A DNA stretch of 64,000 nucleotides from a virus. Its lineage: Duplodnaviria; Heunggongvirae; Uroviricota; Caudoviricetes. Made by a program: the position numbers and the translations under genes. Shown piece after piece: positions 1-64,000 of this stretch. The DNA is taken from positions 10,223-74,222 of IMG/VR virus record IMGVR_UViG_3300032007_004072, one strand, 5' to 3'. Numbering within the stretch: position 1 is the first letter of the stretch; every line of letters begins with the position of its first letter. The notes beneath the pieces were generated by a model that saw only the letters and a list, made by a program, of their open reading frames with translations, did no database searches and had not been told where the DNA came from.

Positions 1-1656
1 AATTTCATAGATAATAAAGTTCCAGATGATTATATAATTGATATAGATAGATGGGTAACTGAGGCAAGAGATGGTGATTACTTTGCACTAGAAACTTTTG
101 ATGTATTTTATGACTTTATATATAATTATATAAGCGACAAAGCTATTGAAAAGTGGCATCTACCTGTACATAGAGATAAGTATTATGTGTCATTAATTTG
201 CGATAAGATAACTAATACTTCTTATAATGATTTTATGAAAGGTTTTAGTCTTGGTCATTTAGACCACAATAATGATTGGTACACTAGTGAGTTTAATAAG
301 TTATCTACACAGAAACGTGAAAATGTTATAGAATGGAGTGTACTTCCATATATAGAACAGTATCATGTTAATAAATATGGTTCTGGGTTACAATCTCCAA
401 ATTTATTTATGAATACTGGCCAAAGATTTGTTGTCATTGTTCATACAGGATATTCTGATACGTTATGGGCAAATGAGCAATTTCAAGCAAATACTAATTA
501 CGAATTTTTATGTCAGACAGATACTTGTGGTGAAAATTATGCTGGTAGAAATTTAATAAATACTTTGCCTTGTCGTAGATACTTATCATCGGGGTCAGAA
601 AATGAGCCTTATCATTCAACAGTTTATCCAGGAACTGGTGCTCCGTGGTTTGTTATAAGTGATAATAACATAAATGATTATTCTTTTTATGAGGATACTG
701 ATGGTGTTAATCACATGCTGTATGATTGTTGGATTACCATGTCAGACGATAAAAATTGTAGCATTACGATTAAGGTAGATGGAAATCATCAGCAACTAGA
801 TAACTGGCAATCAATATCTTTTGGAAGATTTCCGTATAAACAAACAGAAAATTATTCTTATAGTTTATATTGTGCTGGAGGGTCTTTAGGAATAAGTAAT
901 GATGTGTATGTGTATACTCCAGCAGGAGGAGGAACAAAAACTTATGTGCATGGTAATAGTTATGATTTAGATTTTCATAATGTTAGTTGGGGACATCCCG
1001 CAACATTATTGACTCCGTGTAAATTTAACGGTGCAAATACGAGTAATTTTAGAGTGTTGTCTATAGAGGGTATATGGAAAAATATATATAGTATAATACA
1101 GGATGCTACAGTTGTTTCTTGGCCTACGGCAGGCCCTCCTCCAGACTATGCGTCTATACTTAATAATGTGTATAGATATAATAATAATGATCATATGTTA
1201 TTTCCTACAAGTAATAACGCTAGGGAAATAAATAGTACTATATTTATTAATACACATGGGTATAATAATATTACTGGAGTTAATCATATCATGGGTACTA
1301 GTTATATTTGTAATACACAGTTTATACCAGTGTCTGTGTTCTTCGATAAATCTAAGGATCATTTTGAAAGTTGTCAGTGTGCTACAATACCATGTGTTTT
1401 TTGTACGTTTGATAAATATATAGAATCTGGAGAATATGTTGCTCAAGATGGTAGTAAATATTTGATTGTTCCGTGTGGTTGGGATGGAAGATTATATGTT
1501 TATGATGCTTATGATTCTTCTTTTGGACATAGGTTTAAGGTATTGAATGAACCGTGGGAATCTTGTGATGTTGTTGATTTATATGATAGTACTGCATTAC
1601 GAGGTCATAATCCATTTCCATATGTAATGGAAAAATTAGCAATAAGGATTGGTTAG
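1..1656 (+). CDS. hypothetical virion/structural protein, 5'-partial (frame open from window nt 1; track ORF begins at internal GTG 187)
   Basis: Track ORF 187..1656. Read by eye, the same frame has no stop back to nt 1, so the gene probably starts upstream of the window. Confidence 0.55.
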   Translation, partial: NFIDNKVPDDYIIDIDRWVTEARDGDYFALETFDVFYDFIYNYISDKAIEKWHLPVHRDKYYVSLICDKITNTSYNDFMKGFSLGHLDHNNDWYTSEFNKLSTQKRENVIEWSVLPYIEQYHVNKYGSGLQSPNLFMNTGQRFVVIVHTGYSDTLWANEQFQANTNYEFLCQTDTCGENYAGRNLINTLPCRRYLSSGSENEPYHSTVYPGTGAPWFVISDNNINDYSFYEDTDGVNHMLYDCWITMSDDKNCSITIKVDGNHQQLDNWQSISFGRFPYKQTENYSYSLYCAGGSLGISNDVYVYTPAGGGTKTYVHGNSYDLDFHNVSWGHPATLLTPCKFNGANTSNFRVLSIEGIWKNIYSIIQDATVVSWPTAGPPPDYASILNNVYRYNNNDHMLFPTSNNAREINSTIFINTHGYNNITGVNHIMGTSYICNTQFIPVSVFFDKSKDHFESCQCATIPCVFCTFDKYIESGEYVAQDGSKYLIVPCGWDGRLYVYDAYDSSFGHRFKVLNEPWESCDVVDLYDSTALRGHNPFPYVMEKLAIRIG

Positions 1657-3340
1657 TATGTATAAAGTATTTAATAATTATCCTAAAAATTGTCCGTTGT
1701 CAGAAGTATTAAGAATAACAATGGAAAATATAAAGACATTTATTTGTAATATAGCTCCAAATACAGATTTTACTGCTACTGAAGATATAAATACACCAGT
1801 TCCTTGGGTAAATGATATGCCAGATTATATAAAAGATACGACCCCTCTAATTTTTTATTCTAATGTTGTTGATAATAGTACTAATTCTGCATTTAATCTA
1901 GATGACTTTTCTGAGTTTAAAATATCTCATTTTGCTGATATAAATTATCCTGTTTATTGCATATTTTATTCGTGGATGCCATGCCCTATTTTAATATTTG
2001 TTTCTAAATCTGGTGCTATTACATGGTCTGATTACACAAAAGGGTTAAGACCGGATGATGGATTTAGTTCGAGGCAAAGTATCTGTGTAGCTTTTGATCT
2101 AAGCATATTTAATTTGGATGCTAATAATAAGATTTCAAAGAGAGCAAAATTTAGATACACTCAAAGACATCCAATGCGTAGTGGTATAGGTGTTGATAGT
2201 ATATATGATGGTCTTTTGTATGAAGATGCTACAATAAAATCAAGTCCTATACTAATATTAGACCCATTTTATCATATGTGGGATATAGTGGCTGATGATA
2301 TAATTAGTAGCAATGTTGATAGTTTTAGTTTTGCTATGAGCTTGTATAATAAGACTATTTGTTTTTATTTTTTAAAAAATCAAAATTATGTAGCAAATAC
2401 TACATGTTTAAATTCATTTATTTCAGTTAAAGATACTCAGCTGGTTGGTGGATGTGATTTAATGAGTCCAGAGGAGGCATTGATTTGTAAATCAGATGGG
2501 GTAGCTTTTCTTAGTATGATGGCTAATGGTCATCCAGAAGGGGATGAACATTTAGAGGTGAATGATAGAGACAAAGAAAGGGATAGAACCCCATATTTAT
2601 GTTCTTATGGGCATACAGTTCGTATAGGAGATCCATATAGTTTTGTACCAGAGAGAGTACCTTTAGTTATTTTTGGTGCATATGCAGATAGTAATATTAA
2701 AGACAGAGTGTGTAATTTATGGCATAGTTCTTATAAACCTAATTTTGGGTCATATAGAAATTTTAAGCATTTTAATAATGTAGAAAAACGAGCACAGAGC
2801 TATATGTTTAAGGGTAAGTTAGCAGAAGATGATCCAGATAGGTGGGTTGGCGGTTTAGGGTGGACTTCAAATATCCTTGTTCCTACTATAATTACTTCTT
2901 TTAATTCTAGTGGGGCAGAAGGAGATGGTGTAAATTATGATGACTGGGAACTTGATAATTATAGTATACCTCATTTTCCAACTTTAACAAATGGTGATAA
3001 TATAGGGGAATATGAACATAATTATTCTTTACTTCTCTCTATGGCAAGACAAGGAGATCCAAAAGTATTTACTAAGCTATTTCCTTTTCAAACAAATAAT
3101 GTACTTAACAATCATTTTATAATGTACCCTATACATATATACATTAAGAGAGAGCCATTAGACACTAACACATATTCTATATATTGTAAATTAAACTTTG
3201 TATATTCATGTCAAAGACTGTATGATGATGATAATAGGATGCACGAGTACAATTACTTAGGTAAAAAATTTATAGGTATTTCAAATAGATATACTGGGCT
3301 ATTATTTTTAGTAGATGACTATAAGGAGTTGATAATATAA
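1649..3340 (+). CDS. hypothetical structural protein (563 aa)
   Basis: Long ORF, start overlaps upstream stop (operon-like tiling); no recognisable motif. Confidence 0.6.
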   Translation: MVSMYKVFNNYPKNCPLSEVLRITMENIKTFICNIAPNTDFTATEDINTPVPWVNDMPDYIKDTTPLIFYSNVVDNSTNSAFNLDDFSEFKISHFADINYPVYCIFYSWMPCPILIFVSKSGAITWSDYTKGLRPDDGFSSRQSICVAFDLSIFNLDANNKISKRAKFRYTQRHPMRSGIGVDSIYDGLLYEDATIKSSPILILDPFYHMWDIVADDIISSNVDSFSFAMSLYNKTICFYFLKNQNYVANTTCLNSFISVKDTQLVGGCDLMSPEEALICKSDGVAFLSMMANGHPEGDEHLEVNDRDKERDRTPYLCSYGHTVRIGDPYSFVPERVPLVIFGAYADSNIKDRVCNLWHSSYKPNFGSYRNFKHFNNVEKRAQSYMFKGKLAEDDPDRWVGGLGWTSNILVPTIITSFNSSGAEGDGVNYDDWELDNYSIPHFPTLTNGDNIGEYEHNYSLLLSMARQGDPKVFTKLFPFQTNNVLNNHFIMYPIHIYIKREPLDTNTYSIYCKLNFVYSCQRLYDDDNRMHEYNYLGKKFIGISNRYTGLLFLVDDYKELII

Positions 3341-4609
3341 ATGGCATATGTAGCATATAATAATTTAAAAACAGCCAATCAAGTCATTGAAAAAATGGCT
3401 GAGTATATAACAAGTAGAGGATTTACAGTAGTAGACGCATTAAAAGATGATGTAAATGTATACGATAGGTCTTCTGTAGATGGTAAAAAGTTTGTATTTA
3501 TGGATAAAACAAATACGTATTTTATTCATTTAAGATCATTTGAATATGTAAGTCCATTTGGTACTACTGATGACGCTGCAATGGATATAGCAACACCAGA
3601 TACTGATATAGGCTATCAAGGTGTAGCAATGACTATATCAGAAGGGTATTCTCAAACGCAAAGATGGTATAATCAGTATTTAGTACCATTAAATTATAGG
3701 GGAAATCAAGTACAATTTGTATGTATGCCTGTAGTAAATAGAAATGAGAATTATGAATATACCGAACAGGAAAATCCAGATACAAATGAAAATGCATATA
3801 CACTATATTGTAATAATACTACACTTCCAACAGATACTTTAGTATTTAGTTTAGTAGCTGAAAATGTTGGTGGAGATCAGGCAAATGGTTGGGATTATAG
3901 AGCAGTACATTTAATAGTTGGTATGCTTAATAAGTATGATGATTGGGAAGGAGGAATTTTTATGAGTGGTTCTGCCGTTCCTAGTACTATTAAGCAAGCT
4001 TATGAGTTATTCGCTAATTCTGACGCAGATGACCCTTTCCATGAAATTAAGGATGCAAATATACTTCCTGTTCTTAGTAGTGGTAGAATATCAAATACAT
4101 TTTTAAGAATGGATATAGACGATGCTCCAAAAGAAAGCAGAGGATATATTAGATGGGCATCTAGTGGTACAGATAACGTAACTGGAAAAAGATTATCAAT
4201 GCCAGTTAGAGATCCTTATGGTGGTTCTTCTGGTAATGGTAAGATACCTCATTATGGCTATATTCAATCTCAAGGTAAGTTAGACTGGGGCAGAAACATA
4301 AATACATTAAATTGTATTACGTTAAATATGCCTATGTTTATGGCTGTGCAAGTAGACCCAGATGCATTAAATAATTATGCAGGTGCTGGTCAAGTAAGCG
4401 GTGTATATTTTGTATGTATGTTAAATATGCAGACAAGTTTCTGTTATGAGATGAGCTATCCAAAATCTAATGATTTGTGTCAGGTATTTTCTATGTCAAT
4501 GCGTAGAGGAAGATTTGGGTTTGATGGTATAAGCATTAGACAAAATGAAGATGATAGTGATAGTACTATAGGAGATATTACTACAACAAGAAAAGGTATT
4601 GACGGGTAG
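3341..4609 (+). CDS. hypothetical structural protein (422 aa)
   Basis: Long ORF; ATG directly abuts upstream stop. Confidence 0.6.
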   Translation: MAYVAYNNLKTANQVIEKMAEYITSRGFTVVDALKDDVNVYDRSSVDGKKFVFMDKTNTYFIHLRSFEYVSPFGTTDDAAMDIATPDTDIGYQGVAMTISEGYSQTQRWYNQYLVPLNYRGNQVQFVCMPVVNRNENYEYTEQENPDTNENAYTLYCNNTTLPTDTLVFSLVAENVGGDQANGWDYRAVHLIVGMLNKYDDWEGGIFMSGSAVPSTIKQAYELFANSDADDPFHEIKDANILPVLSSGRISNTFLRMDIDDAPKESRGYIRWASSGTDNVTGKRLSMPVRDPYGGSSGNGKIPHYGYIQSQGKLDWGRNINTLNCITLNMPMFMAVQVDPDALNNYAGAGQVSGVYFVCMLNMQTSFCYEMSYPKSNDLCQVFSMSMRRGRFGFDGISIRQNEDDSDSTIGDITTTRKGIDG

Positions 4610-4619
4610 GTGATAGCCT

Positions 4620-5777
4620 ATGCCAGAAAATATATTAGGTAAGGCAAGTATTGTCGGGCCAAAATATTTTTTACAGAGGATGACTACAAGTGACAAATAT
4701 TTTGCAAAACCATACTTTCAAGGTATATTTGTAATAGACCCAGAACCAGATTTAGGAACTATGAAATCTCCGTGGTATGGGGATACTATTACTATGAAAG
4801 GATGGAACTTTTTAAAAATACCTTTTGGTGAGATAGATGATTCAGAAGAAGTATTAACAAGGCAAGAAGGGTGGTTATATATTTATGACTATCCAGCAGC
4901 AACATTTGATGTATATGATGAGAATGGTAATACTTATATACATAGAGATAATATAGAAACTATTGGTGATTTACATATAGATTTTACTATACAAATGAGT
5001 CATCAATTTGAGATACATTTTGATGTTTCACTTATAAATAGATTCTTCCCCATAGCAAAATTAAAGAAAAAGCTTTATGGTGAATCATATATATGGAATC
5101 CTATTATTAGTAAGGGGGATAAGTTGTACGGTTCAGATAATAGGGTAGCATATAAGAATAGCACAGATATGCAAAAACGTATAGCATCTGTAGAAACATA
5201 TATTGTAGATATTAGAATACCTATTAGGAGAGTAGTATATGAAGAAGATGTTCCAAGGTCTGCAATGCCAAAAGGTATAGCAGAATATACAGCTAATGAT
5301 AAATATATGGTTACTACTAATAAGGTATATGATGATTCGTTTAAGCCTTTTAACGTAACACATTTACCTAGAACATATAAAGCAATAGCATTACAATATT
5401 CATTATTATATTTTATGCTTAGTAATTGTATGTATCCAAGACTAAATATAACTATTAGATTGGGTGAAACTCATAATAACAGACCAGTCTATGAACCTTG
5501 GTTGATCTGGGGTGTGTTTAAGTTCTTATTCTTACATCGTGAAGAAGTAGATGATGATGATTACGAGATAGATGTCTTCGATTATTTAGAGATGGTTGCA
5601 TTACAAAGAAATTTGTACATGAATAATTATTTTAATTGCTGGAACTTCTTAAAGCTGATAAAACTAGAAGTAGTTATAAAAATTTATCAGATGTTAATAG
5701 AAAATCAGCACCCAATAAAATGGGTCAACGACTATTCCATAAATGGAAGTACTGTTAATAAAACAGGATATGAATAA
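4620..5777 (+). CDS. hypothetical protein (385 aa)
   Basis: Long ORF tiled with neighbours. Confidence 0.6.
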   Translation: MPENILGKASIVGPKYFLQRMTTSDKYFAKPYFQGIFVIDPEPDLGTMKSPWYGDTITMKGWNFLKIPFGEIDDSEEVLTRQEGWLYIYDYPAATFDVYDENGNTYIHRDNIETIGDLHIDFTIQMSHQFEIHFDVSLINRFFPIAKLKKKLYGESYIWNPIISKGDKLYGSDNRVAYKNSTDMQKRIASVETYIVDIRIPIRRVVYEEDVPRSAMPKGIAEYTANDKYMVTTNKVYDDSFKPFNVTHLPRTYKAIALQYSLLYFMLSNCMYPRLNITIRLGETHNNRPVYEPWLIWGVFKFLFLHREEVDDDDYEIDVFDYLEMVALQRNLYMNNYFNCWNFLKLIKLEVVIKIYQMLIENQHPIKWVNDYSINGSTVNKTGYE

Positions 5778-5894
5778 ACCTAAACCTTAATATAAGGCAT
5801 GGATAAGATATAGTCTAATCTTTATAGAAATATAAAGTAAAAAAATGCTTTCGCCGAACTGGAGTTATTAGTTTGGTATTTAAATACAAAGAAC

Positions 5895-5923
5895 TTGACA
5901 AAAAGCCTCTATTATGCTATAAT
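5895..5923 (+). promoter_or_regulatory. sigma-A-like promoter: TTGACA, 17-nt spacer, TATAAT
   Basis: Read directly from sequence: cTTGACAaaaagcctctattatgcTATAATat. The -10 lies in the loop of a 12-bp imperfect hairpin (AAAGCCTCTATT...AATAGGGGCTTT). Confidence 0.6.
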
Positions 5924-5968
5924 ATAGAAAATAGGGGCTTTATTATATATTAAAGGTAGGTGAAATAG

Positions 5969-7210
5969 TTGGCACAAACAAAGATATCAGAAAATATAGA
6001 ATACTTGACTGATGTATTGACTTCTTATGATGGGCATGAACAACGCATAAAAATAAGACAACAACCAAGACAATACTTTAGTTATGATTATTCAGCTATG
6101 GATCAATATCAAGCACAGTGGCTTAGAGGGATGTCAAGAATAAGACAATCAGATGTTTGGTATATTCCTATATGGAATAAAGGAAGTTATTTACGTGAGG
6201 ATTTCATAGCTAATGGTAAGGCTTTATATATAGATAATGATTATTACTATAATTTTGATGAATGTGAGTGGATTGAAATATTTGTTAAGGATGATTTTAC
6301 ACAATCTGGTGTAAATATTGTTAGGCAGGTTCATTCCTATACAGATGGTATAATAACATTAAAGAAGAAAATAGCTAGACCATTAAATATGAAAAACACT
6401 TGGATATTTCCATTAAAACAAGTAACTACTAAAACTACTGATGCTATTCAATACTTGTATTCAAATGGTGATGAAGAATGTCTTAATTTTGAGCTTATAC
6501 TTCATGAAAGTAAATTACATATACCTAATAAATATCGCTATGATGATTGGGAAGATATTGAACAGTTCAACAGATTTCACTTACCAAAATTTTATAATGG
6601 AAAAGAAGTGTTACTTTTTACTCCTCAATGGGTAGGGGATGATTCTAATAATTTGTTATTAGAAAAGAAAGTAGAGCTAATGGATAATACTACAGGAACA
6701 TTTGTTTATGATACAATAAATACATATTCTTATGATACTCATAACATGACATTTTTTTTGTTTGGTATAAAAAGAATAACTAATATGATACACTTTTTTC
6801 ATAGGGTGCAGGGAAGGTATAAATCATTTTATTGTCCAACTTGGGCAAATGATTTTCAAGTAGATTTAGATATAAGACCAAATAGTAATTACATTTATAC
6901 AAGATTTCATTTATTATTTAAATTTTATGCAAATAATGGGCGTAAAAAAGCAATAATAATATTTACAAAAAAATGGGAGTCATATATTTTAGAAATAATG
7001 TCTTATACTACAGAAGTAATAGGGAATAAAACTTATGGTAAATTGATTTTAACTAGTAATGTTCCAAGAGCAATACCTGTAGATGAGGTATTAATGGTTT
7101 CTTATTTTAATTTAGTTAGATTAGATTCAGATAATTTAAAGTTAGATTTTGAGTCAAATACAGCAGCAACTACATCATTATCAATGAAGGAGGTGGATGA
7201 TTTAGTATGA
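5969..7210 (+). CDS. hypothetical structural protein (413 aa), TTG start
   Basis: ORF preceded by AGGTAGGTGA Shine-Dalgarno; follows promoter. Confidence 0.6.
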   Translation: MAQTKISENIEYLTDVLTSYDGHEQRIKIRQQPRQYFSYDYSAMDQYQAQWLRGMSRIRQSDVWYIPIWNKGSYLREDFIANGKALYIDNDYYYNFDECEWIEIFVKDDFTQSGVNIVRQVHSYTDGIITLKKKIARPLNMKNTWIFPLKQVTTKTTDAIQYLYSNGDEECLNFELILHESKLHIPNKYRYDDWEDIEQFNRFHLPKFYNGKEVLLFTPQWVGDDSNNLLLEKKVELMDNTTGTFVYDTINTYSYDTHNMTFFLFGIKRITNMIHFFHRVQGRYKSFYCPTWANDFQVDLDIRPNSNYIYTRFHLLFKFYANNGRKKAIIIFTKKWESYILEIMSYTTEVIGNKTYGKLILTSNVPRAIPVDEVLMVSYFNLVRLDSDNLKLDFESNTAATTSLSMKEVDDLV

Positions 7211-8103
7211 GTTTTTATGATGATGAAACTTCGATTCAAGACGCACAACCAGTAGAATTATATATATTTACTTATGCTAATGTAGATTTTACATATACAT
7301 CAAGTGGCTATGCTAAATCAGCTTTCCTTAATAATCAGTGGTATGTATTTAATCCTGAGTATATAAAACGTGGTGATTCATTAAAAACTGGTAATTCCAG
7401 CGGTAATACTGAAACTACAACAATAACAGTTAGTAGAACAAATAATATAGCATTATTATTTCAAGGAGCACCACCAGAAGAAGATATTGTAAGAGTAAGA
7501 GTATACAGGGTGCATGGATTAAATAATAGTGATTATGCTTTAATTTTAAGGGGTGTAGTTACACAAGTATCTTTTGATGGTAGTTATGCAGAATTAACTA
7601 TTACAATAGAAAATGTTTTAAATAGATTGATTCCAAGAGGTAAGCTTTCTTATTATTGTCAAAATTGTATTTATGATAACAAATGTACACTTGAGCCAGA
7701 AAATTATGCATTACAATGCTATTTAGATAAGCATGTTAATGGTATGAGGCTTTATTCAACAAATCTTAGAGAACATGAAGAGGGTTGGCCAATAGATGGG
7801 TTTTTAAAAATGGGTAATAGTTATAGAGCAATAGTAAATGCACAAGCAGATTGGATTCAAATAAAATATCCAATAAGGTCATCAGATTGGCAAGGTAGCT
7901 TTAAGGTATATCCTGGATGTCAGAATTTATTTTCAGTATGTGCAAGGAAGTTTGGTAATTCTGATAATTTTAGTGGTGTACCTTATATTATGCCTTATAA
8001 TGCATTTACACATCCTACTTGTAAAGGTACATATTGGGTAAAAGATAATCTTAGATATGAAGATACTAACGGTGATACTGGTGATATTGGATTAGGTGGT
8101 TAA
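7207..8103 (+). CDS. hypothetical structural protein (298 aa)
   Basis: ORF with ATGA overlap to the upstream gene. Confidence 0.6.
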   Translation: MSFYDDETSIQDAQPVELYIFTYANVDFTYTSSGYAKSAFLNNQWYVFNPEYIKRGDSLKTGNSSGNTETTTITVSRTNNIALLFQGAPPEEDIVRVRVYRVHGLNNSDYALILRGVVTQVSFDGSYAELTITIENVLNRLIPRGKLSYYCQNCIYDNKCTLEPENYALQCYLDKHVNGMRLYSTNLREHEEGWPIDGFLKMGNSYRAIVNAQADWIQIKYPIRSSDWQGSFKVYPGCQNLFSVCARKFGNSDNFSGVPYIMPYNAFTHPTCKGTYWVKDNLRYEDTNGDTGDIGLGG

Positions 8104-11100
8104 TATGGCAGCTACAGTTAAAAGTAAATCTAGTAGTACAAGTAGAGGTGGAGGTTGGTTCAATTCATTCTTGGGTTGGGGAATATCTACTTTACTTTTG
8201 TGGCTACTTAATAGAAATAATAGTGATAGTGATTCTACTTCTTCTATGCAAGCTTCACCATATACAGATAGTAATTCAAATCAAATAGGTCAACCAATAC
8301 CTGTAGCATTAGGTAGAGTAATGATAAAAAATCCTTTAATTTCTTATTATGGTGCATTTAGAGCAGATATTTATACAGAAGAGTATGGAGCACATAGTAA
8401 TCTTGATATTTGGCCTTGGATACTTAGTTTAATTCCAATTATTCTTGCTGTATCAGAGAAAGACACTATAAAGGTTACTGCTGGTACAGGAGTAGAGATA
8501 ACAGGAAGAACAACAGAGGCTATGACTATTGGCGGATTACCTGCTGCTACTGTTACTGGAGGCGGAACTTCTGGTATGAATAATAATTCTGGTAAAATTG
8601 GTGATGTGCCTAAACAGAAGACACCACCTTCGACAACTGTTTTAAATGCGATTACTTCCACTGGGCCAGCACCTGTAGAGGGAACTATTGACCTTAGTGG
8701 ACCAGGTAAAAAACGTGCTCTTATAATGCAAGCATTACTTAATTTTATTTTATGGCTATTATCATACTTAATAGGTAAACATTTATTACGTACCACTATT
8801 CAAAAAGGATTTAAATATTATCTTGGCTGGCAACATATTCTTTGTTGGACAGATGAAAATATCGGTGTTAAGAGATTGTGGATGAATGTATATGATACTG
8901 AAGTTGAGCAATCTACAGAAACTGGTGTTTGGGATAATGATAATCATATAGCATATAAAAAAGATAATCCTACTGGTATATCTGCATATATCGACAATGA
9001 CCAAATGTTTGGTGGTGTAGATGAAGGTGGAGGCTTTATTGGGGAAGTAAGGTTTTATTTTGGTACTTATGAACAACCAAAAGACTCATGGATGGTAAAT
9101 GAAATGAAAGCAGATACTATAGAGGAAGATTTGAGGGGATTGACTCCAAGATATCCGATGTTTTTAACTTGTGTAGTATCTGATAGAAATAAAGTTGATG
9201 GTGCGTATATTGGTAAACAGTCAACTATGCCAGAAATGTGGTTTGAGGTAGTAAACTATCCAACAAAGTTATATGAAGAATTTAAGTCAGATTTATTTGG
9301 TCTATATTCTAAACGTATAGGTGAGCTAGTTGATAATATTTTAGCATATATATCTAATCAAGACCAATCAGTACAAACTTATATGGAAGATTATACAAAA
9401 GAATTGCGGGAAGCTAAAGGAGAATATGACGCTTATTATAAAGCAGAACAGTTAAAAATAGATGTAATGGATAGAGCTAGAGAAAGACTGGAAGAAGCTG
9501 AACGTAGTGGAGATCAGCAAGTAATTACTGATGCACAAGAAGAATATGATAAAGCAAAACAAGAAGCAGATGAAGCTCATGAGAAAACAGAAGAAACTTT
9601 CCAAGCGTTAAGGGATGCTGCGGATGCAGTTAGAGATAATTATCCTCAAACAAATAGAGATGAGGTAGCTTCTTTAGTAGATCCTTTAGACACGCTTCTT
9701 GATAATGGTGTTTGGCATTTAGGGAAATTGGATGAAGATTTGAACCCAGCAGAGGCAATCTATGCAATTCTTACAAATGATTTATGGGGATGTAATTATG
9801 ATAGAATAACAGATATAGATGCACAGAGTTTATTGCAATTAGGCATAACTTGTGAGGAAGAAAGACTAGGTGTATCATGCTTAATTACATCAGAAGCACA
9901 GGCTGGTTCATATATTCAAAAGATATTAAATCATATAAATGGTATAATGTATGATAATCCGTATACAGGTAGACTTACATTTAAGCTTATTCGTGGTGAT
10001 TATGACCCAAGTACATTGCCTATTTTTAACCCAAGTAATTGTGAAAGCATGAAATTTACAAGATTAGATTGGTCAGAAACATCTTCAGCAACAACTGTTT
10101 CATTTACTCATGCTTCTAATAAATATGTTGATGGTACAGTAATATACCAAGATGTGGCCAATAGATTTATAACAAGATCTTATAAAGAGTCTTCAGTTGA
10201 GGGAGTTTATTATACTGTACCTAAGAACGCTGGTTGGTTAGCAAAAATCTCACAATTAGCTTCTGGTTATCCATTATCTACAGTAGAGTTTACTACAAAT
10301 AGGTTTGGTCATGATATTGGTCTTGGTGATCCAATAATAGTACATTGGTTGTCATATGGAATAGATAATCAAATATATAGAGTTACAGATATAGATTATG
10401 CTACTCTTACAGCTAATGCTATAAAGGTAACTGCAATTGAAGATATATATGGATTTGAAAATACAAGGTATGCTTATGCAGAAGTACCAGAATGGACTAA
10501 TCCTAAAAAATATGCGTCATCAATCCAGTACTATATGTATATGGAAATGCCGTATGAATGGACTAAATCTTTGGATACTTATGTTAATGCTTATGCTGCT
10601 AGACCTACAAATGATGATGATTATTATGTTAATTATAGATATACTGGAACAGAATATGCTAGAAGAACACGAACTAATGATTGGTCAATGGTAGCTCAAT
10701 TAGTATATGGTACGAAAGAAATTTATGATGAAGATAATACTGGGTTTGAGATAGAAGTTATTGGTGCTCAAGCAAGAGATTTGTTTGATGATAAATGTCA
10801 AAAAATATTAGATTATCCATCTGTATATACAAATAAATCTAATAGAAATATGATGGTAATTGACGGTGAGATACTAACATATGATACAATGATTAAATTA
10901 CCTAATGGTCATTATACGCTAACAAATGTAATTCATGGTGTATATGATACTATACCAAGAGATCATCCAGCATATTCTAAAGTTTATTTTTTGGATTATG
11001 AATTGCAGGTTGATGATAAGAGAGTAGCTACAGAAGGTAATTTTGCAGATGAGCAGTATGAACTTAGGTCTGGTACGGTAGATGAAGAAGAGCAGTTTAA

Positions 11101-12007
11101 TATAGATGATATAGTAACATTTTACACTAAACGCAGAAGTGAATGTCCATCTCCCATGGCTAATCTTAAATTTGCTGCTGAGCGTGGAGATAAAACAGTT
11201 TATAATTATAATTATCCAGCAGGTACTATATTTGGGCATGATATAAACTTTACATATAATCTAAGAAATAAGTTTAATCAGTCTGATAATATAAATGTGC
11301 ATAATAATGAAAATGATGCTGAACCAGAAGATACTACACAATACTATATTAAATGTACTTGTAATGAAAAAGAGTTTGAATTTAAATATGACGCTGTTGT
11401 TGAAGTAACTGATGATGATGGAAATGTTACAAAAGAGTTCCCAACTGATATTACACTATTCTGGAATGAATTTTGTGTGCAGATGGGGAATAGACTTCAA
11501 AGAGTTAGTGATGTTCAATTGGAAATTGGTTCTTATAATAAACAAAAAGATTTATACTCATTTGACCATTATGATAAACATCTAATATATCATGTACCTA
11601 GAGTTGTTGGTATTATATATCCACAAGATGGTGATGACGTAGATCAAATGGCAAAAACGTATGCTGATAGTATTGTTACTGCAACACATATTGAAATACC
11701 TGAGTCTACTTACGTAGAATTTTCTACTATGACATTTGAAGATGCACCTTTAATTTTAGTCGCTGATAGTACTACTACAGATTTAAGTGGCATTACAGGT
11801 CAAGATGGTGTTAGATATATTCCTTCAACTAAAGCATATAGAGTAGATGGTGCTAATGGTGATAATGATGCAGTAATTCATGAAATAGAGTTAAAAGAAG
11901 AATATGTATTACAAAATGATTTTACTAGGGCTGAAGGTGTTAATAGAAGGTACTATAGATATAGAAATAGTAATTGGTATGAAACTCAGCTTTATGGTGA
12001 AACATAA
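8096..12007 (+). CDS. giant virion protein (1303 aa): N-terminal TM segments, Gly/Ser/Thr-rich region, ~90-aa charged coiled coil (EAKGEYDAYYKAEQLKID...EEAERSGDQQ), large C-terminal domain. Tape-measure- or ejection-protein-like.
   Basis: Hydrophobic segments GWGISTLLLWLL and ALLNFILWLLSYLIG; heptad-like E/K/A-rich stretch; sits immediately upstream of the tail-fiber genes. Confidence 0.7.
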   Translation: MVNMAATVKSKSSSTSRGGGWFNSFLGWGISTLLLWLLNRNNSDSDSTSSMQASPYTDSNSNQIGQPIPVALGRVMIKNPLISYYGAFRADIYTEEYGAHSNLDIWPWILSLIPIILAVSEKDTIKVTAGTGVEITGRTTEAMTIGGLPAATVTGGGTSGMNNNSGKIGDVPKQKTPPSTTVLNAITSTGPAPVEGTIDLSGPGKKRALIMQALLNFILWLLSYLIGKHLLRTTIQKGFKYYLGWQHILCWTDENIGVKRLWMNVYDTEVEQSTETGVWDNDNHIAYKKDNPTGISAYIDNDQMFGGVDEGGGFIGEVRFYFGTYEQPKDSWMVNEMKADTIEEDLRGLTPRYPMFLTCVVSDRNKVDGAYIGKQSTMPEMWFEVVNYPTKLYEEFKSDLFGLYSKRIGELVDNILAYISNQDQSVQTYMEDYTKELREAKGEYDAYYKAEQLKIDVMDRARERLEEAERSGDQQVITDAQEEYDKAKQEADEAHEKTEETFQALRDAADAVRDNYPQTNRDEVASLVDPLDTLLDNGVWHLGKLDEDLNPAEAIYAILTNDLWGCNYDRITDIDAQSLLQLGITCEEERLGVSCLITSEAQAGSYIQKILNHINGIMYDNPYTGRLTFKLIRGDYDPSTLPIFNPSNCESMKFTRLDWSETSSATTVSFTHASNKYVDGTVIYQDVANRFITRSYKESSVEGVYYTVPKNAGWLAKISQLASGYPLSTVEFTTNRFGHDIGLGDPIIVHWLSYGIDNQIYRVTDIDYATLTANAIKVTAIEDIYGFENTRYAYAEVPEWTNPKKYASSIQYYMYMEMPYEWTKSLDTYVNAYAARPTNDDDYYVNYRYTGTEYARRTRTNDWSMVAQLVYGTKEIYDEDNTGFEIEVIGAQARDLFDDKCQKILDYPSVYTNKSNRNMMVIDGEILTYDTMIKLPNGHYTLTNVIHGVYDTIPRDHPAYSKVYFLDYELQVDDKRVATEGNFADEQYELRSGTVDEEEQFNIDDIVTFYTKRRSECPSPMANLKFAAERGDKTVYNYNYPAGTIFGHDINFTYNLRNKFNQSDNINVHNNENDAEPEDTTQYYIKCTCNEKEFEFKYDAVVEVTDDDGNVTKEFPTDITLFWNEFCVQMGNRLQRVSDVQLEIGSYNKQKDLYSFDHYDKHLIYHVPRVVGIIYPQDGDDVDQMAKTYADSIVTATHIEIPESTYVEFSTMTFEDAPLILVADSTTTDLSGITGQDGVRYIPSTKAYRVDGANGDNDAVIHEIELKEEYVLQNDFTRAEGVNRRYYRYRNSNWYETQLYGET

Positions 12008-12031
12008 TTAGTAAGTAAATCCGCTTTCTAC

Positions 12032-12060
12032 TTGACAAATTAGCCCTTTTGTGGTATAAT
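12032..12060 (+). promoter_or_regulatory. sigma-A-like promoter: TTGACA, 17 nt, TATAAT, TGg extended -10
   Basis: cTTGACAaattagcccttttgtggTATAAT. The promoter lies in the loop of an AAATCCGC...GCGGATTT stem followed by a T9 run. Confidence 0.6.
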
Positions 12061-12110
12061 AAAGGTAGAGATTGCGGATTTATTTTTTTTTGTAAAGGCG
12101 GTGAGAAAGC

Positions 12111-15100
12111 TTGTCTGCAACACATACAGAAAAGTTAAATATAATTAAAGTACAGCCTACAGATTATTTTATTTCAGATACTTTTAATAACATATTGGAC
12201 GATATTGACTCAAAAGTATTGGGTATAGACCATCTACAAACTGCTTTACATTGGACAGAGTGGGAAGAAAATACTACTTATATAGCTAATGATGTGGTAA
12301 GATGGCCTAATATGAAATCACATCAATATGCTAAATGTATAACTGGTGGTACAAGTGGTGGTATAGAGCCAGGAAATAATGTTACTGGTTCAGTATTAAC
12401 AGAAGGATCAGTTACTTGGAAAGTAATGTCATTAACTGAGGCTACAGATAATTCTGCCCCCATAATGATTTGGCTTGGTGGTGAGATTTATTCTCGTGGA
12501 GATATTGTAATATATGCAAATGCTTTGTATAGGGCAAAAGTAAATCATACAGCTTCTGGTACATTTGAGCCAGATAAGTCAAAGTGGCAAGAGATATATG
12601 CAAGTATTAGACCATGGGTACTGAATAAATTTTACTATGAAGATGATACAGTAATAGTAAATAATGTAATATATAAATGTAATGCAGATCATACTTCTGC
12701 AAGCACATTTACAAATGCTGGAGAAGTTCCTTATTGGGATATTGTAGGTAATTTAGCTAGAGCTTCAGAATGGCATAGTGTAACAAATTATTTAAAAGAT
12801 CAATTAATAACTAAAAATGGTTTATTATATAGAGCAGTTGAAACTCATACTTCAAGTGGTGTATTTACTGATGATACATTAAAGTGGGAGCCAGTATTTG
12901 CAAGTATTATTCCATGGACAAGTAATGCGTGGTATGATCAAGATGTGGTTGTTTATTACAATAATGTGTTATATAAATGTATAGACCCACATGTATCAGG
13001 AGCAAATTTTGATTATTTAAAATGGCAATTATTGCATGATCCAAATGGGTATGTTAGAGATTGGGTAGGTAGTACACACTACTACCAAAATCAACTGGTA
13101 AGACATAATGGTAATTTATATAGATGTAATACTACAAATAATGATGCTTCATTTACTATTGCTAAATGGGATTTACTTACAGACTCAATAAACGATTGGG
13201 TAGGTAGTCGTGATTATGTAGTAGGTCAGTATGTAAATTATAATGGTATTCTATATAAATGTATTACAGCAAATAATGATACTAATTTTACTATTTCTAA
13301 TTGGCAAAAAGTAAGTGGCGGTGGATTAGATCAATGGGAACAAAATACTGATTATATTGTTGGAGATGTAGTAGTATATGCAAATAAGATATATCAGTGT
13401 ACTACTGCACATACGTCTGGAGCAACATTTAATGCTGATTCTGATAAGTGGAATGAAATAAGTGCATGTATTACTAGAATACCAAATTGGGAAGCAAATA
13501 AGGACTATGTTATTGGAGATTTAGTATCTCATGATGCTAAAATTTTTAGGTGTACTACTCCACATACTTCTGAAAGTACTTGGGATGCTACAGAAGAACT
13601 AAATTGGGAAGAACTTTCGCCAACAATAAACGAAATAAGTACATGGACACCTTCTACCGACTATGAAATTGGTCAATTAGTAATACATGATAATAAATTA
13701 TATAGATGTAATACAGACCATACATCTGATTCAACCTCTTTTAATACTGATATTGCTTATTGGGATGCTATTGGTAGTACTGGAATAGATATATGGAGAG
13801 CAAATGAAGCATATACTACTTCAAATGTAGTTATATATAATAATAAAATATACAAATGTAATACAGCACATACAAGTGGCAGTACATTTGATCCAACAAA
13901 ATGGGATGAAATAAGCTCTGCTGATATTGGCTTATGGCAATCATCTACAGATTATAAAGTTGGAAATGTTGTAATAAAAGATAATCAAATATATAGATGT
14001 AAAACATTACATACTTCAGATAGTAGTGATTTTTATACAGACATAGCTAACTGGGACATATTAGATACAAAGTGGCAAGTTAAAGATTGGGTAATTAATA
14101 CCTATTATTTAGAAGGTGAAGTTGTACTTTATAATAATACACCATATAAATGTACAACAGCACATACATCACTTGGAACATTTGAATTAGATAAAGCTGA
14201 TTGGGAACCACTAAGTGCTAATATAAGACAATGGGTAAGTGGAACTACATATAAAGTTGGAGATACTGTAATATATGAAGACCAGTTGTATATTTGTACA
14301 GTTGCTAATAATGATATTGCATTTGAAAGGGCTAAATGGAGACAAGTAAATAAGTGTAGTATAGAAATGTGGAGGGGAGCACCAGACCCAAATGTATTAG
14401 CTTTATTGCATTTTGATAATCCAAATGATAAAGGGTATAATGAATATGGGGATAACTTTGGTATTTCTGATAATCCAGCTCTTGGAGAAGGGAAGTTTGG
14501 GTCAGGAATAGATTTATGTGGTAGATATGGTAATATTTCTAGCCCACAGTATAGTTTTCAGAATGATGAGGTATATACTATAGAATTCTGGATAGTTGCT
14601 ACAGATAGGGGATTTAGTGAGAATGCCCATGTTAGTATTGGAAATATAGGGGGAGTTATTACTTTCCCAATGTATCAAGGATTGAAGGTGTTTTATAGTT
14701 CTCCTTATGAATTTGTGCCAACTAATTTTGTTGGTGGGGTGTGGAATCATATGGCATTTGTTATTTCGCCAACAAAATGTACTACATTTATTAATGGTAA
14801 AAAAGAGTCTACGTCTACAAGAGCAGATAGTTTGCCTATATATTTGTCTATGGGGGATAGACATAGTCAGCGTGACCATGGAGTATTTGGTATTGATGAA
14901 CTTCTTATTACTAAGGGAGAAAAATATATAGATGACTTTGATATACCAACTGAGCCATTTCAAAATCCAAATTATGAAGGTTATAAAAAAGATGATTTAG
15001 TAGTATATGAAGATAAAATATACATAGCATTAGAGGATAATAATGATGTTCAATTCGATAAATCTAAGTGGGTAGAAGTAAGTTCTGCTAATATACAATT

Positions 15101-15746
15101 GTGGGAAACTGATACTTATTATGTTGTAGGCAATAATGTAATATATGATAATCAGACATATAGGTGTATTACAGCACATACATCAGGTACATTTTTAGGA
15201 GATATTTCTAAATGGCAAGTATTAGATACAAACTGGTTAGTAAAAGATTGGGCAGTAGATAAACTGTACTTAAAAGACCAAGTTGTATCTTATAGAGATG
15301 GATTGTGGAAATCTTTAATAACACATGAAAGTATAGCAGATGAGCCGCCAACAGATGCTAAAATATACGAAGCATCAGATAATGTAATAGACGTAGATGA
15401 TACTATTACATTACCATATTCAGAAATAATAGATTTAGGTTCAGTTAAGCATATAACAGACATAGATTATACAGAATCTACTTCTGAAATGTCATTTACA
15501 TATACAATAGAAACAAGTATAGATAATATTACATATGAAAATTGGACAGAAGATGCAGTAAATGCTAAATATATAAAGTTAACTGTAGACTCAGTAAATA
15601 TAGATGTTGGAGCAGTTTCACCAAATGCACATTTAACTGATTTTACTGTTTATGGTGATAGTGATAAATGGATAAAAATAAGTTCTGGTGGTAGTGGTGA
15701 TTTAATATATGCTACTAATTCAGATATAGATAATTTGTTTAACTAA
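12111..15746 (+). CDS. tail fiber / receptor-binding protein (1211 aa) with ~20 tandem ~45-aa repeats (W..x..Y..GDxVxYNxxxYxCxxxHTSxxxFxxxxxxW; CBM5/12-like) and a C-terminal LamG domain
   Basis: Repeats visible by eye throughout the protein. LamG signature: ALLHFDNPND...GKFGSGIDL...YTIEFWIVA. C-terminus ends ...DIDNLFN. Confidence 0.8.
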   Translation: MSATHTEKLNIIKVQPTDYFISDTFNNILDDIDSKVLGIDHLQTALHWTEWEENTTYIANDVVRWPNMKSHQYAKCITGGTSGGIEPGNNVTGSVLTEGSVTWKVMSLTEATDNSAPIMIWLGGEIYSRGDIVIYANALYRAKVNHTASGTFEPDKSKWQEIYASIRPWVLNKFYYEDDTVIVNNVIYKCNADHTSASTFTNAGEVPYWDIVGNLARASEWHSVTNYLKDQLITKNGLLYRAVETHTSSGVFTDDTLKWEPVFASIIPWTSNAWYDQDVVVYYNNVLYKCIDPHVSGANFDYLKWQLLHDPNGYVRDWVGSTHYYQNQLVRHNGNLYRCNTTNNDASFTIAKWDLLTDSINDWVGSRDYVVGQYVNYNGILYKCITANNDTNFTISNWQKVSGGGLDQWEQNTDYIVGDVVVYANKIYQCTTAHTSGATFNADSDKWNEISACITRIPNWEANKDYVIGDLVSHDAKIFRCTTPHTSESTWDATEELNWEELSPTINEISTWTPSTDYEIGQLVIHDNKLYRCNTDHTSDSTSFNTDIAYWDAIGSTGIDIWRANEAYTTSNVVIYNNKIYKCNTAHTSGSTFDPTKWDEISSADIGLWQSSTDYKVGNVVIKDNQIYRCKTLHTSDSSDFYTDIANWDILDTKWQVKDWVINTYYLEGEVVLYNNTPYKCTTAHTSLGTFELDKADWEPLSANIRQWVSGTTYKVGDTVIYEDQLYICTVANNDIAFERAKWRQVNKCSIEMWRGAPDPNVLALLHFDNPNDKGYNEYGDNFGISDNPALGEGKFGSGIDLCGRYGNISSPQYSFQNDEVYTIEFWIVATDRGFSENAHVSIGNIGGVITFPMYQGLKVFYSSPYEFVPTNFVGGVWNHMAFVISPTKCTTFINGKKESTSTRADSLPIYLSMGDRHSQRDHGVFGIDELLITKGEKYIDDFDIPTEPFQNPNYEGYKKDDLVVYEDKIYIALEDNNDVQFDKSKWVEVSSANIQLWETDTYYVVGNNVIYDNQTYRCITAHTSGTFLGDISKWQVLDTNWLVKDWAVDKLYLKDQVVSYRDGLWKSLITHESIADEPPTDAKIYEASDNVIDVDDTITLPYSEIIDLGSVKHITDIDYTESTSEMSFTYTIETSIDNITYENWTEDAVNAKYIKLTVDSVNIDVGAVSPNAHLTDFTVYGDSDKWIKISSGGSGDLIYATNSDIDNLFN

Positions 15747-15761
15747 TGGAGGAATGATAAC

Positions 15762-15989
15762 ATGGCAACTGATTTAAAGAGTTATAAAGGTGCAATAGAA
15801 GCACACGTAGAAAAAGATGCATTAACAGGTAAATATACTGTAAATACTTCTAAATATAGTTCTGGTGTAAAAATTGGTGATGATACTTATGAGTATACGC
15901 CAGAAAGTAGCGGTGGTAGTGAAGAGCCTACTACTGAACCAGAAGAACCAATCACAAATCCTGAAGAGCCTACTGAGGATGGAGAATAA
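15762..15989 (+). CDS. small acidic protein (75 aa) with Pro/Glu/Thr-rich tail
   Basis: ORF with GGAGGAATGA RBS; C-terminus EPTTEPEEPITNPEEPTEDGE. Confidence 0.45.
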   Translation: MATDLKSYKGAIEAHVEKDALTGKYTVNTSKYSSGVKIGDDTYEYTPESSGGSEEPTTEPEEPITNPEEPTEDGE

Positions 15990-15990
15990 T

Positions 15991-16019
15991 TTGACAAAAT
16001 GTTTTAATTATGGTATAAT
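15991..16019 (+). promoter_or_regulatory. sigma-A-like promoter: TTGACA, 17 nt, TATAAT (TGg extended -10)
   Basis: TTGACAaaatgttttaattatggTATAAT. The 21-nt -10 region atggtataatataattagaga is identical to the promoter at 35229. Confidence 0.65.
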
Positions 16020-16042
16020 ATAATTAGAGAGGACAGGAAATA

Positions 16043-16072
16043 AGCCTAACCTTTTGGTTGGGCTTTTATTTA
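16043..16072 (+). terminator. terminator-type hairpin + U-tract in the 5' leader, ~25 nt downstream of the predicted TSS (candidate attenuator / antitermination target)
   Basis: AGCCTAACC-tttt-GGTTGGGCT (9 bp, one G-U) followed by TTTTATTTAT; located between the promoter and the RBS of the 16091 gene. Confidence 0.5.
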
Positions 16073-16090
16073 TATATGGGGTGAAACATA

Positions 16091-16663
16091 ATGGTTTTGC
16101 CAGATGAAATAGAAGATGTACTTATTGGTGGAGGATATGAAAAAATAGAAGTTGACTCCTTAGAAGATTTAGGAGCAATAAAAACCTTAACTTTTGATGA
16201 TAATTTTGGTCATAGAGTAAAATCAATAGGTATACATGATGATTTTTTAATTCTTCCTAGAAAGTTGTATTTAAGACAAAATGTACTAAATGTAACAGAA
16301 AATATTTCAGATAAACTAAATGCAGAAGTAAGATTTGCATTAACTAATGACCTTAAACATTATTATGTTTATTTAAATGGTGAATTTGTGATGTTAAGAG
16401 ATTTTGCAAGAGGAATGCCATTAGGTAAATTAAATGACGTTGATTTTACAAATTGGCAAGGAAATATAGGTGTTGCAGTATATATTGCTGAGATGAAAAG
16501 AGATAAAGAAATAGAAATAAAAGATCTTTTTGTAATAGCTAATAATAAGTATGATATAATAGCTAATGGGGATTATAAAATCAGTTTTAGCACACTGGTA
16601 GATGTAGCTATGGGAGAAATTAGTATTGCTAGTGATGATGATATTGACGCTATGTTTTTATAA
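16091..16663 (+). CDS. hypothetical tail-associated protein (190 aa); C-terminus ...DDDIDAMFL
   Basis: ORF with GGGGTGAAACATA-ATG RBS; shares the C-terminal DIDxMF motif with neighbouring fiber genes. Confidence 0.6.
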   Translation: MVLPDEIEDVLIGGGYEKIEVDSLEDLGAIKTLTFDDNFGHRVKSIGIHDDFLILPRKLYLRQNVLNVTENISDKLNAEVRFALTNDLKHYYVYLNGEFVMLRDFARGMPLGKLNDVDFTNWQGNIGVAVYIAEMKRDKEIEIKDLFVIANNKYDIIANGDYKISFSTLVDVAMGEISIASDDDIDAMFL

Positions 16664-16668
16664 AGAGG

Positions 16669-16866
16669 GTGGTGGTAATGGAGCCTCGTAACCGTTGGAG
16701 TGTTTATAAAAATGTAAAAGATGAGTACATTATTGTTAGAGAAGCACTAGATCATCTGCAAATAGTAACTCCATATTCATACATTCACGCAATACGAGAT
16801 GGAGAGGATTTAGAACCATTTGCAGATATAGCAACAGATGAAGAAGTAGATGATATTTTTAAGTAA
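16669..16866 (+). CDS. small hypothetical protein (65 aa); C-terminus EEVDDIFK
   Basis: ORF with GAGGGTGGTGGTA RBS. Confidence 0.45.
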   Translation: MVVMEPRNRWSVYKNVKDEYIIVREALDHLQIVTPYSYIHAIRDGEDLEPFADIATDEEVDDIFK

Positions 16867-16880
16867 TGGAGGGGAGGTAA

Positions 16881-17309
16881 ATGGCTGTTTATGATGATTT
16901 GATAGATAAAGTCAAACTTGCAAGATTTCATGACAATCTGAAACAAAAAGGCTTGCCATTAAATGATTGGACAACTGGTAACGCATATAAAATTGGATAC
17001 ATTGTAGTTCATAATGGTGAATTATACAGATGCACAGTAGCACATACTGCAAATACAGTTTTTGACAATGACAAGTTCGAGATTTTGAGTTCCAATGCAT
17101 ATAGTGGAGTAGTAATAACAGAATGGGCAGGTTCTACTCAATATCAAGTAGATGATATAGTGCTTGCTAATTATGCGCTTTGGAGATGTATTACTGCTCA
17201 TACATCAGATGTTAGTGATTTCAGTAATGATTCTGCTAATTGGGTAAGAATTACTGGTGATAATATTACTATTGCTGACAATCAAGATATTGACGATATG
17301 TTTAATTAA
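16881..17309 (+). CDS. fiber-family protein (142 aa) with 2-3 'HTS' CBM-like repeats; C-terminus DIDDMFN
   Basis: Repeat motif YRCTVAHTANTVFDNDKF / WRCITAHTSDVSDFSNDSANW; RBS GGAGGGGAGGTAA. Confidence 0.7.
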   Translation: MAVYDDLIDKVKLARFHDNLKQKGLPLNDWTTGNAYKIGYIVVHNGELYRCTVAHTANTVFDNDKFEILSSNAYSGVVITEWAGSTQYQVDDIVLANYALWRCITAHTSDVSDFSNDSANWVRITGDNITIADNQDIDDMFN

Positions 17310-17313
17310 GACT

Positions 17314-17342
17314 TGACAGATGGCTCAATTTATGCTATACTA
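17314..17342 (+). promoter_or_regulatory. sigma-A-like promoter: TTGACA, 17 nt, TATACT
   Basis: cTTGACAgatggctcaatttatgcTATACT. The -10 sits inside the loop of the 17322 terminator hairpin. My hand-indexing may be off by 1 nt in this area. Confidence 0.5.
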
Positions 17343-17368
17343 GATATAGTATGGATTGAGCTTTTTTA
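17322..17368 (+). terminator. intrinsic terminator for the 16881 gene: bipartite hairpin GGCTCAAT..(ATACTA-gata-TAGTAT)..ATTGAGCT + T6
   Basis: 8-bp outer stem plus nested 6-bp stem, followed by TTTTTTATTTAT. Confidence 0.55.
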
Positions 17369-17386
17369 TTTATACACAGAAACGAG

Positions 17387-18103
17387 GTGAGAAATTTGCC
17401 TGATGAAAAAGTAATAGACTTAGATAGATTATCAAGATTTCACGATAATCTAAAATCAAATGGCTTACCATTAAATAATTGGCAAGCCAATAAAAAATAT
17501 AAAGTAGGATATACTGTAATACAAGATGGAAAATTTTATAGATGTAAAACAGAGCATACTTCAACTACAACTTTTGATTCTACAAAATTTGACTTAGTTG
17601 GTGGTAGCGGAGGTACAACTATTTCAGATTGGGCTACAGGAACTACATATTCTGTAGGTGATTTAGTAATACATGATAATAATATATATCAATGTAATAC
17701 TAATCATACTTCAACTACATTTACAGCTGATGCAAGTAAATGGACTTTAATCGGCAATAAAGGTATAGATTTTTATACTATTGGAGAAAGTTATGATGTT
17801 GGAGATATAGTAATATATAGTGGAAATATATATCAATGTACAACTGCACATACAGCAACTTCTACTTTTGATACAACAAAATGGGCAGAAGTAAGTGCTA
17901 GTGAAAATGGAATAAGTGAGTGGCAATCTTCTACTGATTATGCAGTTGATGACATAGTAATGTATCAAGATTGCATTTATAGATGTGATACAGCACACAC
18001 CAGTACTAGTACTTTTGACGATACAAAATTTACACAATTAACATATGATATAGAAGATAATTCTGACTTAATAGAAAGTATATTTGGGGAGGCAGTATTG
18101 TGA
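17387..18103 (+). CDS. fiber-family protein (238 aa) with 5 'HTS' CBM-like repeats; GTG start
   Basis: Repeats YRCKTEHTSTTTFDSTKF, YQCNTNHTSTTFTADASKW, YQCTTAHTATSTFDTTKW, YRCDTAHTSTSTFDDTKF. Confidence 0.7.
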   Translation: MRNLPDEKVIDLDRLSRFHDNLKSNGLPLNNWQANKKYKVGYTVIQDGKFYRCKTEHTSTTTFDSTKFDLVGGSGGTTISDWATGTTYSVGDLVIHDNNIYQCNTNHTSTTFTADASKWTLIGNKGIDFYTIGESYDVGDIVIYSGNIYQCTTAHTATSTFDTTKWAEVSASENGISEWQSSTDYAVDDIVMYQDCIYRCDTAHTSTSTFDDTKFTQLTYDIEDNSDLIESIFGEAVL

Positions 18104-19809
18104 GCAAGTTAGTAACAAATGAAAATTTACAAGCTTATCATGCTGAACTTGCAGAGCATATAAAACTCCTGCAAAGAGGTACAGCATATATCTTAAATGA
18201 TATTGTAAATTATGATGGAAATACTCTAAAATGTACTACAGCTGGAACAACTGCTACTACAAAACCTGATGTATCAGCATTAGATGTAGGAGATACATTA
18301 CCTGATGGAACAGCTGTTTGGACAAGAGTAGACTTAGACAAAAGAGGAATTGATTATTGGGCATCTAGTACTGATTATGCATTAAATGACCAAGTAGTAT
18401 ATAATGATAAAATCTATAAATGCAGTACTGCACATACATCAACAAGTACATTTGATGATACGAAATGGGCAGAAATCAGTGCTGGTGGTGGTGGAGGATT
18501 AGATTATTGGTCATCTTCAACAACTTATGCATTAGATGATGTTGTTATATATAATGATAAGATTTATAGATGTACTACGGCACATACAAGCTCATCTACA
18601 TTTGATGATACAAAATTTACTGAAATTTCAGCAAGCATCAGTGGTGGAGGTAGTATAGATGAATGGACAAGTGGAACAAGCTATTCGTCTGGAGATTTAG
18701 TAATAAATAATAATGTACTGTATAAAGCTAATACTACAACATCAACAACTTGGGTAGATAGTGAATGGGATGTAATAGGAACTACATTTAATTCTACAAG
18801 TACGTATGCACAAAAAATAATAACAAATGTAGTAGCTCCATATGAAATGCTATTACAAGTTGGGGATAGTAATTATTGTAAACCTCCAATAGATGTATTA
18901 AAGAAAACTGGCGGTAGTGATAATGTAACATTAACATTAGAAAACTATAATAATGCGTCAGCATATACTGGTACAAGTGATTTTCTAAAAATAGAAAACA
19001 GTAAAGCTAAACTATATAATTATAAAGAATATCCAATAACTACACAAACATTGTCTACTATTGATATTGGTGTAAGTGATGAAATAGATTTTGATGATTT
19101 TTATGTTGAAGGTGGAGGAAAAAGGTATCTAATAGATTCTAATGATTTAGTAGTAATTCATTTCAATGAATCAGTCATAAACGAAACAGCTTATGCAGAC
19201 CCAGTAGTTAATTCATCTTATAATATAGAGTATGTTGCAGGAAAATTTGATAAAGGTTTATATATAAATGATGATACTAATGCTAATGCAATGATGATTA
19301 GTGATAACAGTTTAATATCTGCTATAAATAGCGCATTGAATAGTGATTTTACTATTGAATTTTGGTTTAAGATTGTTGATAGTAGTTTTAGTGGTACATC
19401 TTTGTCTATATTTTGTGGAAATGGCTATGGTCAATTAAGTTTTTATATTTATAATGGAACAGAATTAAGGGTAGGTAGACATGAAGTATCAAATGATTAC
19501 ATATATAGTGTTACAATGATAGATTATATGGATGAAAATTGGCATCATTTTGCATTTACTAGGAAAAATGGTAATGGAAGTTTATTTATTGACGGTACAT
19601 TAGTTTCTCAAAGATCATGTAGTTTTTATTCAACAAATACAGCATTTAATGTGTTTTGTATGATTCAATATAATACAAGTACTAAATTATGGAATGTTGA
19701 TGAGTTTAGATTTTCTAATGTTTGTAGATATGACACAAATTTTAATGTTCCAGAATATCCATACAGTAACATAATTAATTGTAATATTACCTCATTGGAG
19801 GTGAATTAA
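18100..19809 (+). CDS. tail fiber protein (569 aa): N-terminal 'HTS' repeats + C-terminal LamG domain
   Basis: YKCSTAHTSTSTFDDTKW repeats; LamG signature LVVIHFNES...GKFDKGLYI...FTIEFWFKI. Confidence 0.75.
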   Translation: MSKLVTNENLQAYHAELAEHIKLLQRGTAYILNDIVNYDGNTLKCTTAGTTATTKPDVSALDVGDTLPDGTAVWTRVDLDKRGIDYWASSTDYALNDQVVYNDKIYKCSTAHTSTSTFDDTKWAEISAGGGGGLDYWSSSTTYALDDVVIYNDKIYRCTTAHTSSSTFDDTKFTEISASISGGGSIDEWTSGTSYSSGDLVINNNVLYKANTTTSTTWVDSEWDVIGTTFNSTSTYAQKIITNVVAPYEMLLQVGDSNYCKPPIDVLKKTGGSDNVTLTLENYNNASAYTGTSDFLKIENSKAKLYNYKEYPITTQTLSTIDIGVSDEIDFDDFYVEGGGKRYLIDSNDLVVIHFNESVINETAYADPVVNSSYNIEYVAGKFDKGLYINDDTNANAMMISDNSLISAINSALNSDFTIEFWFKIVDSSFSGTSLSIFCGNGYGQLSFYIYNGTELRVGRHEVSNDYIYSVTMIDYMDENWHHFAFTRKNGNGSLFIDGTLVSQRSCSFYSTNTAFNVFCMIQYNTSTKLWNVDEFRFSNVCRYDTNFNVPEYPYSNIINCNITSLEVN

Positions 19810-19812
19810 CAT

Positions 19813-21798
19813 ATGTCAGAATTTTTGATTAGACTTAGAGCTACATCAAATGGAATAGAAGATTTGGCAGGAAATACGATAACAAATAATGGTTCAGTTA
19901 GTGTAGTTGACGATAATGATTTTCAGGTTAGCGGAAAAGCTATTAGATTTTCAGGAAGCAATTATTTAGTGGTAGACTTATCTCAATCATATAATTTTTC
20001 TTCATCTGATGATTATACTATATCTGTATTTGTTAAAGCATTGCAACCAACTCAATATCCAGTAGCGTTAGTGAAATATGCGGCGTATGGGCCTGGATTA
20101 GCTGTTGGTAGAGCTGGTTCATGGATTCCATACGCATCATTTAAGAATGACGGTTACGCTACTCAATGTATATCTTCATCTGCTTATAGTGTAAGCGTTG
20201 TTCATCACATTGCTTTAGTTAAACAAGGAACAACCGCAACAATATATATTGATGGAGTTGCAACAGGAACACAAACATGGTTGGATAATGTTGATTTTGG
20301 TAATAAGTTATGCATTGGCTGGGACGGTATGCAAAGTGTAACTTATTTTAACGGTGAGTTAGATGACATTGTTATTGTAGATGGAGCGTTGTGGACATCT
20401 AATTTTACTCCACCATGGAATGGTGTTACACTTCCATCTAAATTTGCTTTTCTTTCAAATAATTCATTATATACAGGAGCATCATTAACACAATTATCTA
20501 ATTCGTGGAATACACTAACAAATGCACAGAAAGAAGCATTAGTACCATCATTTAGTGATGATATGCCAGCAATATCAAATTTAGCAACTATATCACCATT
20601 TAGAGTATTAACAGATGATACTTCTTCGACAAATGTAAAAGTAACAGGACAGCCAAAACCACAGACAATAGAACCAACATCACTAATAAATACAGGAGCA
20701 GTATCTACAGTACAATCAATAAATATAACTAATACAATAACAGATACCACAGTTAAATTTGCGATAACTACAGATTTAACTACTTACAAGGTATATGATG
20801 CTATACAAGGGGAGTGGGCAACATCTACTGATATAGAAGAAGATGGTATGAGTATCGCACAAATAAATGCATTAACACCAGAGATGTTAGCATTATTAAA
20901 TATATCAAATGGTATAGCATTTAAGCAATGTTTTATAGGAACAAGTGAAAATGCATCAGCAGAATTATCAGAAATATCAGCAGTAGTAGATATTGATGGT
21001 AGTTGGAGTCAGTCTGTACATGGAACTGACTATAATGTGACTTATCCAAATAAAACTACAATGTCAGTAAGATTACTAACAAATGGTGATTATATTATAA
21101 ATTATCCTGTAACTAATGAAGCTAATAATGGAAATGGTAGTGAGGTAATTGATGCAAATACCCTTGTATTGATGCACTTTGATAATAATATAGAAGATGT
21201 TGGTAAAGCACGAGTAGTTTGGCAAGCAGTTGGTATAGATCCAACATATAGTAGTATATATAAGAAATTTGGTAGTGCTATGCAAGCTAATAATACAAAT
21301 AATGCTAAGAAGTATATAAAAGCTGATAGTTCTTTCTCTATAAATACTCATGCATTTACAGTAGATTTTTGGTTAGTTTATACTGATAATAATTATGGGT
21401 ATCAAGGATTGTTTGGTGTAGTTAATGAATCTATAAGACCGCATATGCTTTGTTATGTAAGGCATGATAGTTTTAATAGTAAATTTAGATATATTATTAT
21501 TTCTGTGTCTGGTACATCTTTAATTGATATACAAAGTTCCTCAGCTATACTAAATGGTACACACCATATAGCTATAGTTGGTAGTGGTGGTGTAATATCT
21601 ATATATATTGATGGTGTATTGTCATCAAGTCAAAGTGGTATATCAGAACAAACGCTTTCATTTAGTGATTTTATTATTGGAATGGATTCAAGTCAATATA
21701 ATAACTATACGAATTCTTATATTGATGAGTTTAGAATATCTTCGATAGCTAGGTGGACTAGCAACTTTGATCCGCCAGTAAGTCCATATGGAGTCTAG
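19813..21798 (+). CDS. tail fiber / receptor-binding protein (661 aa) with two LamG domains
   Basis: N-terminal LamG (LIRLRATSNG...GKAIRFSG...YTISVFVKA) and C-terminal LamG (LVLMHFDNN...AFTVDFWLVY...IDEFRIS). Confidence 0.75.
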   Translation: MSEFLIRLRATSNGIEDLAGNTITNNGSVSVVDDNDFQVSGKAIRFSGSNYLVVDLSQSYNFSSSDDYTISVFVKALQPTQYPVALVKYAAYGPGLAVGRAGSWIPYASFKNDGYATQCISSSAYSVSVVHHIALVKQGTTATIYIDGVATGTQTWLDNVDFGNKLCIGWDGMQSVTYFNGELDDIVIVDGALWTSNFTPPWNGVTLPSKFAFLSNNSLYTGASLTQLSNSWNTLTNAQKEALVPSFSDDMPAISNLATISPFRVLTDDTSSTNVKVTGQPKPQTIEPTSLINTGAVSTVQSINITNTITDTTVKFAITTDLTTYKVYDAIQGEWATSTDIEEDGMSIAQINALTPEMLALLNISNGIAFKQCFIGTSENASAELSEISAVVDIDGSWSQSVHGTDYNVTYPNKTTMSVRLLTNGDYIINYPVTNEANNGNGSEVIDANTLVLMHFDNNIEDVGKARVVWQAVGIDPTYSSIYKKFGSAMQANNTNNAKKYIKADSSFSINTHAFTVDFWLVYTDNNYGYQGLFGVVNESIRPHMLCYVRHDSFNSKFRYIIISVSGTSLIDIQSSSAILNGTHHIAIVGSGGVISIYIDGVLSSSQSGISEQTLSFSDFIIGMDSSQYNNYTNSYIDEFRISSIARWTSNFDPPVSPYGV

Positions 21799-21897
21799 TT
21801 TTGGTATTTAATAAAAGTTGTATGGAGGAAATATAATGCAATGGAAATTCAATTCTTCTTAATGTTACTACAAGCAGTAGTATGGAGGTGATATAAC

Positions 21898-24198
21898 TTG
21901 AAATTTTCAGCTTTAGCAATATCTCTAGCATCACTAGCAACATTTAATACTGCTTTTGCGCTACCTACTGGTGAAAATATTAGGTCAGGTAGCGCAGATA
22001 TAGCTAGAGATGGTAACTCAATGGTAATAACACAAAATACTAATAGAGTAGCTATTGACTGGAATACTTTTAATGTAGATAGAAATGAATTAGTAAGATT
22101 TAATCAGAATGGTGGAATAGCCTTAAATAGAGTGGTAGGTAATGACCTATCCTCTATTTTTGGCAGAATACAATCTGATGGTACGGTTATACTAATTAAT
22201 CCTAATGGTATTCTTTTTGGCGAAGGTTGCCAAATAGATACTGGAGCATTTATAGCATCTACAAAAAATATTTCAGATGATATAATGACTAATTTTAGTA
22301 TGTCAAATGACCCATTAATTTCTTTTGAGCCTGATGAACACGGTAATATAGTAAATATGAATGGTATAATAAAGGCTGATAAAGTAGAATTAGGTGAAGA
22401 TGGTGAGATTTATCTAAAATCTAGTAATGATGCGTTAATAACAGGCGATACAAAAGTTAATAATTTTATAGTTGTAGGAGAAAATATAAATTTAGAAAAT
22501 GGTACTTTTATATCTACTGGAGATACTAATTTAATATCTAAGGTAGATACTAATATAAATTCTCCTATAACTTCTACAGGAAATCTTATTTTTGGTGCGG
22601 ATTATGATAAAGACTATAAAGGCATGGTTAGTGTAGGTGCTAATATATCTACTGATAAAGATTTAACATTCTATGCACCAACTACTGGTACTTATTTTAA
22701 TTATCCTAGTGGAAAAGGTAATATAAGCGCAAAAGATATTAACTTTTATGGAAATGTAGCCGTAGACAATAGCACTTTAGATATAGATACAGAAAATATA
22801 ACCTTCTATTCAAATATAGACTCAGCAAACTCTTACAATGTATATGAAAATGGTAGCACTTATGGGGCCGATGTAAAAGATGAGCCTGCAATGAAAAGTC
22901 TAGCTAAGTTTTATTATGAAAACTATCTAAAAAATATAGTATATAAAGACTTTGAAAATCTAACTAGTGAAGAATATGCTATTATTAGAGATAGATGCTT
23001 AGATGAATATAAAGGCTATCATAATAGACCATTACCAACTGATGAACAAGAAGCAGTAAAGGCATATTTTAATGAGAATGTAAAGCTAAGTGGTTTAACT
23101 GAAGCTACGGATTTTGATAATTTAACTGATGATCAATATACACAATTAGCTAAACATATACTAACAACATTTGCATATAATAATACTGATAATAGAGAGT
23201 CTATACTAAATATATGGGCAAATGCAGTTAATTCCGCAAAGGAAGGAACTGAAGGTGGAGATGCAGTTGGTGATAAATATTTAGCTACAATAACTGATTC
23301 GCTAGAAAATTGGAGAGTAACTTCCATGCTAAAAGGTAAAAGTTATGAATATTTCCTTGGTGGAAGAACTGATATAGTAGGCAAGAACATTAAAGACAAT
23401 AGAGTATTTAAGTGGTATACAGGAATATCTAAAGATGTAGTATTCTTTACATCAACAGGAGAAGGAGAAGGTATAACACATACATATTCAGCTTGGTCTA
23501 AAGATCCAAATGGAATATTTGGTTATGTGTTTAATGAACCTAATAATAATTCTAATTATGACCAACCATATGTTGCAATAGGTTGGCACGATAATAGTGG
23601 CAACAGTTGGGCAGATGTAGATGATGCTAAAAATACAGTAAGAGGACTTATACAAGAAATAAATAATCCTCGCTCAACAATAAACATAACATATACAGGT
23701 TCGCATGAAGAAAAAGGAAAAGTAGGAGATTCAGTACCTATAACAATAAACTTTAATAAAGTAGAACCTATACCTAAACCTGAACCTAAAGTGTATGAGG
23801 AGTATAGACCAATAGTAGAGCCTATAAGAAAGCCAGTAGACTTAGATTTTGAGATATTAATAATAAAAGAAGTAGATGGTAAGTATTATATGTATGGGGA
23901 ATACTACTTAACAAAGAATGATAGAGAAGTAGATATAGAACTATTAGATAAAAATAGACCACTACCAAAGGTAATAACTGATAGTAGGCTAAGTAAGACT
24001 TCAGTAAACCTTTTAGGTGGAGAGTTTTATATAGATTATGATGGAGTAACATATTCAATAACACCAGCCAATAAAGAAGCAGAAAGAATAGTAGAAGATG
24101 GTGATGCTACTAACAATGAGGATGTTGTAGAAAAAGCATTAGAAACCATCTATGTAGACAACTTAAGATTAATATGCGTACATTTTGGCAGGAGGTGA
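21898..24198 (+). CDS. secreted protein (766 aa): Sec signal peptide, N-terminal TPS / filamentous-haemagglutinin-type (haemagg_act-like) beta-helix domain, large C-terminal region of unknown function
   Basis: Signal peptide MKFSALAISLASLATFNTAFA. TPS hallmarks: NTNRVAIDWNTFNV, LNRVVGNDLSSIFGRIQSDGTVILINPNGILFGEGCQID. TTG start with GGAGGTGAT RBS. Confidence 0.75.
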   Translation: MKFSALAISLASLATFNTAFALPTGENIRSGSADIARDGNSMVITQNTNRVAIDWNTFNVDRNELVRFNQNGGIALNRVVGNDLSSIFGRIQSDGTVILINPNGILFGEGCQIDTGAFIASTKNISDDIMTNFSMSNDPLISFEPDEHGNIVNMNGIIKADKVELGEDGEIYLKSSNDALITGDTKVNNFIVVGENINLENGTFISTGDTNLISKVDTNINSPITSTGNLIFGADYDKDYKGMVSVGANISTDKDLTFYAPTTGTYFNYPSGKGNISAKDINFYGNVAVDNSTLDIDTENITFYSNIDSANSYNVYENGSTYGADVKDEPAMKSLAKFYYENYLKNIVYKDFENLTSEEYAIIRDRCLDEYKGYHNRPLPTDEQEAVKAYFNENVKLSGLTEATDFDNLTDDQYTQLAKHILTTFAYNNTDNRESILNIWANAVNSAKEGTEGGDAVGDKYLATITDSLENWRVTSMLKGKSYEYFLGGRTDIVGKNIKDNRVFKWYTGISKDVVFFTSTGEGEGITHTYSAWSKDPNGIFGYVFNEPNNNSNYDQPYVAIGWHDNSGNSWADVDDAKNTVRGLIQEINNPRSTINITYTGSHEEKGKVGDSVPITINFNKVEPIPKPEPKVYEEYRPIVEPIRKPVDLDFEILIIKEVDGKYYMYGEYYLTKNDREVDIELLDKNRPLPKVITDSRLSKTSVNLLGGEFYIDYDGVTYSITPANKEAERIVEDGDATNNEDVVEKALETIYVDNLRLICVHFGRR

Positions 24199-24523
24199 TA
24201 AAATGAGTTTAACTTTAATACTACAAGGACTGATGACCATAATAGTAGGATATGTAGGAATTAAATTAAAGAAAAGGGAAGAAGAAAAAGAAAAAGAACG
24301 AGAAGAATCAGAAGCTATTAAAAATGGTATAAGAGCAGTATTAAGAGATAGGATATTACAAGCCTATAATCATTTTAGTAGAATAGGAAAAATACAAATA
24401 GAAGAACTAGAAAATATAAGTAATATGTATATAGCATATCATAATTTAGGTGGAAATGGGGTAGTAACTTCTGTATATAATAAAGTATTACAAATTCCAC
24501 ACGAATTAAAGAAGGAGGATTAG
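24185..24523 (+). CDS. holin-like small membrane protein (112 aa): one N-terminal TM then a highly charged coiled C-terminal domain
   Basis: TM segment LTLILQGLMTIIVGYVGI then KKREEEKEKEREESEAIKNG...; start overlaps upstream stop; GGCAGGAGGTGA RBS. Confidence 0.45.
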   Translation: MAGGDKMSLTLILQGLMTIIVGYVGIKLKKREEEKEKEREESEAIKNGIRAVLRDRILQAYNHFSRIGKIQIEELENISNMYIAYHNLGGNGVVTSVYNKVLQIPHELKKED

Positions 24524-24536
24524 AGAGGTGAGTTAG

Positions 24537-24899
24537 TTGCAATTCATAGCAAATTTAGTAGCTTCAATAATACCGTATCTATTAAGGTTCATGGATAAAC
24601 ATAGTGATGAATACTTAGAAAAATTAAGTAATAAACTTATTAATTTTTTAGATAGTGAGTATAGAGCTACAGTAAAATTTTGTGTAATAAATAAAGAAGG
24701 AAAGCCTCTGCAAAATGTGGAGGCTGGATTTATTATAGAAGATATAGGAAAAGTATATAAAAAAGGTGAAGGAAGTATAATAACTATCACAGGGTTAAGA
24801 GAAGGAAAATATGAATTTGATATTTTTGGTCAGATAATTCATATAGAAATAGAAGATGCAAATACAATAATAGAAAGGATGGTAATTGTGGGTCAATAA
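24537..24899 (+). CDS. hypothetical protein (120 aa) with C-terminal carboxypeptidase-regulatory/transthyretin-like beta-sandwich domain
   Basis: VKFCVINKEGKPLQNVEAGFIIEDIGKVYKKGEGSIITITGLREGKYEFDIF; its stop codon directly abuts the IscB element's left-end hairpin. Confidence 0.5.
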   Translation: MQFIANLVASIIPYLLRFMDKHSDEYLEKLSNKLINFLDSEYRATVKFCVINKEGKPLQNVEAGFIIEDIGKVYKKGEGSIITITGLREGKYEFDIFGQIIHIEIEDANTIIERMVIVGQ

Positions 24900-25140
24900 C
24901 CCACCACCTATAGAGGTGGAAGCTTGGAACCAAGCACTAGTTGACTAGCCTAAGTCTTAATTGACTACGTTATTTTAGTTATTTCACCTATGAATATAGA
25001 TCCTAGTTTGTAGCTCTGAACAGGCTCTGTAAACAGTTCTGATGGGTAGGAACAGTCAACCTGGGGACGGCTTAACATTTAAGCAAGCTATTATAACATT
25101 GGCGAAGGGTCGTGTAACTCAGGAATAGGAGGTAAACTCA
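24900..25140 (+). ncRNA. candidate IscB omega-RNA (structured, GC-enriched ~240-nt non-coding region directly 5' of iscB on the same strand)
   Basis: Several stem-loops (CCACCT-ATAG-AGGTGG; GCTTGG-aa-CCAAGC; ACAG-gct-CTGT; others). GC content is visibly higher than the ~28% background. No ORF. The position upstream of iscB matches the published IscB omega-RNA arrangement. Confidence 0.5.
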
Positions 25141-26403
25141 TTGTTAGTTTATGTACTAAACAAAAATGGTAAACCACTTATGCCTTGTAACCCACAAAAA
25201 GCAAGAAAATTGCTTAAAAGTGGTAGAGCAGAAATATATAAGTATACACCATTTACAATTAAATTAAAATATGGTAGTGCTGGGTATAAACAACCAATAA
25301 CATTAGGTATAGATGCAGGTTCTGTACATATTGGAGCTTCAGCAACTACTGAAAAGAAAGAATTGTATGCGTCAGAGACTATTATGCGCTCTGGTGATGG
25401 TAAGCAAAGTATAGTAAATTTATTATCTACAAGAAAGGAGTTAAGACGTTCTCGTAGAAATAGAAAAACACGTTATAGATCTGCAAGATTTTTAAACAGG
25501 GAAAAACCTAAAGGTTGGCTTGCACCTTCTATAGAAAATAAAATTCATGTACACTTAAAATTAGTTGCTGATATACATAAAATATTACCTATAACTAAAA
25601 TTATAGTGGAAGTTGCTAGTTTTGATATTCAAAAGATTAAAAATCCTAATATAAGCGGAAAGGAATATCAAGAAGGTGATCAGTATGGTTTTGGTAATGT
25701 GAGAGAATATGTATTGTTTAGAGATGATCATAAATGCCAATGCTGTAAGGGAAAATCTAAAGATAAGGTGTTAAATGTCCACCATATTGAGTCTCGTAAA
25801 ACTGGGGGTAATGCTCCAAACAATTTAATTACATTATGTGAGTCTTGCCACAATAAATACCATAAAGGTTTAATAGATTTACCTAAAAATATAAAAAGAG
25901 GTATGTCATTTAAAGACGCTACTTTTATGGGAATAATGAGATGGGCTTTTTATAATAAGTTAAAAGAAATTTATGTTAATGTAAGTTTAACTTATGGTTA
26001 TATTACAAAAGTAAAGCGTATAGAAAATAATATAGAAAAGTCTCATACTACAGATGCTTACTGTATATCAAATAATCTTAAAGCAGAACGGCTTGATTAT
26101 TATTTTCTTAGAAAGCAAGTAAGAAGACATAATCGTAAACTACATAGAGAAGTGCTAACAAAAGGTGGTGTTCGTAAAAGAGCACAAGCAGGACATTTTG
26201 TAAGGGGGTTTTGTTTGCATGATACAGTAGAGTATAATGATAAGTTATGGTTTATTGGAGGATTAAGGCAAAGAGGGTCTTTTGTATTAAAAGATTTATT
26301 TGGAAATAAAGTTGAAAAAGTACCTTCAAAGATTAAATTTTTACAACATAATAATTCTTATTTAGAAAGTGAGGTGAAAGTGGCGTTCTCCTTTATCTTA
26401 TAG
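25141..26403 (+). CDS. iscB: IscB RNA-guided nuclease (420 aa): PLMP N-terminus, RuvC-I, Arg-rich bridge helix, RuvC-II, HNH, RuvC-III
   Basis: VYVLNKNGKPLMPCNPQKARKLLKSGRAEIYKYTPFTIKLKY; LGIDAGSVHIGASA; RRSRRNRKTRYRSARF; IIVEVASF; CQCCKG...VHHIESRKTGGNAPNNLITLCESCHNKYH; HTTDAYCISNN. TTG start 7 nt after AGGAGGT. Confidence 0.85.
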   Translation: MLVYVLNKNGKPLMPCNPQKARKLLKSGRAEIYKYTPFTIKLKYGSAGYKQPITLGIDAGSVHIGASATTEKKELYASETIMRSGDGKQSIVNLLSTRKELRRSRRNRKTRYRSARFLNREKPKGWLAPSIENKIHVHLKLVADIHKILPITKIIVEVASFDIQKIKNPNISGKEYQEGDQYGFGNVREYVLFRDDHKCQCCKGKSKDKVLNVHHIESRKTGGNAPNNLITLCESCHNKYHKGLIDLPKNIKRGMSFKDATFMGIMRWAFYNKLKEIYVNVSLTYGYITKVKRIENNIEKSHTTDAYCISNNLKAERLDYYFLRKQVRRHNRKLHREVLTKGGVRKRAQAGHFVRGFCLHDTVEYNDKLWFIGGLRQRGSFVLKDLFGNKVEKVPSKIKFLQHNNSYLESEVKVAFSFIL

Positions 26404-26428
26404 AGGATGGAGAACGCCACAAATTTAG

Positions 26429-27115
26429 ATGGCACAAATTAAAATACAAACAAAAGATTTAACAGGAGAACCAGTTAAAGAAGCTTCAGTAGTATTTAAT
26501 TTAGAAGGTAAAGGTTTAATAGAAAGAACAACTGATAATTTAGGAAATACTTCAATAAGTGGAATAGAAGTAGGAGTATTACCAGTAACTATAACTAAGA
26601 AAGATTTTACTACACAATCTTTTGTATTAAAAATAATAGATATAGATCAAATAATAAGTAAAGAAGTAGTAATGTTATCAACAGAAAATAAAGAAAAACC
26701 AAAAGAGATAGTAAAAGAAACTGTAAATACAGTAATAGCAGATACTACAAAAGCTATTGTAGATTCTTATGCATTTGTAGAGCCAAAAAATATAGATGAG
26801 GCAAAACAGTGGTATAAAGAATTAGAGAAAAATATAGATGCGCAAAAAGATGTAATAAACACAGCACTAAAAAATGGAGTACATGATGTAGTACAACAAC
26901 AAGCAAGTAACCTAACATATACACTAGGTCAACAGCTAACAGCATCTATACATTGGTATGTAAAGGAAAGAAGTAAACTAGACCCATTAGGTTCATTGGA
27001 AGATTTAGGTAAATGGGCTTCTATGACATCTATGGTCGCGGGACTATTCTTTCTAAGAAGTAGCTTGGTTGAGTATATAAATAAGTTGTTAGAATATATT
27101 AAAAATAAGGTGTGA
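26429..27115 (+). CDS. hypothetical protein (228 aa): N-terminal carboxypeptidase-regulatory-like beta-sandwich domain, coiled middle, C-terminal hydrophobic segment
   Basis: IKIQTKDLTGEPVKEASVVFNLEGKGLIERTTDNLGNTSISGIEVGVLPVTITKKDF; C-terminal MTSMVAGLFFL. Confidence 0.55.
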   Translation: MAQIKIQTKDLTGEPVKEASVVFNLEGKGLIERTTDNLGNTSISGIEVGVLPVTITKKDFTTQSFVLKIIDIDQIISKEVVMLSTENKEKPKEIVKETVNTVIADTTKAIVDSYAFVEPKNIDEAKQWYKELEKNIDAQKDVINTALKNGVHDVVQQQASNLTYTLGQQLTASIHWYVKERSKLDPLGSLEDLGKWASMTSMVAGLFFLRSSLVEYINKLLEYIKNKV

Positions 27116-28134
27116 TATTTTTGCATAAAAGTGTTATAGATATTACAGGACAAAAATTTGGAAGATTGACTGCACTTAGTTATCTTGGTGGTGGGTATTG
27201 GGATTGTGTATGTGATTGTGATCCAGAAAAGCATTTGAGAGTTAATGGTTATAGTTTAAGGAAAGGATTTTCTCAGTCATGTGGATGTTTGAGAAAAGAA
27301 AGACTACATGAAGCTTTATTTATAGATTTAACAGGGCAGACTTTTGGTGAGTGGTATGTTGAATCATATGCAGGATATGAGAAAAGGGCATCTTGGTGGA
27401 ATATAGTTTGTTCTTGTGGTACAAGAAAGAAATTGACTACACAGGCATTGAGAGATGGCATATCAAAATCGTGCGGCTGTAAGAAATCTCAGTATGTATC
27501 AGAGTCAGAAATAACTCATAATATGTCTAGGACAAGATTTTATAGAATTTGGCAAGACATGAAAAATAGATGTAATAATGAAAGTAATTGTGAATATCAT
27601 AATTATGGTGGAAGAGGAATAAAAGTATGTGAAGAATGGAATAATTCATTTATAGCATTTCGTGATGCTATGTATGATGAGTATCAAGAACATGTCGATG
27701 AATATGGAGAAAATGATACATCATTAGACCGTATAGATTATAATGGTAATTATTGTAAGGAAAACTGTCGTTGGGCAACATGTCATGAACAAATACTTAA
27801 TAGAAGAACTTCTTTACGTGTAGAATTTGATGGTAAGATTGACTTAGTATGGGATTTAGCTGAAAGATATGATAAGAGATATGATTTAGTGGCAAGAAGA
27901 CTTAGGGATGGTTGGAATATATATGAAGCATTAGAAATAGTACCTCGTAAGACAAAAAAGAGAAATGGTATAGAGATGTTTGAGCTTGATGGTGTCAAGA
28001 AACCTATATCTTATTGGTGTAAATTATATAACATTGGTAGGCATACGGTTAGACGCAGATTACATAATGGAATGTCTTTTAGGGAAGCATTAGAGACTCC
28101 TAAAGGAACCCGCATAAGTAGTGGAATATCTTAA
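27112..28134 (+). CDS. HNH_3-like homing-endonuclease-family protein (340 aa): N-terminal Zn-ribbon repeats, core R.Y..W..M..RC-x-YHNYGGRGI.VC..W ... LDRID..GNYC.ENCRWAT, C-terminal HTH-like repeats
   Basis: Motifs TRFYRIWQDMKNRCNN, YHNYGGRGIKVCEEW, SLDRIDYNGNYCKENCRWATCHEQILNRR. One of 5 paralogs in this window. Confidence 0.7.
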   Translation: MIFLHKSVIDITGQKFGRLTALSYLGGGYWDCVCDCDPEKHLRVNGYSLRKGFSQSCGCLRKERLHEALFIDLTGQTFGEWYVESYAGYEKRASWWNIVCSCGTRKKLTTQALRDGISKSCGCKKSQYVSESEITHNMSRTRFYRIWQDMKNRCNNESNCEYHNYGGRGIKVCEEWNNSFIAFRDAMYDEYQEHVDEYGENDTSLDRIDYNGNYCKENCRWATCHEQILNRRTSLRVEFDGKIDLVWDLAERYDKRYDLVARRLRDGWNIYEALEIVPRKTKKRNGIEMFELDGVKKPISYWCKLYNIGRHTVRRRLHNGMSFREALETPKGTRISSGIS

Positions 28135-28168
28135 TAAATTATTAGAAAAATTAGGGAAAGGAATTTAA

Positions 28169-28194
28169 GGGGAAAGTAAAATTTCCCCTTTTTT
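28169..28194 (+). terminator. intrinsic terminator GGGGAAA-gtaaaa-TTTCCCC + T6
   Basis: Perfect 7-bp GC-rich stem followed by TTTTTT; immediately upstream of a promoter. Confidence 0.7.
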
Positions 28195-28198
28195 GCTC

Positions 28199-28227
28199 TT
28201 GACAGAAGGACGAAAGTGTGTTATACT
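28199..28227 (+). promoter_or_regulatory. sigma-A-like promoter: TTGACA, 17 nt, TATACT (TGt extended -10)
   Basis: cTTGACAgaaggacgaaagtgtgtTATACT. Confidence 0.6.
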
Positions 28228-28262
28228 ATGTACAGAAATTAAAAGAAAAGAGTTGGGGAGAA

Positions 28263-28355
28263 ATGTCAGAAAATAGTGTTAAGTGGTTTTTGTACGGAGC
28301 ATTAACAGTATTAATTATAGAGATGCTATTTTATTTATTTGTACTAATTGTATAG
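28263..28355 (+). CDS. small hydrophobic peptide (30 aa, 1 TM); not in ORF track
   Basis: MSENSVKWFLYGALTVLIIEMLFYLFVLIV; GGGGAG RBS 6 nt upstream. Confidence 0.3.
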   Translation: MSENSVKWFLYGALTVLIIEMLFYLFVLIV

Positions 28356-28366
28356 GAGAAAGAGAA

Positions 28367-28534
28367 ATGAGAATATTATTCGCGTCAGTAATAGCAAGCA
28401 TGATTGTAGGATTTGTACAAGGAACAATATTACTTTTAGGTATAGATACAATATTCAGTACACATTATTTTTCTTTTGTAAATGCTTTTGTAGCAGGAAT
28501 AATGAGTATTGCGATAAGGAAGTTTAATTTATGA
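28367..28534 (+). CDS. small membrane protein (55 aa, 2 TM); track ORF 28283 trimmed to the ATG with the best RBS
   Basis: AGGAGAAAGAG then ATG; MRILFASVIASMIVGFVQGTILLLGIDTIFSTHYFSFVNAFVAGIMSIAI. Confidence 0.35.
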   Translation: MRILFASVIASMIVGFVQGTILLLGIDTIFSTHYFSFVNAFVAGIMSIAIRKFNL

Positions 28535-30267
28535 TAAACGCAAAATATGGAAAACCAAAAAAATTAAAAGGAATAGAACAAAGTTTATTTTTAACATTTA
28601 GATACAAACAAAATATAGTAGATGCAATAAGAAAAATAACTCCAAGATATTGGCATAATGAAGAAAAGATGTGGGAGATACCTTACGATGCTTTGTCAGA
28701 ACTTAAAGATATTCTCCCAAAAGAGGGAATAGATATTTATGGGAAGCCAATTGACAATAAAAAATATGGAGAAAAAATAGTAGATCACACAATAACTTTA
28801 CCTAAAGCATTAACTACTAAATTATATCCATATCAAAAAGAAACTTTTGATGAAGGAATGGCTTTTGATCGTTATATTTATAATCTCGACCAAGGACTTG
28901 GAAAAACTAATTGCACAATAGCTACAATACTAAAAAGAATAGAGCTAGGGCAGATAAACAAAGTACTTATACTACCAGCAATGAACCTGCTTAAGTATAC
29001 TTGGGAAAATGAAGTAAATAAGCATACAACAGGAGTTAAGTGTAAAATTTTAGGTAATAGACAGAATAGCAAAGGTATATGGCTTACTAAAGGTACAAAA
29101 GAAAAATTAGAAGATTTAAATAATCTTGAGAATGATGTTTCTATTTATGTTACTAACATTGAGTCAATTAGAGAGAAAACTATTACAGATAAGTTAGTTA
29201 AGTTAATGGATAAGGGTGTATTTAATTGTATTGTAGTAGATGAAAGTCATAAAATAGTTTCACCTTCTGCACAACAATCAAAGGCATTATTAAGATTAAC
29301 TAATCATGTTAAATATGTGTACTTACTTACTGGTACTATACTCATGAATAGACCAGATGACCTTTATATTCCACTAAAGATTACGGGAGCATTTACAGGC
29401 AATTTTAGTAATTTTAGATCTAGATATGATATACTAGGTGGGTTTGGTAATTACGAAGTCGTGGGGCATAAGCATTTAGATGAATTACAAGCAAAGCTTA
29501 TATCAGTGTCTAAAAGGCTTAGAAAAGCTGATGTACTAAAACAATTGCCCCCTAAAATTTATGTGGAAGAGTTTTTGGATATGTCAGTAAAGCAAAAGAA
29601 AATATATAAAGATGTTTTAAATGCTATTGTGGCAGATATTGATAATATTAAATTAAGTATAAATCCACTTAGTCAAATGATAAGACTTAGACAAGCAACA
29701 GCTGATACTAGTATTCTTTCTAGTACTGTAAAAGAGTCTGTTAAGTTTGATAGAGCATTAGAGTTAATACAAGAAATTATTGAACGAAACGAATCTGTCA
29801 TTGTATTTTCTTGTTGGGAAACAGTAGTATCAAATTTCAGAAAATTTCTAAGTGACAATTATTTGATTTCAGCTGTAATAACTGGTAAAATAAAGGATAG
29901 GGAAGGGCAAATTAAATACTTTAATGAAAAGGATGACTGTCATATTATAGTTGGTACGGTTGGAGCAATGGGCGTTGGGCTGACCTTAAACAAAGCATCT
30001 AATGTAATATTTTTAGATGAATCATGGAGTGCTAGTGAAAAACTTCAGTGTGAAGATCGATGTCATAGAATAGGTCAGACAGAAACTGTAACTGTAATCA
30101 CACTTGTCTGCAAACATACTATAGATGAAAATATTCACTCAATAGTAAAAAGGAAGGGTGCTCTTGGAGATGCGTTAGTGGATCATAAGTATGATCTTAA
30201 AGATGAAAAAGTATTAAATTTCCTATTAACAGGGGAAGGAGAACTAGATGAAATCAAGAGTGATTAA
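28531..30267 (+). CDS. SNF2-family helicase / DNA-dependent ATPase (578 aa)
   Basis: Motif I LDQGLGKT, DExH box IVVDESHKI, motif III LLTGTILMNRPDDLY, C-terminal helicase domain VIFLDESWSASEKLQCEDRCHRIGQT. Confidence 0.85.
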   Translation: MINAKYGKPKKLKGIEQSLFLTFRYKQNIVDAIRKITPRYWHNEEKMWEIPYDALSELKDILPKEGIDIYGKPIDNKKYGEKIVDHTITLPKALTTKLYPYQKETFDEGMAFDRYIYNLDQGLGKTNCTIATILKRIELGQINKVLILPAMNLLKYTWENEVNKHTTGVKCKILGNRQNSKGIWLTKGTKEKLEDLNNLENDVSIYVTNIESIREKTITDKLVKLMDKGVFNCIVVDESHKIVSPSAQQSKALLRLTNHVKYVYLLTGTILMNRPDDLYIPLKITGAFTGNFSNFRSRYDILGGFGNYEVVGHKHLDELQAKLISVSKRLRKADVLKQLPPKIYVEEFLDMSVKQKKIYKDVLNAIVADIDNIKLSINPLSQMIRLRQATADTSILSSTVKESVKFDRALELIQEIIERNESVIVFSCWETVVSNFRKFLSDNYLISAVITGKIKDREGQIKYFNEKDDCHIIVGTVGAMGVGLTLNKASNVIFLDESWSASEKLQCEDRCHRIGQTETVTVITLVCKHTIDENIHSIVKRKGALGDALVDHKYDLKDEKVLNFLLTGEGELDEIKSD

Positions 30268-30814
30268 CAGTAAACATATGCTAGAGCATAAAAATGGCTA
30301 TACTGGCTATACTAGTCACTTAAAGCCCAGCCTTTTCTATGGAAATCCGCAAGAAGAAAATGTAATTTGGCTACAAGATTCTCATACTAATAAAATGGCA
30401 AAATTCATATTAGATGAAGTTATAGGCGAAGAAAAAGGAATGATATGGATATATAAACCTATACAAAAGTTTATAGATAAATTTCCACATCTTGAAGGTA
30501 AAACTATAAAGATACATTTTGACATGTGGCAGACACATCCTTTTGCTATTAAAAAACGAGCAGGATTAGTAAAGAAAAAAGGATGGAAGAAAAAAGAATA
30601 TGAAGAAATAGCAAAAGAAAAAGTAAAAATGTTTAAAGAATACTTTAATATACTAGGTTATCCTATGGAAGAAACCAGTCAAGTATTTACTATAACATTT
30701 CCAGATAATACAAAACATACATTTGAAAGAGCAGTAATAAAGAAGTCTGAAATTTCAATCCCAGAATTTGTAGAATTTCATTTGTACTTGGAAAAATTTG
30801 GAATTTATCCTTGA
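30248..30814 (+). CDS. hypothetical protein (188 aa)
   Basis: ORF with GGGGAAGGAG RBS, overlapping the helicase stop. Confidence 0.55.
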   Translation: MKSRVINSKHMLEHKNGYTGYTSHLKPSLFYGNPQEENVIWLQDSHTNKMAKFILDEVIGEEKGMIWIYKPIQKFIDKFPHLEGKTIKIHFDMWQTHPFAIKKRAGLVKKKGWKKKEYEEIAKEKVKMFKEYFNILGYPMEETSQVFTITFPDNTKHTFERAVIKKSEISIPEFVEFHLYLEKFGIYP

Positions 30815-30839
30815 CAAGCACTTAAAAATGTGCTATACT
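30811..30839 (+). promoter_or_regulatory. sigma-A-like promoter: TTGACA, 17 nt, TATACT
   Basis: cTTGACAagcacttaaaaatgtgcTATACT at the 3' end of the 30248 gene. Confidence 0.5.
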
Positions 30840-30907
30840 ATGTTTATCAAATCAAAGGAGGGAAGTCAGCAAAGCAAGCCAAAAGGACTTGCTCGACTGG
30901 CGGGCGA

Positions 30908-31426
30908 ATGACTCAGAAAAAGAAAATTGTAGGAAGTTTAATCTTAGCAGGAATGCTAATTGGAAGTAATGTATTGTGGTATAACCACACAAAAGAATTA
31001 GAAGTAAAATTAGAATCAAGAAGTCAAGCAATAGAAGTATTAGATACTTCTGTTAAAAAACAAGCTGAATATGTAAATGAATTAAAAGTTGACCTTCAAT
31101 CTAAGAATGAGGAAATTTCAGAGTTAAAAGGTCAGGTACAAAAGGCACAACAATTAAGCTATAGGACAATGCAAGTAAAGGTGAGCGCATACGCTCTTAA
31201 TGATGGACTAACTCCTAATAGTGTTATGGCTAATGGTGAAGTTCCTTATGTGGGGTGTGCAGCTATGAATGGTTTACCTTTAGGGACAAGAGTTCGGTAT
31301 AATGGTCAGATTTATGTTATAAAAGACAGAGTTGCTACAGATGGAGTATTAGATATTTTTATGAATTCTGTTGCTGAATGTAATGAATTTGGTGTACGAT
31401 ATGCTACAATAGAGATTTTAGATTGA
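30908..31426 (+). CDS. membrane-anchored 3D-domain protein (YuiC/MltA-like; possible muralytic enzyme), ~172 aa; start trimmed to ATG 30908
   Basis: N-terminal TM IVGSLILAGMLIGSNVLWY, coiled coil, then 3D domain VSAYALNDGLTPNSVMANGE...VIKDRVATDGVLDIFMNSVAECNEFG with conserved Asp residues. Confidence 0.6.
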   Translation: MTQKKKIVGSLILAGMLIGSNVLWYNHTKELEVKLESRSQAIEVLDTSVKKQAEYVNELKVDLQSKNEEISELKGQVQKAQQLSYRTMQVKVSAYALNDGLTPNSVMANGEVPYVGCAAMNGLPLGTRVRYNGQIYVIKDRVATDGVLDIFMNSVAECNEFGVRYATIEILD

Positions 31427-31570
31427 GAGTTGATTAAACATGAGAGCAATGTTCTTTTGTATCTTAATAGCTTTTATTGTTATTTGGGCGTATCTATGTT
31501 TTCATTATGGTAAGGAAGTAGGTAGAGAGATAAAGAAATTTTTCAATAAGATTTTTTGAAGGAGTGCATT

Positions 31571-32455
31571 ATGGAAATTAAAAATCTTGGTGCTATTGGA
31601 ATTTTTGTTGGTATGGCAGTATGTACAGTAGGCATGTTTACTTGTGTAAATAGAATTGGCCCTGGATATGCTGGTGTAGTCTACAACATGGACGGTGGTA
31701 TTGAAAACGAAACTTTGTCACAAGGATTTCATATTGTAGCTCCATGGAAACATGTGAGTGAATATCCTATCTCTACTGAAACAGTATATTATACTAAAAA
31801 TACTGTAGACGGTAGTGATAAGGATGATAAGAAGGTAGATAAGAGTGTAAATGTTAATACTAAAGATGGTAAGCAGGTAAACACATCTGTTACTTATGCT
31901 TATCATATGGATGTAGAAAAACTACCTGCTGTTTATGCAAAGTTCAGAGGGCAAAATATTGAGTCAATTCAAAATGGCTACATGAAAAATGCTATGTATG
32001 AAGCACTTAATAATATAACTAGCCAGTATAGTCTGATGGAACTTGTAGGAGATAAACGCCCAGAGATTAATCAAAAGATATTTGAAGCGTTTAGAAATGA
32101 TTTAGAGGAATATGGCATTGTAATTGAAACTTTTAACTTATCTGATGTAGTTCCTGATGAAGCTACTGCAACTGCAATTCAAAATGTTGTGAATGCACAA
32201 AATGAACTCCAACGTGTTCGTATTGAAAAAGAACAAGCTGAAGTTGAAGCTGAAAAAGCTAGAGTTACTGCTAAAGGTAAGGCAGATGCTGCTATTATTG
32301 AAGCTGAAGGTCAAGCACAAGCTAACGCTAAATTGCAAGAATCTTTAACTGAAAATGTATTACGTCAAAGAGCAATAGAAAAATGGAATGGCGAAACTCC
32401 TAAGATTGGTGCAGGAAATAATAGTTTTATTTTGAACGCTGATTTCTTAAAATGA
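31571..32455 (+). CDS. SPFH / band-7 (prohibitin/HflC-like) membrane protein; start trimmed to ATG 31571 after GAAGGAG
   Basis: N-terminal TM; GYAGVVYNMDGGIENETLSQGFHIVAPWKHV; C-terminal EAEKARVTAKGKADAAIIEAEGQAQANAKL...RQRAIEKW. Confidence 0.8.
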   Translation: MEIKNLGAIGIFVGMAVCTVGMFTCVNRIGPGYAGVVYNMDGGIENETLSQGFHIVAPWKHVSEYPISTETVYYTKNTVDGSDKDDKKVDKSVNVNTKDGKQVNTSVTYAYHMDVEKLPAVYAKFRGQNIESIQNGYMKNAMYEALNNITSQYSLMELVGDKRPEINQKIFEAFRNDLEEYGIVIETFNLSDVVPDEATATAIQNVVNAQNELQRVRIEKEQAEVEAEKARVTAKGKADAAIIEAEGQAQANAKLQESLTENVLRQRAIEKWNGETPKIGAGNNSFILNADFLK

Positions 32456-32465
32456 GGTATATATT

Positions 32466-32948
32466 ATGTCAGATATGTTAACTTGGGCAGAAGAAGAACT
32501 TAAAAGATATAACTTTGATTTCTATGACGATAATATGAACAAAGCTGTATTAGAGGTTATAAAAACACTTGTAGATCAAGGACATACTAATATGTCAGCT
32601 TCTATTGTAATTACACTTGTAGATAGGCTTTGGAGTTGGAAACCTTTAACTCCATTAACTGGAGAAGAGGATGAGTGGTCAGATATATTAGATCCTGATG
32701 GCAATACACGGCAAAATAAAAGATATTCAGCAGTATTCAAAAATAAAGAAACTGGAGAATGTTATGATGTAGAAGGTAGAATTTTTGCTGAACCAGATGG
32801 GGTTAAATTTACCTGTAGAGAATCAAGAGTTCCAGTAGAATTTCCATACATGCCACCAGATAAGTATCCAGTGTATAAACTTAAATATAGTTCAGATGAA
32901 AAATCAGTAGAGGAACAGCTAAAAGATAATGAATATGAAATTGTATAG
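32466..32948 (+). CDS. hypothetical protein (160 aa)
   Basis: ORF tiled after the SPFH gene. Confidence 0.55.
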   Translation: MSDMLTWAEEELKRYNFDFYDDNMNKAVLEVIKTLVDQGHTNMSASIVITLVDRLWSWKPLTPLTGEEDEWSDILDPDGNTRQNKRYSAVFKNKETGECYDVEGRIFAEPDGVKFTCRESRVPVEFPYMPPDKYPVYKLKYSSDEKSVEEQLKDNEYEIV

Positions 32949-33056
32949 GTTTATGGCTATGCTTGTCATAGCTATCTTAGGAATTTTCAGTATATTATTG
33001 CTTTATCGAATTATTCCATGTCTAATTAATATGTTATTTTAAGGAGTACACTATAT

Positions 33057-33404
33057 ATGTCAGAAAATAAAATTGATTTGCTTGCCATTAAGAATGCCGA
33101 GTTGACAGCTTTAAAGAAAGAAGTAGATAAGCTAAAGGCAGAAGTAAAATCTCAAGGTGTAGGTTCATATGAAGGAAATGAATATAGAGCTATTGTAGAA
33201 GAAAGAGTATCACAAAAATTAGACCCAGAAAAAACTTTAGAAGTAGTTAAAAAGCTAAATGCAAAATGGTTACTGAAGGAGGTAGTAAATGAAGAAGCTT
33301 TGGAAGATTCTATTGCTACAGGTGAAATTGATGGTGCTGAATTTGCAGATTGTGTTATTGAGAAAAAGACTATGGCTGTCAAGTTTGTGAAGGTTAAAAA
33401 ATGA
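33057..33404 (+). CDS. hypothetical coiled-coil protein (115 aa)
   Basis: ORF with AAGGAG RBS. Confidence 0.5.
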   Translation: MSENKIDLLAIKNAELTALKKEVDKLKAEVKSQGVGSYEGNEYRAIVEERVSQKLDPEKTLEVVKKLNAKWLLKEVVNEEALEDSIATGEIDGAEFADCVIEKKTMAVKFVKVKK

Positions 33405-33517
33405 TAAAAGATGCCTATAAAGAAACATTAAAAATGCTTAAAGTCCTTGGACAAGTAGTTTTAGCAGAGTGTGGCAAGAAGCCTTCATCCTCTAAGCGAA
33501 GCGAAGGGTGGAGATGA
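33401..33517 (+). pseudogene. 5' fragment of a small membrane-protein gene interrupted by the TnpB element (MIKDAYKETLKMLKVLGQVVLAEC | then runs into the IS)
   Basis: ATG overlaps upstream stop. Deleting 33473..34836 in silico joins it in frame to 34837..35016 (see findings). Confidence 0.5.
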
Positions 33518-33581
33518 ATTGCCACAAACTACTTGCAATTATTTCTTACATATGTTACAATATAATTAGGAGGTGAGAATT

Positions 33582-34691
33582 TTGATAGTAGAAATTACTC
33601 GTGGCATGGAGTATAGGATTTATCCTACAAAAGAGCAAAGGATATTGATAAATAAAACTCTTGGTTGTAAGCGGTTTATTTACAATCATTTTCTACAGGT
33701 TCGTAGAGATGAATGGAAATTCAATCATAAAAGTGTTAATTATAGTGCTACAAATGCTATGCTTACAGACCTTAAAAAGTATGATGAGTATAGCTGGCTT
33801 AATGAAGTTGATAGTACGGCACTTCAAAATTCCCTTCGAGATTTACAAGTAGCATACGATAGATTCTTTAAAAAGATATCTAAGTATCCTAAGTTTAAGT
33901 CTAAACATGCATATTGTCAGAAATATAGAAGTCAGTGTGTAAGTAATAATATTAAATTAGTAGGTAATACAATTCAACTACCAAAGATTGGGAAAGTGAA
34001 AATCAAACTTTCTCGTGATTTGGTAGGAAAAATTGTAAATGCAACAGTTACTTGCACAGCATCTAATAAATATTATGTGTCTATTTGTGTAAAATATGAA
34101 ACAGAATTGCTTTCTAATAGTGGACATGAAATAGGTATTGATGTAGGAGTAAAAGATTTTTATGCAGATACTAATGGTAATGTGGTAAAGAATCCAAAAA
34201 TACTTGCTAAATTTGCAAAGAAATTAGCTCGTGCTCAAAGAAAATTAGTTCGTAAGAAAAAGGGTTCAGCACAATATGAAAAGCAAAGGATAAAAGTTGC
34301 TCGTATTCATGAAAAAATAAAGAATGTACGAGATGATTTTCAGCATAAATTAACTTATCACTTAACAGAAGACAATGCTTTTATAGCTATTGAGAAGTTA
34401 AACATCAAAGGCATGTTAAAGAATCACAAGTTAGCAAAAGCAATAAGTGATGTAGCATGGGGTAAGTTCTTTATTAAATTAGAATATAAAGCAAAAGAAC
34501 ATGGCGGTGTAGTAGTAAAAATACCTACATTCTACCCATCAAGTCAAACTTGTTATGAATGTGGATATAAAAATCCACTAGTAAAGAATTTACTTGTGCG
34601 AGATTGGGTATGTCCTGTATGTGGAGCGCATCATGATAGAGATAGAAATGCGGCAATAAATATTTTAGCAAAAGCAAAAGATATAGCATAA
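33582..34691 (+). CDS. tnpB: TnpB (IS605 OrfB) RNA-guided nuclease, ~369 aa; TTG start after AGGAGGTGAG (track lists GTG 33573 inside the RBS)
   Basis: N-terminal MEYRIYPTKEQRILINKTLGCKRFIYN (OrfB HTH); C-terminal Zn finger + RuvC-III: CYECGYKNPLVKNLLVRDWVCPVCGAHHDRDRNAAINIL. Confidence 0.85.
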   Translation: MIVEITRGMEYRIYPTKEQRILINKTLGCKRFIYNHFLQVRRDEWKFNHKSVNYSATNAMLTDLKKYDEYSWLNEVDSTALQNSLRDLQVAYDRFFKKISKYPKFKSKHAYCQKYRSQCVSNNIKLVGNTIQLPKIGKVKIKLSRDLVGKIVNATVTCTASNKYYVSICVKYETELLSNSGHEIGIDVGVKDFYADTNGNVVKNPKILAKFAKKLARAQRKLVRKKKGSAQYEKQRIKVARIHEKIKNVRDDFQHKLTYHLTEDNAFIAIEKLNIKGMLKNHKLAKAISDVAWGKFFIKLEYKAKEHGGVVVKIPTFYPSSQTCYECGYKNPLVKNLLVRDWVCPVCGAHHDRDRNAAINILAKAKDIA

Positions 34692-34830
34692 GAAAAATAG
34701 TACCGTAGGTCATACGGGAACTGAGGTTAGAAATAACCTCTACGCCTTTGGAGATTATGTAAGACACTGAAACTAAGGTTTTGGCGCATTAGTCGATGAA
34801 TCAGGAATCCCCCACCTCTATAGGTGGTGG
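34692..34830 (+). ncRNA. candidate TnpB omega-RNA (reRNA) scaffold, 3' portion (likely begins inside the tnpB 3' end); ends at the right-end hairpin
   Basis: GC-enriched. Stem-loops CCGTA-ggtca-TACGG, GAGGTTA-gaaa-TAACCTC, CCACCT-ctat-AGGTGG. The guide would be the sequence immediately 3' (agtgttcaatattttc...). Confidence 0.4.
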
Positions 34831-34836
34831 GAGTGT

Positions 34837-35016
34837 TCAATATTTTCAGTAATAGCATTAGTAGTAGCAACAATTACAACGTCTACTCTTTGGCTAGTAG
34901 AAACATATTTTAGCGGTAATCTTTTTTGTGCTGTTGTTGGTACTATAATAGATTTTGTATTATCAATATTTATACTTAATTTAATAATTGTATATTTGGA
35001 TAGGAAGGTGGATTAA
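34837..35016 (+). pseudogene. 3' fragment (2 TM) of the gene interrupted by the TnpB element: SIFSVIALVVATITTSTLWLVETYFSGNLFCAVVGTIIDFVLSIFILNLIIVYLDRKVD*
   Basis: Open frame with no start codon of its own. In frame with the 33401 fragment once the IS is removed. Confidence 0.5.
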
Positions 35017-35232
35017 TTGCCAAAAGTAAATTCTATACATTGTGTTAGTTCTAGGACTATGAAAATTAAGGATGAATTCTATAAATTTGAGGTTGGCTAT
35101 GATGCTAATGTTGAAGATCTTAAAGATGAAGATGTAGATGACTATATTGCTAGTCTTTATGAAAGAGCAAATGCTTTAGTGGATGATCAGGCCGAAGAAA
35201 CTGTTAAGTCATTAACTCCAAATGAGGATTGA
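35017..35232 (+). CDS. small acidic protein (71 aa), TTG start
   Basis: GGAAGGTGGA RBS; ORF from track. Confidence 0.45.
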   Translation: MPKVNSIHCVSSRTMKIKDEFYKFEVGYDANVEDLKDEDVDDYIASLYERANALVDDQAEETVKSLTPNED

Positions 35233-35257
35233 CAAATAAATAAATTTATGGTATAAT
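35229..35257 (+). promoter_or_regulatory. sigma-A-like promoter: TTGACA, 17 nt, TATAAT; -10 region identical to the 15991 promoter
   Basis: aTTGACAaataaataaatttatggTATAATataattagaga. Confidence 0.65.
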
Positions 35258-35276
35258 ATAATTAGAGAACAAATAT

Positions 35277-35303
35277 GCAAGGCAAGATGTCTTGCTTTTT
35301 GTT
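35277..35303 (+). terminator. terminator-type hairpin + U-tract in the nrdD 5' leader (candidate attenuator)
   Basis: AAGGCAAG-atgt-CTTGCTTT then TTTTTGTTTTAT, ~20 nt after the predicted TSS and upstream of the nrdD RBS. Confidence 0.5.
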
Positions 35304-35314
35304 TTATGTAAAAA

Positions 35315-37534
35315 GTGAGGGTGAGTTATGTGGTAAAGGTTAGAAAAAGAGATGGGAGCTTACAGGATTTTAATGCGGAAAAGATATACAAGGCAGTACA
35401 AAAAGCAGGGGATTTATCTTATTCAGATATAAATTCTGTGGTACAGAAAGTTACAAAAAAATTGAGAAAATTATCAGATATTTCTGTTCATGATATACAA
35501 ACTGCTATAGAAAATGAGTTGATGCACTCTCACTTTTATGATGTAGCAAGAAGTTATATTTCTTATAGACATTTGCATGATGTAGCAAGAGAAAAATATG
35601 CACAACTATTAGATATAGTAGACGAAAAATTATTTGCAAAAAATGTTCAAAACCAAAATGCTAATGTGGATGAAAGATCTTTTGGTGGTCGTAAAGGTGA
35701 AATGACCAATGAACTTTTAAAGGACTACGCTTTAAATTACTGTATGTCTAAAATGGCAAGAGATAATCATCTAAATAACGAAATTTATATACACGATCTT
35801 GATAGTTATGCGCTTGGGCTTCATAATTGTTTATCTTGTCCTTTAGATCATTTACTTATGTATGGTTTTAATACTAGACAAGTAGATATTAGACCTGCCA
35901 ATTCTATAAATACTGCTATGCAGTTAGTTGCAGTTATTTTTCAGCTTCAAAGTCTTGCTCAATTTGGTGGAGTTGCTGCAACACATGTTGATTGGACTAT
36001 GATTCCTTATGTAAGAAAGTCCTTTAATAAGCATTTTTGTGATGGATTAAAATATATTGAAGAAGCAGATGATTTGGTTATTGTATATAAAGAACCTTGT
36101 GGAGCAAATGTAGTTGATATATCTATTGATGATAATTGGTATAAAAAGATACCTAAAGTGTATAAATATGCGATGGATATGACGATAAAAGAAACAGAAC
36201 AGGCAGTTGAGGGATTATACCATAATTTAAATTCTTTACAAAGTCGCTCTGGCAATCAGTTACCATTTTCTTCAATTAATTTTGGCACATGTACTAGTAT
36301 TGAGGGAAGACTTGTTATTAGGGCATTGCTTGAAGGAAGTATCAGAGGTGTGGGGAGATTACACAAAACTTCTGTGTTTCCCTGCGTCATTTTCCAGGTT
36401 GGGGAAGGAATAAATAAACATAAAGGAGATCCTAATTATGATTTATTTAGATTAGCTTTAACATGTACGGCTAAAAGACTTTATCCTAACTATGCTAACA
36501 TAGATTGGTCTGTAAATGAGGGGTATGATAAGAATGATCCAAATACATTTATGGCAACTATGGGATGCCGCACATATAATGGGTTCGATATAAATGGTCT
36601 TGGTCAGCTTAAAGATGGTAGAGGTAATATTACTCCAGTTACTATTATTCTTCCTACTTTAGCTATGGAGACTAAAGAATCTTTAAGTGATAATGATGAT
36701 TTAGTGGAAAAATTTATGGAATACTTAGATGTTAAAATATCTGAAGGTATTGAGATGCTTGTTGAAAGATATGAGTGGATTTGTTCTCAAGATCCAGCAT
36801 CTGCTACTTTTATGTGGGAAAATAATACTATGGTAGGTTATGATGGTAAAGATATTAGATCTGCTATGAAACATGGTACATTGGCTCTCGGTCAATTAGG
36901 GCTAAGTGAAACTTTAGAAATACTTATTGGATGTGACCATACAACAGAAGAAGGTATGGAGTTGGCTAAACGTATCGAGAAATTATTTTATGATAGATGT
37001 AAAGCTTATAAATTAGAACATAAATTAAATGTTGGAGTATATTTTTCTCCTGCTGAAAATCTTTGTTATACAGCAATGAATAAATTTAAGAAAAAGTATG
37101 GAGTAATTTCTAAAGTATCAGATAAAAAATATTTTACAAATAGTATACATGTACCTGTATATAAAAAGGTTGATGTATTTGAAAAAATAGATATTGAATC
37201 ACAGTTGACAGGATATTCAAATGCTGGCTGTATAACTTACGTAGAACTTGATGCTACCGCTAAACATAATATAGACGCTTTAGAGAAGATAGTTATTTAT
37301 GCCATGGATAAAGATATTCCATATTTCGCTATAAATGTCCCTAATGATACTTGTCAAAATTGTGGGTATTGTGATGAAATGAATGATACTTGTCCTAAGT
37401 GTGGTAGTAGTGATATTCAAAGATTACGTAGGGTCACAGGGTATATGACTTCAGATTATAAGAAAGCATTTAATTTAGGTAAACAGCAAGAAGTAGAGAT
37501 GCGAGTAAAACATACTGGAGTTGAGATGGATTGA
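35315..37534 (+). CDS. nrdD: anaerobic ribonucleoside-triphosphate reductase (class III RNR), 739 aa, with N-terminal ATP-cone and C-terminal glycyl-radical motif
   Basis: ATP-cone VVKVRKRDGSLQDFNAEKIYKAVQKA; Cys-rich CQNCGYCDEMNDTCPKCG; glycyl radical RRVTGYM. Confidence 0.9.
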   Translation: MRVSYVVKVRKRDGSLQDFNAEKIYKAVQKAGDLSYSDINSVVQKVTKKLRKLSDISVHDIQTAIENELMHSHFYDVARSYISYRHLHDVAREKYAQLLDIVDEKLFAKNVQNQNANVDERSFGGRKGEMTNELLKDYALNYCMSKMARDNHLNNEIYIHDLDSYALGLHNCLSCPLDHLLMYGFNTRQVDIRPANSINTAMQLVAVIFQLQSLAQFGGVAATHVDWTMIPYVRKSFNKHFCDGLKYIEEADDLVIVYKEPCGANVVDISIDDNWYKKIPKVYKYAMDMTIKETEQAVEGLYHNLNSLQSRSGNQLPFSSINFGTCTSIEGRLVIRALLEGSIRGVGRLHKTSVFPCVIFQVGEGINKHKGDPNYDLFRLALTCTAKRLYPNYANIDWSVNEGYDKNDPNTFMATMGCRTYNGFDINGLGQLKDGRGNITPVTIILPTLAMETKESLSDNDDLVEKFMEYLDVKISEGIEMLVERYEWICSQDPASATFMWENNTMVGYDGKDIRSAMKHGTLALGQLGLSETLEILIGCDHTTEEGMELAKRIEKLFYDRCKAYKLEHKLNVGVYFSPAENLCYTAMNKFKKKYGVISKVSDKKYFTNSIHVPVYKKVDVFEKIDIESQLTGYSNAGCITYVELDATAKHNIDALEKIVIYAMDKDIPYFAINVPNDTCQNCGYCDEMNDTCPKCGSSDIQRLRRVTGYMTSDYKKAFNLGKQQEVEMRVKHTGVEMD

Positions 37535-38025
37535 GATATTTAGAAATAGATAAGGCTTCCATTAATAACGGTATGGGTATTCGTTGTGTGCTATTTGTTA
37601 GTGGTTGTAATCATTGTTGTTTAGGTTGTCATAATAGTAATTCATGGGATTTTAATTGTGGTAATATATTCACAAAAGAAACCGAAGATAAAATTTTGAA
37701 GTACCTTGCAAAACCAGAAGTAGATGGTATAACATTTAGTGGTGGAGATCCTTTGGCTTTTAGTAATAGAAATGATATACTAAAATTTGCAAAAAGGATA
37801 AAAGAAGAATTGCCTCATAAAAATATTTGGTGTTATACTGGGTATACTTGGGAAGAACTAGACGGAATTGATTTATCCTGTATAGATGTATTAGTGGATG
37901 GGGAATTTGAATTAAATAATCGTGATATAACATTAGCTTTTAAAGGATCATCAAATCAAAGAATAATAGACGTAAAAGCGTCTTTAGATAATAATAAAGT
38001 TGTTTTATTAAATTTGGAGGGATGA
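37531..38025 (+). CDS. nrdG: anaerobic RNR activating protein (radical SAM), 164 aa
   Basis: CNHCCLGCHN (CxxxCxxC) cluster motif; GITFSGGDPL; translationally coupled to nrdD. Confidence 0.85.
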   Translation: MRYLEIDKASINNGMGIRCVLFVSGCNHCCLGCHNSNSWDFNCGNIFTKETEDKILKYLAKPEVDGITFSGGDPLAFSNRNDILKFAKRIKEELPHKNIWCYTGYTWEELDGIDLSCIDVLVDGEFELNNRDITLAFKGSSNQRIIDVKASLDNNKVVLLNLEG

Positions 38026-38028
38026 GTT

Positions 38029-38628
38029 TTGAACGTATATATTTTAAGAAACGGTCTTAATAGACAATTTATTAATGCATATGACACTGAAGCAAGTGCC
38101 ATTGCAGAACGTAGTAATCTTTTAAAGGTTGGATCTTATCGTAAAATTGATCTAGAAACTATTGAGGTAAGTTCTGATGTGGTAACAGCATTATCTGCTG
38201 TAAAAGTAGAAGGGTATTTCGCATCTGGTGGCCCTAGACTTACTATTACTCCATATAATATTCCAGAAGGAGTAACAGAAGTAGATAAGATGACATTTAC
38301 TGTAACTGCTAATCTTGTTAGCTTTGTTGGATATGCTAAATTAACTGAAGCAGAAATTAGTGCTAGTGATATTACATCTTTAAAAACTAGACTTACAAGT
38401 TGGATTGAAGGATTATTTAGTGAAAGACTTGTTAATGACAATCCTGAACAGGTAGATCCACAACCAGATCCTGAACCAGAGCCTGAACCAACTCCAGATC
38501 CTGACCCAGATCCAGAACCTGATCCTGACCCTGACCCAGATACTGGTGGAGAAGGTGGTTCAGAAACCGAAGGAGGAAGTACAGAACCTACTGAAGGTGG
38601 TACAGAAACAGGAGATGGAGAAGGTTAA
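38029..38628 (+). CDS. hypothetical protein (199 aa), paralog of 38646; C-terminal acidic Pro-rich low-complexity tail (PDPEPEPEPTPDPDPDPEPDPDPD...GGEGGSETEGG)
   Basis: N-terminal 135 aa align with the next ORF (MNVYILRNGLNRQFINAYDTEASA... vs MYVYLLKNGRNGQIISACDQEDNA...). Confidence 0.55.
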   Translation: MNVYILRNGLNRQFINAYDTEASAIAERSNLLKVGSYRKIDLETIEVSSDVVTALSAVKVEGYFASGGPRLTITPYNIPEGVTEVDKMTFTVTANLVSFVGYAKLTEAEISASDITSLKTRLTSWIEGLFSERLVNDNPEQVDPQPDPEPEPEPTPDPDPDPEPDPDPDPDTGGEGGSETEGGSTEPTEGGTETGDGEG

Positions 38629-38645
38629 TAATATTTAAAGGAGGT

Positions 38646-39071
38646 ATGATAAACATGTATGTATATTTATTAAAAAATGGTAGAAATGGTCAGATTATTT
38701 CTGCTTGTGATCAAGAGGATAATGCAGGTACACTTAAAGCAAACCTCATTAAAACTGGTGAATATGACACAATTAATGTCGAAGAAGTAGAAGTAAGCCA
38801 AGATTACATTGAACCACTTTCTATTGTACGTATTCGTGGTAATATTAAACCACAAGGGCCAGTATTTGATATCTTTGCTTATAATCCAGATGGATTAGTA
38901 GAAGATACACTTATCTTTAATGTAGCAGGTAATAATATTTCTTTTAATGGTTATGTGAATTTAACACAGGCTGAAAAGCAACTTGCAGATGTAGATGCCC
39001 TTAAACAACGTATTGGTAAATGGGTTAGCAATTCTCTAGCAGAAAGGTTGATGAATGATAATCCTATTTAA
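38646..39071 (+). CDS. hypothetical protein (141 aa), paralog of 38029 without the acidic tail
   Basis: Shared motifs ...NLLKVGSYRKIDLETIEVSSD / NLIKTGEYDTINVEEVEVSQD; ...LVNDNPE / LMNDNPI. Confidence 0.55.
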   Translation: MINMYVYLLKNGRNGQIISACDQEDNAGTLKANLIKTGEYDTINVEEVEVSQDYIEPLSIVRIRGNIKPQGPVFDIFAYNPDGLVEDTLIFNVAGNNISFNGYVNLTQAEKQLADVDALKQRIGKWVSNSLAERLMNDNPI

Positions 39072-39101
39072 AGTGAGGCGATATTTATTAGCAATGTTAG
39101 T

Positions 39102-39752
39102 ATGAATTACCATATTGGAGAAAGAATTGGTAAGCTTACTATTATAGGTGTTAGGTATAAAAAGGGTGAACGTACAAAAATGATTTGTGAGTGTGAATGT
39201 GGAGGATTTAAGACTGTTAGCTATAGCCATTTAAGTAGTGGTATGGTAAAGTCTTGTGGATGTTTAAAGCATAGTGGTTATACATCTACACATGGAATGA
39301 CAGGTACTAGATTTTATCATATTTATCATGATGCAAAAAGACGTTGTACTTCTCCTAAATGTATTGGGTATGAAAATTACGGTGGACGAGGTATAAAAGT
39401 TGAGTGGAATACATTTGAAGAATTTATGTCTGATATGTATGAAAGTTATCAAGTACATGTAGAAGAATTTGGTGAGAAGGAGACTACGTTAGACAGGATT
39501 GATGTAGATGGGAATTATTGTAAAGAAAATTGTAGGTGGACTACACATTTAAAGCAGGGAAATAATACAAGAAGAAATCACTATATAACTATAGACGGTA
39601 TTACAAAAACTGCTAAAGAGTGGTGGCGAGAATGCGGAAAGGTAGCTTATCAAACTTTTATTAGTCGTATAAATGATTTTGGTTGGGAGCCTATAAAAGC
39701 ACTCACAACTCCACCAAAACCAATAGGCAATAATGTATATAAGAAGGATTAA
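39102..39752 (+). CDS. HNH_3-like homing-endonuclease-family protein (216 aa; one Zn-ribbon module + core)
   Basis: TRFYHIYHDAKRRCTSPKCIGYENYGGRGIKVEWNTFEEF...TLDRIDVDGNYCKENCRWTTHLKQGNNTRRN. Confidence 0.7.
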   Translation: MNYHIGERIGKLTIIGVRYKKGERTKMICECECGGFKTVSYSHLSSGMVKSCGCLKHSGYTSTHGMTGTRFYHIYHDAKRRCTSPKCIGYENYGGRGIKVEWNTFEEFMSDMYESYQVHVEEFGEKETTLDRIDVDGNYCKENCRWTTHLKQGNNTRRNHYITIDGITKTAKEWWRECGKVAYQTFISRINDFGWEPIKALTTPPKPIGNNVYKKD

Positions 39753-39762
39753 ATTAGAGGAT

Positions 39763-39796
39763 AGGACAGGAGAAAATTTTCCTGTCCTTTTTTATT
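39763..39796 (+). terminator. intrinsic terminator AGGACAGG-agaaaatttt-CCTGTCCT + T-run
   Basis: 8-bp perfect stem then TTTTTTATTTTT. Confidence 0.7.
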
Positions 39797-39803
39797 TTTC
39801 TTC

Positions 39804-39832
39804 TTGACAAACCCTTAGAAGTGTGATATACT
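39804..39832 (+). promoter_or_regulatory. sigma-A-like promoter: TTGACA, 17 nt, TATACT (TGa extended -10)
   Basis: cTTGACAaacccttagaagtgtgaTATACT. Confidence 0.6.
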
Positions 39833-39859
39833 ATGTATAGAAATTGAGGAGGAGCAAAT

Positions 39860-40204
39860 ATGGGTCTATTTAATATCCCTAAACAGGAGAAGCCTAAGAA
39901 AAACCTAACGCTTTTAGAAATTGCTGAATCTAAGTTTGGAGATGATAGTGCTTTAATGAAAGAGATTAAAGATTTTCTAAAAGTATGTAGACAAAAACGA
40001 TTCTATCCAACTAAAATAAGCTGGATAGCTCAATGTGAACTCTTAGAAAAAATACCTAAAATAGAAAGAGTTCAAATGGTTCATAGATCTGTATTGTGTG
40101 GATATAGGCAGATGGCATATGAACAAAATAATAATAGACCACAAGAGTCTGTAACTAGGAAAAAGCAAGATGAAAGTAAAATAAGAAAGGATTTGGTTTT
40201 CTAA
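39860..40204 (+). CDS. hypothetical protein (114 aa)
   Basis: GAGGAGG RBS; ORF from track. Confidence 0.5.
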   Translation: MGLFNIPKQEKPKKNLTLLEIAESKFGDDSALMKEIKDFLKVCRQKRFYPTKISWIAQCELLEKIPKIERVQMVHRSVLCGYRQMAYEQNNNRPQESVTRKKQDESKIRKDLVF

Positions 40205-40419
40205 TGAGCAAGGAAGAAGTAAAGAAACTGATTGATGAAGCAATTTCTGACTTGGAGGTTGCAGAAAATCATCTTAATTATGTTGATAAGGAATATGTTG
40301 ATGTTGCAATTTTGGAAGTATCAGTAGCTATGAAAAAACTTGAAGTTGCAACTAGTTTAATGAAGAAGATTGATCCAAAGGAGGAAGAATTTTGCGGTAC
40401 AGAGGGTTTGAGAGAGTAA
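40204..40419 (+). CDS. small hypothetical protein (71 aa)
   Basis: ATG overlapping upstream stop. Confidence 0.4.
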   Translation: MSKEEVKKLIDEAISDLEVAENHLNYVDKEYVDVAILEVSVAMKKLEVATSLMKKIDPKEEEFCGTEGLRE

Positions 40420-40838
40420 AGGATGCTAGTAAAGATGTAAAATTACCAACAAGGTCTGATTTAAGATCAGCAGGATATGATATTTATAGTAATGAAGATG
40501 CTATTATAGCACCTAATACTATGCATGTATTTAAGACAGATGTAAAAGCATATATGCCTAGTAATGAGTATTTGGCTATTCATGTGCGTAGCTCTATAGG
40601 AATTAAAAAACATTTAATGCTTGCTAATATTACAGGAATTATAGATAGTTCTTATTATAGCAATATCCAAAACGATGGCAATCTTTTAGTAGCATTATAT
40701 AATTATGGGGATGAGTCTGTAGAAATTAAGAAGTATGATAGAATTGCTCAAGGCATTTTTTCTTCATATTATATTACAGATGATGATAAACCACTTTCAG
40801 ATATTCGTACTGGTGGAGTTGGTTCTAGTGGAAAGTAA
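40392..40838 (+). CDS. dut: dUTP diphosphatase (dUTPase), 148 aa, TTG start
   Basis: Motifs KLPTRSDLRSAGYDIYS, RSSIG, GIIDSSYYSN, C-terminal RTGGVGSSG. Confidence 0.75.
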   Translation: MRYRGFERVKDASKDVKLPTRSDLRSAGYDIYSNEDAIIAPNTMHVFKTDVKAYMPSNEYLAIHVRSSIGIKKHLMLANITGIIDSSYYSNIQNDGNLLVALYNYGDESVEIKKYDRIAQGIFSSYYITDDDKPLSDIRTGGVGSSGK

Positions 40839-41028
40839 ATTAGATATAGTAATATTAGGGCAAGAATTGATAAAGTTACATGCAAAGTATCCTCATCAAA
40901 GATTTTTGCAATTACTTTATAATATTTTAATGAAAGAATATGGTACAGCAGATCTTAATTGTGGCAAGTTATACAACTTAAAAGATTCAGAATTATTGGA
41001 AGTTATTAAAAAAGGAGATTTATCATGA
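40828..41028 (+). CDS. small hypothetical protein (~66 aa); track ORF 40735 trimmed to GTG 40828 to avoid a 100-nt out-of-frame overlap with dut
   Basis: GGAGTTGG RBS then GTG overlapping the dut stop codon. Confidence 0.35.
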   Translation: MESKLDIVILGQELIKLHAKYPHQRFLQLLYNILMKEYGTADLNCGKLYNLKDSELLEVIKKGDLS

Positions 41029-41252
41029 TAATTGCAGTTAATCGTAGTACAGGAAAACTTTATTGCTATAGCCCAGATTCTACAACATACGTTAGTGATT
41101 TTATTTTTGAAGACACAAAAGCATTTCATGATGTTATTGTTGATGATGGTACAGAACATGAAGATGATTTTATTTTATTTGAAATAAGTGAAGTTTTTAA
41201 ACCAGATGTAATATACAGGGAAATAGATTATGACGATGGATGCATCTACTAA
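41025..41252 (+). CDS. small hypothetical protein (75 aa)
   Basis: ATGA overlap with upstream ORF. Confidence 0.45.
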   Translation: MIIAVNRSTGKLYCYSPDSTTYVSDFIFEDTKAFHDVIVDDGTEHEDDFILFEISEVFKPDVIYREIDYDDGCIY

Positions 41253-41874
41253 TTTTAAAGTAATTGATGGTAATAAGAAAACTACTGAATGGTGGCATGA
41301 GAAATATAAGTCAATAATAGATAATATTTTATTAAATCTAGACCCATATGATAGATATCAATATATGAGTCTTTGTAGATATTTAGTTAAAGATTTTAAT
41401 TGTATTTGTAAGTTAGAAGATAATAGTTATTTAATATTTCAGGCAGGTACAGAAACAACACAACTTTTAGCTAGGTTAACTCCAAAAGAATTTTTAATTA
41501 CATTTATTCCTAATAAAGTATATGATGGCAAGAAATATGAGTGTATAGATTATTTTAGTACTGTTGAAAAATTTACGTCCATGGACGAGTTTACTGCAAT
41601 CGGAGAAGATAACATAGAAGAAGTTCTTTGGGGCTATGATAATAGTGATATATTAAATTTTAACGTAAATATAATGTGTGCTATGTCTAATCTATATAGA
41701 CAACAAAATGGCACAGATATATTTGATGACTTCATGCGAGAACAAGGTAAAGAACCTTTACCTAAATATTACGAAGTAAAAACTCCTAGTGGTAAGAAAG
41801 TATTAGTAGATGAGGCAGGTAAAAAAGTTAGTGCTAGTAAAGTATATCCAGAATATATAAGGAGAGTAAAATGA
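41230..41874 (+). CDS. hypothetical protein (214 aa)
   Basis: ORF from track, tiled. Confidence 0.55.
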   Translation: MTMDASTNFKVIDGNKKTTEWWHEKYKSIIDNILLNLDPYDRYQYMSLCRYLVKDFNCICKLEDNSYLIFQAGTETTQLLARLTPKEFLITFIPNKVYDGKKYECIDYFSTVEKFTSMDEFTAIGEDNIEEVLWGYDNSDILNFNVNIMCAMSNLYRQQNGTDIFDDFMREQGKEPLPKYYEVKTPSGKKVLVDEAGKKVSASKVYPEYIRRVK

Positions 41875-42050
41875 AAGAAGTAACAGCAAATTGCTATGTA
41901 AATGGTAAAGCTAAAGTAACTATAGTAGTTCCAGATGATACTACAGAAGAAGAAATCTATGAAGAAATTGAAGCAAATTTAGATATTGGTGATTTAGATT
42001 ATCAGCTATCAGATGTAGATATTGATATTGACCTTGTTAGAATTATCTAA
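41871..42050 (+). CDS. small acidic protein (59 aa); not in ORF track (below 60 aa)
   Basis: ATGA overlap with upstream stop, GGAGAG RBS; MKEVTANCYVNGKAKVTIVVPDDTTEEEIYEEIEANLDIGDLDYQLSDVDIDIDLVRII. Confidence 0.4.
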   Translation: MKEVTANCYVNGKAKVTIVVPDDTTEEEIYEEIEANLDIGDLDYQLSDVDIDIDLVRII

Positions 42051-42062
42051 ATATTTTTGTAA

Positions 42063-42080
42063 GGGGAAAGCAATTTCCCC
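42063..42080 (+). terminator. terminator hairpin GGGGAAA-gcaa-TTTCCCC (near-identical to the 28169 terminator), U-rich downstream
   Basis: 7-bp stem; followed directly by TTGACATTTTCTCTTTTTTG. Confidence 0.55.
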
Positions 42081-42112
42081 TTGACATTTTCTCTTTTTTG
42101 TGCTATGATAAT
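42081..42112 (+). promoter_or_regulatory. sigma-A-like promoter: TTGACA, 17 nt, TATGAT(AAT)
   Basis: TTGACAttttctcttttttgtgcTATGATAAT. Confidence 0.45.
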
Positions 42113-42135
42113 ATGTGCAGAAAGGGGATAGATAG

Positions 42136-42342
42136 ATGTGGCTTATAATGTCTTGTTGGATACTAATTGTTCTTATGCTTTTTCAAACCTATCAAGAAGG
42201 TAAGAATAATAATGTGGTTAGATTAAGCTATAGGCAATCAAAATGTAGTTCTTGTAAGTATTTTAATAGCTTTACTCGTACTTGTAATTTAGAAAAAGAT
42301 TTTAAAAGATGTTATAGTTGGGAGAAAAGGAGGGGGTGGTAA
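42136..42342 (+). CDS. small Cys-rich membrane protein (68 aa)
   Basis: N-terminal TM MWLIMSCWILIVLMLF; AAAGGGGA RBS. Confidence 0.45.
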   Translation: MWLIMSCWILIVLMLFQTYQEGKNNNVVRLSYRQSKCSSCKYFNSFTRTCNLEKDFKRCYSWEKRRGW

Positions 42343-42343
42343 A

Positions 42344-43063
42344 GTGAATGAGTATGAGTATCATTATGAAGATAAGTGTTGGTTTAATGGATCTTGTCAC
42401 TTAGAAAAGACTAAAGGTTGTAATAAATTCTGTGCAATGCGTAGAGAATTTGACTACCTGCTTTTTGCAAGTGAAGTTCCAGATAAGTTTAAGAGTTATG
42501 ATAAAATATTATTAACACCTTCTGATGAAGACGTAGATGTATTTTATACTTTAAACGATATAAAGACTGATATAGATGCCTTTGTGGATGAAGGACGGTT
42601 TTTATATATTTGGGGTTATAATGCAGGCAGTGGTAAAAGTTCGTGGGCAATTAAAATTATGCTAACGTATTTAGCAATGAATAGTTTAGGTAATGGTTTT
42701 AATCCTAATGTAGCTTATTTTGTATATGTTCCTAGTTTTTTAGCTAATGCAAAAAATTTTGATGATAATGAAAAACGTCAGGAAGTAATTCAAAAAGCAT
42801 TAAACGTAAATCTTCTTATATTAGATGATATTGGAGCGATACATTTAAGTAAGTATGATGATTCAGTGCTTGCAGATGTAATTGATAACAGATATAGAAA
42901 TAAAAAAGCAACTATATTTACTAGTAACTTAAATCAAGAAGAGCTTGCGTCAAAGTGCGGTGTGAGAACTGCTGATAGAATATTGAGTGATATTTCATTG
43001 CAGATAATCGGAGAAAGTAGAAGAGCTTCAACAAATCAATATAGAAGGAAGGGTAACTTATGA
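42344..43063 (+). CDS. DnaC/IstB-like AAA+ helicase loader (239 aa) with N-terminal Cys-rich region
   Basis: Walker A GYNAGSGKS, Walker B LLILDDIGA. Confidence 0.75.
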   Translation: MNEYEYHYEDKCWFNGSCHLEKTKGCNKFCAMRREFDYLLFASEVPDKFKSYDKILLTPSDEDVDVFYTLNDIKTDIDAFVDEGRFLYIWGYNAGSGKSSWAIKIMLTYLAMNSLGNGFNPNVAYFVYVPSFLANAKNFDDNEKRQEVIQKALNVNLLILDDIGAIHLSKYDDSVLADVIDNRYRNKKATIFTSNLNQEELASKCGVRTADRILSDISLQIIGESRRASTNQYRRKGNL

Positions 43064-44343
43064 GCCTTTCAGAAAGTCAAGTAATAACTAAAGTAATAAA
43101 AGATAAAGATTACTCTGTATTAACTAATAATTTTTTAGATGAAACTTACTTCTTTGAGCATAGAGATGCGTTTAATTATGTTAGAGAATATTATGAAAAA
43201 TATAAATCTACTCCAACAGCTGAACAGTTAATTGCGAATTGTCCGAATTTTTCTTTTACAGACTTACCTTCTAATTTTAAATCTGTATTAGATGATATTA
43301 GAGAATTTAGGTTATTTAATCGTTGTGTAACTTTAATTCAATCTTCTGGGAAGATGATGGAAAAAGATGCTAATGATGGTGTTAGATATCTTTTATCTCA
43401 TGTAGATGAGTTAAAACTTACTAATGAAATAACTTGTGTTGATATGATGCATGATAAGGAAAGATTAGAGGTTTGGGAAGAAAGAAATAAACATCCAGCA
43501 GAGATATATATTGAAACTCCATTTAAAGAATTAAATGAATATGTATATGGTTATCAGAGAGGTGGAGATTTATTTCTTTACCTTAGTAAGTCTAATACAG
43601 GAAAATCTCAAGTACTTTGTAGTAGTGCTGCTAAAGCGTGTATGGATGGAGACAGAGTTTTATTTATTAGTCCAGAAATGCCAAAGCTTGATATTCAATA
43701 TCGTATAGATACTTACATCACTAATTTTTCTAATTTGGCTATGCAAAAAGGCTTACAAATAAATGGCTACAAAGAATATATTGAGGATATGAATAAAAGC
43801 GATAAGCATTTATTTGTTGTAGATATGACTGATTTAAATAGAAAAATAACTGTAAGTAAAATTGAGCAGTTAATTCAGCAGACTAAGTGTGATATTGTTT
43901 TTATTGATGGTATTAAATATGTTCGTCAAGATTATCCTAAGAAGGGGCAAACAGAAGCTGAAATAGAAGGAGAAGTTGGTGCAGAGTTACTTTCAATGTC
44001 TACACAGTATAAAATACCTGTAGTTGGTGTAGTACAAGCAAGACGTAGACAAAATGAAAGTAAGAGTAATGAACAGGTGGATATGGATGCAGAGTCTATT
44101 GGTGGATCATATTCTTTAGCGCAAGTGTCTACTAGAATTATTGCTATTCAAAAGAAAGCAGGAGCATTACAATTAAGTATAGCTAAGAATCGTTATGGTT
44201 TAGTAGATAAAAAACTTTTGTATGCATATGATTTTGATCACTTAACATTTAATTATATCCCAGATTTAGAAGATATAGAAAAAGATGAAGATTTAAAAAC
44301 ACAACAACAAGAAGTAAAAAAGACAGTAGCTAATGTATTTTAG
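43060..44343 (+). CDS. dnaB: DnaB-family replicative helicase (427 aa)
   Basis: N-terminal DnaB-like domain; RecA-like C-terminal domain with LYLSKSNTGKSQV Walker A and HLFVVDMTDL Walker B region. Confidence 0.8.
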   Translation: MSLSESQVITKVIKDKDYSVLTNNFLDETYFFEHRDAFNYVREYYEKYKSTPTAEQLIANCPNFSFTDLPSNFKSVLDDIREFRLFNRCVTLIQSSGKMMEKDANDGVRYLLSHVDELKLTNEITCVDMMHDKERLEVWEERNKHPAEIYIETPFKELNEYVYGYQRGGDLFLYLSKSNTGKSQVLCSSAAKACMDGDRVLFISPEMPKLDIQYRIDTYITNFSNLAMQKGLQINGYKEYIEDMNKSDKHLFVVDMTDLNRKITVSKIEQLIQQTKCDIVFIDGIKYVRQDYPKKGQTEAEIEGEVGAELLSMSTQYKIPVVGVVQARRRQNESKSNEQVDMDAESIGGSYSLAQVSTRIIAIQKKAGALQLSIAKNRYGLVDKKLLYAYDFDHLTFNYIPDLEDIEKDEDLKTQQQEVKKTVANVF

Positions 44344-44353
44344 GGGCGATAAC

Positions 44354-44776
44354 ATGCCAAGATTAAATCATAGATGGAAACCTATGCGTTATAGACTTAG
44401 AGGTGTTAAGGTAGGTTTAACTAAATTAATAAATAGGTTAAAGTTAGAAGCAGTGTTTCCAGAAGAATTAGAAGATATAAAACTACTAGAAGATGTGCTT
44501 AAAATAATGGATGTATATGATTTACAGCCAGCTAATAAAAAACGATGTCCCTTTTGTGATTCCAAGCAAGTTGCAGAAACAGTTATTAAAGATGTAGATT
44601 TAACTGCTTTATGCGGAAACGCTACAAGAGGTACTACAAGAACCACTTCATTTAAATTAAGAATATGTAAGAATTGTGGTGTATACGAACTAAAAGAAGT
44701 AAATAATTTTGGATTGGAGGATTACTATGAACGTGTTAGAAGAAGCAAAGAACAAGATGGCCCAAGTGATGACTAA
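44354..44776 (+). CDS. hypothetical Zn-ribbon protein (~140 aa); start trimmed to ATG 44354
   Basis: CPFCDS...CKNCG zinc ribbon; GGGGCG upstream of ATG. Confidence 0.5.
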   Translation: MPRLNHRWKPMRYRLRGVKVGLTKLINRLKLEAVFPEELEDIKLLEDVLKIMDVYDLQPANKKRCPFCDSKQVAETVIKDVDLTALCGNATRGTTRTTSFKLRICKNCGVYELKEVNNFGLEDYYERVRRSKEQDGPSDD

Positions 44777-45002
44777 GTATCGTTATAAAATTGAAGACAT
44801 TGAACGTGAAGAATATGAAGAAATAGATGAAATAGCTATTAATGTATTAAAACAACTCCCCATTTATACAGAAATTACACATAATGGGGAATATGCTAAA
44901 TTCATTGAAGTAGTTCCTTCAAAGCAAGTTTTCAGAATTTTTAAGAGAGATAAGGTAATAGAATTAGGCTTAGAAGAGGTTTTAAACCTAGCTCTTTGGT
45001 AA
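44727..45002 (+). CDS. small hypothetical protein (~91 aa); start trimmed to ATG 44727 after GGAGGATTACT; overlaps upstream gene by 50 nt
   Basis: Strong RBS-ATG; ORF from track. Confidence 0.45.
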   Translation: MNVLEEAKNKMAQVMTKYRYKIEDIEREEYEEIDEIAINVLKQLPIYTEITHNGEYAKFIEVVPSKQVFRIFKRDKVIELGLEEVLNLALW

Positions 45003-45009
45003 AAGGTAA

Positions 45010-46035
45010 ATGCCTATGTTATTCATAGGAAAAGATAATATACCAGTAATGGCTAGTGTCCAAGACATAATGCTATTACTGCAAAAAACATTACATAGAG
45101 AAAATATTAATCTTTTAAAAGACCTGTGGATGCCAAAATCACCAGGACAAGATATAGTATTTACTTGTCCTTTTCATAAGAATGGTAATGAAAATAGACC
45201 ATCAGCAGGTATAATGACAAGAGCAGATAGAGATACTGGCAAAGTATATTTTAATTGTTTTACTTGTCATGAGAAAGGCACACTAGAAACATTAGTATCA
45301 AGATGTTTTGGATATTATGGTGAAAATTTTGGTGCTCAATGGATACTTAAACATTTTGGCACTATAGAAGTAGAAAATAGAGAAGGGTTAATATATATTC
45401 CTTCACGAGAAAAGCCAAAACCAAAAAAGATAGAATATGTAAGTGAAGAAGAATTGGATAGTTATAGATATACATGCACTTACATGTATGATAGGTATCT
45501 TAATGATGAAATGATTGACTTGTATGATATAGGATATCAAAAAGATTTTTATGGACAAGAAGCTATAACTTTTCCTGTTTTAGATATACAAGGAAGATGC
45601 TTATTTGTGGCAAGAAGATGTATACATAAAAAATATTATTGGTATCCCCCTAATTCAGATAAGCCTTTATATGGTATATGGGAAGCAAGAAAGTTATTTC
45701 CTAATTCAAAAGTATGCTATATCGTAGAGTCAATGTTGAATGCTATTACATTAGTTAAAAATGGATTTTGTGCTATTGCCATGCTTGGTACAGGAACTAA
45801 TACTCAGATAGAAGAAATTAAAAAACTAGGTTACAGGAGATACATAATTGCTACTGATCCTGACCAGGCTGGTTATAGGTCAAGAGATAAACTAATAGAA
45901 GCATTAAAATCAGTAGCATTCCTAGAATATTTAGATTTACCTCAAGGATGTGATGTTAATGACTTAGGTAAATATGATAAGGAAACATTTGTTAAGCTTA
46001 TTGATATGTATACGAAACATTTATATTCAAGATAA
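45010..46035 (+). CDS. DnaG-type DNA primase (341 aa): CHC2 Zn finger + TOPRIM domain
   Basis: CPFHKNGNENRPSAGI...CFTCHEKG; TOPRIM YIVESMLNAITL...IIATDPDQAG. Confidence 0.85.
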   Translation: MPMLFIGKDNIPVMASVQDIMLLLQKTLHRENINLLKDLWMPKSPGQDIVFTCPFHKNGNENRPSAGIMTRADRDTGKVYFNCFTCHEKGTLETLVSRCFGYYGENFGAQWILKHFGTIEVENREGLIYIPSREKPKPKKIEYVSEEELDSYRYTCTYMYDRYLNDEMIDLYDIGYQKDFYGQEAITFPVLDIQGRCLFVARRCIHKKYYWYPPNSDKPLYGIWEARKLFPNSKVCYIVESMLNAITLVKNGFCAIAMLGTGTNTQIEEIKKLGYRRYIIATDPDQAGYRSRDKLIEALKSVAFLEYLDLPQGCDVNDLGKYDKETFVKLIDMYTKHLYSR

Positions 46036-46067
46036 GTACGGTTGGATACTGTACAAAGGAGGGACAC

Positions 46068-47261
46068 TTGAGTGAATTAATGGAAGATGGTTATCCAGAA
46101 GACCTCACAGGATTAAAATTTGGGAAACTTGAAGTGATGTATAAGTGCGAGTTACCAAAAAGAAACTCTTATCATTGTAAATGTGAATGTGGTAATGAGC
46201 GTGATTTTAGTAGGGCTGAACTTATTGGTGGCCACAATAAAAGTTGTGGCAATTGTATTCATGATTTTACTGTGCATGGTGATTCTGGAACAAGAATATA
46301 TTCGTCCTATAGACATATGCTAGACAGATGCTATAATCCCAATAATACAGAATACCATAATTATGGTGGTCGAGGGATAATAGTATGTGATAGGTGGAGA
46401 GAATGTTATAGTAACTTTAAAGAAGATATGTATGAAGAATTTAAGATTCATGCGTCAATACATGGAGAAAATGATACTACTTTAGATAGAAGAGATCCAG
46501 ATGGGAATTATTGCCCAGAAAATTGTAGGTGGCTTACCATTGCTGAGCAACAACGTAATAAGAGAACAACTAAATTTATTACTTTAAATGGATTTACAGG
46601 CACATTAAGTGAACATGCTTCGAGAGGAAATATTAAGGAATCTACAGTTAGAAATAGAGTTTATACTGGTATGAATTTAGAAGATGCTCTAACTTTTCCA
46701 GTACAAGAGCAAATAAATTATTTTTATAAGGGAATTCCTTTGACAAAGTATTGCCATGACAATGGTATTGACTATAAATTAGTGTCTAGGCGTATTTATC
46801 TTGGTTGGGATATTGAGTCTGCTGTCGAAGCTCCAATAGGTATTACATACAAAGAATGGACAGGAGAAAAGCATAGTATTATTGGATTACATACTCTATA
46901 TAAAGGAGTTCGTATATTTAAGTATTGTAAAGACAATAATATTTGTTATGACATGGTTAAACGAAGAATCTATAGTGGTTGGGATGTTAATTCTGCTATT
47001 GAAGCTCCTGTTGGAGTTAGTTATAATGATTGGTTGTGTATGACTGGAAGAGTTAGTGAGGTTAAATCAAAATATTGGTATGACGGATACCCCTTAGCAT
47101 ATTATTGTAAGATAAATAATATATCTTATAAACTTGTAGAGAATAGACTTTACGTAGGTTGGGATATAGAGGACGCAATAAACGCCCCAAAAGGGACACA
47201 ATACAAAACTTGGTTAAAAATGAAAGAAAATAATAAAAATCCCCTTGACAATAATGAATAA
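46068..47261 (+). CDS. HNH_3-like homing-endonuclease-family protein (397 aa) with Zn-ribbon module, core, and 5 C-terminal ~35-aa HTH-like repeats
   Basis: TRIYSSYRHMLDRCYNPNNTEYHNYGGRGIIVCDRW...TLDRRDPDGNYCPENCRWLTIAEQQRNKR; repeats YCxDNxIxYxxVxRRIYxGWDxxSAxEAPxG. Confidence 0.7.
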   Translation: MSELMEDGYPEDLTGLKFGKLEVMYKCELPKRNSYHCKCECGNERDFSRAELIGGHNKSCGNCIHDFTVHGDSGTRIYSSYRHMLDRCYNPNNTEYHNYGGRGIIVCDRWRECYSNFKEDMYEEFKIHASIHGENDTTLDRRDPDGNYCPENCRWLTIAEQQRNKRTTKFITLNGFTGTLSEHASRGNIKESTVRNRVYTGMNLEDALTFPVQEQINYFYKGIPLTKYCHDNGIDYKLVSRRIYLGWDIESAVEAPIGITYKEWTGEKHSIIGLHTLYKGVRIFKYCKDNNICYDMVKRRIYSGWDVNSAIEAPVGVSYNDWLCMTGRVSEVKSKYWYDGYPLAYYCKINNISYKLVENRLYVGWDIEDAINAPKGTQYKTWLKMKENNKNPLDNNE

Positions 47262-47338
47262 GTATGCTATAATAATTTATGTAAATAATAATTGTCGAAG
47301 TAATTAAAACATTTAGTACAAAAGTGAGGTAATGAAGA

Positions 47339-48079
47339 ATGCGTGTAAGTTTACAAGATGCAGTAAAAAGAGTTGGGCAGAAAGAAGCTAGAGCTAATGG
47401 GCAGGGTACTGAATTTAAAAATGTTCCTTTCTTTAAGCTAGAAGACAAACAGACAGCCACGATTAAATTTTTGTTTGATGATCCCTCGGCTATCCCCGTG
47501 GTTCGCACCCACATGATTCAGATGTATAGTAAAAAGGGGACTCCTTATTATACAGAGGTTTCCTGTATTGCAGATAGTGATAGTTGTCCATTCTGTGAAG
47601 CAAAAAAAGCTGATATTAACAATGAAGATAATACTCTCTCATTCGCTCATGATAGAATGGTTTTGCCTCTGGTTGTTCTTGAACGGGGAGGTAAAAAAGA
47701 GTTATCTTATGAGTTATTTATTCGTCCAATTAGCTTTTATACTGGTGTAATTTCTCCTTATTCCGCTAGATTCTCCTTGATTGACCCTATTGAGATTACT
47801 CGTAATGGGACTAAAGCTAATACAACATATTCCATGTTCCCAGCAATGAATGCAGATGAATTTAAGATGGATAAAACGCTTGAAGAACTTAAAGCAGATT
47901 TGAATTTTGACGAGACAGATGTAATCGGCAGATATGATTCTCTCATTAAAACTTGGACAGCAGAGCAAATGGACTTCTATCTTAATACTAAGCAGAATCC
48001 AACAAAAGCTAATATGTTAGCAAAGAAAGAAGAAGCTCCACAGCAGGTAACTCGTAGAAGTAATCATCATGGTTTCTAA
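47339..48079 (+). CDS. hypothetical protein (246 aa); speculative gp32-like Zn-binding ssDNA-binding protein
   Basis: H-x17-C-x6-C-x2-C cluster (THMIQ...EVSCIADSDSCPFC); position between primase and DNA polymerase; acidic C-terminus. Functional call is weak. Confidence 0.6.
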   Translation: MRVSLQDAVKRVGQKEARANGQGTEFKNVPFFKLEDKQTATIKFLFDDPSAIPVVRTHMIQMYSKKGTPYYTEVSCIADSDSCPFCEAKKADINNEDNTLSFAHDRMVLPLVVLERGGKKELSYELFIRPISFYTGVISPYSARFSLIDPIEITRNGTKANTTYSMFPAMNADEFKMDKTLEELKADLNFDETDVIGRYDSLIKTWTAEQMDFYLNTKQNPTKANMLAKKEEAPQQVTRRSNHHGF

Positions 48080-48090
48080 ATAGAGAAAAT

Positions 48091-48125
48091 AGGCTTGCCC
48101 TTTATGGGCAGGCTTATTTTTTTTC
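48091..48125 (+). terminator. intrinsic terminator AGGCTTGCCC-tttat-GGGCAGGCTT + T8
   Basis: 10-bp stem (2 G-U) followed by ATTTTTTTTC. Confidence 0.7.
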
Positions 48126-48154
48126 TTGACAAAGGCTTAAAAATATGTTATACT
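48126..48154 (+). promoter_or_regulatory. sigma-A-like promoter: TTGACA, 17 nt, TATACT (TGt extended -10)
   Basis: cTTGACAaaggcttaaaaatatgtTATACT. Confidence 0.6.
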
Positions 48155-48164
48155 TATTATGTAA

Positions 48165-48473
48165 ATGAGGGGAGGAAGAAAATTGAGTAAAAGACTACAG
48201 GAAACCGAAATGTCACTTAAAGTAACTACTTTTAATGATGAGAGTTATGATGTGGAATGGCATCTAAATGGTTTAGATCCTATGGCATTATTAGAAGGTG
48301 TAGCAGATCTTATCATTGATTCTAGAAAAGAAGATATAGATGCTTTAGAAGTATCTATGCTTGCATCTTATTTTGCAGATATTCTATTGGGAGAGTTTGT
48401 TGCTTTAAGTGTAGAAGAAGAAAAGCCAAAGAAAAAACATAAAGGAAACAAAAATTTAAAGCGGGTGAAATGA
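48165..48473 (+). CDS. hypothetical protein (102 aa)
   Basis: GAGGGGAGGAAGA RBS; first gene after promoter. Confidence 0.5.
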   Translation: MRGGRKLSKRLQETEMSLKVTTFNDESYDVEWHLNGLDPMALLEGVADLIIDSRKEDIDALEVSMLASYFADILLGEFVALSVEEEKPKKKHKGNKNLKRVK

Positions 48474-48640
48474 TGAAACAGAGTGAAATTACACAACTTT
48501 ATGTATTACTTAATAAATTTAGAGATGAGTATGTACACACTAAACATGCAAAAGTAATAGAAGCCTTTGACATTGTAGATGATGTTATTGACCATAGGTT
48601 ATCAAATTTAGTAGAAGAAGGGACAATTAATCTTATATGA
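48470..48640 (+). CDS. small hypothetical protein (56 aa); not in ORF track
   Basis: ATGA overlaps with both neighbours; MMKQSEITQLYVLLNKFRDEYVHTKHAKVIEAFDIVDDVIDHRLSNLVEEGTINLI. Confidence 0.4.
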   Translation: MMKQSEITQLYVLLNKFRDEYVHTKHAKVIEAFDIVDDVIDHRLSNLVEEGTINLI

Positions 48641-48870
48641 ACCGTAAAGAACTTATTAAAGAATGTAGAAGAATTAAAGAGCTTCCAGAAGAAGAAATCA
48701 GAAAAATTAGCAGACAAAAGAATAGTGTAGGTTGTGCTACTGAAGTAGCACTGTTTGCACAAAAGCTTTTATGTGAACGAGCAGGAAATTGTTTTTGCAG
48801 AGTGCATAATCCTGGCAATATTCATAGAGATAATGGATCAATAGGGCAATTAAGGGGGAAGGTATTGTGA
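48637..48870 (+). CDS. small hypothetical protein (77 aa)
   Basis: Translationally coupled ORF. Confidence 0.45.
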   Translation: MNRKELIKECRRIKELPEEEIRKISRQKNSVGCATEVALFAQKLLCERAGNCFCRVHNPGNIHRDNGSIGQLRGKVL

Positions 48871-49187
48871 CTGATAAAGAGTTTATAACAAGGTATGATA
48901 ATGGAGAAAAGTTTACAGAAGAAGAACTTAGCGAACTTTTATATGATTTTTATACTGTGGATGAAGATAGAGATCCAGATGTTTACAAATGTCATCAAAG
49001 TGTAACTACCATTTTTAAGGTAGATGATAGACTTTTTGCATTGTGTTGGATAGAAGATCACGGTATGTTTCAAGAACATGAATTCTATGATCAGCCTTAT
49101 GAAGTTAAAGAAGAAAAAGAAATTGTTGAAATTACTAAATACGTGGAAGTAGGCGGTAAGAATGGCAAGGAAGAAGAAATGGCATAA
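48867..49187 (+). CDS. hypothetical protein (106 aa)
   Basis: Coupled ORF. Confidence 0.5.
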   Translation: MTDKEFITRYDNGEKFTEEELSELLYDFYTVDEDRDPDVYKCHQSVTTIFKVDDRLFALCWIEDHGMFQEHEFYDQPYEVKEEKEIVEITKYVEVGGKNGKEEEMA

Positions 49188-49533
49188 TGATAAGATAGTT
49201 TGGACAGCCAAAGCAGTAAGAAGTCCATCATTATCTTCTGATTATGAAGATAGATTCGTTCTTGTAGATAAAGAAACAGGAGAAATTGTAGATGACGCTC
49301 AAGGCTATGGTTTCACTACAGAACGAAAAGCATATGCATGTTTTGCTTATCACTATTATAAAGATAATGAAATCATTAAATGGGCAGAATGTCATACAGG
49401 AATTGTAGCTAAAGTAAAGGCATTAGATAAGATTAATGCTAAAACTGTAAAACAAATTTTCAAAGATACAAATACTAAGGTTAATTTTGGAGTAAAGGAA
49501 TTCTTAAGGGTATACCACAAATGTCTCAAATAA
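49162..49533 (+). CDS. hypothetical protein (123 aa)
   Basis: ORF from track. Confidence 0.5.
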   Translation: MARKKKWHNDKIVWTAKAVRSPSLSSDYEDRFVLVDKETGEIVDDAQGYGFTTERKAYACFAYHYYKDNEIIKWAECHTGIVAKVKALDKINAKTVKQIFKDTNTKVNFGVKEFLRVYHKCLK

Positions 49534-49652
49534 TTTTTGTAATCATTGTACTAGCTGTATTTGGTATTATTGTGATTGTTACTAATTGTAACGAGCACAA
49601 AAGAGTAAGAAAGGTAGAAAAAATAGAAAGAAGGTTTACACATTGGAGATAG
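49521..49652 (+). CDS. small TM peptide (43 aa); not in ORF track
   Basis: MSQIIFVIIVLAVFGIIVIVTNCNEHKRVRKVEKIERRFTHWR; overlaps previous stop. Confidence 0.3.
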   Translation: MSQIIFVIIVLAVFGIIVIVTNCNEHKRVRKVEKIERRFTHWR

Positions 49653-49805
49653 AAGACGCAATTATTAAACTTCATGGATTAGGCTATGATATATTAATTA
49701 GACATGATACAGATTCTTTAGGTCACATTCATGTTATTAAAGAAAATTGTACTAGAGTATTATATTCTTTTGATGAACTTATAGAGTTTGCGGAGGGATT
49801 AGAAG

Positions 49806-50450
49806 ATGTGGTATAAATTTTCAGAAAATAAACCTAAAGTTGGTGATGATGTAATTATGTATTCAAGTATGACTGATAGTATAGCTTCAGGTATTTATAA
49901 TGATAAGATGTGTAATCAATCTGTTTTTGATTATTGGTCATTAACTCCTGGTAAGGATGTATTAGTCCCTAAATGTTTACAGCCAACACCAGCTGATTAT
50001 CCTAGATCAACTTGGTATAGTTATAAAGAAGAGAAGCCAGAAGATGGAGCATATATTATAATTAGGCTTGATGATGGTAGGTATGGAGAAGGAAAGTTTA
50101 ATAAAGAAAATAATAAGGTATTTCTCTTTAATACATGTCATTATTGGGAATTATCAACCTGTTTTTGGAGCTATTTGCCTAAAGAGTTTATAGAAGAAGG
50201 AAAAGGAGAAATCCATATTTGGTTAGACTATAGTGGGTGTTGTATGCCTAAAGCATGTTATAGTACATATACATCTACTAAAGATGCTATTAAAAATAAA
50301 GAAAAATATATTAATATTACGCAAACAAAGTTGTGTGTAGATGATTTGATTGAACAAAACTATAGGGTATTTGTACATGCTGGTAATAAAAAGAAGGAAA
50401 TTACTAGTGACTTTCAGATAAATATGCTTATAGAAGAATGGGATATTTAA
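49806..50450 (+). CDS. hypothetical protein (214 aa) with two internal W..F.E.KP..GD.VI repeats (DUF551-like)
   Basis: MWYKFSENKPKVGDDVIMY / WYSYKEEKPEDGAYIIIRL. Confidence 0.55.
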   Translation: MWYKFSENKPKVGDDVIMYSSMTDSIASGIYNDKMCNQSVFDYWSLTPGKDVLVPKCLQPTPADYPRSTWYSYKEEKPEDGAYIIIRLDDGRYGEGKFNKENNKVFLFNTCHYWELSTCFWSYLPKEFIEEGKGEIHIWLDYSGCCMPKACYSTYTSTKDAIKNKEKYINITQTKLCVDDLIEQNYRVFVHAGNKKKEITSDFQINMLIEEWDI

Positions 50451-50452
50451 AG

Positions 50453-50476
50453 TAAGGCAAGTCCTTGCTTTTTTGT
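50453..50476 (+). terminator. probable intrinsic terminator AAGGCAAG-tc-CTTGCTT + T6
   Basis: GC-containing stem then TTTTTTGTT. Confidence 0.5.
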
Positions 50477-50489
50477 TAGGGGAATCATA

Positions 50490-50678
50490 ATGTATTATTT
50501 TGTTTATGCTTTTTCTTATAAGAATGGAATTGGATATGGTAGTTCTGTATTTGATATTGAAGGAAAAATTACACCTACAGTTTTAGATGAAGTACGAGAA
50601 TATTTGTATGAGCATGATAAAGAAGTTTTTACCGCTGAACCAATAATTATAAACTGGAAGAGGTTGGAGGAAGAATAA
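50490..50678 (+). CDS. small hypothetical protein (62 aa)
   Basis: GGGGAATCATA-ATG. Confidence 0.45.
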   Translation: MYYFVYAFSYKNGIGYGSSVFDIEGKITPTVLDEVREYLYEHDKEVFTAEPIIINWKRLEEE

Positions 50679-50893
50679 TGCGTATAACCTTAGAAGAAGC
50701 ATTAAAGCCAACACAAAAACAGTTAGATATAATATATGATATTGAAAGATATTGTGGTGGTGTATTTAATGGTAAGACCAAACAAGAAGCTACTAAATTT
50801 ATTTCAACATATAAGAAAGATTTAGAATTTGAATATGAGTTAGAAGCAATAGTTTGGGAATCTAAACATGATGATTGGGGATGTAGAGATTGA
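50678..50893 (+). CDS. small hypothetical protein (71 aa)
   Basis: ATGA-coupled ORF. Confidence 0.45.
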   Translation: MRITLEEALKPTQKQLDIIYDIERYCGGVFNGKTKQEATKFISTYKKDLEFEYELEAIVWESKHDDWGCRD

Positions 50894-51030
50894 AATATAG
50901 AATTAGTAATATTCCAATGCTGATTTGTCCTAATTGTGGAAGTCGTGATTTTATATTTAAAGAAGGAACAACAAAAATATATATAATCTGTATTTGTAAA
51001 TTATGTGGTAAAAAATTATATGTAATATGA
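50890..51030 (+). CDS. small Zn-ribbon protein (46 aa; CPNCGS...CKLCG); TTG start; not in ORF track
   Basis: LKYRISNIPMLICPNCGSRDFIFKEGTTKIYIICICKLCGKKLYVI; overlaps upstream stop. Confidence 0.3.
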   Translation: MKYRISNIPMLICPNCGSRDFIFKEGTTKIYIICICKLCGKKLYVI

Positions 51031-51043
51031 GGAGTAAAGAATA

Positions 51044-53449
51044 ATGGCACTATTTAATATTCCTAAAAGAAATACATTAAGTACACAAGCAATACTTAAG
51101 AAAACACAAGAAATACAACAGCCAAAAATAAAATTAAAAAGTGGAACGCTAATAAATAAATTGGCTAGTATTGAGGCACAAGTTGAAACTTTACTTGGAG
51201 ATTATGAATATACATTATTAGATTCTGATGAGAAGTGGTTAGAATATTGCAGAAATGCAGTAAAAGATGAATATGTATATCTAGACAGTGAAACAGGGGG
51301 TTTGTCTATATCTGAAATGAAGCAACTTGCAGGTATTTGTATAATGTCACAAAATCAGCAAGAAGCTTATGCTCCTGTAGGACATATTAGTAATATAACA
51401 GAAACTATACTTCCACATCAAGTATCAAAAGAAGCCCTTAAAAAAGGCTTTAAGATAATGATAAATGGTGGGTGTAAATTTATATTTCATAATGCATATT
51501 TTGATCTTGTAGTTATATATTTAGCTACAGGATTATGGTTAGACGTTTATTGGGATACCCTTCTTGGAGCATATAATTTAAATGAAGAAGGTTCGCACAA
51601 TTTAAAATATTTGTGGGATACTTATGTAATGGAAGGGCAAGCAGGTGTAGTGAAATTTAACGATTTATTTGATGGTATTTCTATTTTACATATTAAACCT
51701 AAATATGCGGGTTTCTATAGTGCTCATGATAGTAAAATGACTAAAGACGTTTTTGAGTTTCAACTTCCATATTTAACAGAAAATCACATTTCATGTATTG
51801 ATTGTGACCTTCAAGGTAGTGCATGGTTATTTCATAATGTAGATTTACCACTCATACCAATTTTAGCTAAAATGCGTGTAGATGGTATAGAAGTAGACAA
51901 TAATATTGTAGAAAAATTAAGAGAAAAATACATTAAATTAAAAGAAGACGCTTTAGATAGTTTTAATAGTATTACTAAAGAAGTATTAGATAAACTGGGA
52001 GATCCTAAACAGTATAAATTAACTTTAACAGAATATGTTAAGGAAACTGCTAATGCTAAAAAATACTATGCAGATGAAAAGTATTGTGCTTCTATAAATC
52101 AAAGTTATAAGAATTATTGTAATATTGTAGATAGTATTTCATATCCTATAAATTATAATAGTCCCATACAGATTCAAGTATTATTCTATGATATGTTGAA
52201 GGTCGGTACAGTATTATCTAAATATCCAAGAAAAACTGACAGACATGTATTGGATACTATTATCGCGGAGGATAAGTATAAGGATACAGATGTCAGAAAA
52301 ATTACTGAAGCTTTAGTTGAAGTTAAGAAGTATGACAAACTTATTGGCACATTTATTGATAAGCTAGGTGCAGACGCATTAGCTAATGGCGGGAAAATTT
52401 TTGCTGAGTTCAATTCATACGGTACAAAAACAAGCCGTATGAGTAGTACTAATCCTAATTTGCAGCAGATACCCTCGAAGAATAAAGACATAAGAAATAT
52501 GTTTGTACCAGGAGAAGGAAGATTATTTGTATCGGCTGACTACAGCCAGCAGGAAATGATGTGTATGGCTAGTCTAGCAGATGACGCAAAAATGTTAGAA
52601 TCTTTTGATTTAGGCAGAGATATTTATTCGCATATTGCTAGTATAGCTTTTAATCTTCCATATGAAGATTGTTCAGAGTTTTATGCCGATGGAGTAACCA
52701 CTAACGAAGAAGGGAAAAATAGAAGAAAGAAAGCTAAAGCCATAGCACTAGGCATAGCTTATGGTAAAGGTGTGAAGGCAATATCTGAAGATATTCATGT
52801 AAATTTAGAAAAAGCTCAAGAAATTAAGGATAGTATTTTAAAAGCATTCCCAGATCTTGCTAATTATCTTCAAAATGTAGTTAAATATGGTGCTGAACAT
52901 GGTTATGTAAAAGATTTTTACGGTAGAAAACGTAGACTTCCTTTGCTTAAAGCACCAGATTATGAGTTTAAATTTCCAGAGGGAACTTCTCAAAATACTG
53001 TTAATTATTATAGCAATCTTTATAAAAGTAAACTTGATAGTGTTTGGAAAGATGATGATAAAGATACTCTTATTAGAGAAGCTAGAACACATGGAATTAT
53101 CATTGCTGATAATAGAAGTAAAAAAGCAAAGCAAACACGAGAAGCTTATAATGCACCTATTCAATCATCTGCTGCAGTATTAACTAAATTATGTTTATTA
53201 AATATTGCTAATAACGAATACCTGCAATCACATGGAGCAAAAGTTAAGCTTCTCATTCACGATGAAGTAGTTTTAAGTTGTCCAGAAGAATATGTTTATG
53301 AATGTGCCCAAGAATTAGAAAAGTGTGCTATAGGTGCAGGTAAAGGACTTAAAGCTAAGTTACGTTGTGATGTAGCTATTTCTTATTGTTGGGAAGGTCA
53401 AAAATATACTTTTGATGAAAATAAACAATTAGTTCCAATAAAAGAATAA
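51044..53449 (+). CDS. family-A DNA polymerase with 3'-5' proofreading exonuclease (801 aa)
   Basis: Exo I VYLDSETGGL, Exo II HNAYFDLVV, Exo III YSAHDSKMT; Pol motif A SADYSQQEMMCMA, motif B RRKKAKAIALGIAYGKG, motif C LLIHDEVVL. Confidence 0.9.
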   Translation: MALFNIPKRNTLSTQAILKKTQEIQQPKIKLKSGTLINKLASIEAQVETLLGDYEYTLLDSDEKWLEYCRNAVKDEYVYLDSETGGLSISEMKQLAGICIMSQNQQEAYAPVGHISNITETILPHQVSKEALKKGFKIMINGGCKFIFHNAYFDLVVIYLATGLWLDVYWDTLLGAYNLNEEGSHNLKYLWDTYVMEGQAGVVKFNDLFDGISILHIKPKYAGFYSAHDSKMTKDVFEFQLPYLTENHISCIDCDLQGSAWLFHNVDLPLIPILAKMRVDGIEVDNNIVEKLREKYIKLKEDALDSFNSITKEVLDKLGDPKQYKLTLTEYVKETANAKKYYADEKYCASINQSYKNYCNIVDSISYPINYNSPIQIQVLFYDMLKVGTVLSKYPRKTDRHVLDTIIAEDKYKDTDVRKITEALVEVKKYDKLIGTFIDKLGADALANGGKIFAEFNSYGTKTSRMSSTNPNLQQIPSKNKDIRNMFVPGEGRLFVSADYSQQEMMCMASLADDAKMLESFDLGRDIYSHIASIAFNLPYEDCSEFYADGVTTNEEGKNRRKKAKAIALGIAYGKGVKAISEDIHVNLEKAQEIKDSILKAFPDLANYLQNVVKYGAEHGYVKDFYGRKRRLPLLKAPDYEFKFPEGTSQNTVNYYSNLYKSKLDSVWKDDDKDTLIREARTHGIIIADNRSKKAKQTREAYNAPIQSSAAVLTKLCLLNIANNEYLQSHGAKVKLLIHDEVVLSCPEEYVYECAQELEKCAIGAGKGLKAKLRCDVAISYCWEGQKYTFDENKQLVPIKE

Positions 53450-53519
53450 CTAGGAGTTGTATCAACATATGTCAGAATTTAATAGAGAATCTGATGGGTT
53501 TTCAGCATCTTCTAAAGAC

Positions 53520-53548
53520 TTGACAAAATAGAGGAAGTGTGGTATAAT
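53520..53548 (+). promoter_or_regulatory. sigma-A-like promoter: TTGACA, 17 nt, TATAAT (TGg extended -10)
   Basis: cTTGACAaaatagaggaagtgtggTATAAT. Confidence 0.6.
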
Positions 53549-53574
53549 AGGGAAATACTAAGGGAAGTGATTGT

Positions 53575-53790
53575 TTGGAACTAGTATGTGGTTTTTGTAA
53601 CGGTACATTTAATGAAGAAGAAATGTATCAAGCAACAAAAAGATGGTATGAGAAGAATGATTTTGGTACGGAGGTAAAGAGCATTATGATTAGTAAAAAT
53701 GGAAATGTGAAAGTTCCTCATTTATATATTTGTCCTAAGTGTGGGCATTTAGTTAATAATGCTACTTTAAGTATGAAAGATGGAACCTAA
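53575..53790 (+). CDS. small Zn-ribbon protein (71 aa)
   Basis: CGFCNG ... CPKCGH. Confidence 0.45.
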   Translation: MELVCGFCNGTFNEEEMYQATKRWYEKNDFGTEVKSIMISKNGNVKVPHLYICPKCGHLVNNATLSMKDGT

Positions 53791-53974
53791 TCCATTAAAT
53801 AAACTTAAACTAAGCAAAGATCCTAGATATAATTCTGGTATATGTACAATATGTGGAGAACATTTAGATATGTTACTTCATTTACATAGTCAGTTACATG
53901 GATTTAAAGACGCTTATGACCAAATTAGACATGGTAAATATAAACTAGATTGGAAACTTAATACAAAGAGGTAA
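53780..53974 (+). CDS. small Zn-binding protein (64 aa)
   Basis: CTICGEH...H..H; ORF from track. Confidence 0.4.
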   Translation: MEPNPLNKLKLSKDPRYNSGICTICGEHLDMLLHLHSQLHGFKDAYDQIRHGKYKLDWKLNTKR

Positions 53975-53979
53975 AAAAT

Positions 53980-54240
53980 ATGGATAAATTTTTAGATAAA
54001 CTTAATGAAGAAGCAGAAAAATTAGCTAAAGAATACTTAACCGAAGATGATGTAGATAAAGCTGAAATTATTTTGGAGGAAGTTGACCTTAGACTTTCTA
54101 TTTTAGCTAATGCACAGGCACTTAAAACATCATCTATTACAGCAGATTTTACAAAACAAATGCAAGAGCAATCTAAGAATATTGATTTTAGTAAGATTGA
54201 TTTTAATGATTTAATGAAGAAGTTTGGTAATTTAAAATGA
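53980..54240 (+). CDS. small coiled-coil protein (86 aa)
   Basis: ORF from track. Confidence 0.45.
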   Translation: MDKFLDKLNEEAEKLAKEYLTEDDVDKAEIILEEVDLRLSILANAQALKTSSITADFTKQMQEQSKNIDFSKIDFNDLMKKFGNLK

Positions 54241-54584
54241 TAAAATTAGAGTATATACAATATCTTAAAAATGGTTTAAATTATTACTATCAAACTCATG
54301 AACCCAGTATCTTAGTTAATGTATTTATGTGTTTAGCTGAGTATAGTGGCGATAATGATATGCTACCTAATATAGCTGTGCCTAAATTATTTGAATATTC
54401 TTACGAGCTAGATGACAATGATTTGAGACTTGCCTATAAGGAGTTCACAACCTTTCCTTCTTCAAAATCTGTGGAAAATATGATTCTTGTTATTATTATG
54501 CTTTACAAAGGATTTGGTCTTACTTTTGAGGATTTTAAGAAAGAAATAATAAAAAATCTAACGGAACGTATTGACAATCCCTAA
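54237..54584 (+). CDS. hypothetical protein (115 aa)
   Basis: ATGA-coupled. Confidence 0.5.
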   Translation: MIKLEYIQYLKNGLNYYYQTHEPSILVNVFMCLAEYSGDNDMLPNIAVPKLFEYSYELDDNDLRLAYKEFTTFPSSKSVENMILVIIMLYKGFGLTFEDFKKEIIKNLTERIDNP

Positions 54585-54629
54585 ATTCTGTGCTACAATA
54601 ATAGTATAGTCAGAAGGGGGCTGAGAATA

Positions 54630-54989
54630 TTGGTAGTTTTTAGAGAATTGGCAGAAAATTTTAAGGCATTGCAAGCACAACAAGAACAGGAATTAAAAGA
54701 GCTTGAGAAGAAGCAAGGATTAGAGAAAGACACATTACTTACTAAACAGCAACAATTATTGCAGGAAATTAAGTTAAGCTCTTATTTTCATGTTGGAGAT
54801 GTAATTGCGTTAGAAGAAGTTCAGTACCTTCCAACAGAACATATTATTACTACATATACTATTGTAGCAGTTGGGGAAGACTATATTGTAGGATATGATG
54901 GTAAGCATTTCACAAAAGAATTATTAACTTGGGCAGACTTATTGGGAGCAAAGAAATTGTGGCATAATGGAGAAGAAATTACACTCTAA
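54630..54989 (+). CDS. hypothetical protein (119 aa), TTG start
   Basis: AGAAGGGGG RBS. Confidence 0.45.
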   Translation: MVVFRELAENFKALQAQQEQELKELEKKQGLEKDTLLTKQQQLLQEIKLSSYFHVGDVIALEEVQYLPTEHIITTYTIVAVGEDYIVGYDGKHFTKELLTWADLLGAKKLWHNGEEITL

Positions 54990-55011
54990 TCATAGAAAGG
55001 GCTGATCTAAA

Positions 55012-55221
55012 ATGATGTTAGATGGAATGATTGCATATATTCAAGAAATGGTAGAAACTGTTGATAATGAATTAGATAAAGTACATTTATATCAGATTCT
55101 TATGTGGTTACAGGAATTAAGTGATTATCGTAGTGAAATTACAGATAAAGATTTCTTAGCTATTGATCGAGAGTCAAAAAGAATGGTTGAAGAAGAAATA
55201 GCTAAAAGAGGTAAGGTATGA
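55012..55221 (+). CDS. small hypothetical protein (69 aa)
   Basis: ORF from track. Confidence 0.45.
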   Translation: MMLDGMIAYIQEMVETVDNELDKVHLYQILMWLQELSDYRSEITDKDFLAIDRESKRMVEEEIAKRGKV

Positions 55222-55631
55222 GTAGACTTAAAATTAAGTCTATAGCTGTTGATTATGATAACACCTTAATATTTAGTAATCCTAACTTATATCCTTACTA
55301 TGAACCAAAGGATGTTAATCGTCAAGCATTTTTGGTACTTAAAGAGTATAAGAAACGTGGAGGTATTATTATACTCTTTACTTGCCGAACAGATGAGCAT
55401 TTACAAATAGCTATAGACGCTTGTAAGAAATATGGATTAGAATTCGATGCGATTAATAGTGATACATCAAAAGCTATTAAAGATTGGCGAGAAAAGTTCC
55501 CTAGATCTTCAATATCTCCCAAGCCGTATGTAGAATTATTTATAGATGATAGGGCATGGCCTTGCCATAAGCGAGGATTAGATTGGACATGTATAGCCCA
55601 TGATATTTTAGAGGAAGAAGAAGATGAATGA
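55218..55631 (+). CDS. HAD-superfamily phosphatase-like protein (137 aa; possible 5'(3')-deoxyribonucleotidase)
   Basis: N-terminal DxDxT motif IAVDYDNTLIF; small alpha/beta fold size. Confidence 0.5.
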   Translation: MSRLKIKSIAVDYDNTLIFSNPNLYPYYEPKDVNRQAFLVLKEYKKRGGIIILFTCRTDEHLQIAIDACKKYGLEFDAINSDTSKAIKDWREKFPRSSISPKPYVELFIDDRAWPCHKRGLDWTCIAHDILEEEEDE

Positions 55632-55688
55632 TGTACAAGTAGTAATTTTTCCAGAAATGTTTACTGATTTTAGGCGGGTGAGAAGTTT

Positions 55689-56717
55689 GTGCAGTCAAAG
55701 TTAGTATTATATGAAGAACTTCATGTTGGGGATGTGATACATAAGTTTACCCTTTTGAAATGTCTTGGTAGTGGTAATTATGGCGATGAGTTATGGTTAT
55801 GTGAGTGTAAATGTGGAAATAAGATATCTGTGTCCAGTTTTCAGTTACTTAATGGATTATTATCCTGTAAGAAATGTAGTAGGAAGTATCGAGACTTAGA
55901 GGGACAAACCTTTGATAAACTTACTGCAATATTATATTGTGGCAAGGGAAGATGGATATGTTTATGTGAGTGTGGAAAATTAACTAGAGTTTCAAGCCAT
56001 GATTTGTGTAGAGGAGCACGTACTAGATGCTCAAGCTGTGCTCAAATTGATGATTTAAGGGGTAAAATGTTTGGCTATTGGAAAGTGTTGTCTCGTGCAG
56101 AATCTAGAAATGGACATATATTATGGAATTGTATATGTACTAAATGCGGGACTAAACGGAAGGTATTTGCAGATAATCTTAAAAGACCTCATACACTTAG
56201 TTGCGGATGTTGTACTGCTGAAACACTTAGAGAGTATCATACTACACATGGGATGACAAAGACAAGAATATATAATATCTGGGCTAAAATTAAAGAGCGA
56301 TGCCTTAAGCCAAATTCATCAGCGTATAAGCATTATGGTGGTAGAGGAATTACGATGTGTGGTCGTTGGAAAGACTCCTTTGAAAACTTTCGTGATGATA
56401 TGTATGAATCTTACTTAAAGCACGTAGAAGAATATGGGGAAAAAGATACTACACTAGATCGTATAGACGTAAATGGTGATTATTGTCCAGAAAATTGTAG
56501 ATGGGCAACATGGAATGAGCAAGCGGATAATAGACGAAATTCAGAAATCATCACTTTTGGCAGTGAAGCACATAATTTAACAGAATGGTGTCGTTTATTT
56601 AATTTATGTCGAGGAACATTAATTAAGTGGAAAAAGAAGTTTAATTTAACAAATAAAGAAGTCTTATTGAGAGCAATAGACAGATTTAATGTTGATATGG
56701 GAGAATATTATGATTAA
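55689..56717 (+). CDS. HNH_3-like homing-endonuclease-family protein (342 aa) with three N-terminal Zn-ribbon modules
   Basis: Three G..F..L...G..W.C.C.CG...V....L..G..SC..C modules; TRIYNIWAKIKERCLKPNSSAYKHYGGRGITMCGRW...TLDRIDVNGDYCPENCRWATWNEQADNRRN. Confidence 0.7.
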   Translation: MQSKLVLYEELHVGDVIHKFTLLKCLGSGNYGDELWLCECKCGNKISVSSFQLLNGLLSCKKCSRKYRDLEGQTFDKLTAILYCGKGRWICLCECGKLTRVSSHDLCRGARTRCSSCAQIDDLRGKMFGYWKVLSRAESRNGHILWNCICTKCGTKRKVFADNLKRPHTLSCGCCTAETLREYHTTHGMTKTRIYNIWAKIKERCLKPNSSAYKHYGGRGITMCGRWKDSFENFRDDMYESYLKHVEEYGEKDTTLDRIDVNGDYCPENCRWATWNEQADNRRNSEIITFGSEAHNLTEWCRLFNLCRGTLIKWKKKFNLTNKEVLLRAIDRFNVDMGEYYD

Positions 56718-57036
56718 GGTTGTAATTTATCCAGAGATGTTTACTAGTGAAGCTATTCGAGCAGATTCTGCCCTATTAAACATTAATGCAAGATATACTA
56801 AAGCAGGATTTTTTGAAAAAATTAGGCTACGAAGAATTTTAGACGAATTTATTAAGTTAAAAGTGGCATTAGTGTCTAATCCTTATCATGCTCTAATTAT
56901 ATCTTCGGATCTTGCTGATAATTTAAACAAATGGTCATCAGAAGGTTCAGTATTAAATGTAACAGGCTTTTCTAGTCAAGATACAGATGATGGACTATTT
57001 AATTTTGACCCAACAAAGCGAGATGATGATACTTGA
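56710..57036 (+). CDS. hypothetical protein (~108 aa); start trimmed to ATG 56710 after GGGAGAATATT
   Basis: ORF from track (56689) with the better RBS-ATG chosen. Confidence 0.45.
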   Translation: MIKVVIYPEMFTSEAIRADSALLNINARYTKAGFFEKIRLRRILDEFIKLKVALVSNPYHALIISSDLADNLNKWSSEGSVLNVTGFSSQDTDDGLFNFDPTKRDDDT

Positions 57037-58073
57037 AGACTAAAGACTTAAAGTACATCTTAGAGATGTTTGCAGTAATAAATAAAATTCAACCTCTAAG
57101 ACCTATAACTTCATTTGTAGAGATGTTTTGTGCAGATGGAGTATTCAGAATTGGAACTACTGATGGAAGTTCAAAATTAGTAGCTACACTTTTAGATACT
57201 GATGACATGGATAATATAGTTTTAGATCGTGAACAGTTGCTTAAAATACTTAAATTAACTAATAAAGAAGACATCAAGTTTATTCGTAAGGATAAGTATG
57301 TAGCTCTTAAAGGTTGTGGTAACTATAAATTACCTATACAATGTGATGAAACAGGTACTCAAGTACAGCTTAACTTAAGGATGCCTGTAATGGAAAATGG
57401 AATTCATTGTGAAATAGAGCCACTACACGAAGTATTTTCACGCAATTCTATCTGCTTATATGATGGTGATGATTATGATTTCTTCAAGCAGTATTATTGC
57501 GAAAATGGTAAAGTATTTACAACAGATGTAGCTAAAGCCTGTACTACTAAAGCAATATTGCCACAACAATTGCTTCCTGCTAAGTTAATGAAACAACTTT
57601 CTTTTTTAGATAAGCCCATAGTATTTTCTAAAACAGAACAAGGAGCAAGAGTTGATTCTGATATTTTTCAAATGTATTTCATGTATGATGATCCTTTGGA
57701 ATATCCTGTAGATATGGTAAGACCTTTCATGAATACGGATTGGGCTGAATTTAGTTTTACTTTAGAAAAGTCAGAATTAGTTAACGCTTTAAAGCGGATT
57801 AGTATTTTCACTAAACCTTGGCAAAAAGGAAAAGTAATCTTGACATTTACTGAAAATAGTGTTACACTATTAGGTGAGAATCAAGATGTAAATGAAACTG
57901 TAGATATTAAACTTAAAGGTAGTCCTTGTAGAATGGTAACTTCTGCTGAAGAAATGCTTATTGTTCTACGAAAAGTAAATAATGAATTTGTGATTCATGG
58001 TTCACAAAAGTGTATTGGATTTGAAGATAATCTTAGCTTGTATGTATTATCACTTATAGACGAGGAGGAATAA
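57033..58073 (+). CDS. hypothetical protein (346 aa); speculative DNA polymerase sliding clamp (DnaN/gp45-like)
   Basis: N-terminus YILEMFAVINKIQPLRPITSFVEM...DGVFRIGTTDGSSKLVATL resembles the DnaN N-terminal pattern; size and replication-module context fit. Confidence 0.55.
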   Translation: MKTKDLKYILEMFAVINKIQPLRPITSFVEMFCADGVFRIGTTDGSSKLVATLLDTDDMDNIVLDREQLLKILKLTNKEDIKFIRKDKYVALKGCGNYKLPIQCDETGTQVQLNLRMPVMENGIHCEIEPLHEVFSRNSICLYDGDDYDFFKQYYCENGKVFTTDVAKACTTKAILPQQLLPAKLMKQLSFLDKPIVFSKTEQGARVDSDIFQMYFMYDDPLEYPVDMVRPFMNTDWAEFSFTLEKSELVNALKRISIFTKPWQKGKVILTFTENSVTLLGENQDVNETVDIKLKGSPCRMVTSAEEMLIVLRKVNNEFVIHGSQKCIGFEDNLSLYVLSLIDEEE

Positions 58074-58076
58074 GAA

Positions 58077-58745
58077 ATGGCATATTTACTGAAATATACA
58101 GATGAATTTGGTGGCACTGGTTACTTTGATGATTTTAATGATAAACTTGTAGAATTTAATACTACTGCTGAAGCAGAGAAAAAAGCAGAAGAACTTCTTG
58201 ATATGGAATATGATGATTTTGGTACTGCTATTACTAAGTATTACGTTGTAGAAGTTGGTGCAAAGGCTCTTAAAGAGATTAAATCCTTTAGAATCACTGA
58301 TGATGGTACTGAATGTGCTCTTAGTTGTACAGATGATAGTGCTAAAGAGTTAGAGAACTCTTTAGCAGAAGTTAAAAAACAGTATGATATTGATATTACT
58401 GAAGATAGAACTTATGATAATGGCTCTCGTATTATTAGATTTACTTATCAGAAGAAGAAAAAGGAAGAAAAGTCTGTAGTAAATAATGACTATGAAGTAG
58501 TGGTCATTCATGGTAAAAATGTTTTTACTATTGGTTTTGATGTAAAGAAATGCTTTGTTGAACTTAATCTTCTTGCTCGTGTTCTTATGGATAAATATAG
58601 AGATGAGATTATATCCTATAATAGTGAACGTAGAAATAATGCAGGTACAATTTCTTTTGCTCTTGTTAAAAAGCAAGAAGAATTTAAAGAAGATCTCCTT
58701 AAAGGAATAGAAGTATTTTTTAAGGCTAAAGTTATTGAAGAGTAA
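58077..58745 (+). CDS. hypothetical acidic protein (222 aa)
   Basis: GAGGAGG RBS; ORF from track. Confidence 0.55.
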   Translation: MAYLLKYTDEFGGTGYFDDFNDKLVEFNTTAEAEKKAEELLDMEYDDFGTAITKYYVVEVGAKALKEIKSFRITDDGTECALSCTDDSAKELENSLAEVKKQYDIDITEDRTYDNGSRIIRFTYQKKKKEEKSVVNNDYEVVVIHGKNVFTIGFDVKKCFVELNLLARVLMDKYRDEIISYNSERRNNAGTISFALVKKQEEFKEDLLKGIEVFFKAKVIEE

Positions 58746-58754
58746 AAGCTGAAT

Positions 58755-58785
58755 AGGCAAGGCATATGTCCTTGCCTTTATTTGT
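58755..58785 (+). terminator. intrinsic terminator AGGCAAGG-catatgt-CCTTGCCT + TTTATTTG
   Basis: 8-bp perfect stem. Confidence 0.65.
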
Positions 58786-58801
58786 CTATTGAGGTAATAT
58801 A

Positions 58802-59614
58802 ATGGCTAGAAAATCTTTAATAGGAATGATTAAATCAGCTAAAACTGAAGATATTGCTGAGAAATTTAAGAATGATTTTATATATACAGTAGAAAATAGT
58901 GGTGAAGATCATCCTTCTTCACATACACTATCTCCTAGTAGTCTAAATTGTCAACGACAGATGTCTTGTAAAGTTTTGGGCGTACCAAAAGAAGGGGAAA
59001 AAGAGACATATTCTTTATCTTATATATGTGATATTGGATCTGCTATACATGAGATTACCCAGAGGCATTGTTTAAGCTTAAATAAGTTTAAGTATATTTC
59101 AGTAGCTGATTATGTTAGAGATAAAAAATTAGACTTAGAAATTGGACAAGAATCTGATTTTGAGAAAGGAATGTATGAAACTCATCTATATAAGTTAGAC
59201 AAAGATGGTAATAAGATAGTTTCATTCTTAGCTGATGGTATTTTACAAGATAAAGAATCTGGAAAATATATGATATTAGAAATAAAAAGTTGTGGCAGTT
59301 CAGGATTCTTTAAAATGGATTCGTTTATGGAAAAACATAAAAATCAAGGCATTGCTTACTCAATATTATTAGATATACCTACAGTATTATATTTGTATAT
59401 TTGTAGAGATGTGCCAACAATTAAACCATTTATTTTTAAGCCCAGTAAAGAAGATAAACAAAACTTATTAGATAAATGTCATGAGGTATTAGAAAAGTCA
59501 AAAGAAAATATTATTGTAGCAAAACCACAAGATGTAACTAAGACAACTTGTTCTTATTGTTCTTATAGGAAGTTTTGTAATAAAATTGGAGAAGGTGAAT
59601 ATCATTATGGATAA
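58802..59614 (+). CDS. PD-(D/E)xK nuclease, Cas4/RecB-like exonuclease with C-terminal Cys cluster (270 aa)
   Basis: ExK motif MILEIKSCG; C-terminal CSYCSYRKFC (C-x2-C-x5-C) plus N-terminal Cys. Confidence 0.6.
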   Translation: MARKSLIGMIKSAKTEDIAEKFKNDFIYTVENSGEDHPSSHTLSPSSLNCQRQMSCKVLGVPKEGEKETYSLSYICDIGSAIHEITQRHCLSLNKFKYISVADYVRDKKLDLEIGQESDFEKGMYETHLYKLDKDGNKIVSFLADGILQDKESGKYMILEIKSCGSSGFFKMDSFMEKHKNQGIAYSILLDIPTVLYLYICRDVPTIKPFIFKPSKEDKQNLLDKCHEVLEKSKENIIVAKPQDVTKTTCSYCSYRKFCNKIGEGEYHYG

Positions 59615-59813
59615 TTTTACATATTACTATGAAGGGTGTATTCAAGAACTTATGCGTAGAGGATATGATTACTCTACAGCAAAACAGGTAGTAGAATATG
59701 CACCATTAACTAATAGGGTAAGATCCAAAGATAATTTAGGTGAATATGCAGATACAGATGTATCTGAATGGGTTGATTTAATCCTTGGTAAAGGAAATCA
59801 TAATCAGCATTAA
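59607..59813 (+). CDS. small hypothetical protein (~68 aa); start trimmed to ATG 59607
   Basis: AAGGTGA upstream; ORF from track (59586). Confidence 0.4.
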   Translation: MDNFTYYYEGCIQELMRRGYDYSTAKQVVEYAPLTNRVRSKDNLGEYADTDVSEWVDLILGKGNHNQH

Positions 59814-59827
59814 AGGAGAAAGGAGTT

Positions 59828-60670
59828 ATGGAAGTACGGGCAAAAGATCATAAGAGATTATATAATTTATGGCAGGGTATGAAACAAAGGTGTAACAATC
59901 CTAATAATATTAGTTATAAAAATTACGGTGGTAGGGGAATATCTTATGATATTAGCTGGGAAATATTTCAAGGTTTTTTTAATGATATGGCAGAGTCATA
60001 TTATAAACATGTAGAAGAATATGGGGAAAGAGATACAACCCTTGATAGAATTGATGTAGATGGTAATTATAGTAAGGAGAATTGTACATGGGCAACTTGG
60101 CATGAGCAAGCACTCAATAAACGAACTAGTCCGTATACAATAGCAAAAGCATGTGAGGGTAAAGATATTGATATTAGGTGTGTTTATGCCAGAGTGGAAA
60201 GTGGCTGGGATTTAGATGATGCTATAAATACACCAGTAGGATCTAAGTATGTTGAAAAACTCGGTATGACGCTTAGGGAAAAGTGTAGTGAATTAAATAT
60301 GCCTTATGGTGTTGTTCATGCAAGGATACAAAATGGAATGCCTGTTGAGGAAGCACTTTCAAAGCCTATAGCAGAGTTTAGGTATTTGAAGTCTTTAGGT
60401 AAATCTTTAAAAAGTTATTGTGCTGATTTGGGGTTAAATTATGAGGCTATTAGAAGTAGACTCCGAAGAGGTTGGTCGTTAGATGAAGCGATATCAGAAC
60501 CAGTAAAATACCCAACTAAATATGCTGGTAAGTCATTGTCTGAACTTTGTAGGAATCATAATATACGTATTGCTACAGTTAAAGCAAGAATGAATAGGGG
60601 CTGGACTTTGGAGGAATCTCTTAATACTCCTGTAGGACAAAAACGTAAGGAGGCTGATTCTAATGCCTAA
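59828..60670 (+). CDS. HNH_3-like homing-endonuclease-family protein (280 aa): core at N-terminus + 4 C-terminal HTH-like repeats
   Basis: KRLYNLWQGMKQRCNNPNNISYKNYGGRGISYDISW...TLDRIDVDGNYSKENCTWATWHEQALNKR; repeats ...R.xxGWxLxEAIxxPVG. Confidence 0.7.
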   Translation: MEVRAKDHKRLYNLWQGMKQRCNNPNNISYKNYGGRGISYDISWEIFQGFFNDMAESYYKHVEEYGERDTTLDRIDVDGNYSKENCTWATWHEQALNKRTSPYTIAKACEGKDIDIRCVYARVESGWDLDDAINTPVGSKYVEKLGMTLREKCSELNMPYGVVHARIQNGMPVEEALSKPIAEFRYLKSLGKSLKSYCADLGLNYEAIRSRLRRGWSLDEAISEPVKYPTKYAGKSLSELCRNHNIRIATVKARMNRGWTLEESLNTPVGQKRKEADSNA

Positions 60671-61118
60671 CCGAGGTAAAGCTTTTGAGAAATATTTTAA
60701 GGCACAAATTCAAGAACAACTTCCAGAAGCATATGTATATAGATTATATGATATATTTGATTACAGATGTATATCTAATCCATGTGATTTTTTTGTATTT
60801 TTAAGACCTTCGTTTATTATGTGTGAACTTAAAACCTGTCAAGGAGCTTCGATGCCATCAAAAAATATTTCTGACTATCAATTACAAAGTATGACAGAAG
60901 CCTCTAAAATTAGAGGACTTAAAGCTTATACTATCATTTGGTTCTATGAAAAATCTATATGTTTAATGTTTAAAACTAAGTATTTATATAAGTTATTTAT
61001 TGAAAAGGGTAAGAAAAGTGTGTCTTATAAAGATCCTAATGGTATAGAAGTACCTGTGATAAAGGCGTTAAAAAAGTATAACATTTGGGATTGGTCTGTG
61101 CTTAAAAAAGCGAGGTAA
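60663..61118 (+). CDS. recU: RecU-like Holliday junction resolvase (151 aa)
   Basis: NRGKAFEKYF (cf. RecU NRGMxLE), acidic/lysine catalytic stretch IMCELKTCQ (cf. IDFEAKETK), downstream QLQSMTEA / YTIIWFYEKS matching RecU blocks, compared with B. subtilis RecU from memory. Confidence 0.5.
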   Translation: MPNRGKAFEKYFKAQIQEQLPEAYVYRLYDIFDYRCISNPCDFFVFLRPSFIMCELKTCQGASMPSKNISDYQLQSMTEASKIRGLKAYTIIWFYEKSICLMFKTKYLYKLFIEKGKKSVSYKDPNGIEVPVIKALKKYNIWDWSVLKKAR

Positions 61119-61124
61119 ATAACT

Positions 61125-61463
61125 ATGTCTACTTTAACAAAACTACTAGACGCAAATAAAGACTTAAAAGTATTAGTACAAATAGACAATGGAAGTCTTA
61201 CATTATCAGATGAATATTCTTGGGGAAAATTAGATACTAAATATTGTCAAATTACTAATATTTATACAGGTGAAAATGGAATATATGTTCAAGATGAAAA
61301 TGAACCTTGGGAAATATTTGAGCAGGAAATAGGAGTACATCTTTCTTTAGATGATACAAGATATGAAAAAGAATTTGCAGATTTTTTAATCAAGCTTAAT
61401 GAATCATGGGAAAAAGTAATTATACTTTATGTAGACCCATTGGAGGAAGAAGAATGCTTATAA
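61125..61463 (+). CDS. hypothetical acidic protein (112 aa)
   Basis: ORF from track. Confidence 0.5.
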   Translation: MSTLTKLLDANKDLKVLVQIDNGSLTLSDEYSWGKLDTKYCQITNIYTGENGIYVQDENEPWEIFEQEIGVHLSLDDTRYEKEFADFLIKLNESWEKVIILYVDPLEEEECL

Positions 61464-61948
61464 ACAAAACTATACAGGATCAAGTTGAAAATAATTCTAT
61501 TCAGCTTGAAGGAATTGTAAATAAAATAGTAGCATCTTATACAGATAAGTTAGATGATTATATGAATAAGATCCATACAGTTCTTGTGGATGAGGGAGAT
61601 GATCTTACAGAAAGCGAACTGGCTAAAATAATGATTGTACTCAATAGCTATGCATATTTCCTTGGAGCAAAAGCTGAACTATCTGCTATAAAATCTGACG
61701 TATCTGAAATGGTATATAATGAAAGATATAATCTTGAACTCTTAACTGCTAGTGGAACTGTTGCTGCTAGATCTAGCATAGCATCAAGTAAATCACAAGA
61801 AGAAGAAGTTATTAAGATTATATATAATCGTGTATATAAAATTCTTAAAAATAAGTTAGACTCTACCATTAGAATGTCTGATGGTGTTAAAAAGATTATT
61901 AGTCTTAGAGTAAAAGCAATGGAATTAGCAGGAAGGTCAAATGCATAA
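61454..61948 (+). CDS. hypothetical coiled-coil protein (~164 aa); start trimmed to ATG 61454 after GGAGGAAGAAGA
   Basis: Strong RBS; overlaps upstream stop. Confidence 0.5.
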   Translation: MLINKTIQDQVENNSIQLEGIVNKIVASYTDKLDDYMNKIHTVLVDEGDDLTESELAKIMIVLNSYAYFLGAKAELSAIKSDVSEMVYNERYNLELLTASGTVAARSSIASSKSQEEEVIKIIYNRVYKILKNKLDSTIRMSDGVKKIISLRVKAMELAGRSNA

Positions 61949-62288
61949 CCATATAGAACTTCCATCCTGCTATGAAAAATATATTAAAGACCACATAGAG
62001 TTAGCACTAGAAAACTTTTATGAAGATTGGAAAAGAGCACAAAAAGAATATGATGCCCTTCCTTGGTATAAAAGGTGGTTTAGAGATAACCCTTTTTATG
62101 AAATAACTGATGAACAAAAAGAAAATGAATTGTGTTTAAGTAATTGTGCTATGTTTTTCAGTTATTCCATGGAAGAAGATAAGCTACTTAATGTTAAAAA
62201 GTATTTTCAAGGATACTATCCAAATAAAAGTTTAGATATGGACGATTATGATTTGGTTAGATGGTGGGCTGAATATGATAGCAACTAA
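61941..62288 (+). CDS. small protein, member 1 of a 4-gene tandem paralog array (W..Y..LPWYKRxFRxNP ... DLVRWWAEYDSN)
   Basis: EDWKRAQKEYDALPWYKRWFRDNPFYEI; C-terminal DYDLVRWWAEYDSN. Confidence 0.5.
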   Translation: MHNHIELPSCYEKYIKDHIELALENFYEDWKRAQKEYDALPWYKRWFRDNPFYEITDEQKENELCLSNCAMFFSYSMEEDKLLNVKKYFQGYYPNKSLDMDDYDLVRWWAEYDSN

Positions 62289-62484
62289 AGAGCAAGAAGA
62301 GTACATTAAAGCTAATGTTGAAAAAGCCATAAGTAATTCTATAAAAATGTACGGAAGAACATGGTGGGATAATATATATCTTGAAAAATTAAATATTATT
62401 AAGATGAAATTATCTAATTTAGATTTAGTTAATCTAACTAAAGATGATTACGATTTGGTGATGGAGTGGGCAGAAGATGTATAG
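62275..62484 (+). CDS. small protein, member 2 of the tandem paralog array (short form); start trimmed to ATG 62275
   Basis: C-terminal DDYDLVMEWAEDV matches the family C-terminal motif. Confidence 0.45.
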   Translation: MIATKEQEEYIKANVEKAISNSIKMYGRTWWDNIYLEKLNIIKMKLSNLDLVNLTKDDYDLVMEWAEDV

Positions 62485-62821
62485 AAAAGATCCTAGACCT
62501 GCAACTATTTTTGAAAGAAAATATATCGAAGATAATTATCAAAAAGCTAAAGAAAATATTATAGAGTATGAAGCAAAACTACAAAAAGAGTATGATAAAC
62601 TAACATTTTGGCAAAGAGTAAACATTATTAATGATAAACATATGAAATTACACTCTAACCTATTATTTTGTACTAACTATAAAGAAAGCTTGAATGGTGT
62701 TAGAAGTGCTCTAGAGTCCCCAGATTATTTTGGGCTAGACATTGAAGATTATAAGTTTATCAGATACTGGGCTAATTATATTTCTGATAATAATGGGGCG
62801 GGTAGTGGTGAACTATATTGA
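62477..62821 (+). CDS. small protein, member 3 of the tandem paralog array
   Basis: NYQKAKENIIEYEAKLQKEYDKLTFWQRV...; C-terminal EDYKFIRYWANYISDNN. Confidence 0.5.
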   Translation: MYRKDPRPATIFERKYIEDNYQKAKENIIEYEAKLQKEYDKLTFWQRVNIINDKHMKLHSNLLFCTNYKESLNGVRSALESPDYFGLDIEDYKFIRYWANYISDNNGAGSGELY

Positions 62822-63059
62822 AGTATTAAGAGAAAGAGCAAGAAATAATATCTGGAAACATTGGCAGAAACTACAAGAAAAATATGATAGTCTTCCATGG
62901 TATAAAAGATTATTTAGAGAAAATCCAAAATACGGAGATACTACAGGATTTGGACATATTGCATTAGATCATGGACATTGGCTTAATAAAGTTGATTCTA
63001 CTGAAGACATTGTTTTTCTACAATATTGGGCTAAGTATATTGGAGAGGAGAATTTATGA
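62805..63059 (+). CDS. small protein, member 4 of the tandem paralog array; GTG start (track ORF 62742 trimmed)
   Basis: NIWKHWQKLQEKYDSLPWYKRLFRENPKYG; C-terminal DIVFLQYWAKYIGEENL. Confidence 0.45.
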   Translation: MVNYIEVLRERARNNIWKHWQKLQEKYDSLPWYKRLFRENPKYGDTTGFGHIALDHGHWLNKVDSTEDIVFLQYWAKYIGEENL

Positions 63060-64000
63060 GTAAATTAGATGAAGTAATTAAAAGCGTTAATAGTAAATTA
63101 AAAAATGATATCTTAACCACAGATATAGATGCAATAACTTTTAGAGGTAAAGAGGAAGTTCCATATTCTACTCCTGCGCTGACTAGACTTTTTCATGGTG
63201 GGCATAAGACACATACACTTTTTACATTATCTGGTGAGTATTCAAGTGGAAAAACATCGTGTGCTATGGCTATTGCTTCAGACTTTCAGAAGTATTATAA
63301 GAAAAAGTGGGCAGATAGAGTTGCAGAATTAGAGGCAAAAGAAAAGTTAAACAAAAATGAAAAACAAGAATATGTAGAGTTGCTTGATAATGGATATAAG
63401 AAAGTCGCATTTATTGATGTAGAATGTTCTGCTGATAGTGATTGGGCATCTAAAATGGGGTTTGATTTTTCTGACGCAATCTATTGTAAGCCACAAGGAG
63501 AAAGTGCTGAACAAATATTAGAAATTATTTTAGATTTAATTAGATCTGACGGAATTTGTTTAGTTATCTTAGATTCAGTGGCAGCATTAGCATCAGCAGC
63601 ACAAACAGAAAAATCAATAGAAGAGAAAACTTATGGGGGCATTAGTGCAAGCATGACAGTTTTTGTGGCTAAACTTCTTCCACTACTCAATAAACATGAT
63701 TGTTCTGTGATTGCAATTAATCAGTTAAGAGATGTTTTAAATAGCTCTATACCTGGACAGACGAAGATGCCAGGAGGTCGTGCGCTTTCTTATCAATCAC
63801 ATGTAATTCTTAACTTCCGTAAAGGTAAAGCTCTTGATGAATCTTATAAAGAAATTCCTAATAAAAGTGAAAACTATTTTGGTCAGTATGTTGAAGTACG
63901 TGTTGAAAAGAATAAAATTTCTAAACCTGACATACGATTAACTAGACTTCATATCTTATTTGATAAAGGTCTTTATCCTTTACTTGATGTAGTTAATTTA
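63056..64000 (+). CDS. recA: RecA-family recombinase, 3'-partial (runs off window end); not in ORF track
   Basis: Walker A GEYSSGKTSCAM, Walker B ICLVILDSVAAL, INQLRDVLNSSIPGQTKMPGGRALSYQSHVILNFRKG (RecA L2/core region); GGAGAGGAG RBS. Confidence 0.8.
   Translation, partial: MSKLDEVIKSVNSKLKNDILTTDIDAITFRGKEEVPYSTPALTRLFHGGHKTHTLFTLSGEYSSGKTSCAMAIASDFQKYYKKKWADRVAELEAKEKLNKNEKQEYVELLDNGYKKVAFIDVECSADSDWASKMGFDFSDAIYCKPQGESAEQILEIILDLIRSDGICLVILDSVAALASAAQTEKSIEEKTYGGISASMTVFVAKLLPLLNKHDCSVIAINQLRDVLNSSIPGQTKMPGGRALSYQSHVILNFRKGKALDESYKEIPNKSENYFGQYVEVRVEKNKISKPDIRLTRLHILFDKGLYPLLDVVNL

Follow-up and report, generated by a model that had tools for sequence, protein, structure and literature searches.

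An uncultured rumen phage carries an orphan TpsA-family passenger gene whose product may be exported through a host TpsB

We found that an uncultured rumen phage with a genome of about 199 kb, 64 kb of which was analysed (hereafter the window), encodes a true TpsA-family passenger of type Vb (two-partner) secretion (hereafter phage TpsA), and that no gene for a TpsB transporter lies near this or any other phage copy. The reading that we favour, with somewhat more than even confidence, is that the phage carries TpsA as a mobile moron without its cognate TpsB, and that the protein would be exported by the Sec pathway and a TpsB of the host and act as a lectin or adhesin on the cell surface.

The gene is a single open reading frame of 766 codons that begins with TTG and has its stop codon within 21898..24198, as given by the program-made list of reading frames and their translations; these limits are exactly those assigned in an earlier reading of the DNA made without database searches (hereafter the sequence-only reading). 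The genes on its 5' side are tail-fibre-like according to PHROGs, so that the placement of the gene at the end of a tail-fibre module in that reading is correct. An element, GAGGTGATATAA, located at the ribosome-binding site, accompanies the TpsA gene in two other phage loci, L015 and L016. A consensus promoter was sought in the upstream gap (21799-21897) and none was found there, and transcription of the TpsA gene probably starts, together with that of the tail-fibre genes, at the nearest conserved promoter upstream (Table 1). The family to which this promoter belongs was found via repeats and was more useful than a generic scan for sigma-70 promoters and terminators, which around the gene stayed at the background of AT-rich DNA (49 sites versus 39.5 expected). 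The phage copies of the gene are phage-like in composition (31% GC), and no difference in GC between the gene and the phage was found, which suggests that the acquisition is old. The protein matched no PHROG family in a profile scan, and tblastn against 50,697 GenBank phage records found no homologue; thus, a cultured precedent is absent.

Table 1 Positions of the phage TpsA gene, its parts, and the neighbouring elements in the window
Feature	Position	Strand	Basis or remark
Conserved consensus promoter TTGACA-N17-TATACT, nearest upstream (context)	17313..17341	+	Conserved promoter family found via repeats
Ribosome-binding site GGAGGTG	21884..21890	+	7 nt 5' of the TTG start
Orphan TpsA-family exoprotein gene, whole	21898..24198	+	ORF, Pfam, NCBIfam
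Sec-type signal peptide, residues 1-21, predicted cleavage between AFA and LP	21898..21960	+	Sequence features, hydropathy, invariant residues
TPS secretion domain and short right-handed beta-helix stalk, residues 22-317	21961..22848	+	Pfam, TIGR01901, AF2, Foldseek
Helical region, residues ~325-476, conserved with Selenomonas TpsA proteins	22870..23325	+	AF2 pLDDT 60-85; block 44% identical to S. caprae TpsA
Cysteine-free C-type lectin-like domain, residues ~477-592	23326..23673	+	AF2, fold search, profile matches
Short beta segment and Pro-rich linker, residues 593-648	23674..23841	+	Alignment, AF2
Conserved C-terminal module, residues ~649-766	23842..24195	+	Alignments; AF2 of low confidence
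112-aa gene with one N-terminal TM segment (context)	24185..24523	+	Overlaps the TpsA stop by 14 nt

The N-terminus (MKFSALAISLASLATFNTAFA, followed by LPTG) has the n/h/c layout of a signal peptide, with K2, a hydrophobic core at residues 3-16 (KD ~1.9), and A-F-A at positions -3 to -1, and it is the sole hydrophobic segment of the protein by hydropathy. Moreover, the alignment of the family shows no variation at A21 or P23. This layout, the AFA-LP junction, and the two invariant residues bear out the Sec signal peptide predicted in the sequence-only reading. The domain that follows, read there as a TPS/haemagg_act domain, was identified by Pfam PF05860 (residues 22-211, E=7e-25, 88.8 bits versus a cutoff of 33.5) and by NCBIfam TIGR01901 (71.2 bits versus 29.1). 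Indeed, residues 20-317 formed a beta-helix with pLDDT >90 in the AF2 model, and the significant PDB matches of this helix in Foldseek were all TpsA secretion domains (EtpA, HMW1, HxuA, and FHA; E from 1e-8 to 7e-3), including the whole of the best nine, with no tail-spike fold. The NPNGI motif is present at residues 101-105 (nt 22198-22212), and NPNL, the first TPS motif, is present in a degenerate form (NQNG, residues 69-72), as throughout the Selenomonas and phage family.

The full-length AF2 model was poor past residue 320, and the lectin region was modelled anew as residues 412-625 with a deeper domain alignment built from representative-library matches, which gave a pTM of 0.70. The top 50 PDB fold matches of this model were all C-type lectin domains (Foldseek probability 0.7-1.0; TM to target 0.43-0.61), at modest E values of ~1e-2. 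A profile of the lectin region across the family gave weak PDB matches (E 0.1-3) to conglutinin, MBP-A, and aggrecan on an EPNN..W.D motif. Pfam Lectin_C (PF00059) had no match at E<=1 on the phage protein itself and matched a relative (P0152) with an E value of 1e-6 at the corresponding position. The domain carries EPN at residues 547-549, of which P548 is invariant in the family, and its WND motif reads WAD (residues 571-573), with WDD in distant relatives; residues 477-620 contain no cysteine. According to the model, residues ~477-592 are a C-type lectin-like fold, and phage TpsA may bind sugar through this head. The Pro-rich linker behind the domain grows to hundreds of residues in three relatives (P0002, P0006, and P0007). 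The last 450 residues, which had been considered as a possible hydrolase, comprise instead the helical region, the lectin-like domain, the linker, and the conserved module, with no hydrolase among them. As a separate matter, a diversity-generating retroelement target was considered here and rejected: no template/variable repeat pair and no repeat family touching 21898-24198 were found, nor any RT among the scanned reading frames.

Among one genome each of 185,579 species, the family was found in cells only in rumen Selenomonas, together with one 3-kb fragment (L005) assigned to a rumen MAG by binning; the cellular cluster that comes nearest likewise bears the name Selenomonas. In every cellular copy, the TpsA gene adjoins and follows a TpsB gene (POTRA_2 and ShlB), and at one locus (L020) a single TpsB is followed by two TpsA genes. 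The homology of the phage protein to the TpsA of S. caprae covers nearly its full length, with identities of 50% over residues 1-133, 44% over residues 202-594, and 24% over residues 614-752. In searches by tblastn, phmmer, and an HMM run with --max, whose best E was 0.8, no TpsB was found in the window or, as far as the contigs reach, in the ~10 kb on either side of the other phage loci covered; nor was one found at locus L021 in the Pfam gene table, the only source used there, or, as the Selenomonas type, in IMG/VR by a scan with two peptide patterns. Phage TpsA appears from these searches to be an orphan; a TpsB or some other member of Omp85 may be encoded in the ~135 kb of genome beyond the window. 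Since the phage carries a passenger without a transporter gene, a TpsB of the host is probably used to place TpsA on the surface of the infected cell, and crossing of the outer membrane would then depend on that TpsB. Against this route, specificity between TpsA and TpsB partners is frequent, and TPS domains that are 50% identical are no proof of cross-recognition. TpsB transporters that serve more than one TpsA are documented (PMC5422565; PMC10449530), and type V secretion systems of all three types have been predicted in Negativicutes (PMC4793230).

The position of the gene varies among phages. In L015 and L005, it occupies the same position as in the window, and in L016 and L021, which belong to the same phage lineage as the window and L015, it lies within the replication module, squeezed in L016 into the space that separates the end of a gene from a conserved promoter. 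In four phage contigs of 217-354 kb, it follows gyrA and a strong terminator; those of 333-354 kb are IMGVR_UViG_3300028048_000040, IMGVR_UViG_3300021431_000076, and ERZ28573687 scaffold_8. Thus, the gene is found in three genomic settings that are unrelated to one another, spread over a phage lineage of ~199 kb and one of 217-354 kb, and its phage copies group in a single phage-only clade apart from those of Selenomonas. The gene is under purifying selection, with a dN/dS of 0.17 overall, 0.19 in the TPS domain, and 0.06 in the lectin-like domain; this includes the signal peptide, which differs from that of L015 by three synonymous and no nonsynonymous changes. The variable position and the flanking transcription signals are best read as those of an old, mobile, moron-like accessory cargo, not of a fixed component of the tail or of lysis, and among the options offered in the sequence-only reading, a moron adhesin fits best.

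Regarding the host, a gpJ-like tail-tip protein of the phage has 769 relatives in cultured phages. The ten commonest host genera of these, which account for 657 of the 769 records, are all Proteobacteria, and records sampled evenly down the ranking were from phages of Proteobacteria in 60 of 60 cases. Together with the cellular homologues, these relatives point to a diderm, Selenomonas-like host. Against such a host, sixteen type I-E CRISPR spacers of S. caprae gave only chance matches of 11-14 nt to the phage. The sequence-only reading had started from the premise that low GC means a host without an outer membrane; this premise is unsupported, as the cellular homologues are all from diderm Selenomonas with TpsB and the tail-tip relatives, in every record seen, infect hosts with an outer membrane. 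If the host were nevertheless a monoderm, low-GC Firmicute (e.g., a rumen Erysipelotrichaceae), the protein would be secreted by Sec to the medium or the cell wall, and its TPS domain would be only an N-terminal cap or folding nucleus of the beta-helix. The GC content of the phage is nearer to low-GC Firmicutes than to the 48-53% of the Selenomonas loci, the L005 fragment (88% identity) is binned to an Erysipelotrichaceae (monoderm) MAG, no phage locus searched has a TpsB, and the best named cellular relative of the phage NrdD is from a Lachnospiraceae MAG (65%). NrdD is uninformative, with a flat identity of ~65% to metagenome proteins, and its lack of affinity to Selenomonas also counts against the host that we prefer. 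However, large GC gaps between phage and host are known, as between phiKZ and Pseudomonas, and little can be read from the bin of a 3-kb contig rich in AT. Moreover, in both phage lineages the TPS domain, including NPNGI, is kept under purifying selection, every cellular homologue is paired with TpsB in a diderm, and every tail-tip record seen is from a phage of an outer-membrane host. A monoderm host is therefore unlikely in our estimation.

The protein could also be a component of the virion, namely, a beta-helical tail spike or fibre accessory serving as an adhesin or depolymerase, whose N-terminal hydrophobic segment is not for export. The gene directly follows the tail-fibre genes in the same orientation in the window and in L015, where the gap is only 18 nt, a position that also suits a structural role and counts against our preferred reading, and receptor-binding proteins often contain lectin or beta-helix domains. 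On the other hand, the significant fold matches include no tail spike, the signal peptide is conserved and selected without amino-acid change versus L015, the gene lies in the replication module in L016 and L021 and behind gyrA and a terminator in the four 217-354 kb contigs, and the cellular homologues are TpsB-linked exoproteins. The protein has no virion-attachment domain and, as described above, neither a structural family in PHROGs nor a homologue in the GenBank phage records. The tail-spike or depolymerase option of the sequence-only reading is thus very unlikely.

A role in lysis or outer-membrane disruption, in which a ShlA/HpmA-like TpsA cytolysin and the small membrane proteins encoded downstream replace a canonical endolysin and spanin, is less probable still. 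Some TpsA proteins are indeed pore-forming cytolysins (PMC5422565), TpsA adjoins two small genes, one of which encodes an N-terminal TM segment, and ~3 kb downstream of TpsA the 217-354 kb contigs carry a gene for a glucosaminidase. As in the sequence-only reading, no canonical endolysin was recognised in the window (Pfam on scanned reading frames of at least 100 aa), an absence that carries little weight, since the window is less than a third of the genome. The fold, however, matches the TPS domains of adhesins better (E 1e-8) than it matches HpmA (E 0.1 or worse), and the passenger bears a lectin-like domain, not a pore-forming region. The small flanking membrane genes accompany TpsA only in the closest relatives of this phage, L015 and L005, and the 112-aa gene, earlier called holin-like, belongs to PHROG 4105 ("unknown function") and matched no holin family in Pfam or NCBIfam. 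We attach just as little probability to a CdiA-like role in contact-dependent inhibition, in which the C-terminal module would be a toxin delivered to nearby bacteria. CDI systems are TPS systems (PMC5422565), and the module is separable, recurring both as the C-terminal end of other TpsA proteins and in short proteins that may be fragments. However, the phage protein has neither a VENN/pretoxin motif nor a toxin family, its module is conserved, not polymorphic, across the phage and cellular copies, no downstream gene, immunity-like or other, is conserved in all three phage contexts, and 766 aa is far shorter than CdiA proteins.

In the preferred reading, phage TpsA exported through a host TpsB, the protein would be made in the infected cell, here probably from the late tail-fibre transcript, and passed through Sec, with signal peptidase cleaving after AFA21. 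In the periplasm, the POTRA domains of a host TpsB, presumably the chromosomal partner of a homologous Selenomonas-type TpsA, would recognise the TPS domain. The chain would then be threaded through the TpsB barrel and fold outside into a short beta-helix stalk, the helical region, and the C-type lectin-like head, and the conserved C-terminal module may hold TpsA on the cell. TpsA on the surface would bind glycan, and the role that we prefer is that the infected cell adheres or aggregates where hosts are dense; alternatively, surface glycans might be masked against superinfection and against the loss of progeny on debris.

A broader proposal, which we advance tentatively and with slightly less than even confidence, is that two unrelated lineages of large rumen phages have long kept a type V passenger that depends on a host TpsB and displays a lectin on a diderm-Firmicute surface, the first such viral case. 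In the open-access literature, including jumbo-phage surveys, we found no phage-encoded TPS or filamentous-haemagglutinin protein, and absence there is not proof. Two-partner secretion has so far been regarded as an exclusively bacterial system of two genes; if the proposal is true, this would be the first virus to supply the passenger half, by a new phage route to remodel the infected-cell surface through adhesion and aggregation or through masking of glycan receptors. A passenger-only phage would imply that cargo of viral origin can be fed into an outer-membrane transporter of the host, and both TpsB specificity and surface remodelling would become testable in a simple pair of phage TpsA and Selenomonas TpsB. 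The analysis also flags an uncharacterised adhesin family, with a TPS domain and a cysteine-free C-type lectin head, in the abundant rumen genus Selenomonas, offers a host clue for uncultured rumen phages of ~199 kb and 217-354 kb, and corrects the shortcut from low GC to a Gram-positive host.

Among known systems, the chromosomal TpsA/TpsB pairs of rumen Selenomonas (S. caprae VTOZ01000004.1; P0009, with TpsB at L001:8152-9849), annotated as [quoted passage not shown] and uncharacterised, share with phage TpsA the module order of signal peptide, TPS domain, beta-helix, helical region, lectin-like domain, and C-terminal module, with 44-50% identity in conserved blocks. In contrast to them, the phage copy is ~400-900 aa shorter, lacking about 320 aa of beta-helix and a segment ahead of the C-terminal module, has neither a TpsB nor a CAP-domain gene beside it, has a GC content of 31% in place of ~50%, and lies in a phage, within its separate clade. 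EtpA (8cpk), HMW1 (2odl), HxuA (4i84), and FHA/FhaB (1rwr) have the same TPS beta-helix fold and NPNGI-type motif, and their export through Sec and an Omp85-family TpsB is by analogy presumed for phage TpsA; unlike it, they are chromosomal or plasmid genes of Proteobacteria, not phage-encoded, whose operons include the cognate TpsB and whose beta-helical passengers are much longer. To our knowledge, none of the four carries a C-type lectin-like head. The T5 lipoprotein Llp, encoded next to the gene of the receptor-binding protein, is exported and blocks FhuA at the host outer membrane. It resembles phage TpsA as a phage product with a Sec-type signal and a gene on the tail-fibre side, for which action at the surface is here proposed, but Llp is a small lipoprotein and not a type V passenger, and receptor masking is only one of the roles suggested for TpsA. 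The head finds a counterpart in intimin and invasin (type Ve), whose stalks are tipped by a C-type lectin-like domain that serves adhesion (PMC3008723, PMC6714894); like them, phage TpsA would, if the model is right, be a type V passenger presenting such a domain, but intimin and invasin are inverse autotransporters with an Ig-like stalk and a fused barrel and have no sequence relationship to phage TpsA. Non-dedicated use of TpsB is known for Bordetella FhaS via FhaC, for Neisseria TpsA proteins via a promiscuous TpsB, and for Burkholderia BcpB with its relaxed specificity (PMC5422565; PMC10449530). As proposed here for phage TpsA, the TpsA in these cases relies on a transporter encoded elsewhere; there, however, both partners belong to one bacterial genome, whereas here a virus would supply the passenger.

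The 766-aa reading frame proposed earlier was confirmed, with a TTG start preceded at 7 nt by the ribosome-binding site (RBS) GGAGGTG. It begins with the expected signal peptide (MKFSALAISLASLATFNTAFA, followed by LPTG), the sole hydrophobic stretch of the protein: a basic residue precedes a hydrophobic core of 14 residues, and an A-x-A site is recognizable. The two-partner-secretion (TPS) domain was likewise substantiated, far above chance, by two profiles (Pfam PF05860, 88.8 bits vs cutoff 33.5; NCBIfam TIGR01901, 71.2 bits vs 29.1) and by the AlphaFold2 fold, a β-helix over residues 20-317 with pLDDT >90. All significant PDB matches of this model were solved TpsA secretion domains (EtpA, HMW1, HxuA, and FHA); none was a tail spike. 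The phage protein is a TpsA by domain and fold. The genes 5' of it are tail-fibre-like by PHROGs, in agreement with its placement at the end of the tail-fibre module, and no profile backs the label 'holin-like' once given to the following 112-aa gene. The RBS region occurs twice: a further copy (GTATGGAGGAAATATAATG) lies 60 nt 5' of the true start and leads into a mini-ORF of 8 codons (MQWKFNSS). In L015, a related phage (95% identity), an 18-nt gap takes its place, and the duplicate may be a recombination scar of the cassette junction. A ~50-aa repeat (Y..GD.V.YN...Y.C..AHT) recurs at least 14 times across four tail-fibre ORFs and appears, by eye, to resemble small carbohydrate-binding modules.

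Homology with the chromosomal TpsA of S. caprae spans nearly the whole phage protein (50% identity in residues 1-133, 44% in 202-594, and 24% in 614-752), which lacks ~320 aa of β-helix and one further segment of the cellular protein. The C-terminal 450 aa, in which a hydrolase fold was to be looked for, do not form a hydrolase; by model and profile, the central part is C-type lectin-like. Relatives of these 450 aa number just 31 in a library of 1.84 billion representatives, and the central region is a module separate from the C-terminal ~120 aa, because each occurs without the other. In its family consensus (W..A..AA..G..YLATITT.LEN ... F.W.TGPEG ... Y..W...EPNN...YVAVG...WDDV...GFVQE), the central region looks like a C-type lectin domain devoid of cysteines, and the family profile weakly matches conglutinin, mannose-binding protein A, and aggrecan (E 0.1-1), exactly at the EPNN..W.D motif. 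Moreover, the best 50 PDB matches of the domain model (pTM 0.70) were C-type lectin domains without exception (prob 0.7-1.0, E ~1e-2), and Pfam Lectin_C is present at the corresponding position of P0152, a distant TpsA sharing this C-terminal module. Since Lectin_C gives no match in the phage protein itself, the domain is termed lectin-like. The Pro-rich linker is 28 aa long here and several hundred residues of PxxP-type repeats in three other phage copies (P0002, P0006, and P0007), so that how far the C-terminal module reaches from the lectin head differs greatly among the copies.

Features of the TpsA protein and of the surrounding window
Feature	Residues	Window position
TpsA gene (+)		21898-24198
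Signal peptide	1-21	
TPS domain and β-helix stalk	22-317	
Helical region	~325-476	
C-type lectin-like domain (EPN 547-549, WAD 571-573)	~477-592	
Short β segment	593-620	
Pro-rich linker	621-648	23758-23841
Conserved C-terminal module, no assigned fold	649-766	
Tail-fibre ORFs with ~50-aa repeat		12488-18740
Duplicate RBS region		21817-21865
112-aa gene		24185-24523
OMEGA element		24892-26403
HEARO/omega RNA		24892-25117
IscB gene		25141-26403
SPFH/Band-7 gene		31556-32455
Tad3-family gene		32466-32948
TnpB gene		33573-34691
Cys-rich paralogues		27112-28134, 39102-39752, 46068-47261, 55689-56717, 59828-60670
Conserved promoter of replication module		48126-48154
PolA gene		51044-53449
Near-consensus promoters (starts)		5895, 12032, 15991, 17313, 28199, 30811, 35229, 39804, 47245, 48126, 53520, 54571, 57840

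The Gram-positive host assumed in the sequence-only reading is argued against by the Selenomonas-only homologues, the pairing with the transporter TpsB, and the relatives of the tail-tip protein. Among 185,579 species, represented by one genome each, the family's central signature was found only in rumen Selenomonas and in a single fragment of 3 kb (88% identity), assigned by binning to a rumen MAG (Erysipelotrichaceae), and the nearest cellular cluster in a large collection is likewise named Selenomonas. Selenomonas is a diderm Firmicute. Directly 5' of every cellular copy stands a TpsB gene (POTRA_2 plus ShlB), usually preceded by a CAP-domain gene, and type V secretion systems of all three types have been predicted in Negativicutes (PMC4793230). 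The tail-tip module is of siphovirus type (DUF2460, BR0599, and a gpJ-like protein); the ten commonest host genera of the 769 cultured-phage relatives of the gpJ-like protein, all Proteobacteria, account for 657, and records sampled evenly down the ranking had Proteobacteria hosts in 60 of 60 cases. Over the rival of a monoderm host, we infer a diderm host. Against it stand the GC content of the phage loci (31-32%), which is apart from that of the Selenomonas loci (48-53%), the 16 S. caprae CRISPR spacers, none of which matched, and the binning of the fragment to Erysipelotrichaceae; the NrdD comparison gave no host signal. The window encodes a type I Thoeris inhibitor of the Tad3 family (Pfam PF25185, E 3e-30), which implies that Thoeris defence is in use by the host population. 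A membrane protein of the SPFH/Band-7 type (HflK/HflC-like), with a TM segment at its N-terminus and kept in L015, is likely another phage product acting at the host membrane. Promoters near consensus (TTGACA-N17-TATAAT or TATACT; n = 13 in the window), mostly with an extended -10 TG and several grouping into conserved ~40-50 nt families, stand before structural and replication genes alike, which suggests that the phage leans heavily on the host primary sigma factor.

Comparison of the TpsA gene with that of L015 gave 39 nonsynonymous and 58 synonymous changes (dN/dS 0.17), with 0 and 3, respectively, in the signal peptide and dN/dS of 0.19 for the TPS domain and 0.06 for the lectin domain. 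Neighbour-joining placed the phage copies in one clade apart from all cellular copies, with two subclades matching the two phage lineages, and the gene and the phage do not differ in GC content. The gene is functional, and its family has long been maintained in phages; it was not captured recently by accident. Relatives occur at nine other phage loci in three unrelated contexts. L015 and L005 are arranged as the window (tail fibres, TpsA, 112-aa gene), an order that would also suit a virion protein, a rival reading. L016 and L021, of the same phage lineage (many common genes at 50-98% identity), carry TpsA in the replication module, where it separates a 246-aa gene from a conserved promoter; in the window, this promoter comes directly after that gene. 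On four contigs of 217-354 kb encoding a phage RNA polymerase β subunit and gyrase (L002, of which L003 is a short copy, L004, L017, and L018), TpsA follows gyrA, directly behind a strong intrinsic terminator. The RBS element GAGGTGATATAA travels with the gene. The gene is mobile cargo, neither a fixed tail gene nor, as the rival of a lysis factor would have it, a fixed lysis gene; among the earlier interpretations, 'moron adhesin' fits, in contrast to the Gram-positive host, the tail spike, and the lysis role. No TpsB was detected in the phage loci within 10 kb on each side where the contig allows (TpsB HMM with --max, best E 0.8; L021 via its Pfam gene table only), nor in a narrow scan of IMG/VR with a Selenomonas TpsB alignment pattern. 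A DGR target was rejected, as no repeat family overlaps the gene. Collectively, the TpsA-family gene is intact, under selection, mobile among phages, and without a neighbouring TpsB.

The identical protein is found on two independent assemblies (199,097 and 199,041 bp), so that the genome is probably ~199 kb. The window, with all genes on one strand and 31% GC, also encodes anaerobic ribonucleotide reductase NrdD/NrdG, PolA, a DnaB-like helicase, and primase. About 700 nt 3' of the TpsA gene lies an intact OMEGA element, in which a HEARO/omega RNA (Rfam RF02033, 125 bits vs gathering 83) is followed by the gene for the RNA-guided nuclease IscB (NCBIfam guided_IscB, 382 bits vs 175); being absent from the matching spot in L015, it is a recent insertion. 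A TnpB (IS605 OrfB / Cas12f-like TNB) gene is also present, and L015 has a different TnpB-like gene (28% identical) at another position; several RNA-guided-nuclease mobile elements (IscB and TnpB) are borne by this phage lineage. Five paralogous genes (216-397 aa) with Cys-rich N-terminal parts have in common the DNA-level repeat family D3, four (at 27112, 46068, 55689, and 59828) also family D9, and three (27112, 46068, and 59828) a weak PVL_ORF50-like C-terminus; they may be homing-endonuclease-like selfish genes scattered over the genome. A homologue lies ~0.9 kb upstream of TpsA in L016, with a 247-aa gene between them. The PolA gene of L021 (10967-13546) contains an intein with a LAGLIDADG endonuclease, and no intein domain was seen in the window PolA (801 aa).

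As with the host, we infer the export route and the role. The protein would be exported by Sec and cleaved after A21, its TPS domain would be recognized by a host TpsB, and a short stalk with the lectin head would be displayed on the cell surface, where the head would bind a glycan. A shared transporter has precedents, since the cellular locus L020 (5997-18440, 48% GC), in which two TpsA genes (1295 and 2004 aa) stand behind a single TpsB, is a natural shared-transporter case within the family, and TpsB transporters serving several TpsA proteins are documented (PMC5422565; PMC10449530). Adhesion or aggregation is the preferred role, because the phage copy has lost none of the modules of the presumed cellular adhesin and constraint is strongest in its lectin head. 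The main alternative under this mechanism is that the protein masks a glycan of the cell surface, which would counter superinfection or the loss of progeny on debris. A CDI toxin is an unlikely rival.

In the literature searched on two-partner secretion or filamentous haemagglutinin and phage, and in jumbo-phage surveys, no mention of a TpsA encoded by a phage was found, and GenBank phages yielded no homologue; such a protein would surprise specialists in both phage and type V secretion and is directly testable. It departs from the TpsA class in that its operon has no cognate TpsB, and its secretion is presumed. Its closest known relatives are uncharacterised Selenomonas TpsA proteins; among characterised folds, the secretion domains of EtpA, HMW1, HxuA, and FHA come closest. 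A C-type lectin-like domain also forms the tip of the passenger in intimin and invasin, which belong to a different type V subclass (PMC3008723).

Follow-up and report, generated by a model that had tools for sequence, protein, structure and literature searches.

A Non-autonomous IscB–Omega RNA Element Inserted at a Translation Start in a Large Tailed Phage

Introduction

Cas9 is presumed to descend from IscB–omega RNA systems, which are now the subject of engineering toward very small genome editors. An HNH domain inserted between RuvC-II and RuvC-III distinguishes IscB from IsrB. About 98% of iscB loci are non-autonomous.

The GstIscB elements of Geobacillus stearothermophilus (ISGst family) are close counterparts of the element described here. 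They are likewise non-autonomous, combine IscB with a HEARO-type omega RNA, carry the transposon RE on the RNA side and take their guide from the flanking DNA. The GstIscB TAM is TTCAT (Meers et al. 2023; preprint PMC10055086). GstIscB elements coexist with TnpB elements whose ends are related, and a single TnpA mobilizes both kinds; production of the GstIscB omega RNA depends on outside transcription (PMC10055086). Structures are available for the OgeuIscB–omega RNA complex (PDB 7XHT, 7UTN, and 8CSZ).

In phages, HEARO/RAGATH-18 was annotated in Staphylococcus Silviavirus genomes (PMC13346280). These cases and the "HNH endonuclease" of Clostridium phage c-st are likewise IscB/HEARO loci in large Bacillota phages, recorded as descriptive annotation only. 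Demonstrations of RNA-guided homing cover donor-joint cleavage in bacteria and plasmid-borne TnpB, and the process is still regarded as theoretical in phages; a review (PMC13565253) calls IscB homing in phages theoretical. The T4 Seg/Mob nucleases and an IS605-TnpB plasmid gene drive (Mears et al. 2025, as cited in PMC13565253) resemble the mechanism proposed below, since in each a selfish nuclease cuts the nuclease-free allele of a co-resident genome, and repair copies the nuclease in. The same review places such systems in the category "non-restorative homing". DNA is recognized through the protein by Seg/Mob and through TnpB in the plasmid drive, whereas IscB would serve here.

The window is a stretch of 64,000 nucleotides from a tailed-phage record (IMGVR_UViG_3300032007_004072). 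It contains what is, with a probability of about 0.8, a non-autonomous ISC element of a large tailed phage, made of an omega RNA gene and iscB between two related subterminal hairpins, that transposes, cuts, and homes as proposed below. It is a genuine element of an already known type, and HEARO was annotated in phages before. Boundaries, a putative guide and TAM, and empty sites are reported for this element alone among the phage cases above. Its features are collected in Table 1.

Table 1. Features of the IscB element and its flanking DNA, by position in the window
Feature	Position	Strand	Details
Upstream phage gene	24537..24899	+	120 aa, function unassigned; last codons and stop replaced by the insertion
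Putative 16-nt omega RNA guide	24876..24891	+	AGGATGGTAATTGTGG; flank-derived, directly 5' of scaffold position 1
Whole non-autonomous IscB element (ISC, IS200/IS605-type)	24892..26428	+	1537 bp; GTCAATAACCC...CACAAATTTAG
Omega RNA scaffold	24892..25140	+	HEARO RF02033 match 24892–25117, then linker to the iscB SD
Subterminal hairpin, omega RNA side (transposon RE, TnpA orientation)	24904..24919	.	CCACCT-ATAG-AGGTGG; DNA fold z = -3.4
iscB CDS	25141..26403	+	420 aa, TTG start, SD AGGAGG at 25127–25132
Far-end hairpin (transposon LE, TnpA orientation)	26380..26420	.	DNA fold -15.4 kcal/mol, z = -7.9
Terminal 8 nt of the element	26421..26428	+	AAATTTAG; ...CACAAATTTAG followed by ATGG, identical at sites A, B, and C
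Putative TAM, ATGG (flank DNA; start codon of ORF 26429–27115)	26429..26432	+	ATGG after the element in 4/4 intact insertions
Downstream phage gene	26429..27115	+	228 aa, function unassigned; SD parted from ATG by the insertion

Results and Discussion

The IscB Protein

The initial annotation had named ORF 25141–26403 an IscB, and family profiles, sequence matches to solved structures, and a fold search all agree. The ORF scores 382 bits with the NCBIfam guided_IscB equivalog (cutoff, 175 bits). Pfam RRXRR is matched over positions 1–174 of 174 with an E-value of 3.4e-65, and both models match from residue 3. IscB chains in the PDB are detected at E-values of 1e-44 to 1e-47 (best, 2.7e-47) with all catalytic motifs aligned.

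Each of the motifs named in that annotation is present. The PLMP domain, VYVLNKNGKPLMPC (residues 3–16), aligns to VYVISKSGKPLMPT of OgeuIscB. The split RuvC residues D58 (GIDAGS), E157 (IIVEVASF), and H302/D305 (HTTDAYC) align to the OgeuIscB motifs, and the Arg-rich bridge helix RRSRRNRKTRYRSARF (residues 102–117) follows RuvC-I. The HNH domain (PF01844, residues 199–242, E-value of 1e-8) lies between RuvC-II and RuvC-III and contains the CxxC/HH/CxxC/H pattern as C199/C202/C233/C236, H214/H215, and H237/H241, together with N228. The catalytic residues D58, E157, H214-H215, H302, and D305 and the zinc cysteines are intact and are invariant or nearly so among 53 homologues. Between copies at different sites, the dN/dS of iscB is 0.11–0.17, which denotes purifying selection. 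The ORF is an intact IscB under purifying selection.

The domain order, catalytic residues, and RNA family are common to this protein and OgeuIscB. Sequence comparison of the two gives an E-value of 1e-44, and Foldseek gives 1e-22 to 1e-27 over the whole chain. The proteins differ in length (420 versus 496 aa), are about 25% identical, and have C-terminal domains that are not alignable by sequence. The C-terminal 110 residues (311–420) returned no sequence match to any PDB chain. The AF2 model (pTM 0.72) contains a beta-rich domain at approximately residues 336–413 with medium confidence (pLDDT of about 64–86), and the whole chain aligns to IscB in Foldseek over about 500 columns; on this model, the domain may be equivalent to the TAM-interacting domain of the solved IscBs. 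The top Foldseek matches are all IscB–omega RNA–DNA complexes aligned over the whole chain, with 8csz_D as the best (E-value of 1.6e-27). For Cas9 structures, the E-values are much weaker than for IscB, at 1e-6 to 1e-8. A Cas9 or type II CRISPR assignment was rejected, as 420 aa leaves no room for a REC lobe and CRISPR array-like repeats are absent from positions 20000–31000.

The Omega RNA

The structured RNA proposed upstream of iscB was confirmed with the Rfam covariance model and by covariation, and its start was moved from 24900 to 24892. HEARO (RF02033) is matched with 125 bits (gathering score, 83) over model positions 1–211 of 211 and an E-value of 9e-27, and the match at 24892–25117 is the sole Rfam match in the 64 kb. 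A profile search with nhmmer returned 24892–25129. RNAalifold of 20 phage copies provided 45 base pairs, 32 of which have double compensatory changes. The upstream RNA is a HEARO/omega RNA over its full length, and covariation supports this. Nothing of substance sets it apart from the Rfam family; on its 3' side, about 25 nt more extend to the iscB SD. The noted GC enrichment of the non-coding stretch was also reproduced (0.40 versus about 0.27–0.33 in the surroundings).

The HEARO match ends 24 nt 5' of the iscB start on the same strand. HEARO lies 5' of iscB in 24/24 viral loci and in nearly all genomic loci, and it is absent at the empty locus. A search for an omega RNA promoter returned weak AT-rich consensus matches (for example, 24844–24871, 9/12) that lie in flank DNA and are equalled by local shuffles. 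All genes are co-oriented, which matches the published need for outside transcription (PMC10055086). Together, IscB and the omega RNA can reasonably be regarded as a candidate programmable nuclease.

PHROGs and GenBank phage records label genes of this kind "HNH endonuclease", which would suit an ordinary protein-guided HNH homing endonuclease with the structured RNA as a cis-regulatory leader only. A complete split RuvC, a bridge helix, and a PLMP domain are present, however, and the gene fits the IscB equivalog model, not the plain HNH families. The RNA belongs to the HEARO family, and biochemical and structural work has established HEARO as the guide RNA of IscB. The protein-guided explanation is effectively refuted. 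ORF 27112–28134, unlike the IscB ORF, is of the free-standing HNH homing endonuclease kind.

Boundaries and Terminal Hairpins

The ends of the element were obtained by alignment of filled and empty alleles on related contigs. The termini are GTCAAT...AAATTTAG with no target-site duplication. At sites A (that of the window) and B, the flanks abut exactly in the empty alleles and no base is duplicated; precise insertion with neither a target-site duplication nor terminal inverted repeats is typical of IS200/IS605 elements and is seen here. The same termini are seen again at sites B, C, and D, and a copy at a different site (contig L061) aligns to the window from exactly 24892 up to the ATG. Early boundaries of 24890–26426 (or 24889–26425), taken from the comparison with contig L025 alone, were dropped because three independent insertions gave GTCAAT...AAATTTAG followed by ATGG and the natural empty allele of L075 reads GTGG/ATGG.

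The two hairpins of the initial annotation are real, and their relation to the ends was corrected. The hairpin CCACCT-ATAG-AGGTGG (24904–24919) sits 12 nt inside the element and not at its start. The 12-bp stem on the right, GTGGCGTTCTCC/GGAGAACGCCAC (26380–26391/26409–26420), has in its loop CTTATAGAGGATGG, which is related to the opposite end; the element extends 8 nt further, to 26428 rather than 26420. The end hairpin sequences are CCACCTCTATAGGTGG and CCATCCTCTAT. The far-end hairpin overlaps the iscB stop codon (26401–26403). An intrinsic terminator at this position was ruled out, as there is no T-run after the stem and none is predicted.

Far-end hairpins were located by alignment to each element's own left hairpin, which replaced a crude perfect-stem finder that gave inconsistent results. 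In most family members, the counterpart of the 24904–24919 hairpin is the inner far-end hairpin. The similarity of the left and right hairpins is significant versus shuffles (p <= 0.05) in 20/36 non-redundant loci; in the window's own copy it is visible and not significant (p of about 0.18). Here the inner hairpin, ATCTT-ATAG-AGGAT (26395–26408), is degenerate, with three C>T changes relative to the perfect CCATCCT-ATAG-AGGATGG of sister copy L063. Given this hairpin, the window copy may be poor at transposing.

Copies and Empty Sites

Three related contigs (L025, L031, and L075) have the site without the element, and their flanks are otherwise 92–97% identical; the window's own filled allele was found again on other contigs. 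In related phages, same-lineage copies (85–92% identical in amino acid sequence) occupy three more intact sites (B, C, and D), which with site A makes at least four; a fifth context (E) contains a decayed copy. At site B, the element is in a relative and the window is the empty allele. These copies at different sites are evidence of transposition, and the element has clearly moved as a unit whose ends stayed intact. At site A, 100% identical copies are found on several contigs and a 96%-identical relative is empty; this insertion appears recent. An exact-pattern scan of IMG/VR with the left flank was set aside, as 4/5 matches were due to chance and had no flank homology.

The element is present or absent between closely related phages. 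Such a polymorphism is equally produced by TnpA insertion or excision, and homing between phages is therefore a proposal.

The copy in the window could instead be a stranded, functionally decaying passenger that neither moves nor cuts and is carried along by the phage. The degenerate inner hairpin is in keeping with this, as are the absence of a nearby tnpA, the complete loss of the far-end hairpin in sister copy L064/L065, and the lack of a perfectly matching empty target among the three sampled alleles. Against it stand a full-length ORF with every catalytic residue kept, the dN/dS given above, an omega RNA that exceeds the Rfam gathering threshold across the whole model, and the apparent recency of the site-A insertion. 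A decaying passenger is quite improbable.

Transposase and Phage Context

The earlier conclusion that the element lacks tnpA and is non-autonomous holds, because the boundaries leave no room for this gene beside the omega RNA and iscB (the sole content of the 1537 bp) and no Y1_Tnp domain (PF01797) was found in the 37 window ORFs in a Pfam scan of pooled ORFs. The window and all the loci retrieved were also negative in a search with Y1 motif regexes and in tblastn with an IS608 TnpA query, which together are a weak test. The GstIscB elements, in contrast, reside in a bacterial chromosome in which TnpA has been identified. A TnpB element located 7 kb downstream in the window (about 33470–34840) has the same end hairpins in mirror orientation; contig L032 ends before this element. 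The 20-mer CCACCTCTATAGGTGGTGGG (minus strand, from 24900) is found again at 34812(+), after tnpB.

The initial annotation had placed the element in a phage lysis/accessory region; the phage assignment stands and "lysis" is unsupported. The tail-fibre module lies to one side of the element and the replication module to the other, and the flanking genes have no assigned function. No close relative of the phage was found in the GenBank phage collection. The window also carries the anti-defence gene Tad3 and several free-standing HNH nucleases, and the neighbourhood is a hotspot for selfish nucleases.

Such surroundings would suit a phage that keeps the IscB–omega RNA to destroy co-infecting relatives with an uninterrupted site, with little or no copying and to the benefit of the phage, not the element. 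In its favour, the genome under attack would be that of a close relative, weapons against competitors are a known role of phage homing nucleases (review PMC13565253), and purifying selection on iscB is strong. The molecular mechanism, however, would be that of the main explanation and the outcome alone would differ, and the element's clear spread to new sites, whole and with its ends intact, is the behaviour of a selfish element. Retention as a weapon is unlikely.

Putative Guide and TAM, and Insertion Site

The sequence 5' of GTCAAT varies between copies of the element. The guide was expected to adjoin the scaffold at the element boundary, near 24880–24900; the corrected ends would place it at the overlapping positions 24876–24891, with a length of 16 nt borrowed from characterized IscBs. 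This segment is the 3' end of the upstream ORF and, in the empty allele, also the SD/spacer of the downstream gene. The C-terminus of the upstream gene product is ...VIVGQ* in the window and ...VIVDGTN* in the empty alleles.

ATGG follows all four independent intact insertions of this lineage (ATGGCA, ATGGTT, ATGGAG, and ATGGAA), which suggests ATGG as the TAM. In the wider family, ATGR follows the hairpin in 18–20 of 21 loci (18/21 versus 44% in the control, p of 1e-4). The ATG after the element opens an ORF in 11/21 loci versus 12% (p of 1e-5), and an SD-like motif is found on the guide side in 14/20 versus 19% (p of 1e-6). In most family members, the ATG after the element is a real start codon with an orphaned SD on the guide side. 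Insertion between SD and start codon is absent from the GstIscB paper (PMC10055086). The TAM quoted for OgeuIscB is NWRRNA, which differs from the ATGG suggested here. In the iscB orientation, the GstIscB TAM reads ATGAA, close to the ATGG/ATGR of this family. The TAM reading agrees with the GstIscB TAM and with HEARO on the transposon RE side.

The putative guide has 1, 2, and 3 mismatches to the empty alleles of L025, L031, and L075, respectively, and 0/3 match perfectly. L025 (...TTGTAG) and L031 (...TTGCCG) are identical to the window over about 90–130 nt except at positions -2 and -3, next to the TAM. The L075 mismatches are spread out, and this contig is more diverged in general. Seed escape in the empty alleles is a suggestive reading, with L025 and L031 in its favour and L075 not.

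Proposed Mechanism

The steps are drawn from characterized IscB/TnpA systems (Altae-Tran 2021; Meers 2023; OgeuIscB structures). The host, or another part of the phage genome, would supply in trans a Y1 transposase that would recognize the end hairpins on single-stranded DNA, excise the element, and insert it beside a motif that reads ATGG in the iscB orientation. Read-through from the co-oriented upstream phage gene would provide an omega RNA that begins with 16 nt of flank sequence (AGGATGGTAATTGTGG). IscB–omega RNA would then cut DNA in which this 16-mer is directly followed by ATGG, namely, the empty site, whether left after excision or carried by a co-infecting relative. Repair by recombination with a filled copy would restore the element or spread it (homing). 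The filled allele would be immune because the scaffold, not ATGG, adjoins the guide sequence.

More tentatively, the IscB elements of this clade might be natural RNA-guided gene drives among co-infecting phages that evolved to target translation start regions. The empty alleles would then be partial escape variants, and a single TnpA acting in trans would serve both the IscB and the TnpB element of the phage. With a start codon (ATGG/ATGA) as the TAM and the 16-nt guide over the SD and spacer, target-site escape would be costly for the phage. This extension is possible and, in our judgement, doubtful.

Significance

A compact IscB of 420 aa with a short putative TAM (ATGG) widens the catalogue of small editors. 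The locus provides experimenters with exact boundaries and a predicted guide and TAM. Phages that are about 96% identical supply naturally filled and empty alleles, sister copies are available at other sites, and a TnpB element whose ends are the same resides in the same phage. Relatives that have or lack the element thus form a natural set well suited to tests of RNA-guided homing from phage to phage. Should the recurrent placement between SD and start codon prove general, it would account for the ability of such elements to reach targets that are safe, transcribed, and mutationally constrained in phage genomes dense with genes.

IscB Protein and Omega RNA

The iscB reading frame and the ORF-free interval preceding it lie exactly where the initial annotation had placed them from the sequence alone (Table), and the Shine–Dalgarno (SD) motif AGGAGG is found 8 nt 5' of the start codon. 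The product was matched by Pfam RRXRR (3.4e-65, full length) and HNH and by the NCBIfam equivalog "RNA-guided endonuclease IscB" (382 bits vs a cutoff of 175), and these profiles bear out the family proposed for it. The top phmmer matches among PDB sequences are exclusively IscB chains (2.7e-47 to 5e-44), followed by IsrB and small Cas9s. The motifs from which the IscB architecture had been recognized, PLMP, GIDAGS (RuvC-I), IIVEVASF (RuvC-II), the HNH HH, and HTTDAYC (RuvC-III), pair with those of OgeuIscB in the phmmer alignments. Residues D58, E157, H214/H215, N228, H237/H241, H302, and D305 and the four zinc cysteines are all present and are (near-)invariant across 53 homologues. The best PDB matches to an AlphaFold2 model (pTM 0.72) are the IscB–omega RNA–DNA complexes 8CSZ (1.6e-27), 9LIQ, 9NVU, 7XHT, and 7UTN, and the structural alignments cover the entire chain. 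No solved structure matches the C-terminal 110 residues at the sequence level, so the predicted TAM-interacting domain there is supported by the AlphaFold2 model rather than by sequence comparison. Between copies at different sites dN/dS is 0.11–0.17, so the protein has stayed functional since these copies separated.

Coordinates of features in the window
Feature	Position	Strand	Basis or description
Tail, baseplate, and fibre genes	5969-21798	+	PHROG/Pfam annotation
SNF2 helicase, NrdD/NrdG, dUTPase, DnaB, DNA polymerase, RecU	after tail/baseplate/fibre genes	+	PHROG/Pfam
TPS-domain protein, 766 aa	21898-24198	+	PF05860, 7e-25
Guide (putative)	24876-24891		AGGATGGTAATTGTGG
IscB element	24892-26428		1537 bp, from alignment of copies
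Omega RNA (HEARO)	24892-25117		RF02033, 125 bits, E 9e-27
RNA-side end hairpin	24904-24919		CCACCT-ATAG-AGGTGG; DNA sequence/fold
iscB ORF	25141-26403	+	TTG start, 420 aa
Far-end 12-bp stem	26380-26391/26409-26420		-15.4 kcal/mol, z = -7.9; encloses ATCTT-ATAG-AGGAT
TAM (putative)	26429-26432		ATGG, start codon of ORF 26429-27115
HNH homing-endonuclease gene	27112-28134	+	phrog_374/3377
Tad3	32466-32948	+	PF25185, 2.9e-29
Second OMEGA element	about 33468-34840		
tnpB CDS	33573-34691	+	Pfam
HNH homing-endonuclease gene	39102-39752		by eye
HNH homing-endonuclease gene	46068-47261		phrog_374/3377

The G+C enrichment described for the upstream interval was recovered, with 40% at 24900-25100 vs about 27–33% in the surroundings. 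The omega RNA proposed there corresponds to a match to all 211 positions of the Rfam HEARO model, well beyond the gathering score of 83, and it is the sole Rfam match in 64 kb. HEARO is the family subsequently identified as the omega RNA of IscB (PMC13565253; PMC10055086). A full-length HEARO occupies the equivalent position in 24/24 IscB loci fetched from IMG/VR, and nearly all bacterial and MAG iscB loci carry one too; none was detected by the Rfam search of an empty-site locus. For 20 aligned non-redundant copies from phages, RNAalifold predicted 45 pairs, 32 of which keep pairing via two-sided changes, and omega RNA identity between element copies is 88–92%. The upstream phage gene is co-oriented with the omega RNA, which fits the published requirement of IscB omega RNAs for transcription from outside the element (PMC10055086). 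Sequences close to the guide resemble promoters only weakly.

The Butyrivibrio MAG locus L043 carries three tandem 5'-truncated omega RNAs (1703-1901, 2120-2323, and 2606-2800) directly upstream of iscB. These comprise profile positions 53-254, without the P1/end-hairpin part, and an additional full copy lies downstream (4504-4760). The omega RNA of locus L012 likewise begins late, at profile position 52.

Boundaries, Guide, and TAM

The flanking genes are present and the element is absent in three related contigs. The junctions (marked by a slash) read ...GGTAATTGTAG/ATGGCAC in L025 (flank identity 96–97%), ...GGTAATTGCCG/ATGGCAC in L031 (92%), and ...GGTGATCGTGG/ATGGCAC in L075, whose flanks are more diverged. 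Contigs L061/L062 contain a copy (IscB 90% aa, element 89% nt) directly 5' of the start codon of a homologue of window ORF 16091-16663, and the window is therefore an empty allele for that site; the alignment of this copy to the window starts exactly at 24892. Two more sites are occupied by the same lineage in L063 (91% aa) and L066 (85% aa). In 4/4 intact insertions the element starts with GTCAATAACCC and is followed directly by ATGG (ATGGCA, ATGGTT, ATGGAG, ATGGAA). The intact insertions end in ...CACAAATTTAG, or CACAGTTAAG in L066, and the bases preceding GTCAAT vary among copies (GG, TC, AC).

The shared termini, the constant ATGG, and the variable preceding bases argue for the boundaries, guide, and TAM listed in the Table. 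As delimited by this alignment of element ends, an approach suggested in the initial annotation, the element is without target duplication. The guide does adjoin the scaffold as anticipated, and the approximate coordinates first given for guide and boundaries were refined. The 16-nt guide length is adopted from characterized IscBs. For GstIscB the HEARO side is the transposon right end and the TAM is TTCAT (PMC10055086), which is ATGAA in the iscB orientation; this geometry agrees with the ATGG observed here. No second match to the guide with ≤2 mismatches was found within the window. Insertion changed the C-terminus of the upstream gene from ...VIVDGTN* to ...VIVGQ*, with the stop now within the omega RNA, and parted the downstream gene from its own SD.

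Element Ends and Transposition

The element has no space for a transposase gene and no Y1_Tnp domain was found in 37 mid-sized window ORFs, in keeping with its description as non-autonomous; a weaker test, a tblastn/motif scan that covered the window plus every locus, was also negative. The absence of tnpA is normal for iscB, as tnpA lies close to only about 1.5% of these genes (PMC10055086). Because the element has reached at least four sites without its own transposase, TnpA would have to act on it in trans.

Both end structures noted initially are present, and the far-end hairpin overlaps the iscB stop codon. In 20/36 non-redundant loci the inner far-end hairpin resembles the RNA-side hairpin of its own element significantly beyond shuffled controls, as would be expected of TnpA recognition sites. 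The likeness in the window copy (CCTATAGAGGTGGA / CTTATAGAGGATGGA) is visible and alone is not significant. Relative to the perfect inner hairpin of the L063 sister copy (CCATCCT-ATAG-AGGATGG), the window copy has three C>T changes and may thus be a poorer transposition substrate. The far-end hairpin was also considered as an intrinsic terminator and rejected, as no T-run follows the stem.

A decayed sister copy (L064/L065; protein P0010, 87% aa) has an altered left terminus (TTAATTAATAGCCC) and carries other sequence in place of its final ~60 nt, the far-end hairpin among them; the gene that follows overlaps the end of iscB. This looks like an immobilized IscB with its ORF still intact.

Genomic Setting and Neighboring Elements

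PHROG and Pfam annotation places the window in a large tailed phage whose genes all lie on the + strand, and identical IscB proteins are encoded by metagenomic contigs as long as 199 kb. The element was initially assigned to a lysis region, for which no evidence was found; it lies at the structural/replication module junction between two genes of unknown function. The same phage encodes Tad3, an anti-defence inhibitor of type I Thoeris. The N-terminal TPS (two-partner-secretion/haemagglutination-activity) domain of the 766-aa protein is unusual in a phage tail-fibre region. The closest IMG/VR IscB relatives (75% aa), on contigs L001/L002 of 207–236 kb, are located among clustered tRNA genes of huge phages, with a right flank that is not ATG-type (GTTTTAAGTGG, then tRNA).

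The second OMEGA element encodes a TnpB with HTH_OrfB_IS605, OrfB_IS605, and Cas12f1-like_TNB domains. Its ends mirror those of the IscB element: the 20-mer CCACCTCTATAGGTGGTGGG is found in two places only, 34812(+) and 24900(-), and CATCCTCTA, within a GTGGC...GCCAC stem, at 33486(+) and 26401(-). These shared ends suggest that a single TnpA serves both elements. The related contig L032 stops short of the TnpB element.

Of the three free-standing HNH genes, the first is missing from L025 and L031; in this phage two independent insertions of selfish nucleases thus lie on either side of the 228-aa gene downstream of the IscB element (ORF 26429-27115). In contigs L070-L072 an IscB of 429 aa, distinct from that of the window and accompanied by an omega RNA of its own, lies one gene left of the window's insertion (about 411-1990 in L070), between homologues of ORFs 24185-24523 and 24537-24899. 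The empty window position is about 24527/24528, and the flank starts with GTGAG, not ATGG, with up to 5 nt of ambiguity in the boundary. Such elements appear to have a hotspot in this neighborhood. In L025 a 2.2-kb insert (4458-6663) interrupts the homologue of the 228-aa gene, at 26886/26888 of the uninterrupted window. Its 495-aa ORF has RuvC-like motifs by eye (GIDIGTS, FYVEDMDF, RDLYSAFLIMN) and no Pfam match, and the L025 locus has no Rfam match; the insert may represent a TnpB-like or IStron-like element of divergent sequence.

Filled and Empty Alleles

Phages that are about 96% identical are polymorphic for the element at this site. Such polymorphism would be the expected outcome of homing, and TnpA insertion or excision would yield it equally. 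A 2026 review (PMC13565253) describes the homing of OMEGA elements to co-infecting phages as theoretical, with experimental support cited just for TnpB on plasmids. Each of the three empty alleles has at least one mismatch to the guide. Across -48..+40 around the junction L025 differs at -2 alone, across -52..+79 L031 differs only at -3 and -2, and L075, a contig more diverged overall, has three scattered guide mismatches. These mismatches are compatible with hypothetical selection for cleavage-resistant targets and also with ordinary codon-level variation in the upstream ORF (GTG/GTA/GCC).

Placement between Shine–Dalgarno Motif and Start Codon

Placement was compared with random positions in the same loci for the 21 non-redundant loci whose far-end hairpin is convincing. 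ATGR lies ≤40 nt after the hairpin in 18/21 elements, plus 2 masked by alignment (random 44%, p 1e-4), and that ATG opens an ORF of ≥60 aa in 11/21 (random 12%, p 1e-5). An SD-like motif is found 4–18 nt before the scaffold start in 14/20 (random 19%, p 1e-6). From these enrichments, the elements of the surveyed loci tend to sit between a gene's SD and its start codon; in such insertions the start codon would contribute to the TAM, and the SD/spacer would supply the guide. No statement of this placement was found in the most relevant papers or by full-text search, and prior publication is possible.

IscB, HEARO, and non-autonomous ISC elements are already well known. HEARO is listed in Staphylococcus Silviavirus phage genomes (PMC13346280), Clostridium phage c-st carries an IscB-like gene too, and phage IscB-like genes are frequent enough for PHROG families, labelled "HNH endonuclease". 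The initial observation of a phage-borne IscB is confirmed and its interpretation is supported, with refined coordinates. The value of the locus lies in an unusually complete natural "experiment" and in the pattern of start-codon/SD targeting.

Follow-up and report, generated by a model that had tools for sequence, protein, structure and literature searches.

Structure of the Interrupted Locus

The window, i.e., the whole 64-kb stretch of phage DNA that was analyzed, contains a small membrane-protein gene whose two parts lie on either side of an inserted tnpB-bearing element, with SPFH, Tad3, small unknown proteins and NrdD/NrdG encoded in the neighbourhood (Table 1). The 5' part comprises codons 1–21 and the first base of codon 22, and the 3' part continues from the last two bases of that codon through the stop. 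The annotated 38-codon ORF (33401–33517) and the start-less frame reaching 35016, both pointed out in the original prediction, do exist; the last 17 codons of the former are element sequence, and the latter is open from 34777 to its stop and provides no in-frame start codon for the 3' part. The insertion cuts the protein short after residue 21 and leaves the other 58 codons without a start codon.

Table 1. Positions in the window of the split gene, the inserted element and the associated sites (a slash marks a junction)
Feature	Position	Strand	Basis
Split 79-aa gene, 5' part	33401..33464	+	alignment to the intact L001 and L002 genes and 22 homologs
Target motif (TAM) TTTAG	33460..33464	+	directly 5' of the element; five independent insertions all after TTTAR
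Inserted element, 1,376 bp, IS200/IS605 family, TnpB only, non-autonomous	33465..34840	+	exact filled-versus-empty difference
Left end	33465..33572	+	DNA fold, L118 compensatory change, Kurthia homology, promoter scan
Left GAGTGT	33467..33472	+	inside the element: left-end linker and hairpin foot, not a junction
tnpB	33573..34691	+	Pfam domains, ISDra2 match, intact motifs
Right end and putative ωRNA scaffold	34692..34840	+	RNAalifold, hairpin fold, common terminus
Right GAGTGT	34831..34836	+	inside the element: hairpin stem and linker before TCAA
Predicted ωRNA guide flank TATTTTCAGTAATAGCATTA	34841..34860	+	directly 3' of the right end
Split 79-aa gene, 3' part	34841..35016	+	frame reading, L001 comparison, homolog alignment
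Empty site B, TTAG/A at 35265/35266	35245..35266	+	comparison with L001 and L106

The tnpB gene encodes 372 amino acids if read from GTG 33573 and 369 amino acids from TTG 33582, the start called in identical contigs; TTG 33582 is the likelier start, because the GTG abuts the AGGAGG ribosome-binding site. That the product is a genuine TnpB, as had been predicted, was confirmed by the Pfam domains HTH_OrfB_IS605, OrfB_IS605 (RuvC) and Cas12f1-like_TNB (zinc ribbon), with E-values of 5e-16, 1e-26 and 4e-24, respectively, and the protein matches the ISDra2 TnpB of the PDB at E=1.5e-94. The D/E/D catalytic motifs and two CxxC pairs are all preserved, and dN/dS amounts to 0.15 against the copy in the related phage contig L001; judged from its sequence, TnpB is intact and under purifying selection. 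In blastn searches of the GenBank phages, the element matched only distant tnpB genes and the left flank matched nothing, an exact-sequence look-up gave no record for either the window TnpB or P0148, and a bacterial genome scan revealed no close copy, the best match being from Succinivibrio (56% at the amino acid level).

Empty Alleles and Element Boundaries

The search for an uninterrupted gene in related phages, which the original prediction had proposed, found it in the contigs L001, L002, L110 and L111, and all 22 metagenomic homologs are likewise single genes, 20 of them exactly 79 aa long. The empty sites of L001, L106, L002, L110 and L111 read ...GTAGTTATAG/TATTTTCAG... or ...CTAG/TATTTTCAG..., i.e., GTAGTT(A)TAG/TATTTTCAG across the junction. 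Accordingly, the in-silico join of 33464 to 34841 yields a 79-aa protein, with 232 of 240 nt identical to L001, and the claim that a TnpB element has split a small membrane-protein gene that is restored upon its removal is borne out by the empty sites and homologs. The two membrane helices foreseen for the restored protein are present as two hydrophobic segments; the label of a holin or superinfection-exclusion protein found no support, since the 79-aa protein belongs to no Pfam or PHROG family and has no adjoining endolysin, and two transmembrane segments alone are not diagnostic of such proteins.

The element sits between TTTAG/ and /TATTTTCAG and shows no target duplication, in accordance with the IS200/IS605 elements in general (PMC10055086). 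The comparison of filled with empty alleles, at the window site (site A) and at a thymidine kinase site, demonstrates both the absence of the duplication and a scarless excision. Moreover, a 95%-identical sister copy that L001 carries elsewhere agrees with the window copy in its first and last bases. Position 33461 of the target motif is T in the window and A or C in the empty alleles. A left boundary placed upstream, at 33459, was rejected, as the ancestral protein would then have had 77 aa, in conflict with all 22 homologs. The originally proposed limits (33473..34836) were thus displaced, the true left end lying 8 bp further left, i.e., outside the claimed precision of 6 bp, and the right end 4 bp further right. 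Altogether, this is, with high confidence, a tnpB-only insertion of the IS200/IS605 family 3' of TTTAG in codon 22, with its ends fixed by the empty sites.

Four further independent insertions were found, in L001/L106, L113, L115–117 and L118, all located after TTTAR, so that the TAM is defined by five independent sites only, TTTAG in four and TTTAA in one. Each copy terminates in TCAA followed by unrelated flanks, and in the three insertions besides sites A and B (L113, L115–117 and L118) the ends read ...GTGTTCAA/. One of the insertions splits a thymidine kinase gene, and the same excision rule restores the full-length protein in L117, which provides an independent test of this rule. The site B insertion, carried by L001 and L106, is not clean: 21 bp equivalent to 35245–35265 are missing there compared with the available empty sites, a loss that the simple insertion model does not explain. 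The 5% divergence between the copies at sites A and B equals that of the phage backbones, and the suggestion that the insertion is recent is not demonstrable.

Element Ends, Putative ωRNA and Guide

The left end begins with CAGAGTGTGGCAAG and has the sequence CAGAGyGTGGCAAG... in the element. It contains a long imperfect hairpin at about 33470–33526 (DNA fold z=−2.3) and a promoter-like site at 33533–33561, TTGCAA-17-TACAAT, detected by the promoter scan. The outer stem of the L118 left hairpin carries a compensatory change, GTGACAA/TTGTCAC, and the Kurthia copies possess a homologous left end. At the right end, a terminal hairpin (34808–34832, DNA fold z=−3.3) precedes the terminal TCAA at 34837–34840, the layout being ...GGAATC-hairpin-AGTGTTCAA. 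In this the window element resembles IS608, whose right end finishes in hairpin-AGTnT(G)TCAA, with GAAT before it at the hairpin foot. The first two bases of the right GAGTGT close the hairpin stem and the remaining ones form the linker, a motif conserved in this TnpB clade. Compensatory changes occur in both the left and right hairpins, and neither end is an inverted repeat of the other.

The RNAalifold consensus of the 3' region includes 38 pairs, 10 of which are preserved by two-sided changes, and by this covariation the 150-nt region is a conserved structured RNA, putatively the ωRNA scaffold. By the rule that the right-end flank serves as a guide (PMC10055086), the predicted guide starts with TATTTTCAG at 34841, not with TCAATATTT at 34837 as formerly supposed. 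The flank 34841–34860 matches exactly the empty alleles of L001, and the guide 16-mer has no second match in the window at 0–1 mismatch. A metagenome scan with the right-end 25-mer re-found only the L001 contig.

Alternative Explanations of the Split Gene

The original prediction took the hexamer GAGTGT, present near both ends, for the junctions of an element 33473–34836; on this reading, the repeat would mark them in the manner of a target duplication, and excision would restore a protein of 83 or 84 aa. Both hexamers exist, stand in phase with the flanking frames, and the join 33472/34837 is open, albeit over 83 codons instead of the announced 84. However, the native protein has 79 aa, and the 12 extra bases, or the residues AECS, are absent from all the empty sites and from all 22 homologs, i.e., no empty site joins at GAGTGT. 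The sister copies remain alike beyond both hexamers, up to CAGA... on the left and ...TCAA on the right, and the left hexamer varies among them (GAATGT, AAGCGT, GAGCGT or TAGCGT), the exact repeat at both ends being found only in the window copy. The coincidence, once held to be unlikely by chance, is expected in this genome in 10% of cases for 20-nt zones and in 3% with the same phase, and a target duplication is foreign to the IS200/IS605 elements (PMC10055086); refuted by the empty sites, this reading is highly improbable. The idea that each fragment is by nature a gene in its own right, or that the locus is an assembly chimera, is suggested only by the annotation of the 38-codon ORF and can practically be dismissed, given the single-gene homologs, the downstream part devoid of a start codon, and the recurrence of this insertion, at 100% identity, in two assemblies built from two further sequencing runs.

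An IStron, in which the element would be fused to a self-splicing intron and spliced from the mRNA with the 79-aa protein still made, would agree with the orientation of the element, which is that of the host gene, and TnpB-bearing IStrons do occur in anaerobes of low GC content (PMC10690162, PMC4227781). The resemblance to the CdISt1-like IStrons thus extends to a TnpB element within a gene, in the same orientation and in a low-GC genome. However, no Rfam family, group I and II introns included, was detected in 33000–35400 even at E≤1, and in the lack of a detectable ribozyme the element differs from the IStrons, so that the gene is truly interrupted. The stretch before tnpB is just 108 nt long and folds into a hairpin of the transposon type, which the Kurthia IS605 copies share; the relatives with a Y1 TnpA display the classic IS605 layout. 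The IStron is thus very unlikely. An element of the IS607 type was also rejected, as the relatives have a Y1 TnpA and the hairpin ends and TCAA terminus are of the IS605 type. The element at 33465–34840, in the small two-TM membrane-protein gene of a phage from gut or rumen, is, very probably, an ordinary transposon insertion.

Mobilization and Relation to Known Systems

A tblastn search of the 64-kb window with the TnpA proteins of two relatives as queries found no TnpA, the 108-nt left end is too short to hold a TnpA ORF, and no TnpA with ends matching the element was found. In L035, the relative from Kurthia, tnpB is preceded by a Y1_Tnp gene (E=5e-42). Since the element itself has no Y1 TnpA, it is non-autonomous, like most tnpB elements (PMC10055086). 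In a scheme modelled on the published IS200/IS605 mechanism (PMC10055086), a Y1 TnpA supplied in trans would insert the element as single-stranded DNA; TnpB with the ωRNA (guide TATTTTCAGTAATAGC..., TAM TTTAR) would cut the element-free alleles, and recombination would copy the element back in, while TTCAA at the right end, in place of the TAM, would spare the occupied allele from cleavage.

A spread among these phages mainly by TnpB-guided homing in co-infection rather than by TnpA transposition is possible but rather unlikely; the element would then play, with RNA guidance, the part that free-standing homing endonucleases play in T4-like phages. The absence of TnpA from the window, the purifying selection on TnpB, the same sites being filled or empty among closely related phages, and a neighbourhood with many insertions of HNH and GIY-YIG endonucleases are consistent with homing, as are the empty alleles that match the guide perfectly and yet have the imperfect TAMs TATAG, ACTAG and ATTAG. 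On the other hand, the unrelated guides at the five different insertion sites mean that the element must truly have transposed at least four times, and the TAM differences are seen in few alleles. The concept of TnpB-guided homing has already been published (PMC13565253). Its specific form, in which the tnpB-only element would be a homing drive guided by RNA when phages co-infect, with TnpB-ωRNA cutting the element-free alleles that combine TTTAR with the flank and recombination copying the element in, is a speculative proposal, a shade more doubtful than homing as such.

A five-nucleotide T-rich target motif lies 5' of the left end in both the window element, with its inferred TAM TTTAR, and ISDra2 of Deinococcus radiodurans, whose TAM is TTGAT. 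The two also share the domain set, a structured 3' RNA running into the right end, and a TnpB aligned nearly over its full length (PDB 8H1J, 8BF8, 8EXA); the window element differs in the lack of tnpA and in residing in a phage. IS608 of Helicobacter pylori, which serves as the mechanistic model of the IS200/IS605 family, resembles it in inserting 3' of a short target that is not duplicated, in the scarless excision and in the subterminal hairpins (PMC10055086), but targets TTAC and carries tnpA. The IS1341-type elements, such as ISGst of Geobacillus (PMC10055086), similarly consist of tnpB alone between conserved left and right ends and are presumably mobilized by a TnpA encoded elsewhere, their TnpB targeting the donor joint, whereas the window element lives in phage genomes.

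Significance for Phage Biology

TnpB insertion sequences in phages and the resulting gene disruption are already well known, and the finding is ordinary. Its value lies in a natural, internally controlled data set of five insertions of one compact (369–372 aa) ISDra2-like TnpB lineage, in which the reciprocal filled and empty sites fix the element ends to the base and give the TAM TTTAR, the terminus TCAA and the start of the guide. With these, the TnpB is directly testable as a nuclease, and so is phage-to-phage homing. The phages can also, at least in some settings, do without the 79-aa membrane protein and a thymidine kinase. If the homing drive were true, the empty alleles with altered TAMs and the 21-bp loss at site B would be traces of conflict, and the HNH and GIY-YIG homing endonucleases, invaders of nrdD in these phages, would offer a parallel to the drive.

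Limits of the insertion

The 38-codon ORF read in the sequence and the start-less open frame beyond it are halves of one small membrane-protein gene, divided by a TnpB-only element of the IS200/IS605 family. The phage has no DNA-level counterpart in the GenBank phage collection; in two IMG/VR contigs, L001 (UViG_3300028048_000107, 92 kb) and L002 (UViG_3300028591_000278, 55 kb), the flanking genes are present with proteins 96-98% identical, and the small gene is uninterrupted in both. Their empty sites read ...GGACAAGTAGTTATAG/TATTTTCAGTAATAGC..., against ...GGACAAGTAGTTTTAG/CAGAGTGTGGCAAG...GGGAGTGTTCAA/TATTTTCAGTAATAGC... in the window, and the inserted DNA is therefore exactly 1,376 bp. Its in-silico removal leaves a 240-nt gene (232 positions identical to L001) encoding 79 residues (...GQVVL-VFSVIAL...), the length seen in relatives: a search of 5.8 billion proteins gave 22 homologs, 20 of exactly 79 aa, and the lone one of 83 aa differs at the C-terminus. 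In several homologs the junction codon is Leu (CTA) and the site reads CTAG/TATTTTCAG. The insertion is also present in L107 and L108, contigs of two other sequencing runs that match the window at 100% identity over 6.2 and 3.3 kb, so an assembly artefact is ruled out.

Coordinates of the element, its surroundings and related loci (window unless a contig is named)
Feature	Position	Content
SPFH/Band 7 gene	31556-32455	adjoins Tad3 gene
Tad3 gene	32466-32948	160 aa; PF25185 'Type I Thoeris inhibitor Tad3', E=2.9e-30
37-codon ORF	32929-33042; L001 4530-4643	single hydrophobic helix; overlaps end of Tad3 gene
38-codon ORF	33401-33517	
Inserted element	33465-34840	
Left end	33465-33572	hairpin; promoter-like TTGCAA-17-TACAAT at 33533-33561
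Left GAGTGT	33467-33472	
Left-end hairpin	about 33470-33526	
tnpB	33573-34691	Pfam HTH_OrfB_IS605, OrfB_IS605, Cas12f1-like_TNB
Start-less open frame	from 34777	stop at 35014-35016
Right-end hairpin stem	34808-34832	
Right GAGTGT	34831-34836	
Predicted guide	from 34841	TATTTTCAGTAATAGC...
Promoter and terminator-like hairpin	35229-35305	TTGACA-17-TATAAT, with TG; hairpin and T-run 20 nt on
Segment absent at filled site B	35245-35265	21 bp
nrdD	35315-37534	739 aa, uninterrupted
Sister copy at site B	L001 5469-6836; L106	
Element in thymidine kinase gene	L115 2384-3760; L116; L117 809-2185	1,377 bp
Interrupted nrdD	L002 4249-7178; L106 4661-6216	HNH ORF at L002 5589-6074; GIY-YIG ORF in L106
TnpB elements of L113	1-1070; 2884-4252	
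TnpB-like gene of L002	2620-4170	448 aa

The original prediction, that a TnpB element had split the gene and that excision restores it, is borne out: an ordinary event was correctly detected, with the wrong junctions. The hexamer GAGTGT, taken as marking them, does occur at both ends, each copy in phase with its flanking frame, but the empty sites of L001 and L002 join elsewhere. The proposed join of 33472 to 34837 leaves an open frame, of 83 codons rather than 84, and the added residues AECS are absent from all 22 homologs. The right hexamer begins with the two final bases of the right-end hairpin stem and continues through the linker that precedes TCAA. This layout (GGAATC-hairpin-AGTGT(T)CAA) is kept in copies from Succinivibrio (TnpB identity 54-56%), and variants of it occur in Kurthia, Brochothrix phage A9 and other relatives. 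The left hexamer belongs to the linker and foot of the long hairpin at the left end and reads GAATGT, AAGCGT, GAGCGT or TAGCGT in sister copies, so the exact six-base match is peculiar to the window copy; the chance of a hexamer shared between two 20-nt zones in this genome is 10%, and 3% in the same phase. The hexamers are direct, not inverted, repeats, which, with no target duplication, fits the strand-asymmetric IS200/IS605 architecture.

Further insertions and the target motif

A 95%-identical copy stands about 230 bp downstream, after a 71-aa gene, in L001 and the independent assembly L106, at a place (site B) empty in the window. Similarity between the window and L001 copies begins CAGA(G/A)TGTGGCAAG and ends exactly after GTGTTCAA. 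Elements of the same lineage occupy three other sites in metagenome assemblies, and TTTAR directly 5' (the target motif, TAM) and the TCAA terminus are present in 5/5 independent insertions. In L115-117 a thymidine kinase gene is split, and excision by the same rule yields a 189-aa protein with a Pfam TK match over positions 4-175 of 176, which validates the boundaries independently.

Ends and flanks of the five independent insertions
Contig	5' flank	Left end	Right end	3' flank
Window	GTTTTAG	CAGAGTGTGGCAAG	GGGAGTGTTCAA	TATTTTCAG
L001/L106	ATTTAA	CAGAATGTGGCAAG	GGAAGTGTTCAA	AGAACAAAT
L113	ATTTTAG	CGAAGCGTGGCAAG	GGGAGTGTTCAA	GTAAATTTG
L115-117	CTTTAG	CAGAGCGTGGCAAG	GGGAGTGTTCAA	TAGGTAATC
L118	ATTTTAG	CATAGCGTGACAAG	GGGAATGTTCAA	ATGTCCTTC

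Empty site B reads ...TTGACA(a/t)TTTATTTAA-TTTGTGGTATAATATAATTAG/AGAACAAAT... in L002, with a close variant in the window and L109, while in L001 and L106 the element lies between ...TTTATTTAA and AGAACAAAT. Compared with every available empty site, the filled ones lack 21 bp, including the -10 box of the perfect TTGACA-17-TATAAT promoter upstream of nrdD. Two TAM-like sequences, TTTAA and ATTAG, bound the absent segment, which could have been lost after insertion at TTTAA, or may already have been lacking in the L001 lineage before insertion. The sigma-70-type promoter and terminator-like hairpin directly upstream of nrdD, which may form a regulatory leader, coincide with this insertion hotspot. 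The nrdD gene itself is interrupted in relatives by endonuclease ORFs, that of L002 matching Pfam HNH_3 and being I-HmuI NUMOD-like.

Other TnpB genes were also encountered. The 27-kb phage contig L113 has two elements, the second of the present lineage and the first with a different right end (...GGTGGTGGGAGGAAGCCAA). The TnpB-like gene of L002, a different one with a weak OrfB_IS605 match below the Pfam cut-off, lies near the end of a 72-aa gene; the insert is followed by a decayed second copy of the 3' part of the 72-aa gene, which suggests acquisition together with flanking DNA.

TnpB and its putative guide RNA

The tnpB ORF encodes a bona fide TnpB: almost all of it aligns with ISDra2 TnpB, whose structure is known (E=1.5e-94), and the RuvC D/E/D motifs (IGIDVG, AIEKLN, HDRDRNAA) and both CxxC pairs are intact. 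Translation more probably starts at TTG 33582 (369 aa), since GTG 33573 lies right against the AGGAGG site and the protein is called at 369 aa in identical contigs. The outer stem of the left-end hairpin has a compensatory change in L118 (GTGACAA/TTGTCAC vs GTGGCAA/TTGCCAC), and Kurthia elements have a homologous left end.

The 3' region, about 150 nt from the tnpB stop codon to TCAA, has a conserved fold of 38 consensus pairs, of which 10 survive two-sided changes among copies from 55 to 95% TnpB identity; no Rfam family matched it. Such a fold is how the scaffold of the TnpB guide RNA (ωRNA) should look, and it is a putative one here. The published rule takes as guide the sequence that immediately follows the right end on its 3' side (PMC10055086), which puts the predicted guide start four bases downstream of the 34837 proposed originally. 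In the occupied allele the guide-matching bases are preceded by TTCAA, not TTTAR, which would protect it from self-cleavage. With up to 3 mismatches allowed, the 16-nt predicted guide matches 9 sites in the window (45072-45087 and 58392-58407 among them) vs 2.7 expected, a count reached in 0/100 shuffles; apart from the true site, each has 2 or more mismatches, and the excess probably reflects oligonucleotide bias.

The split gene and its neighbourhood

In the 79-aa protein the N-terminus is charged and two segments are hydrophobic (about residues 14-40 and 47-74), with the element inserted at the start of the first. The protein has no family in Pfam or PHROG, and its homologs are limited to this phage group. 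The neighbours are accessory genes (an SPFH/Band 7 protein, the Tad3 Thoeris inhibitor and small unknown ORFs, then NrdD/NrdG), with no adjoining lysis gene; therefore the suggested holin- or superinfection-exclusion-like function is unsupported, and a small, dispensable membrane protein is all that can be said. The Tad3 gene lies two genes upstream, and the area resembles an accessory or anti-defence region. The 37-codon ORF, conserved in L001, likely encodes a second small membrane protein.

Family, mobilisation and age

The element is of the IS200/IS605 family in every testable respect except a TnpA of its own. An IStron was rejected because no ribozyme was found (Rfam), and an IS607-like element was rejected as well. 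The window contains no TnpA or second TnpB, and in relatives a Y1 transposase lies upstream of tnpB (L035; Pfam Y1_Tnp, E=5e-42); the element is therefore non-autonomous, dependent on TnpA in trans, as are most tnpB elements (PMC10055086). The closest bacterial relatives, the Succinivibrio copies L032-L034, have, on reading the sequence, an apparent decayed tnpA remnant about 130 nt upstream of tnpB (a YHFVFCPRFRR motif, a stop shortly after, and a TnpA-like C-terminal stretch), and appear to be decaying from autonomous to tnpB-only forms.

Between the copies in the window and in L001 the divergence is 5.0%, as much as in the surrounding phage backbone (94.6% identity to the left, 98.2% in the stretch from one site to the other), so neither insertion is a fresh derivative of the other. 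Since they separated, TnpB has evolved under purifying selection (dS 0.16, dN 0.024, dN/dS 0.15). The recent insertion proposed for the window is not established: the gene halves have neither frameshift nor stop, but 240 nt at about 3% divergence says little.

The homing of TnpB elements into co-infecting phages has already been discussed (PMC13565253). The present case is of value for the ends, TAM and predicted guide of a compact TnpB, which it defines precisely, and for the filled and empty alleles that these phages supply as a natural set.
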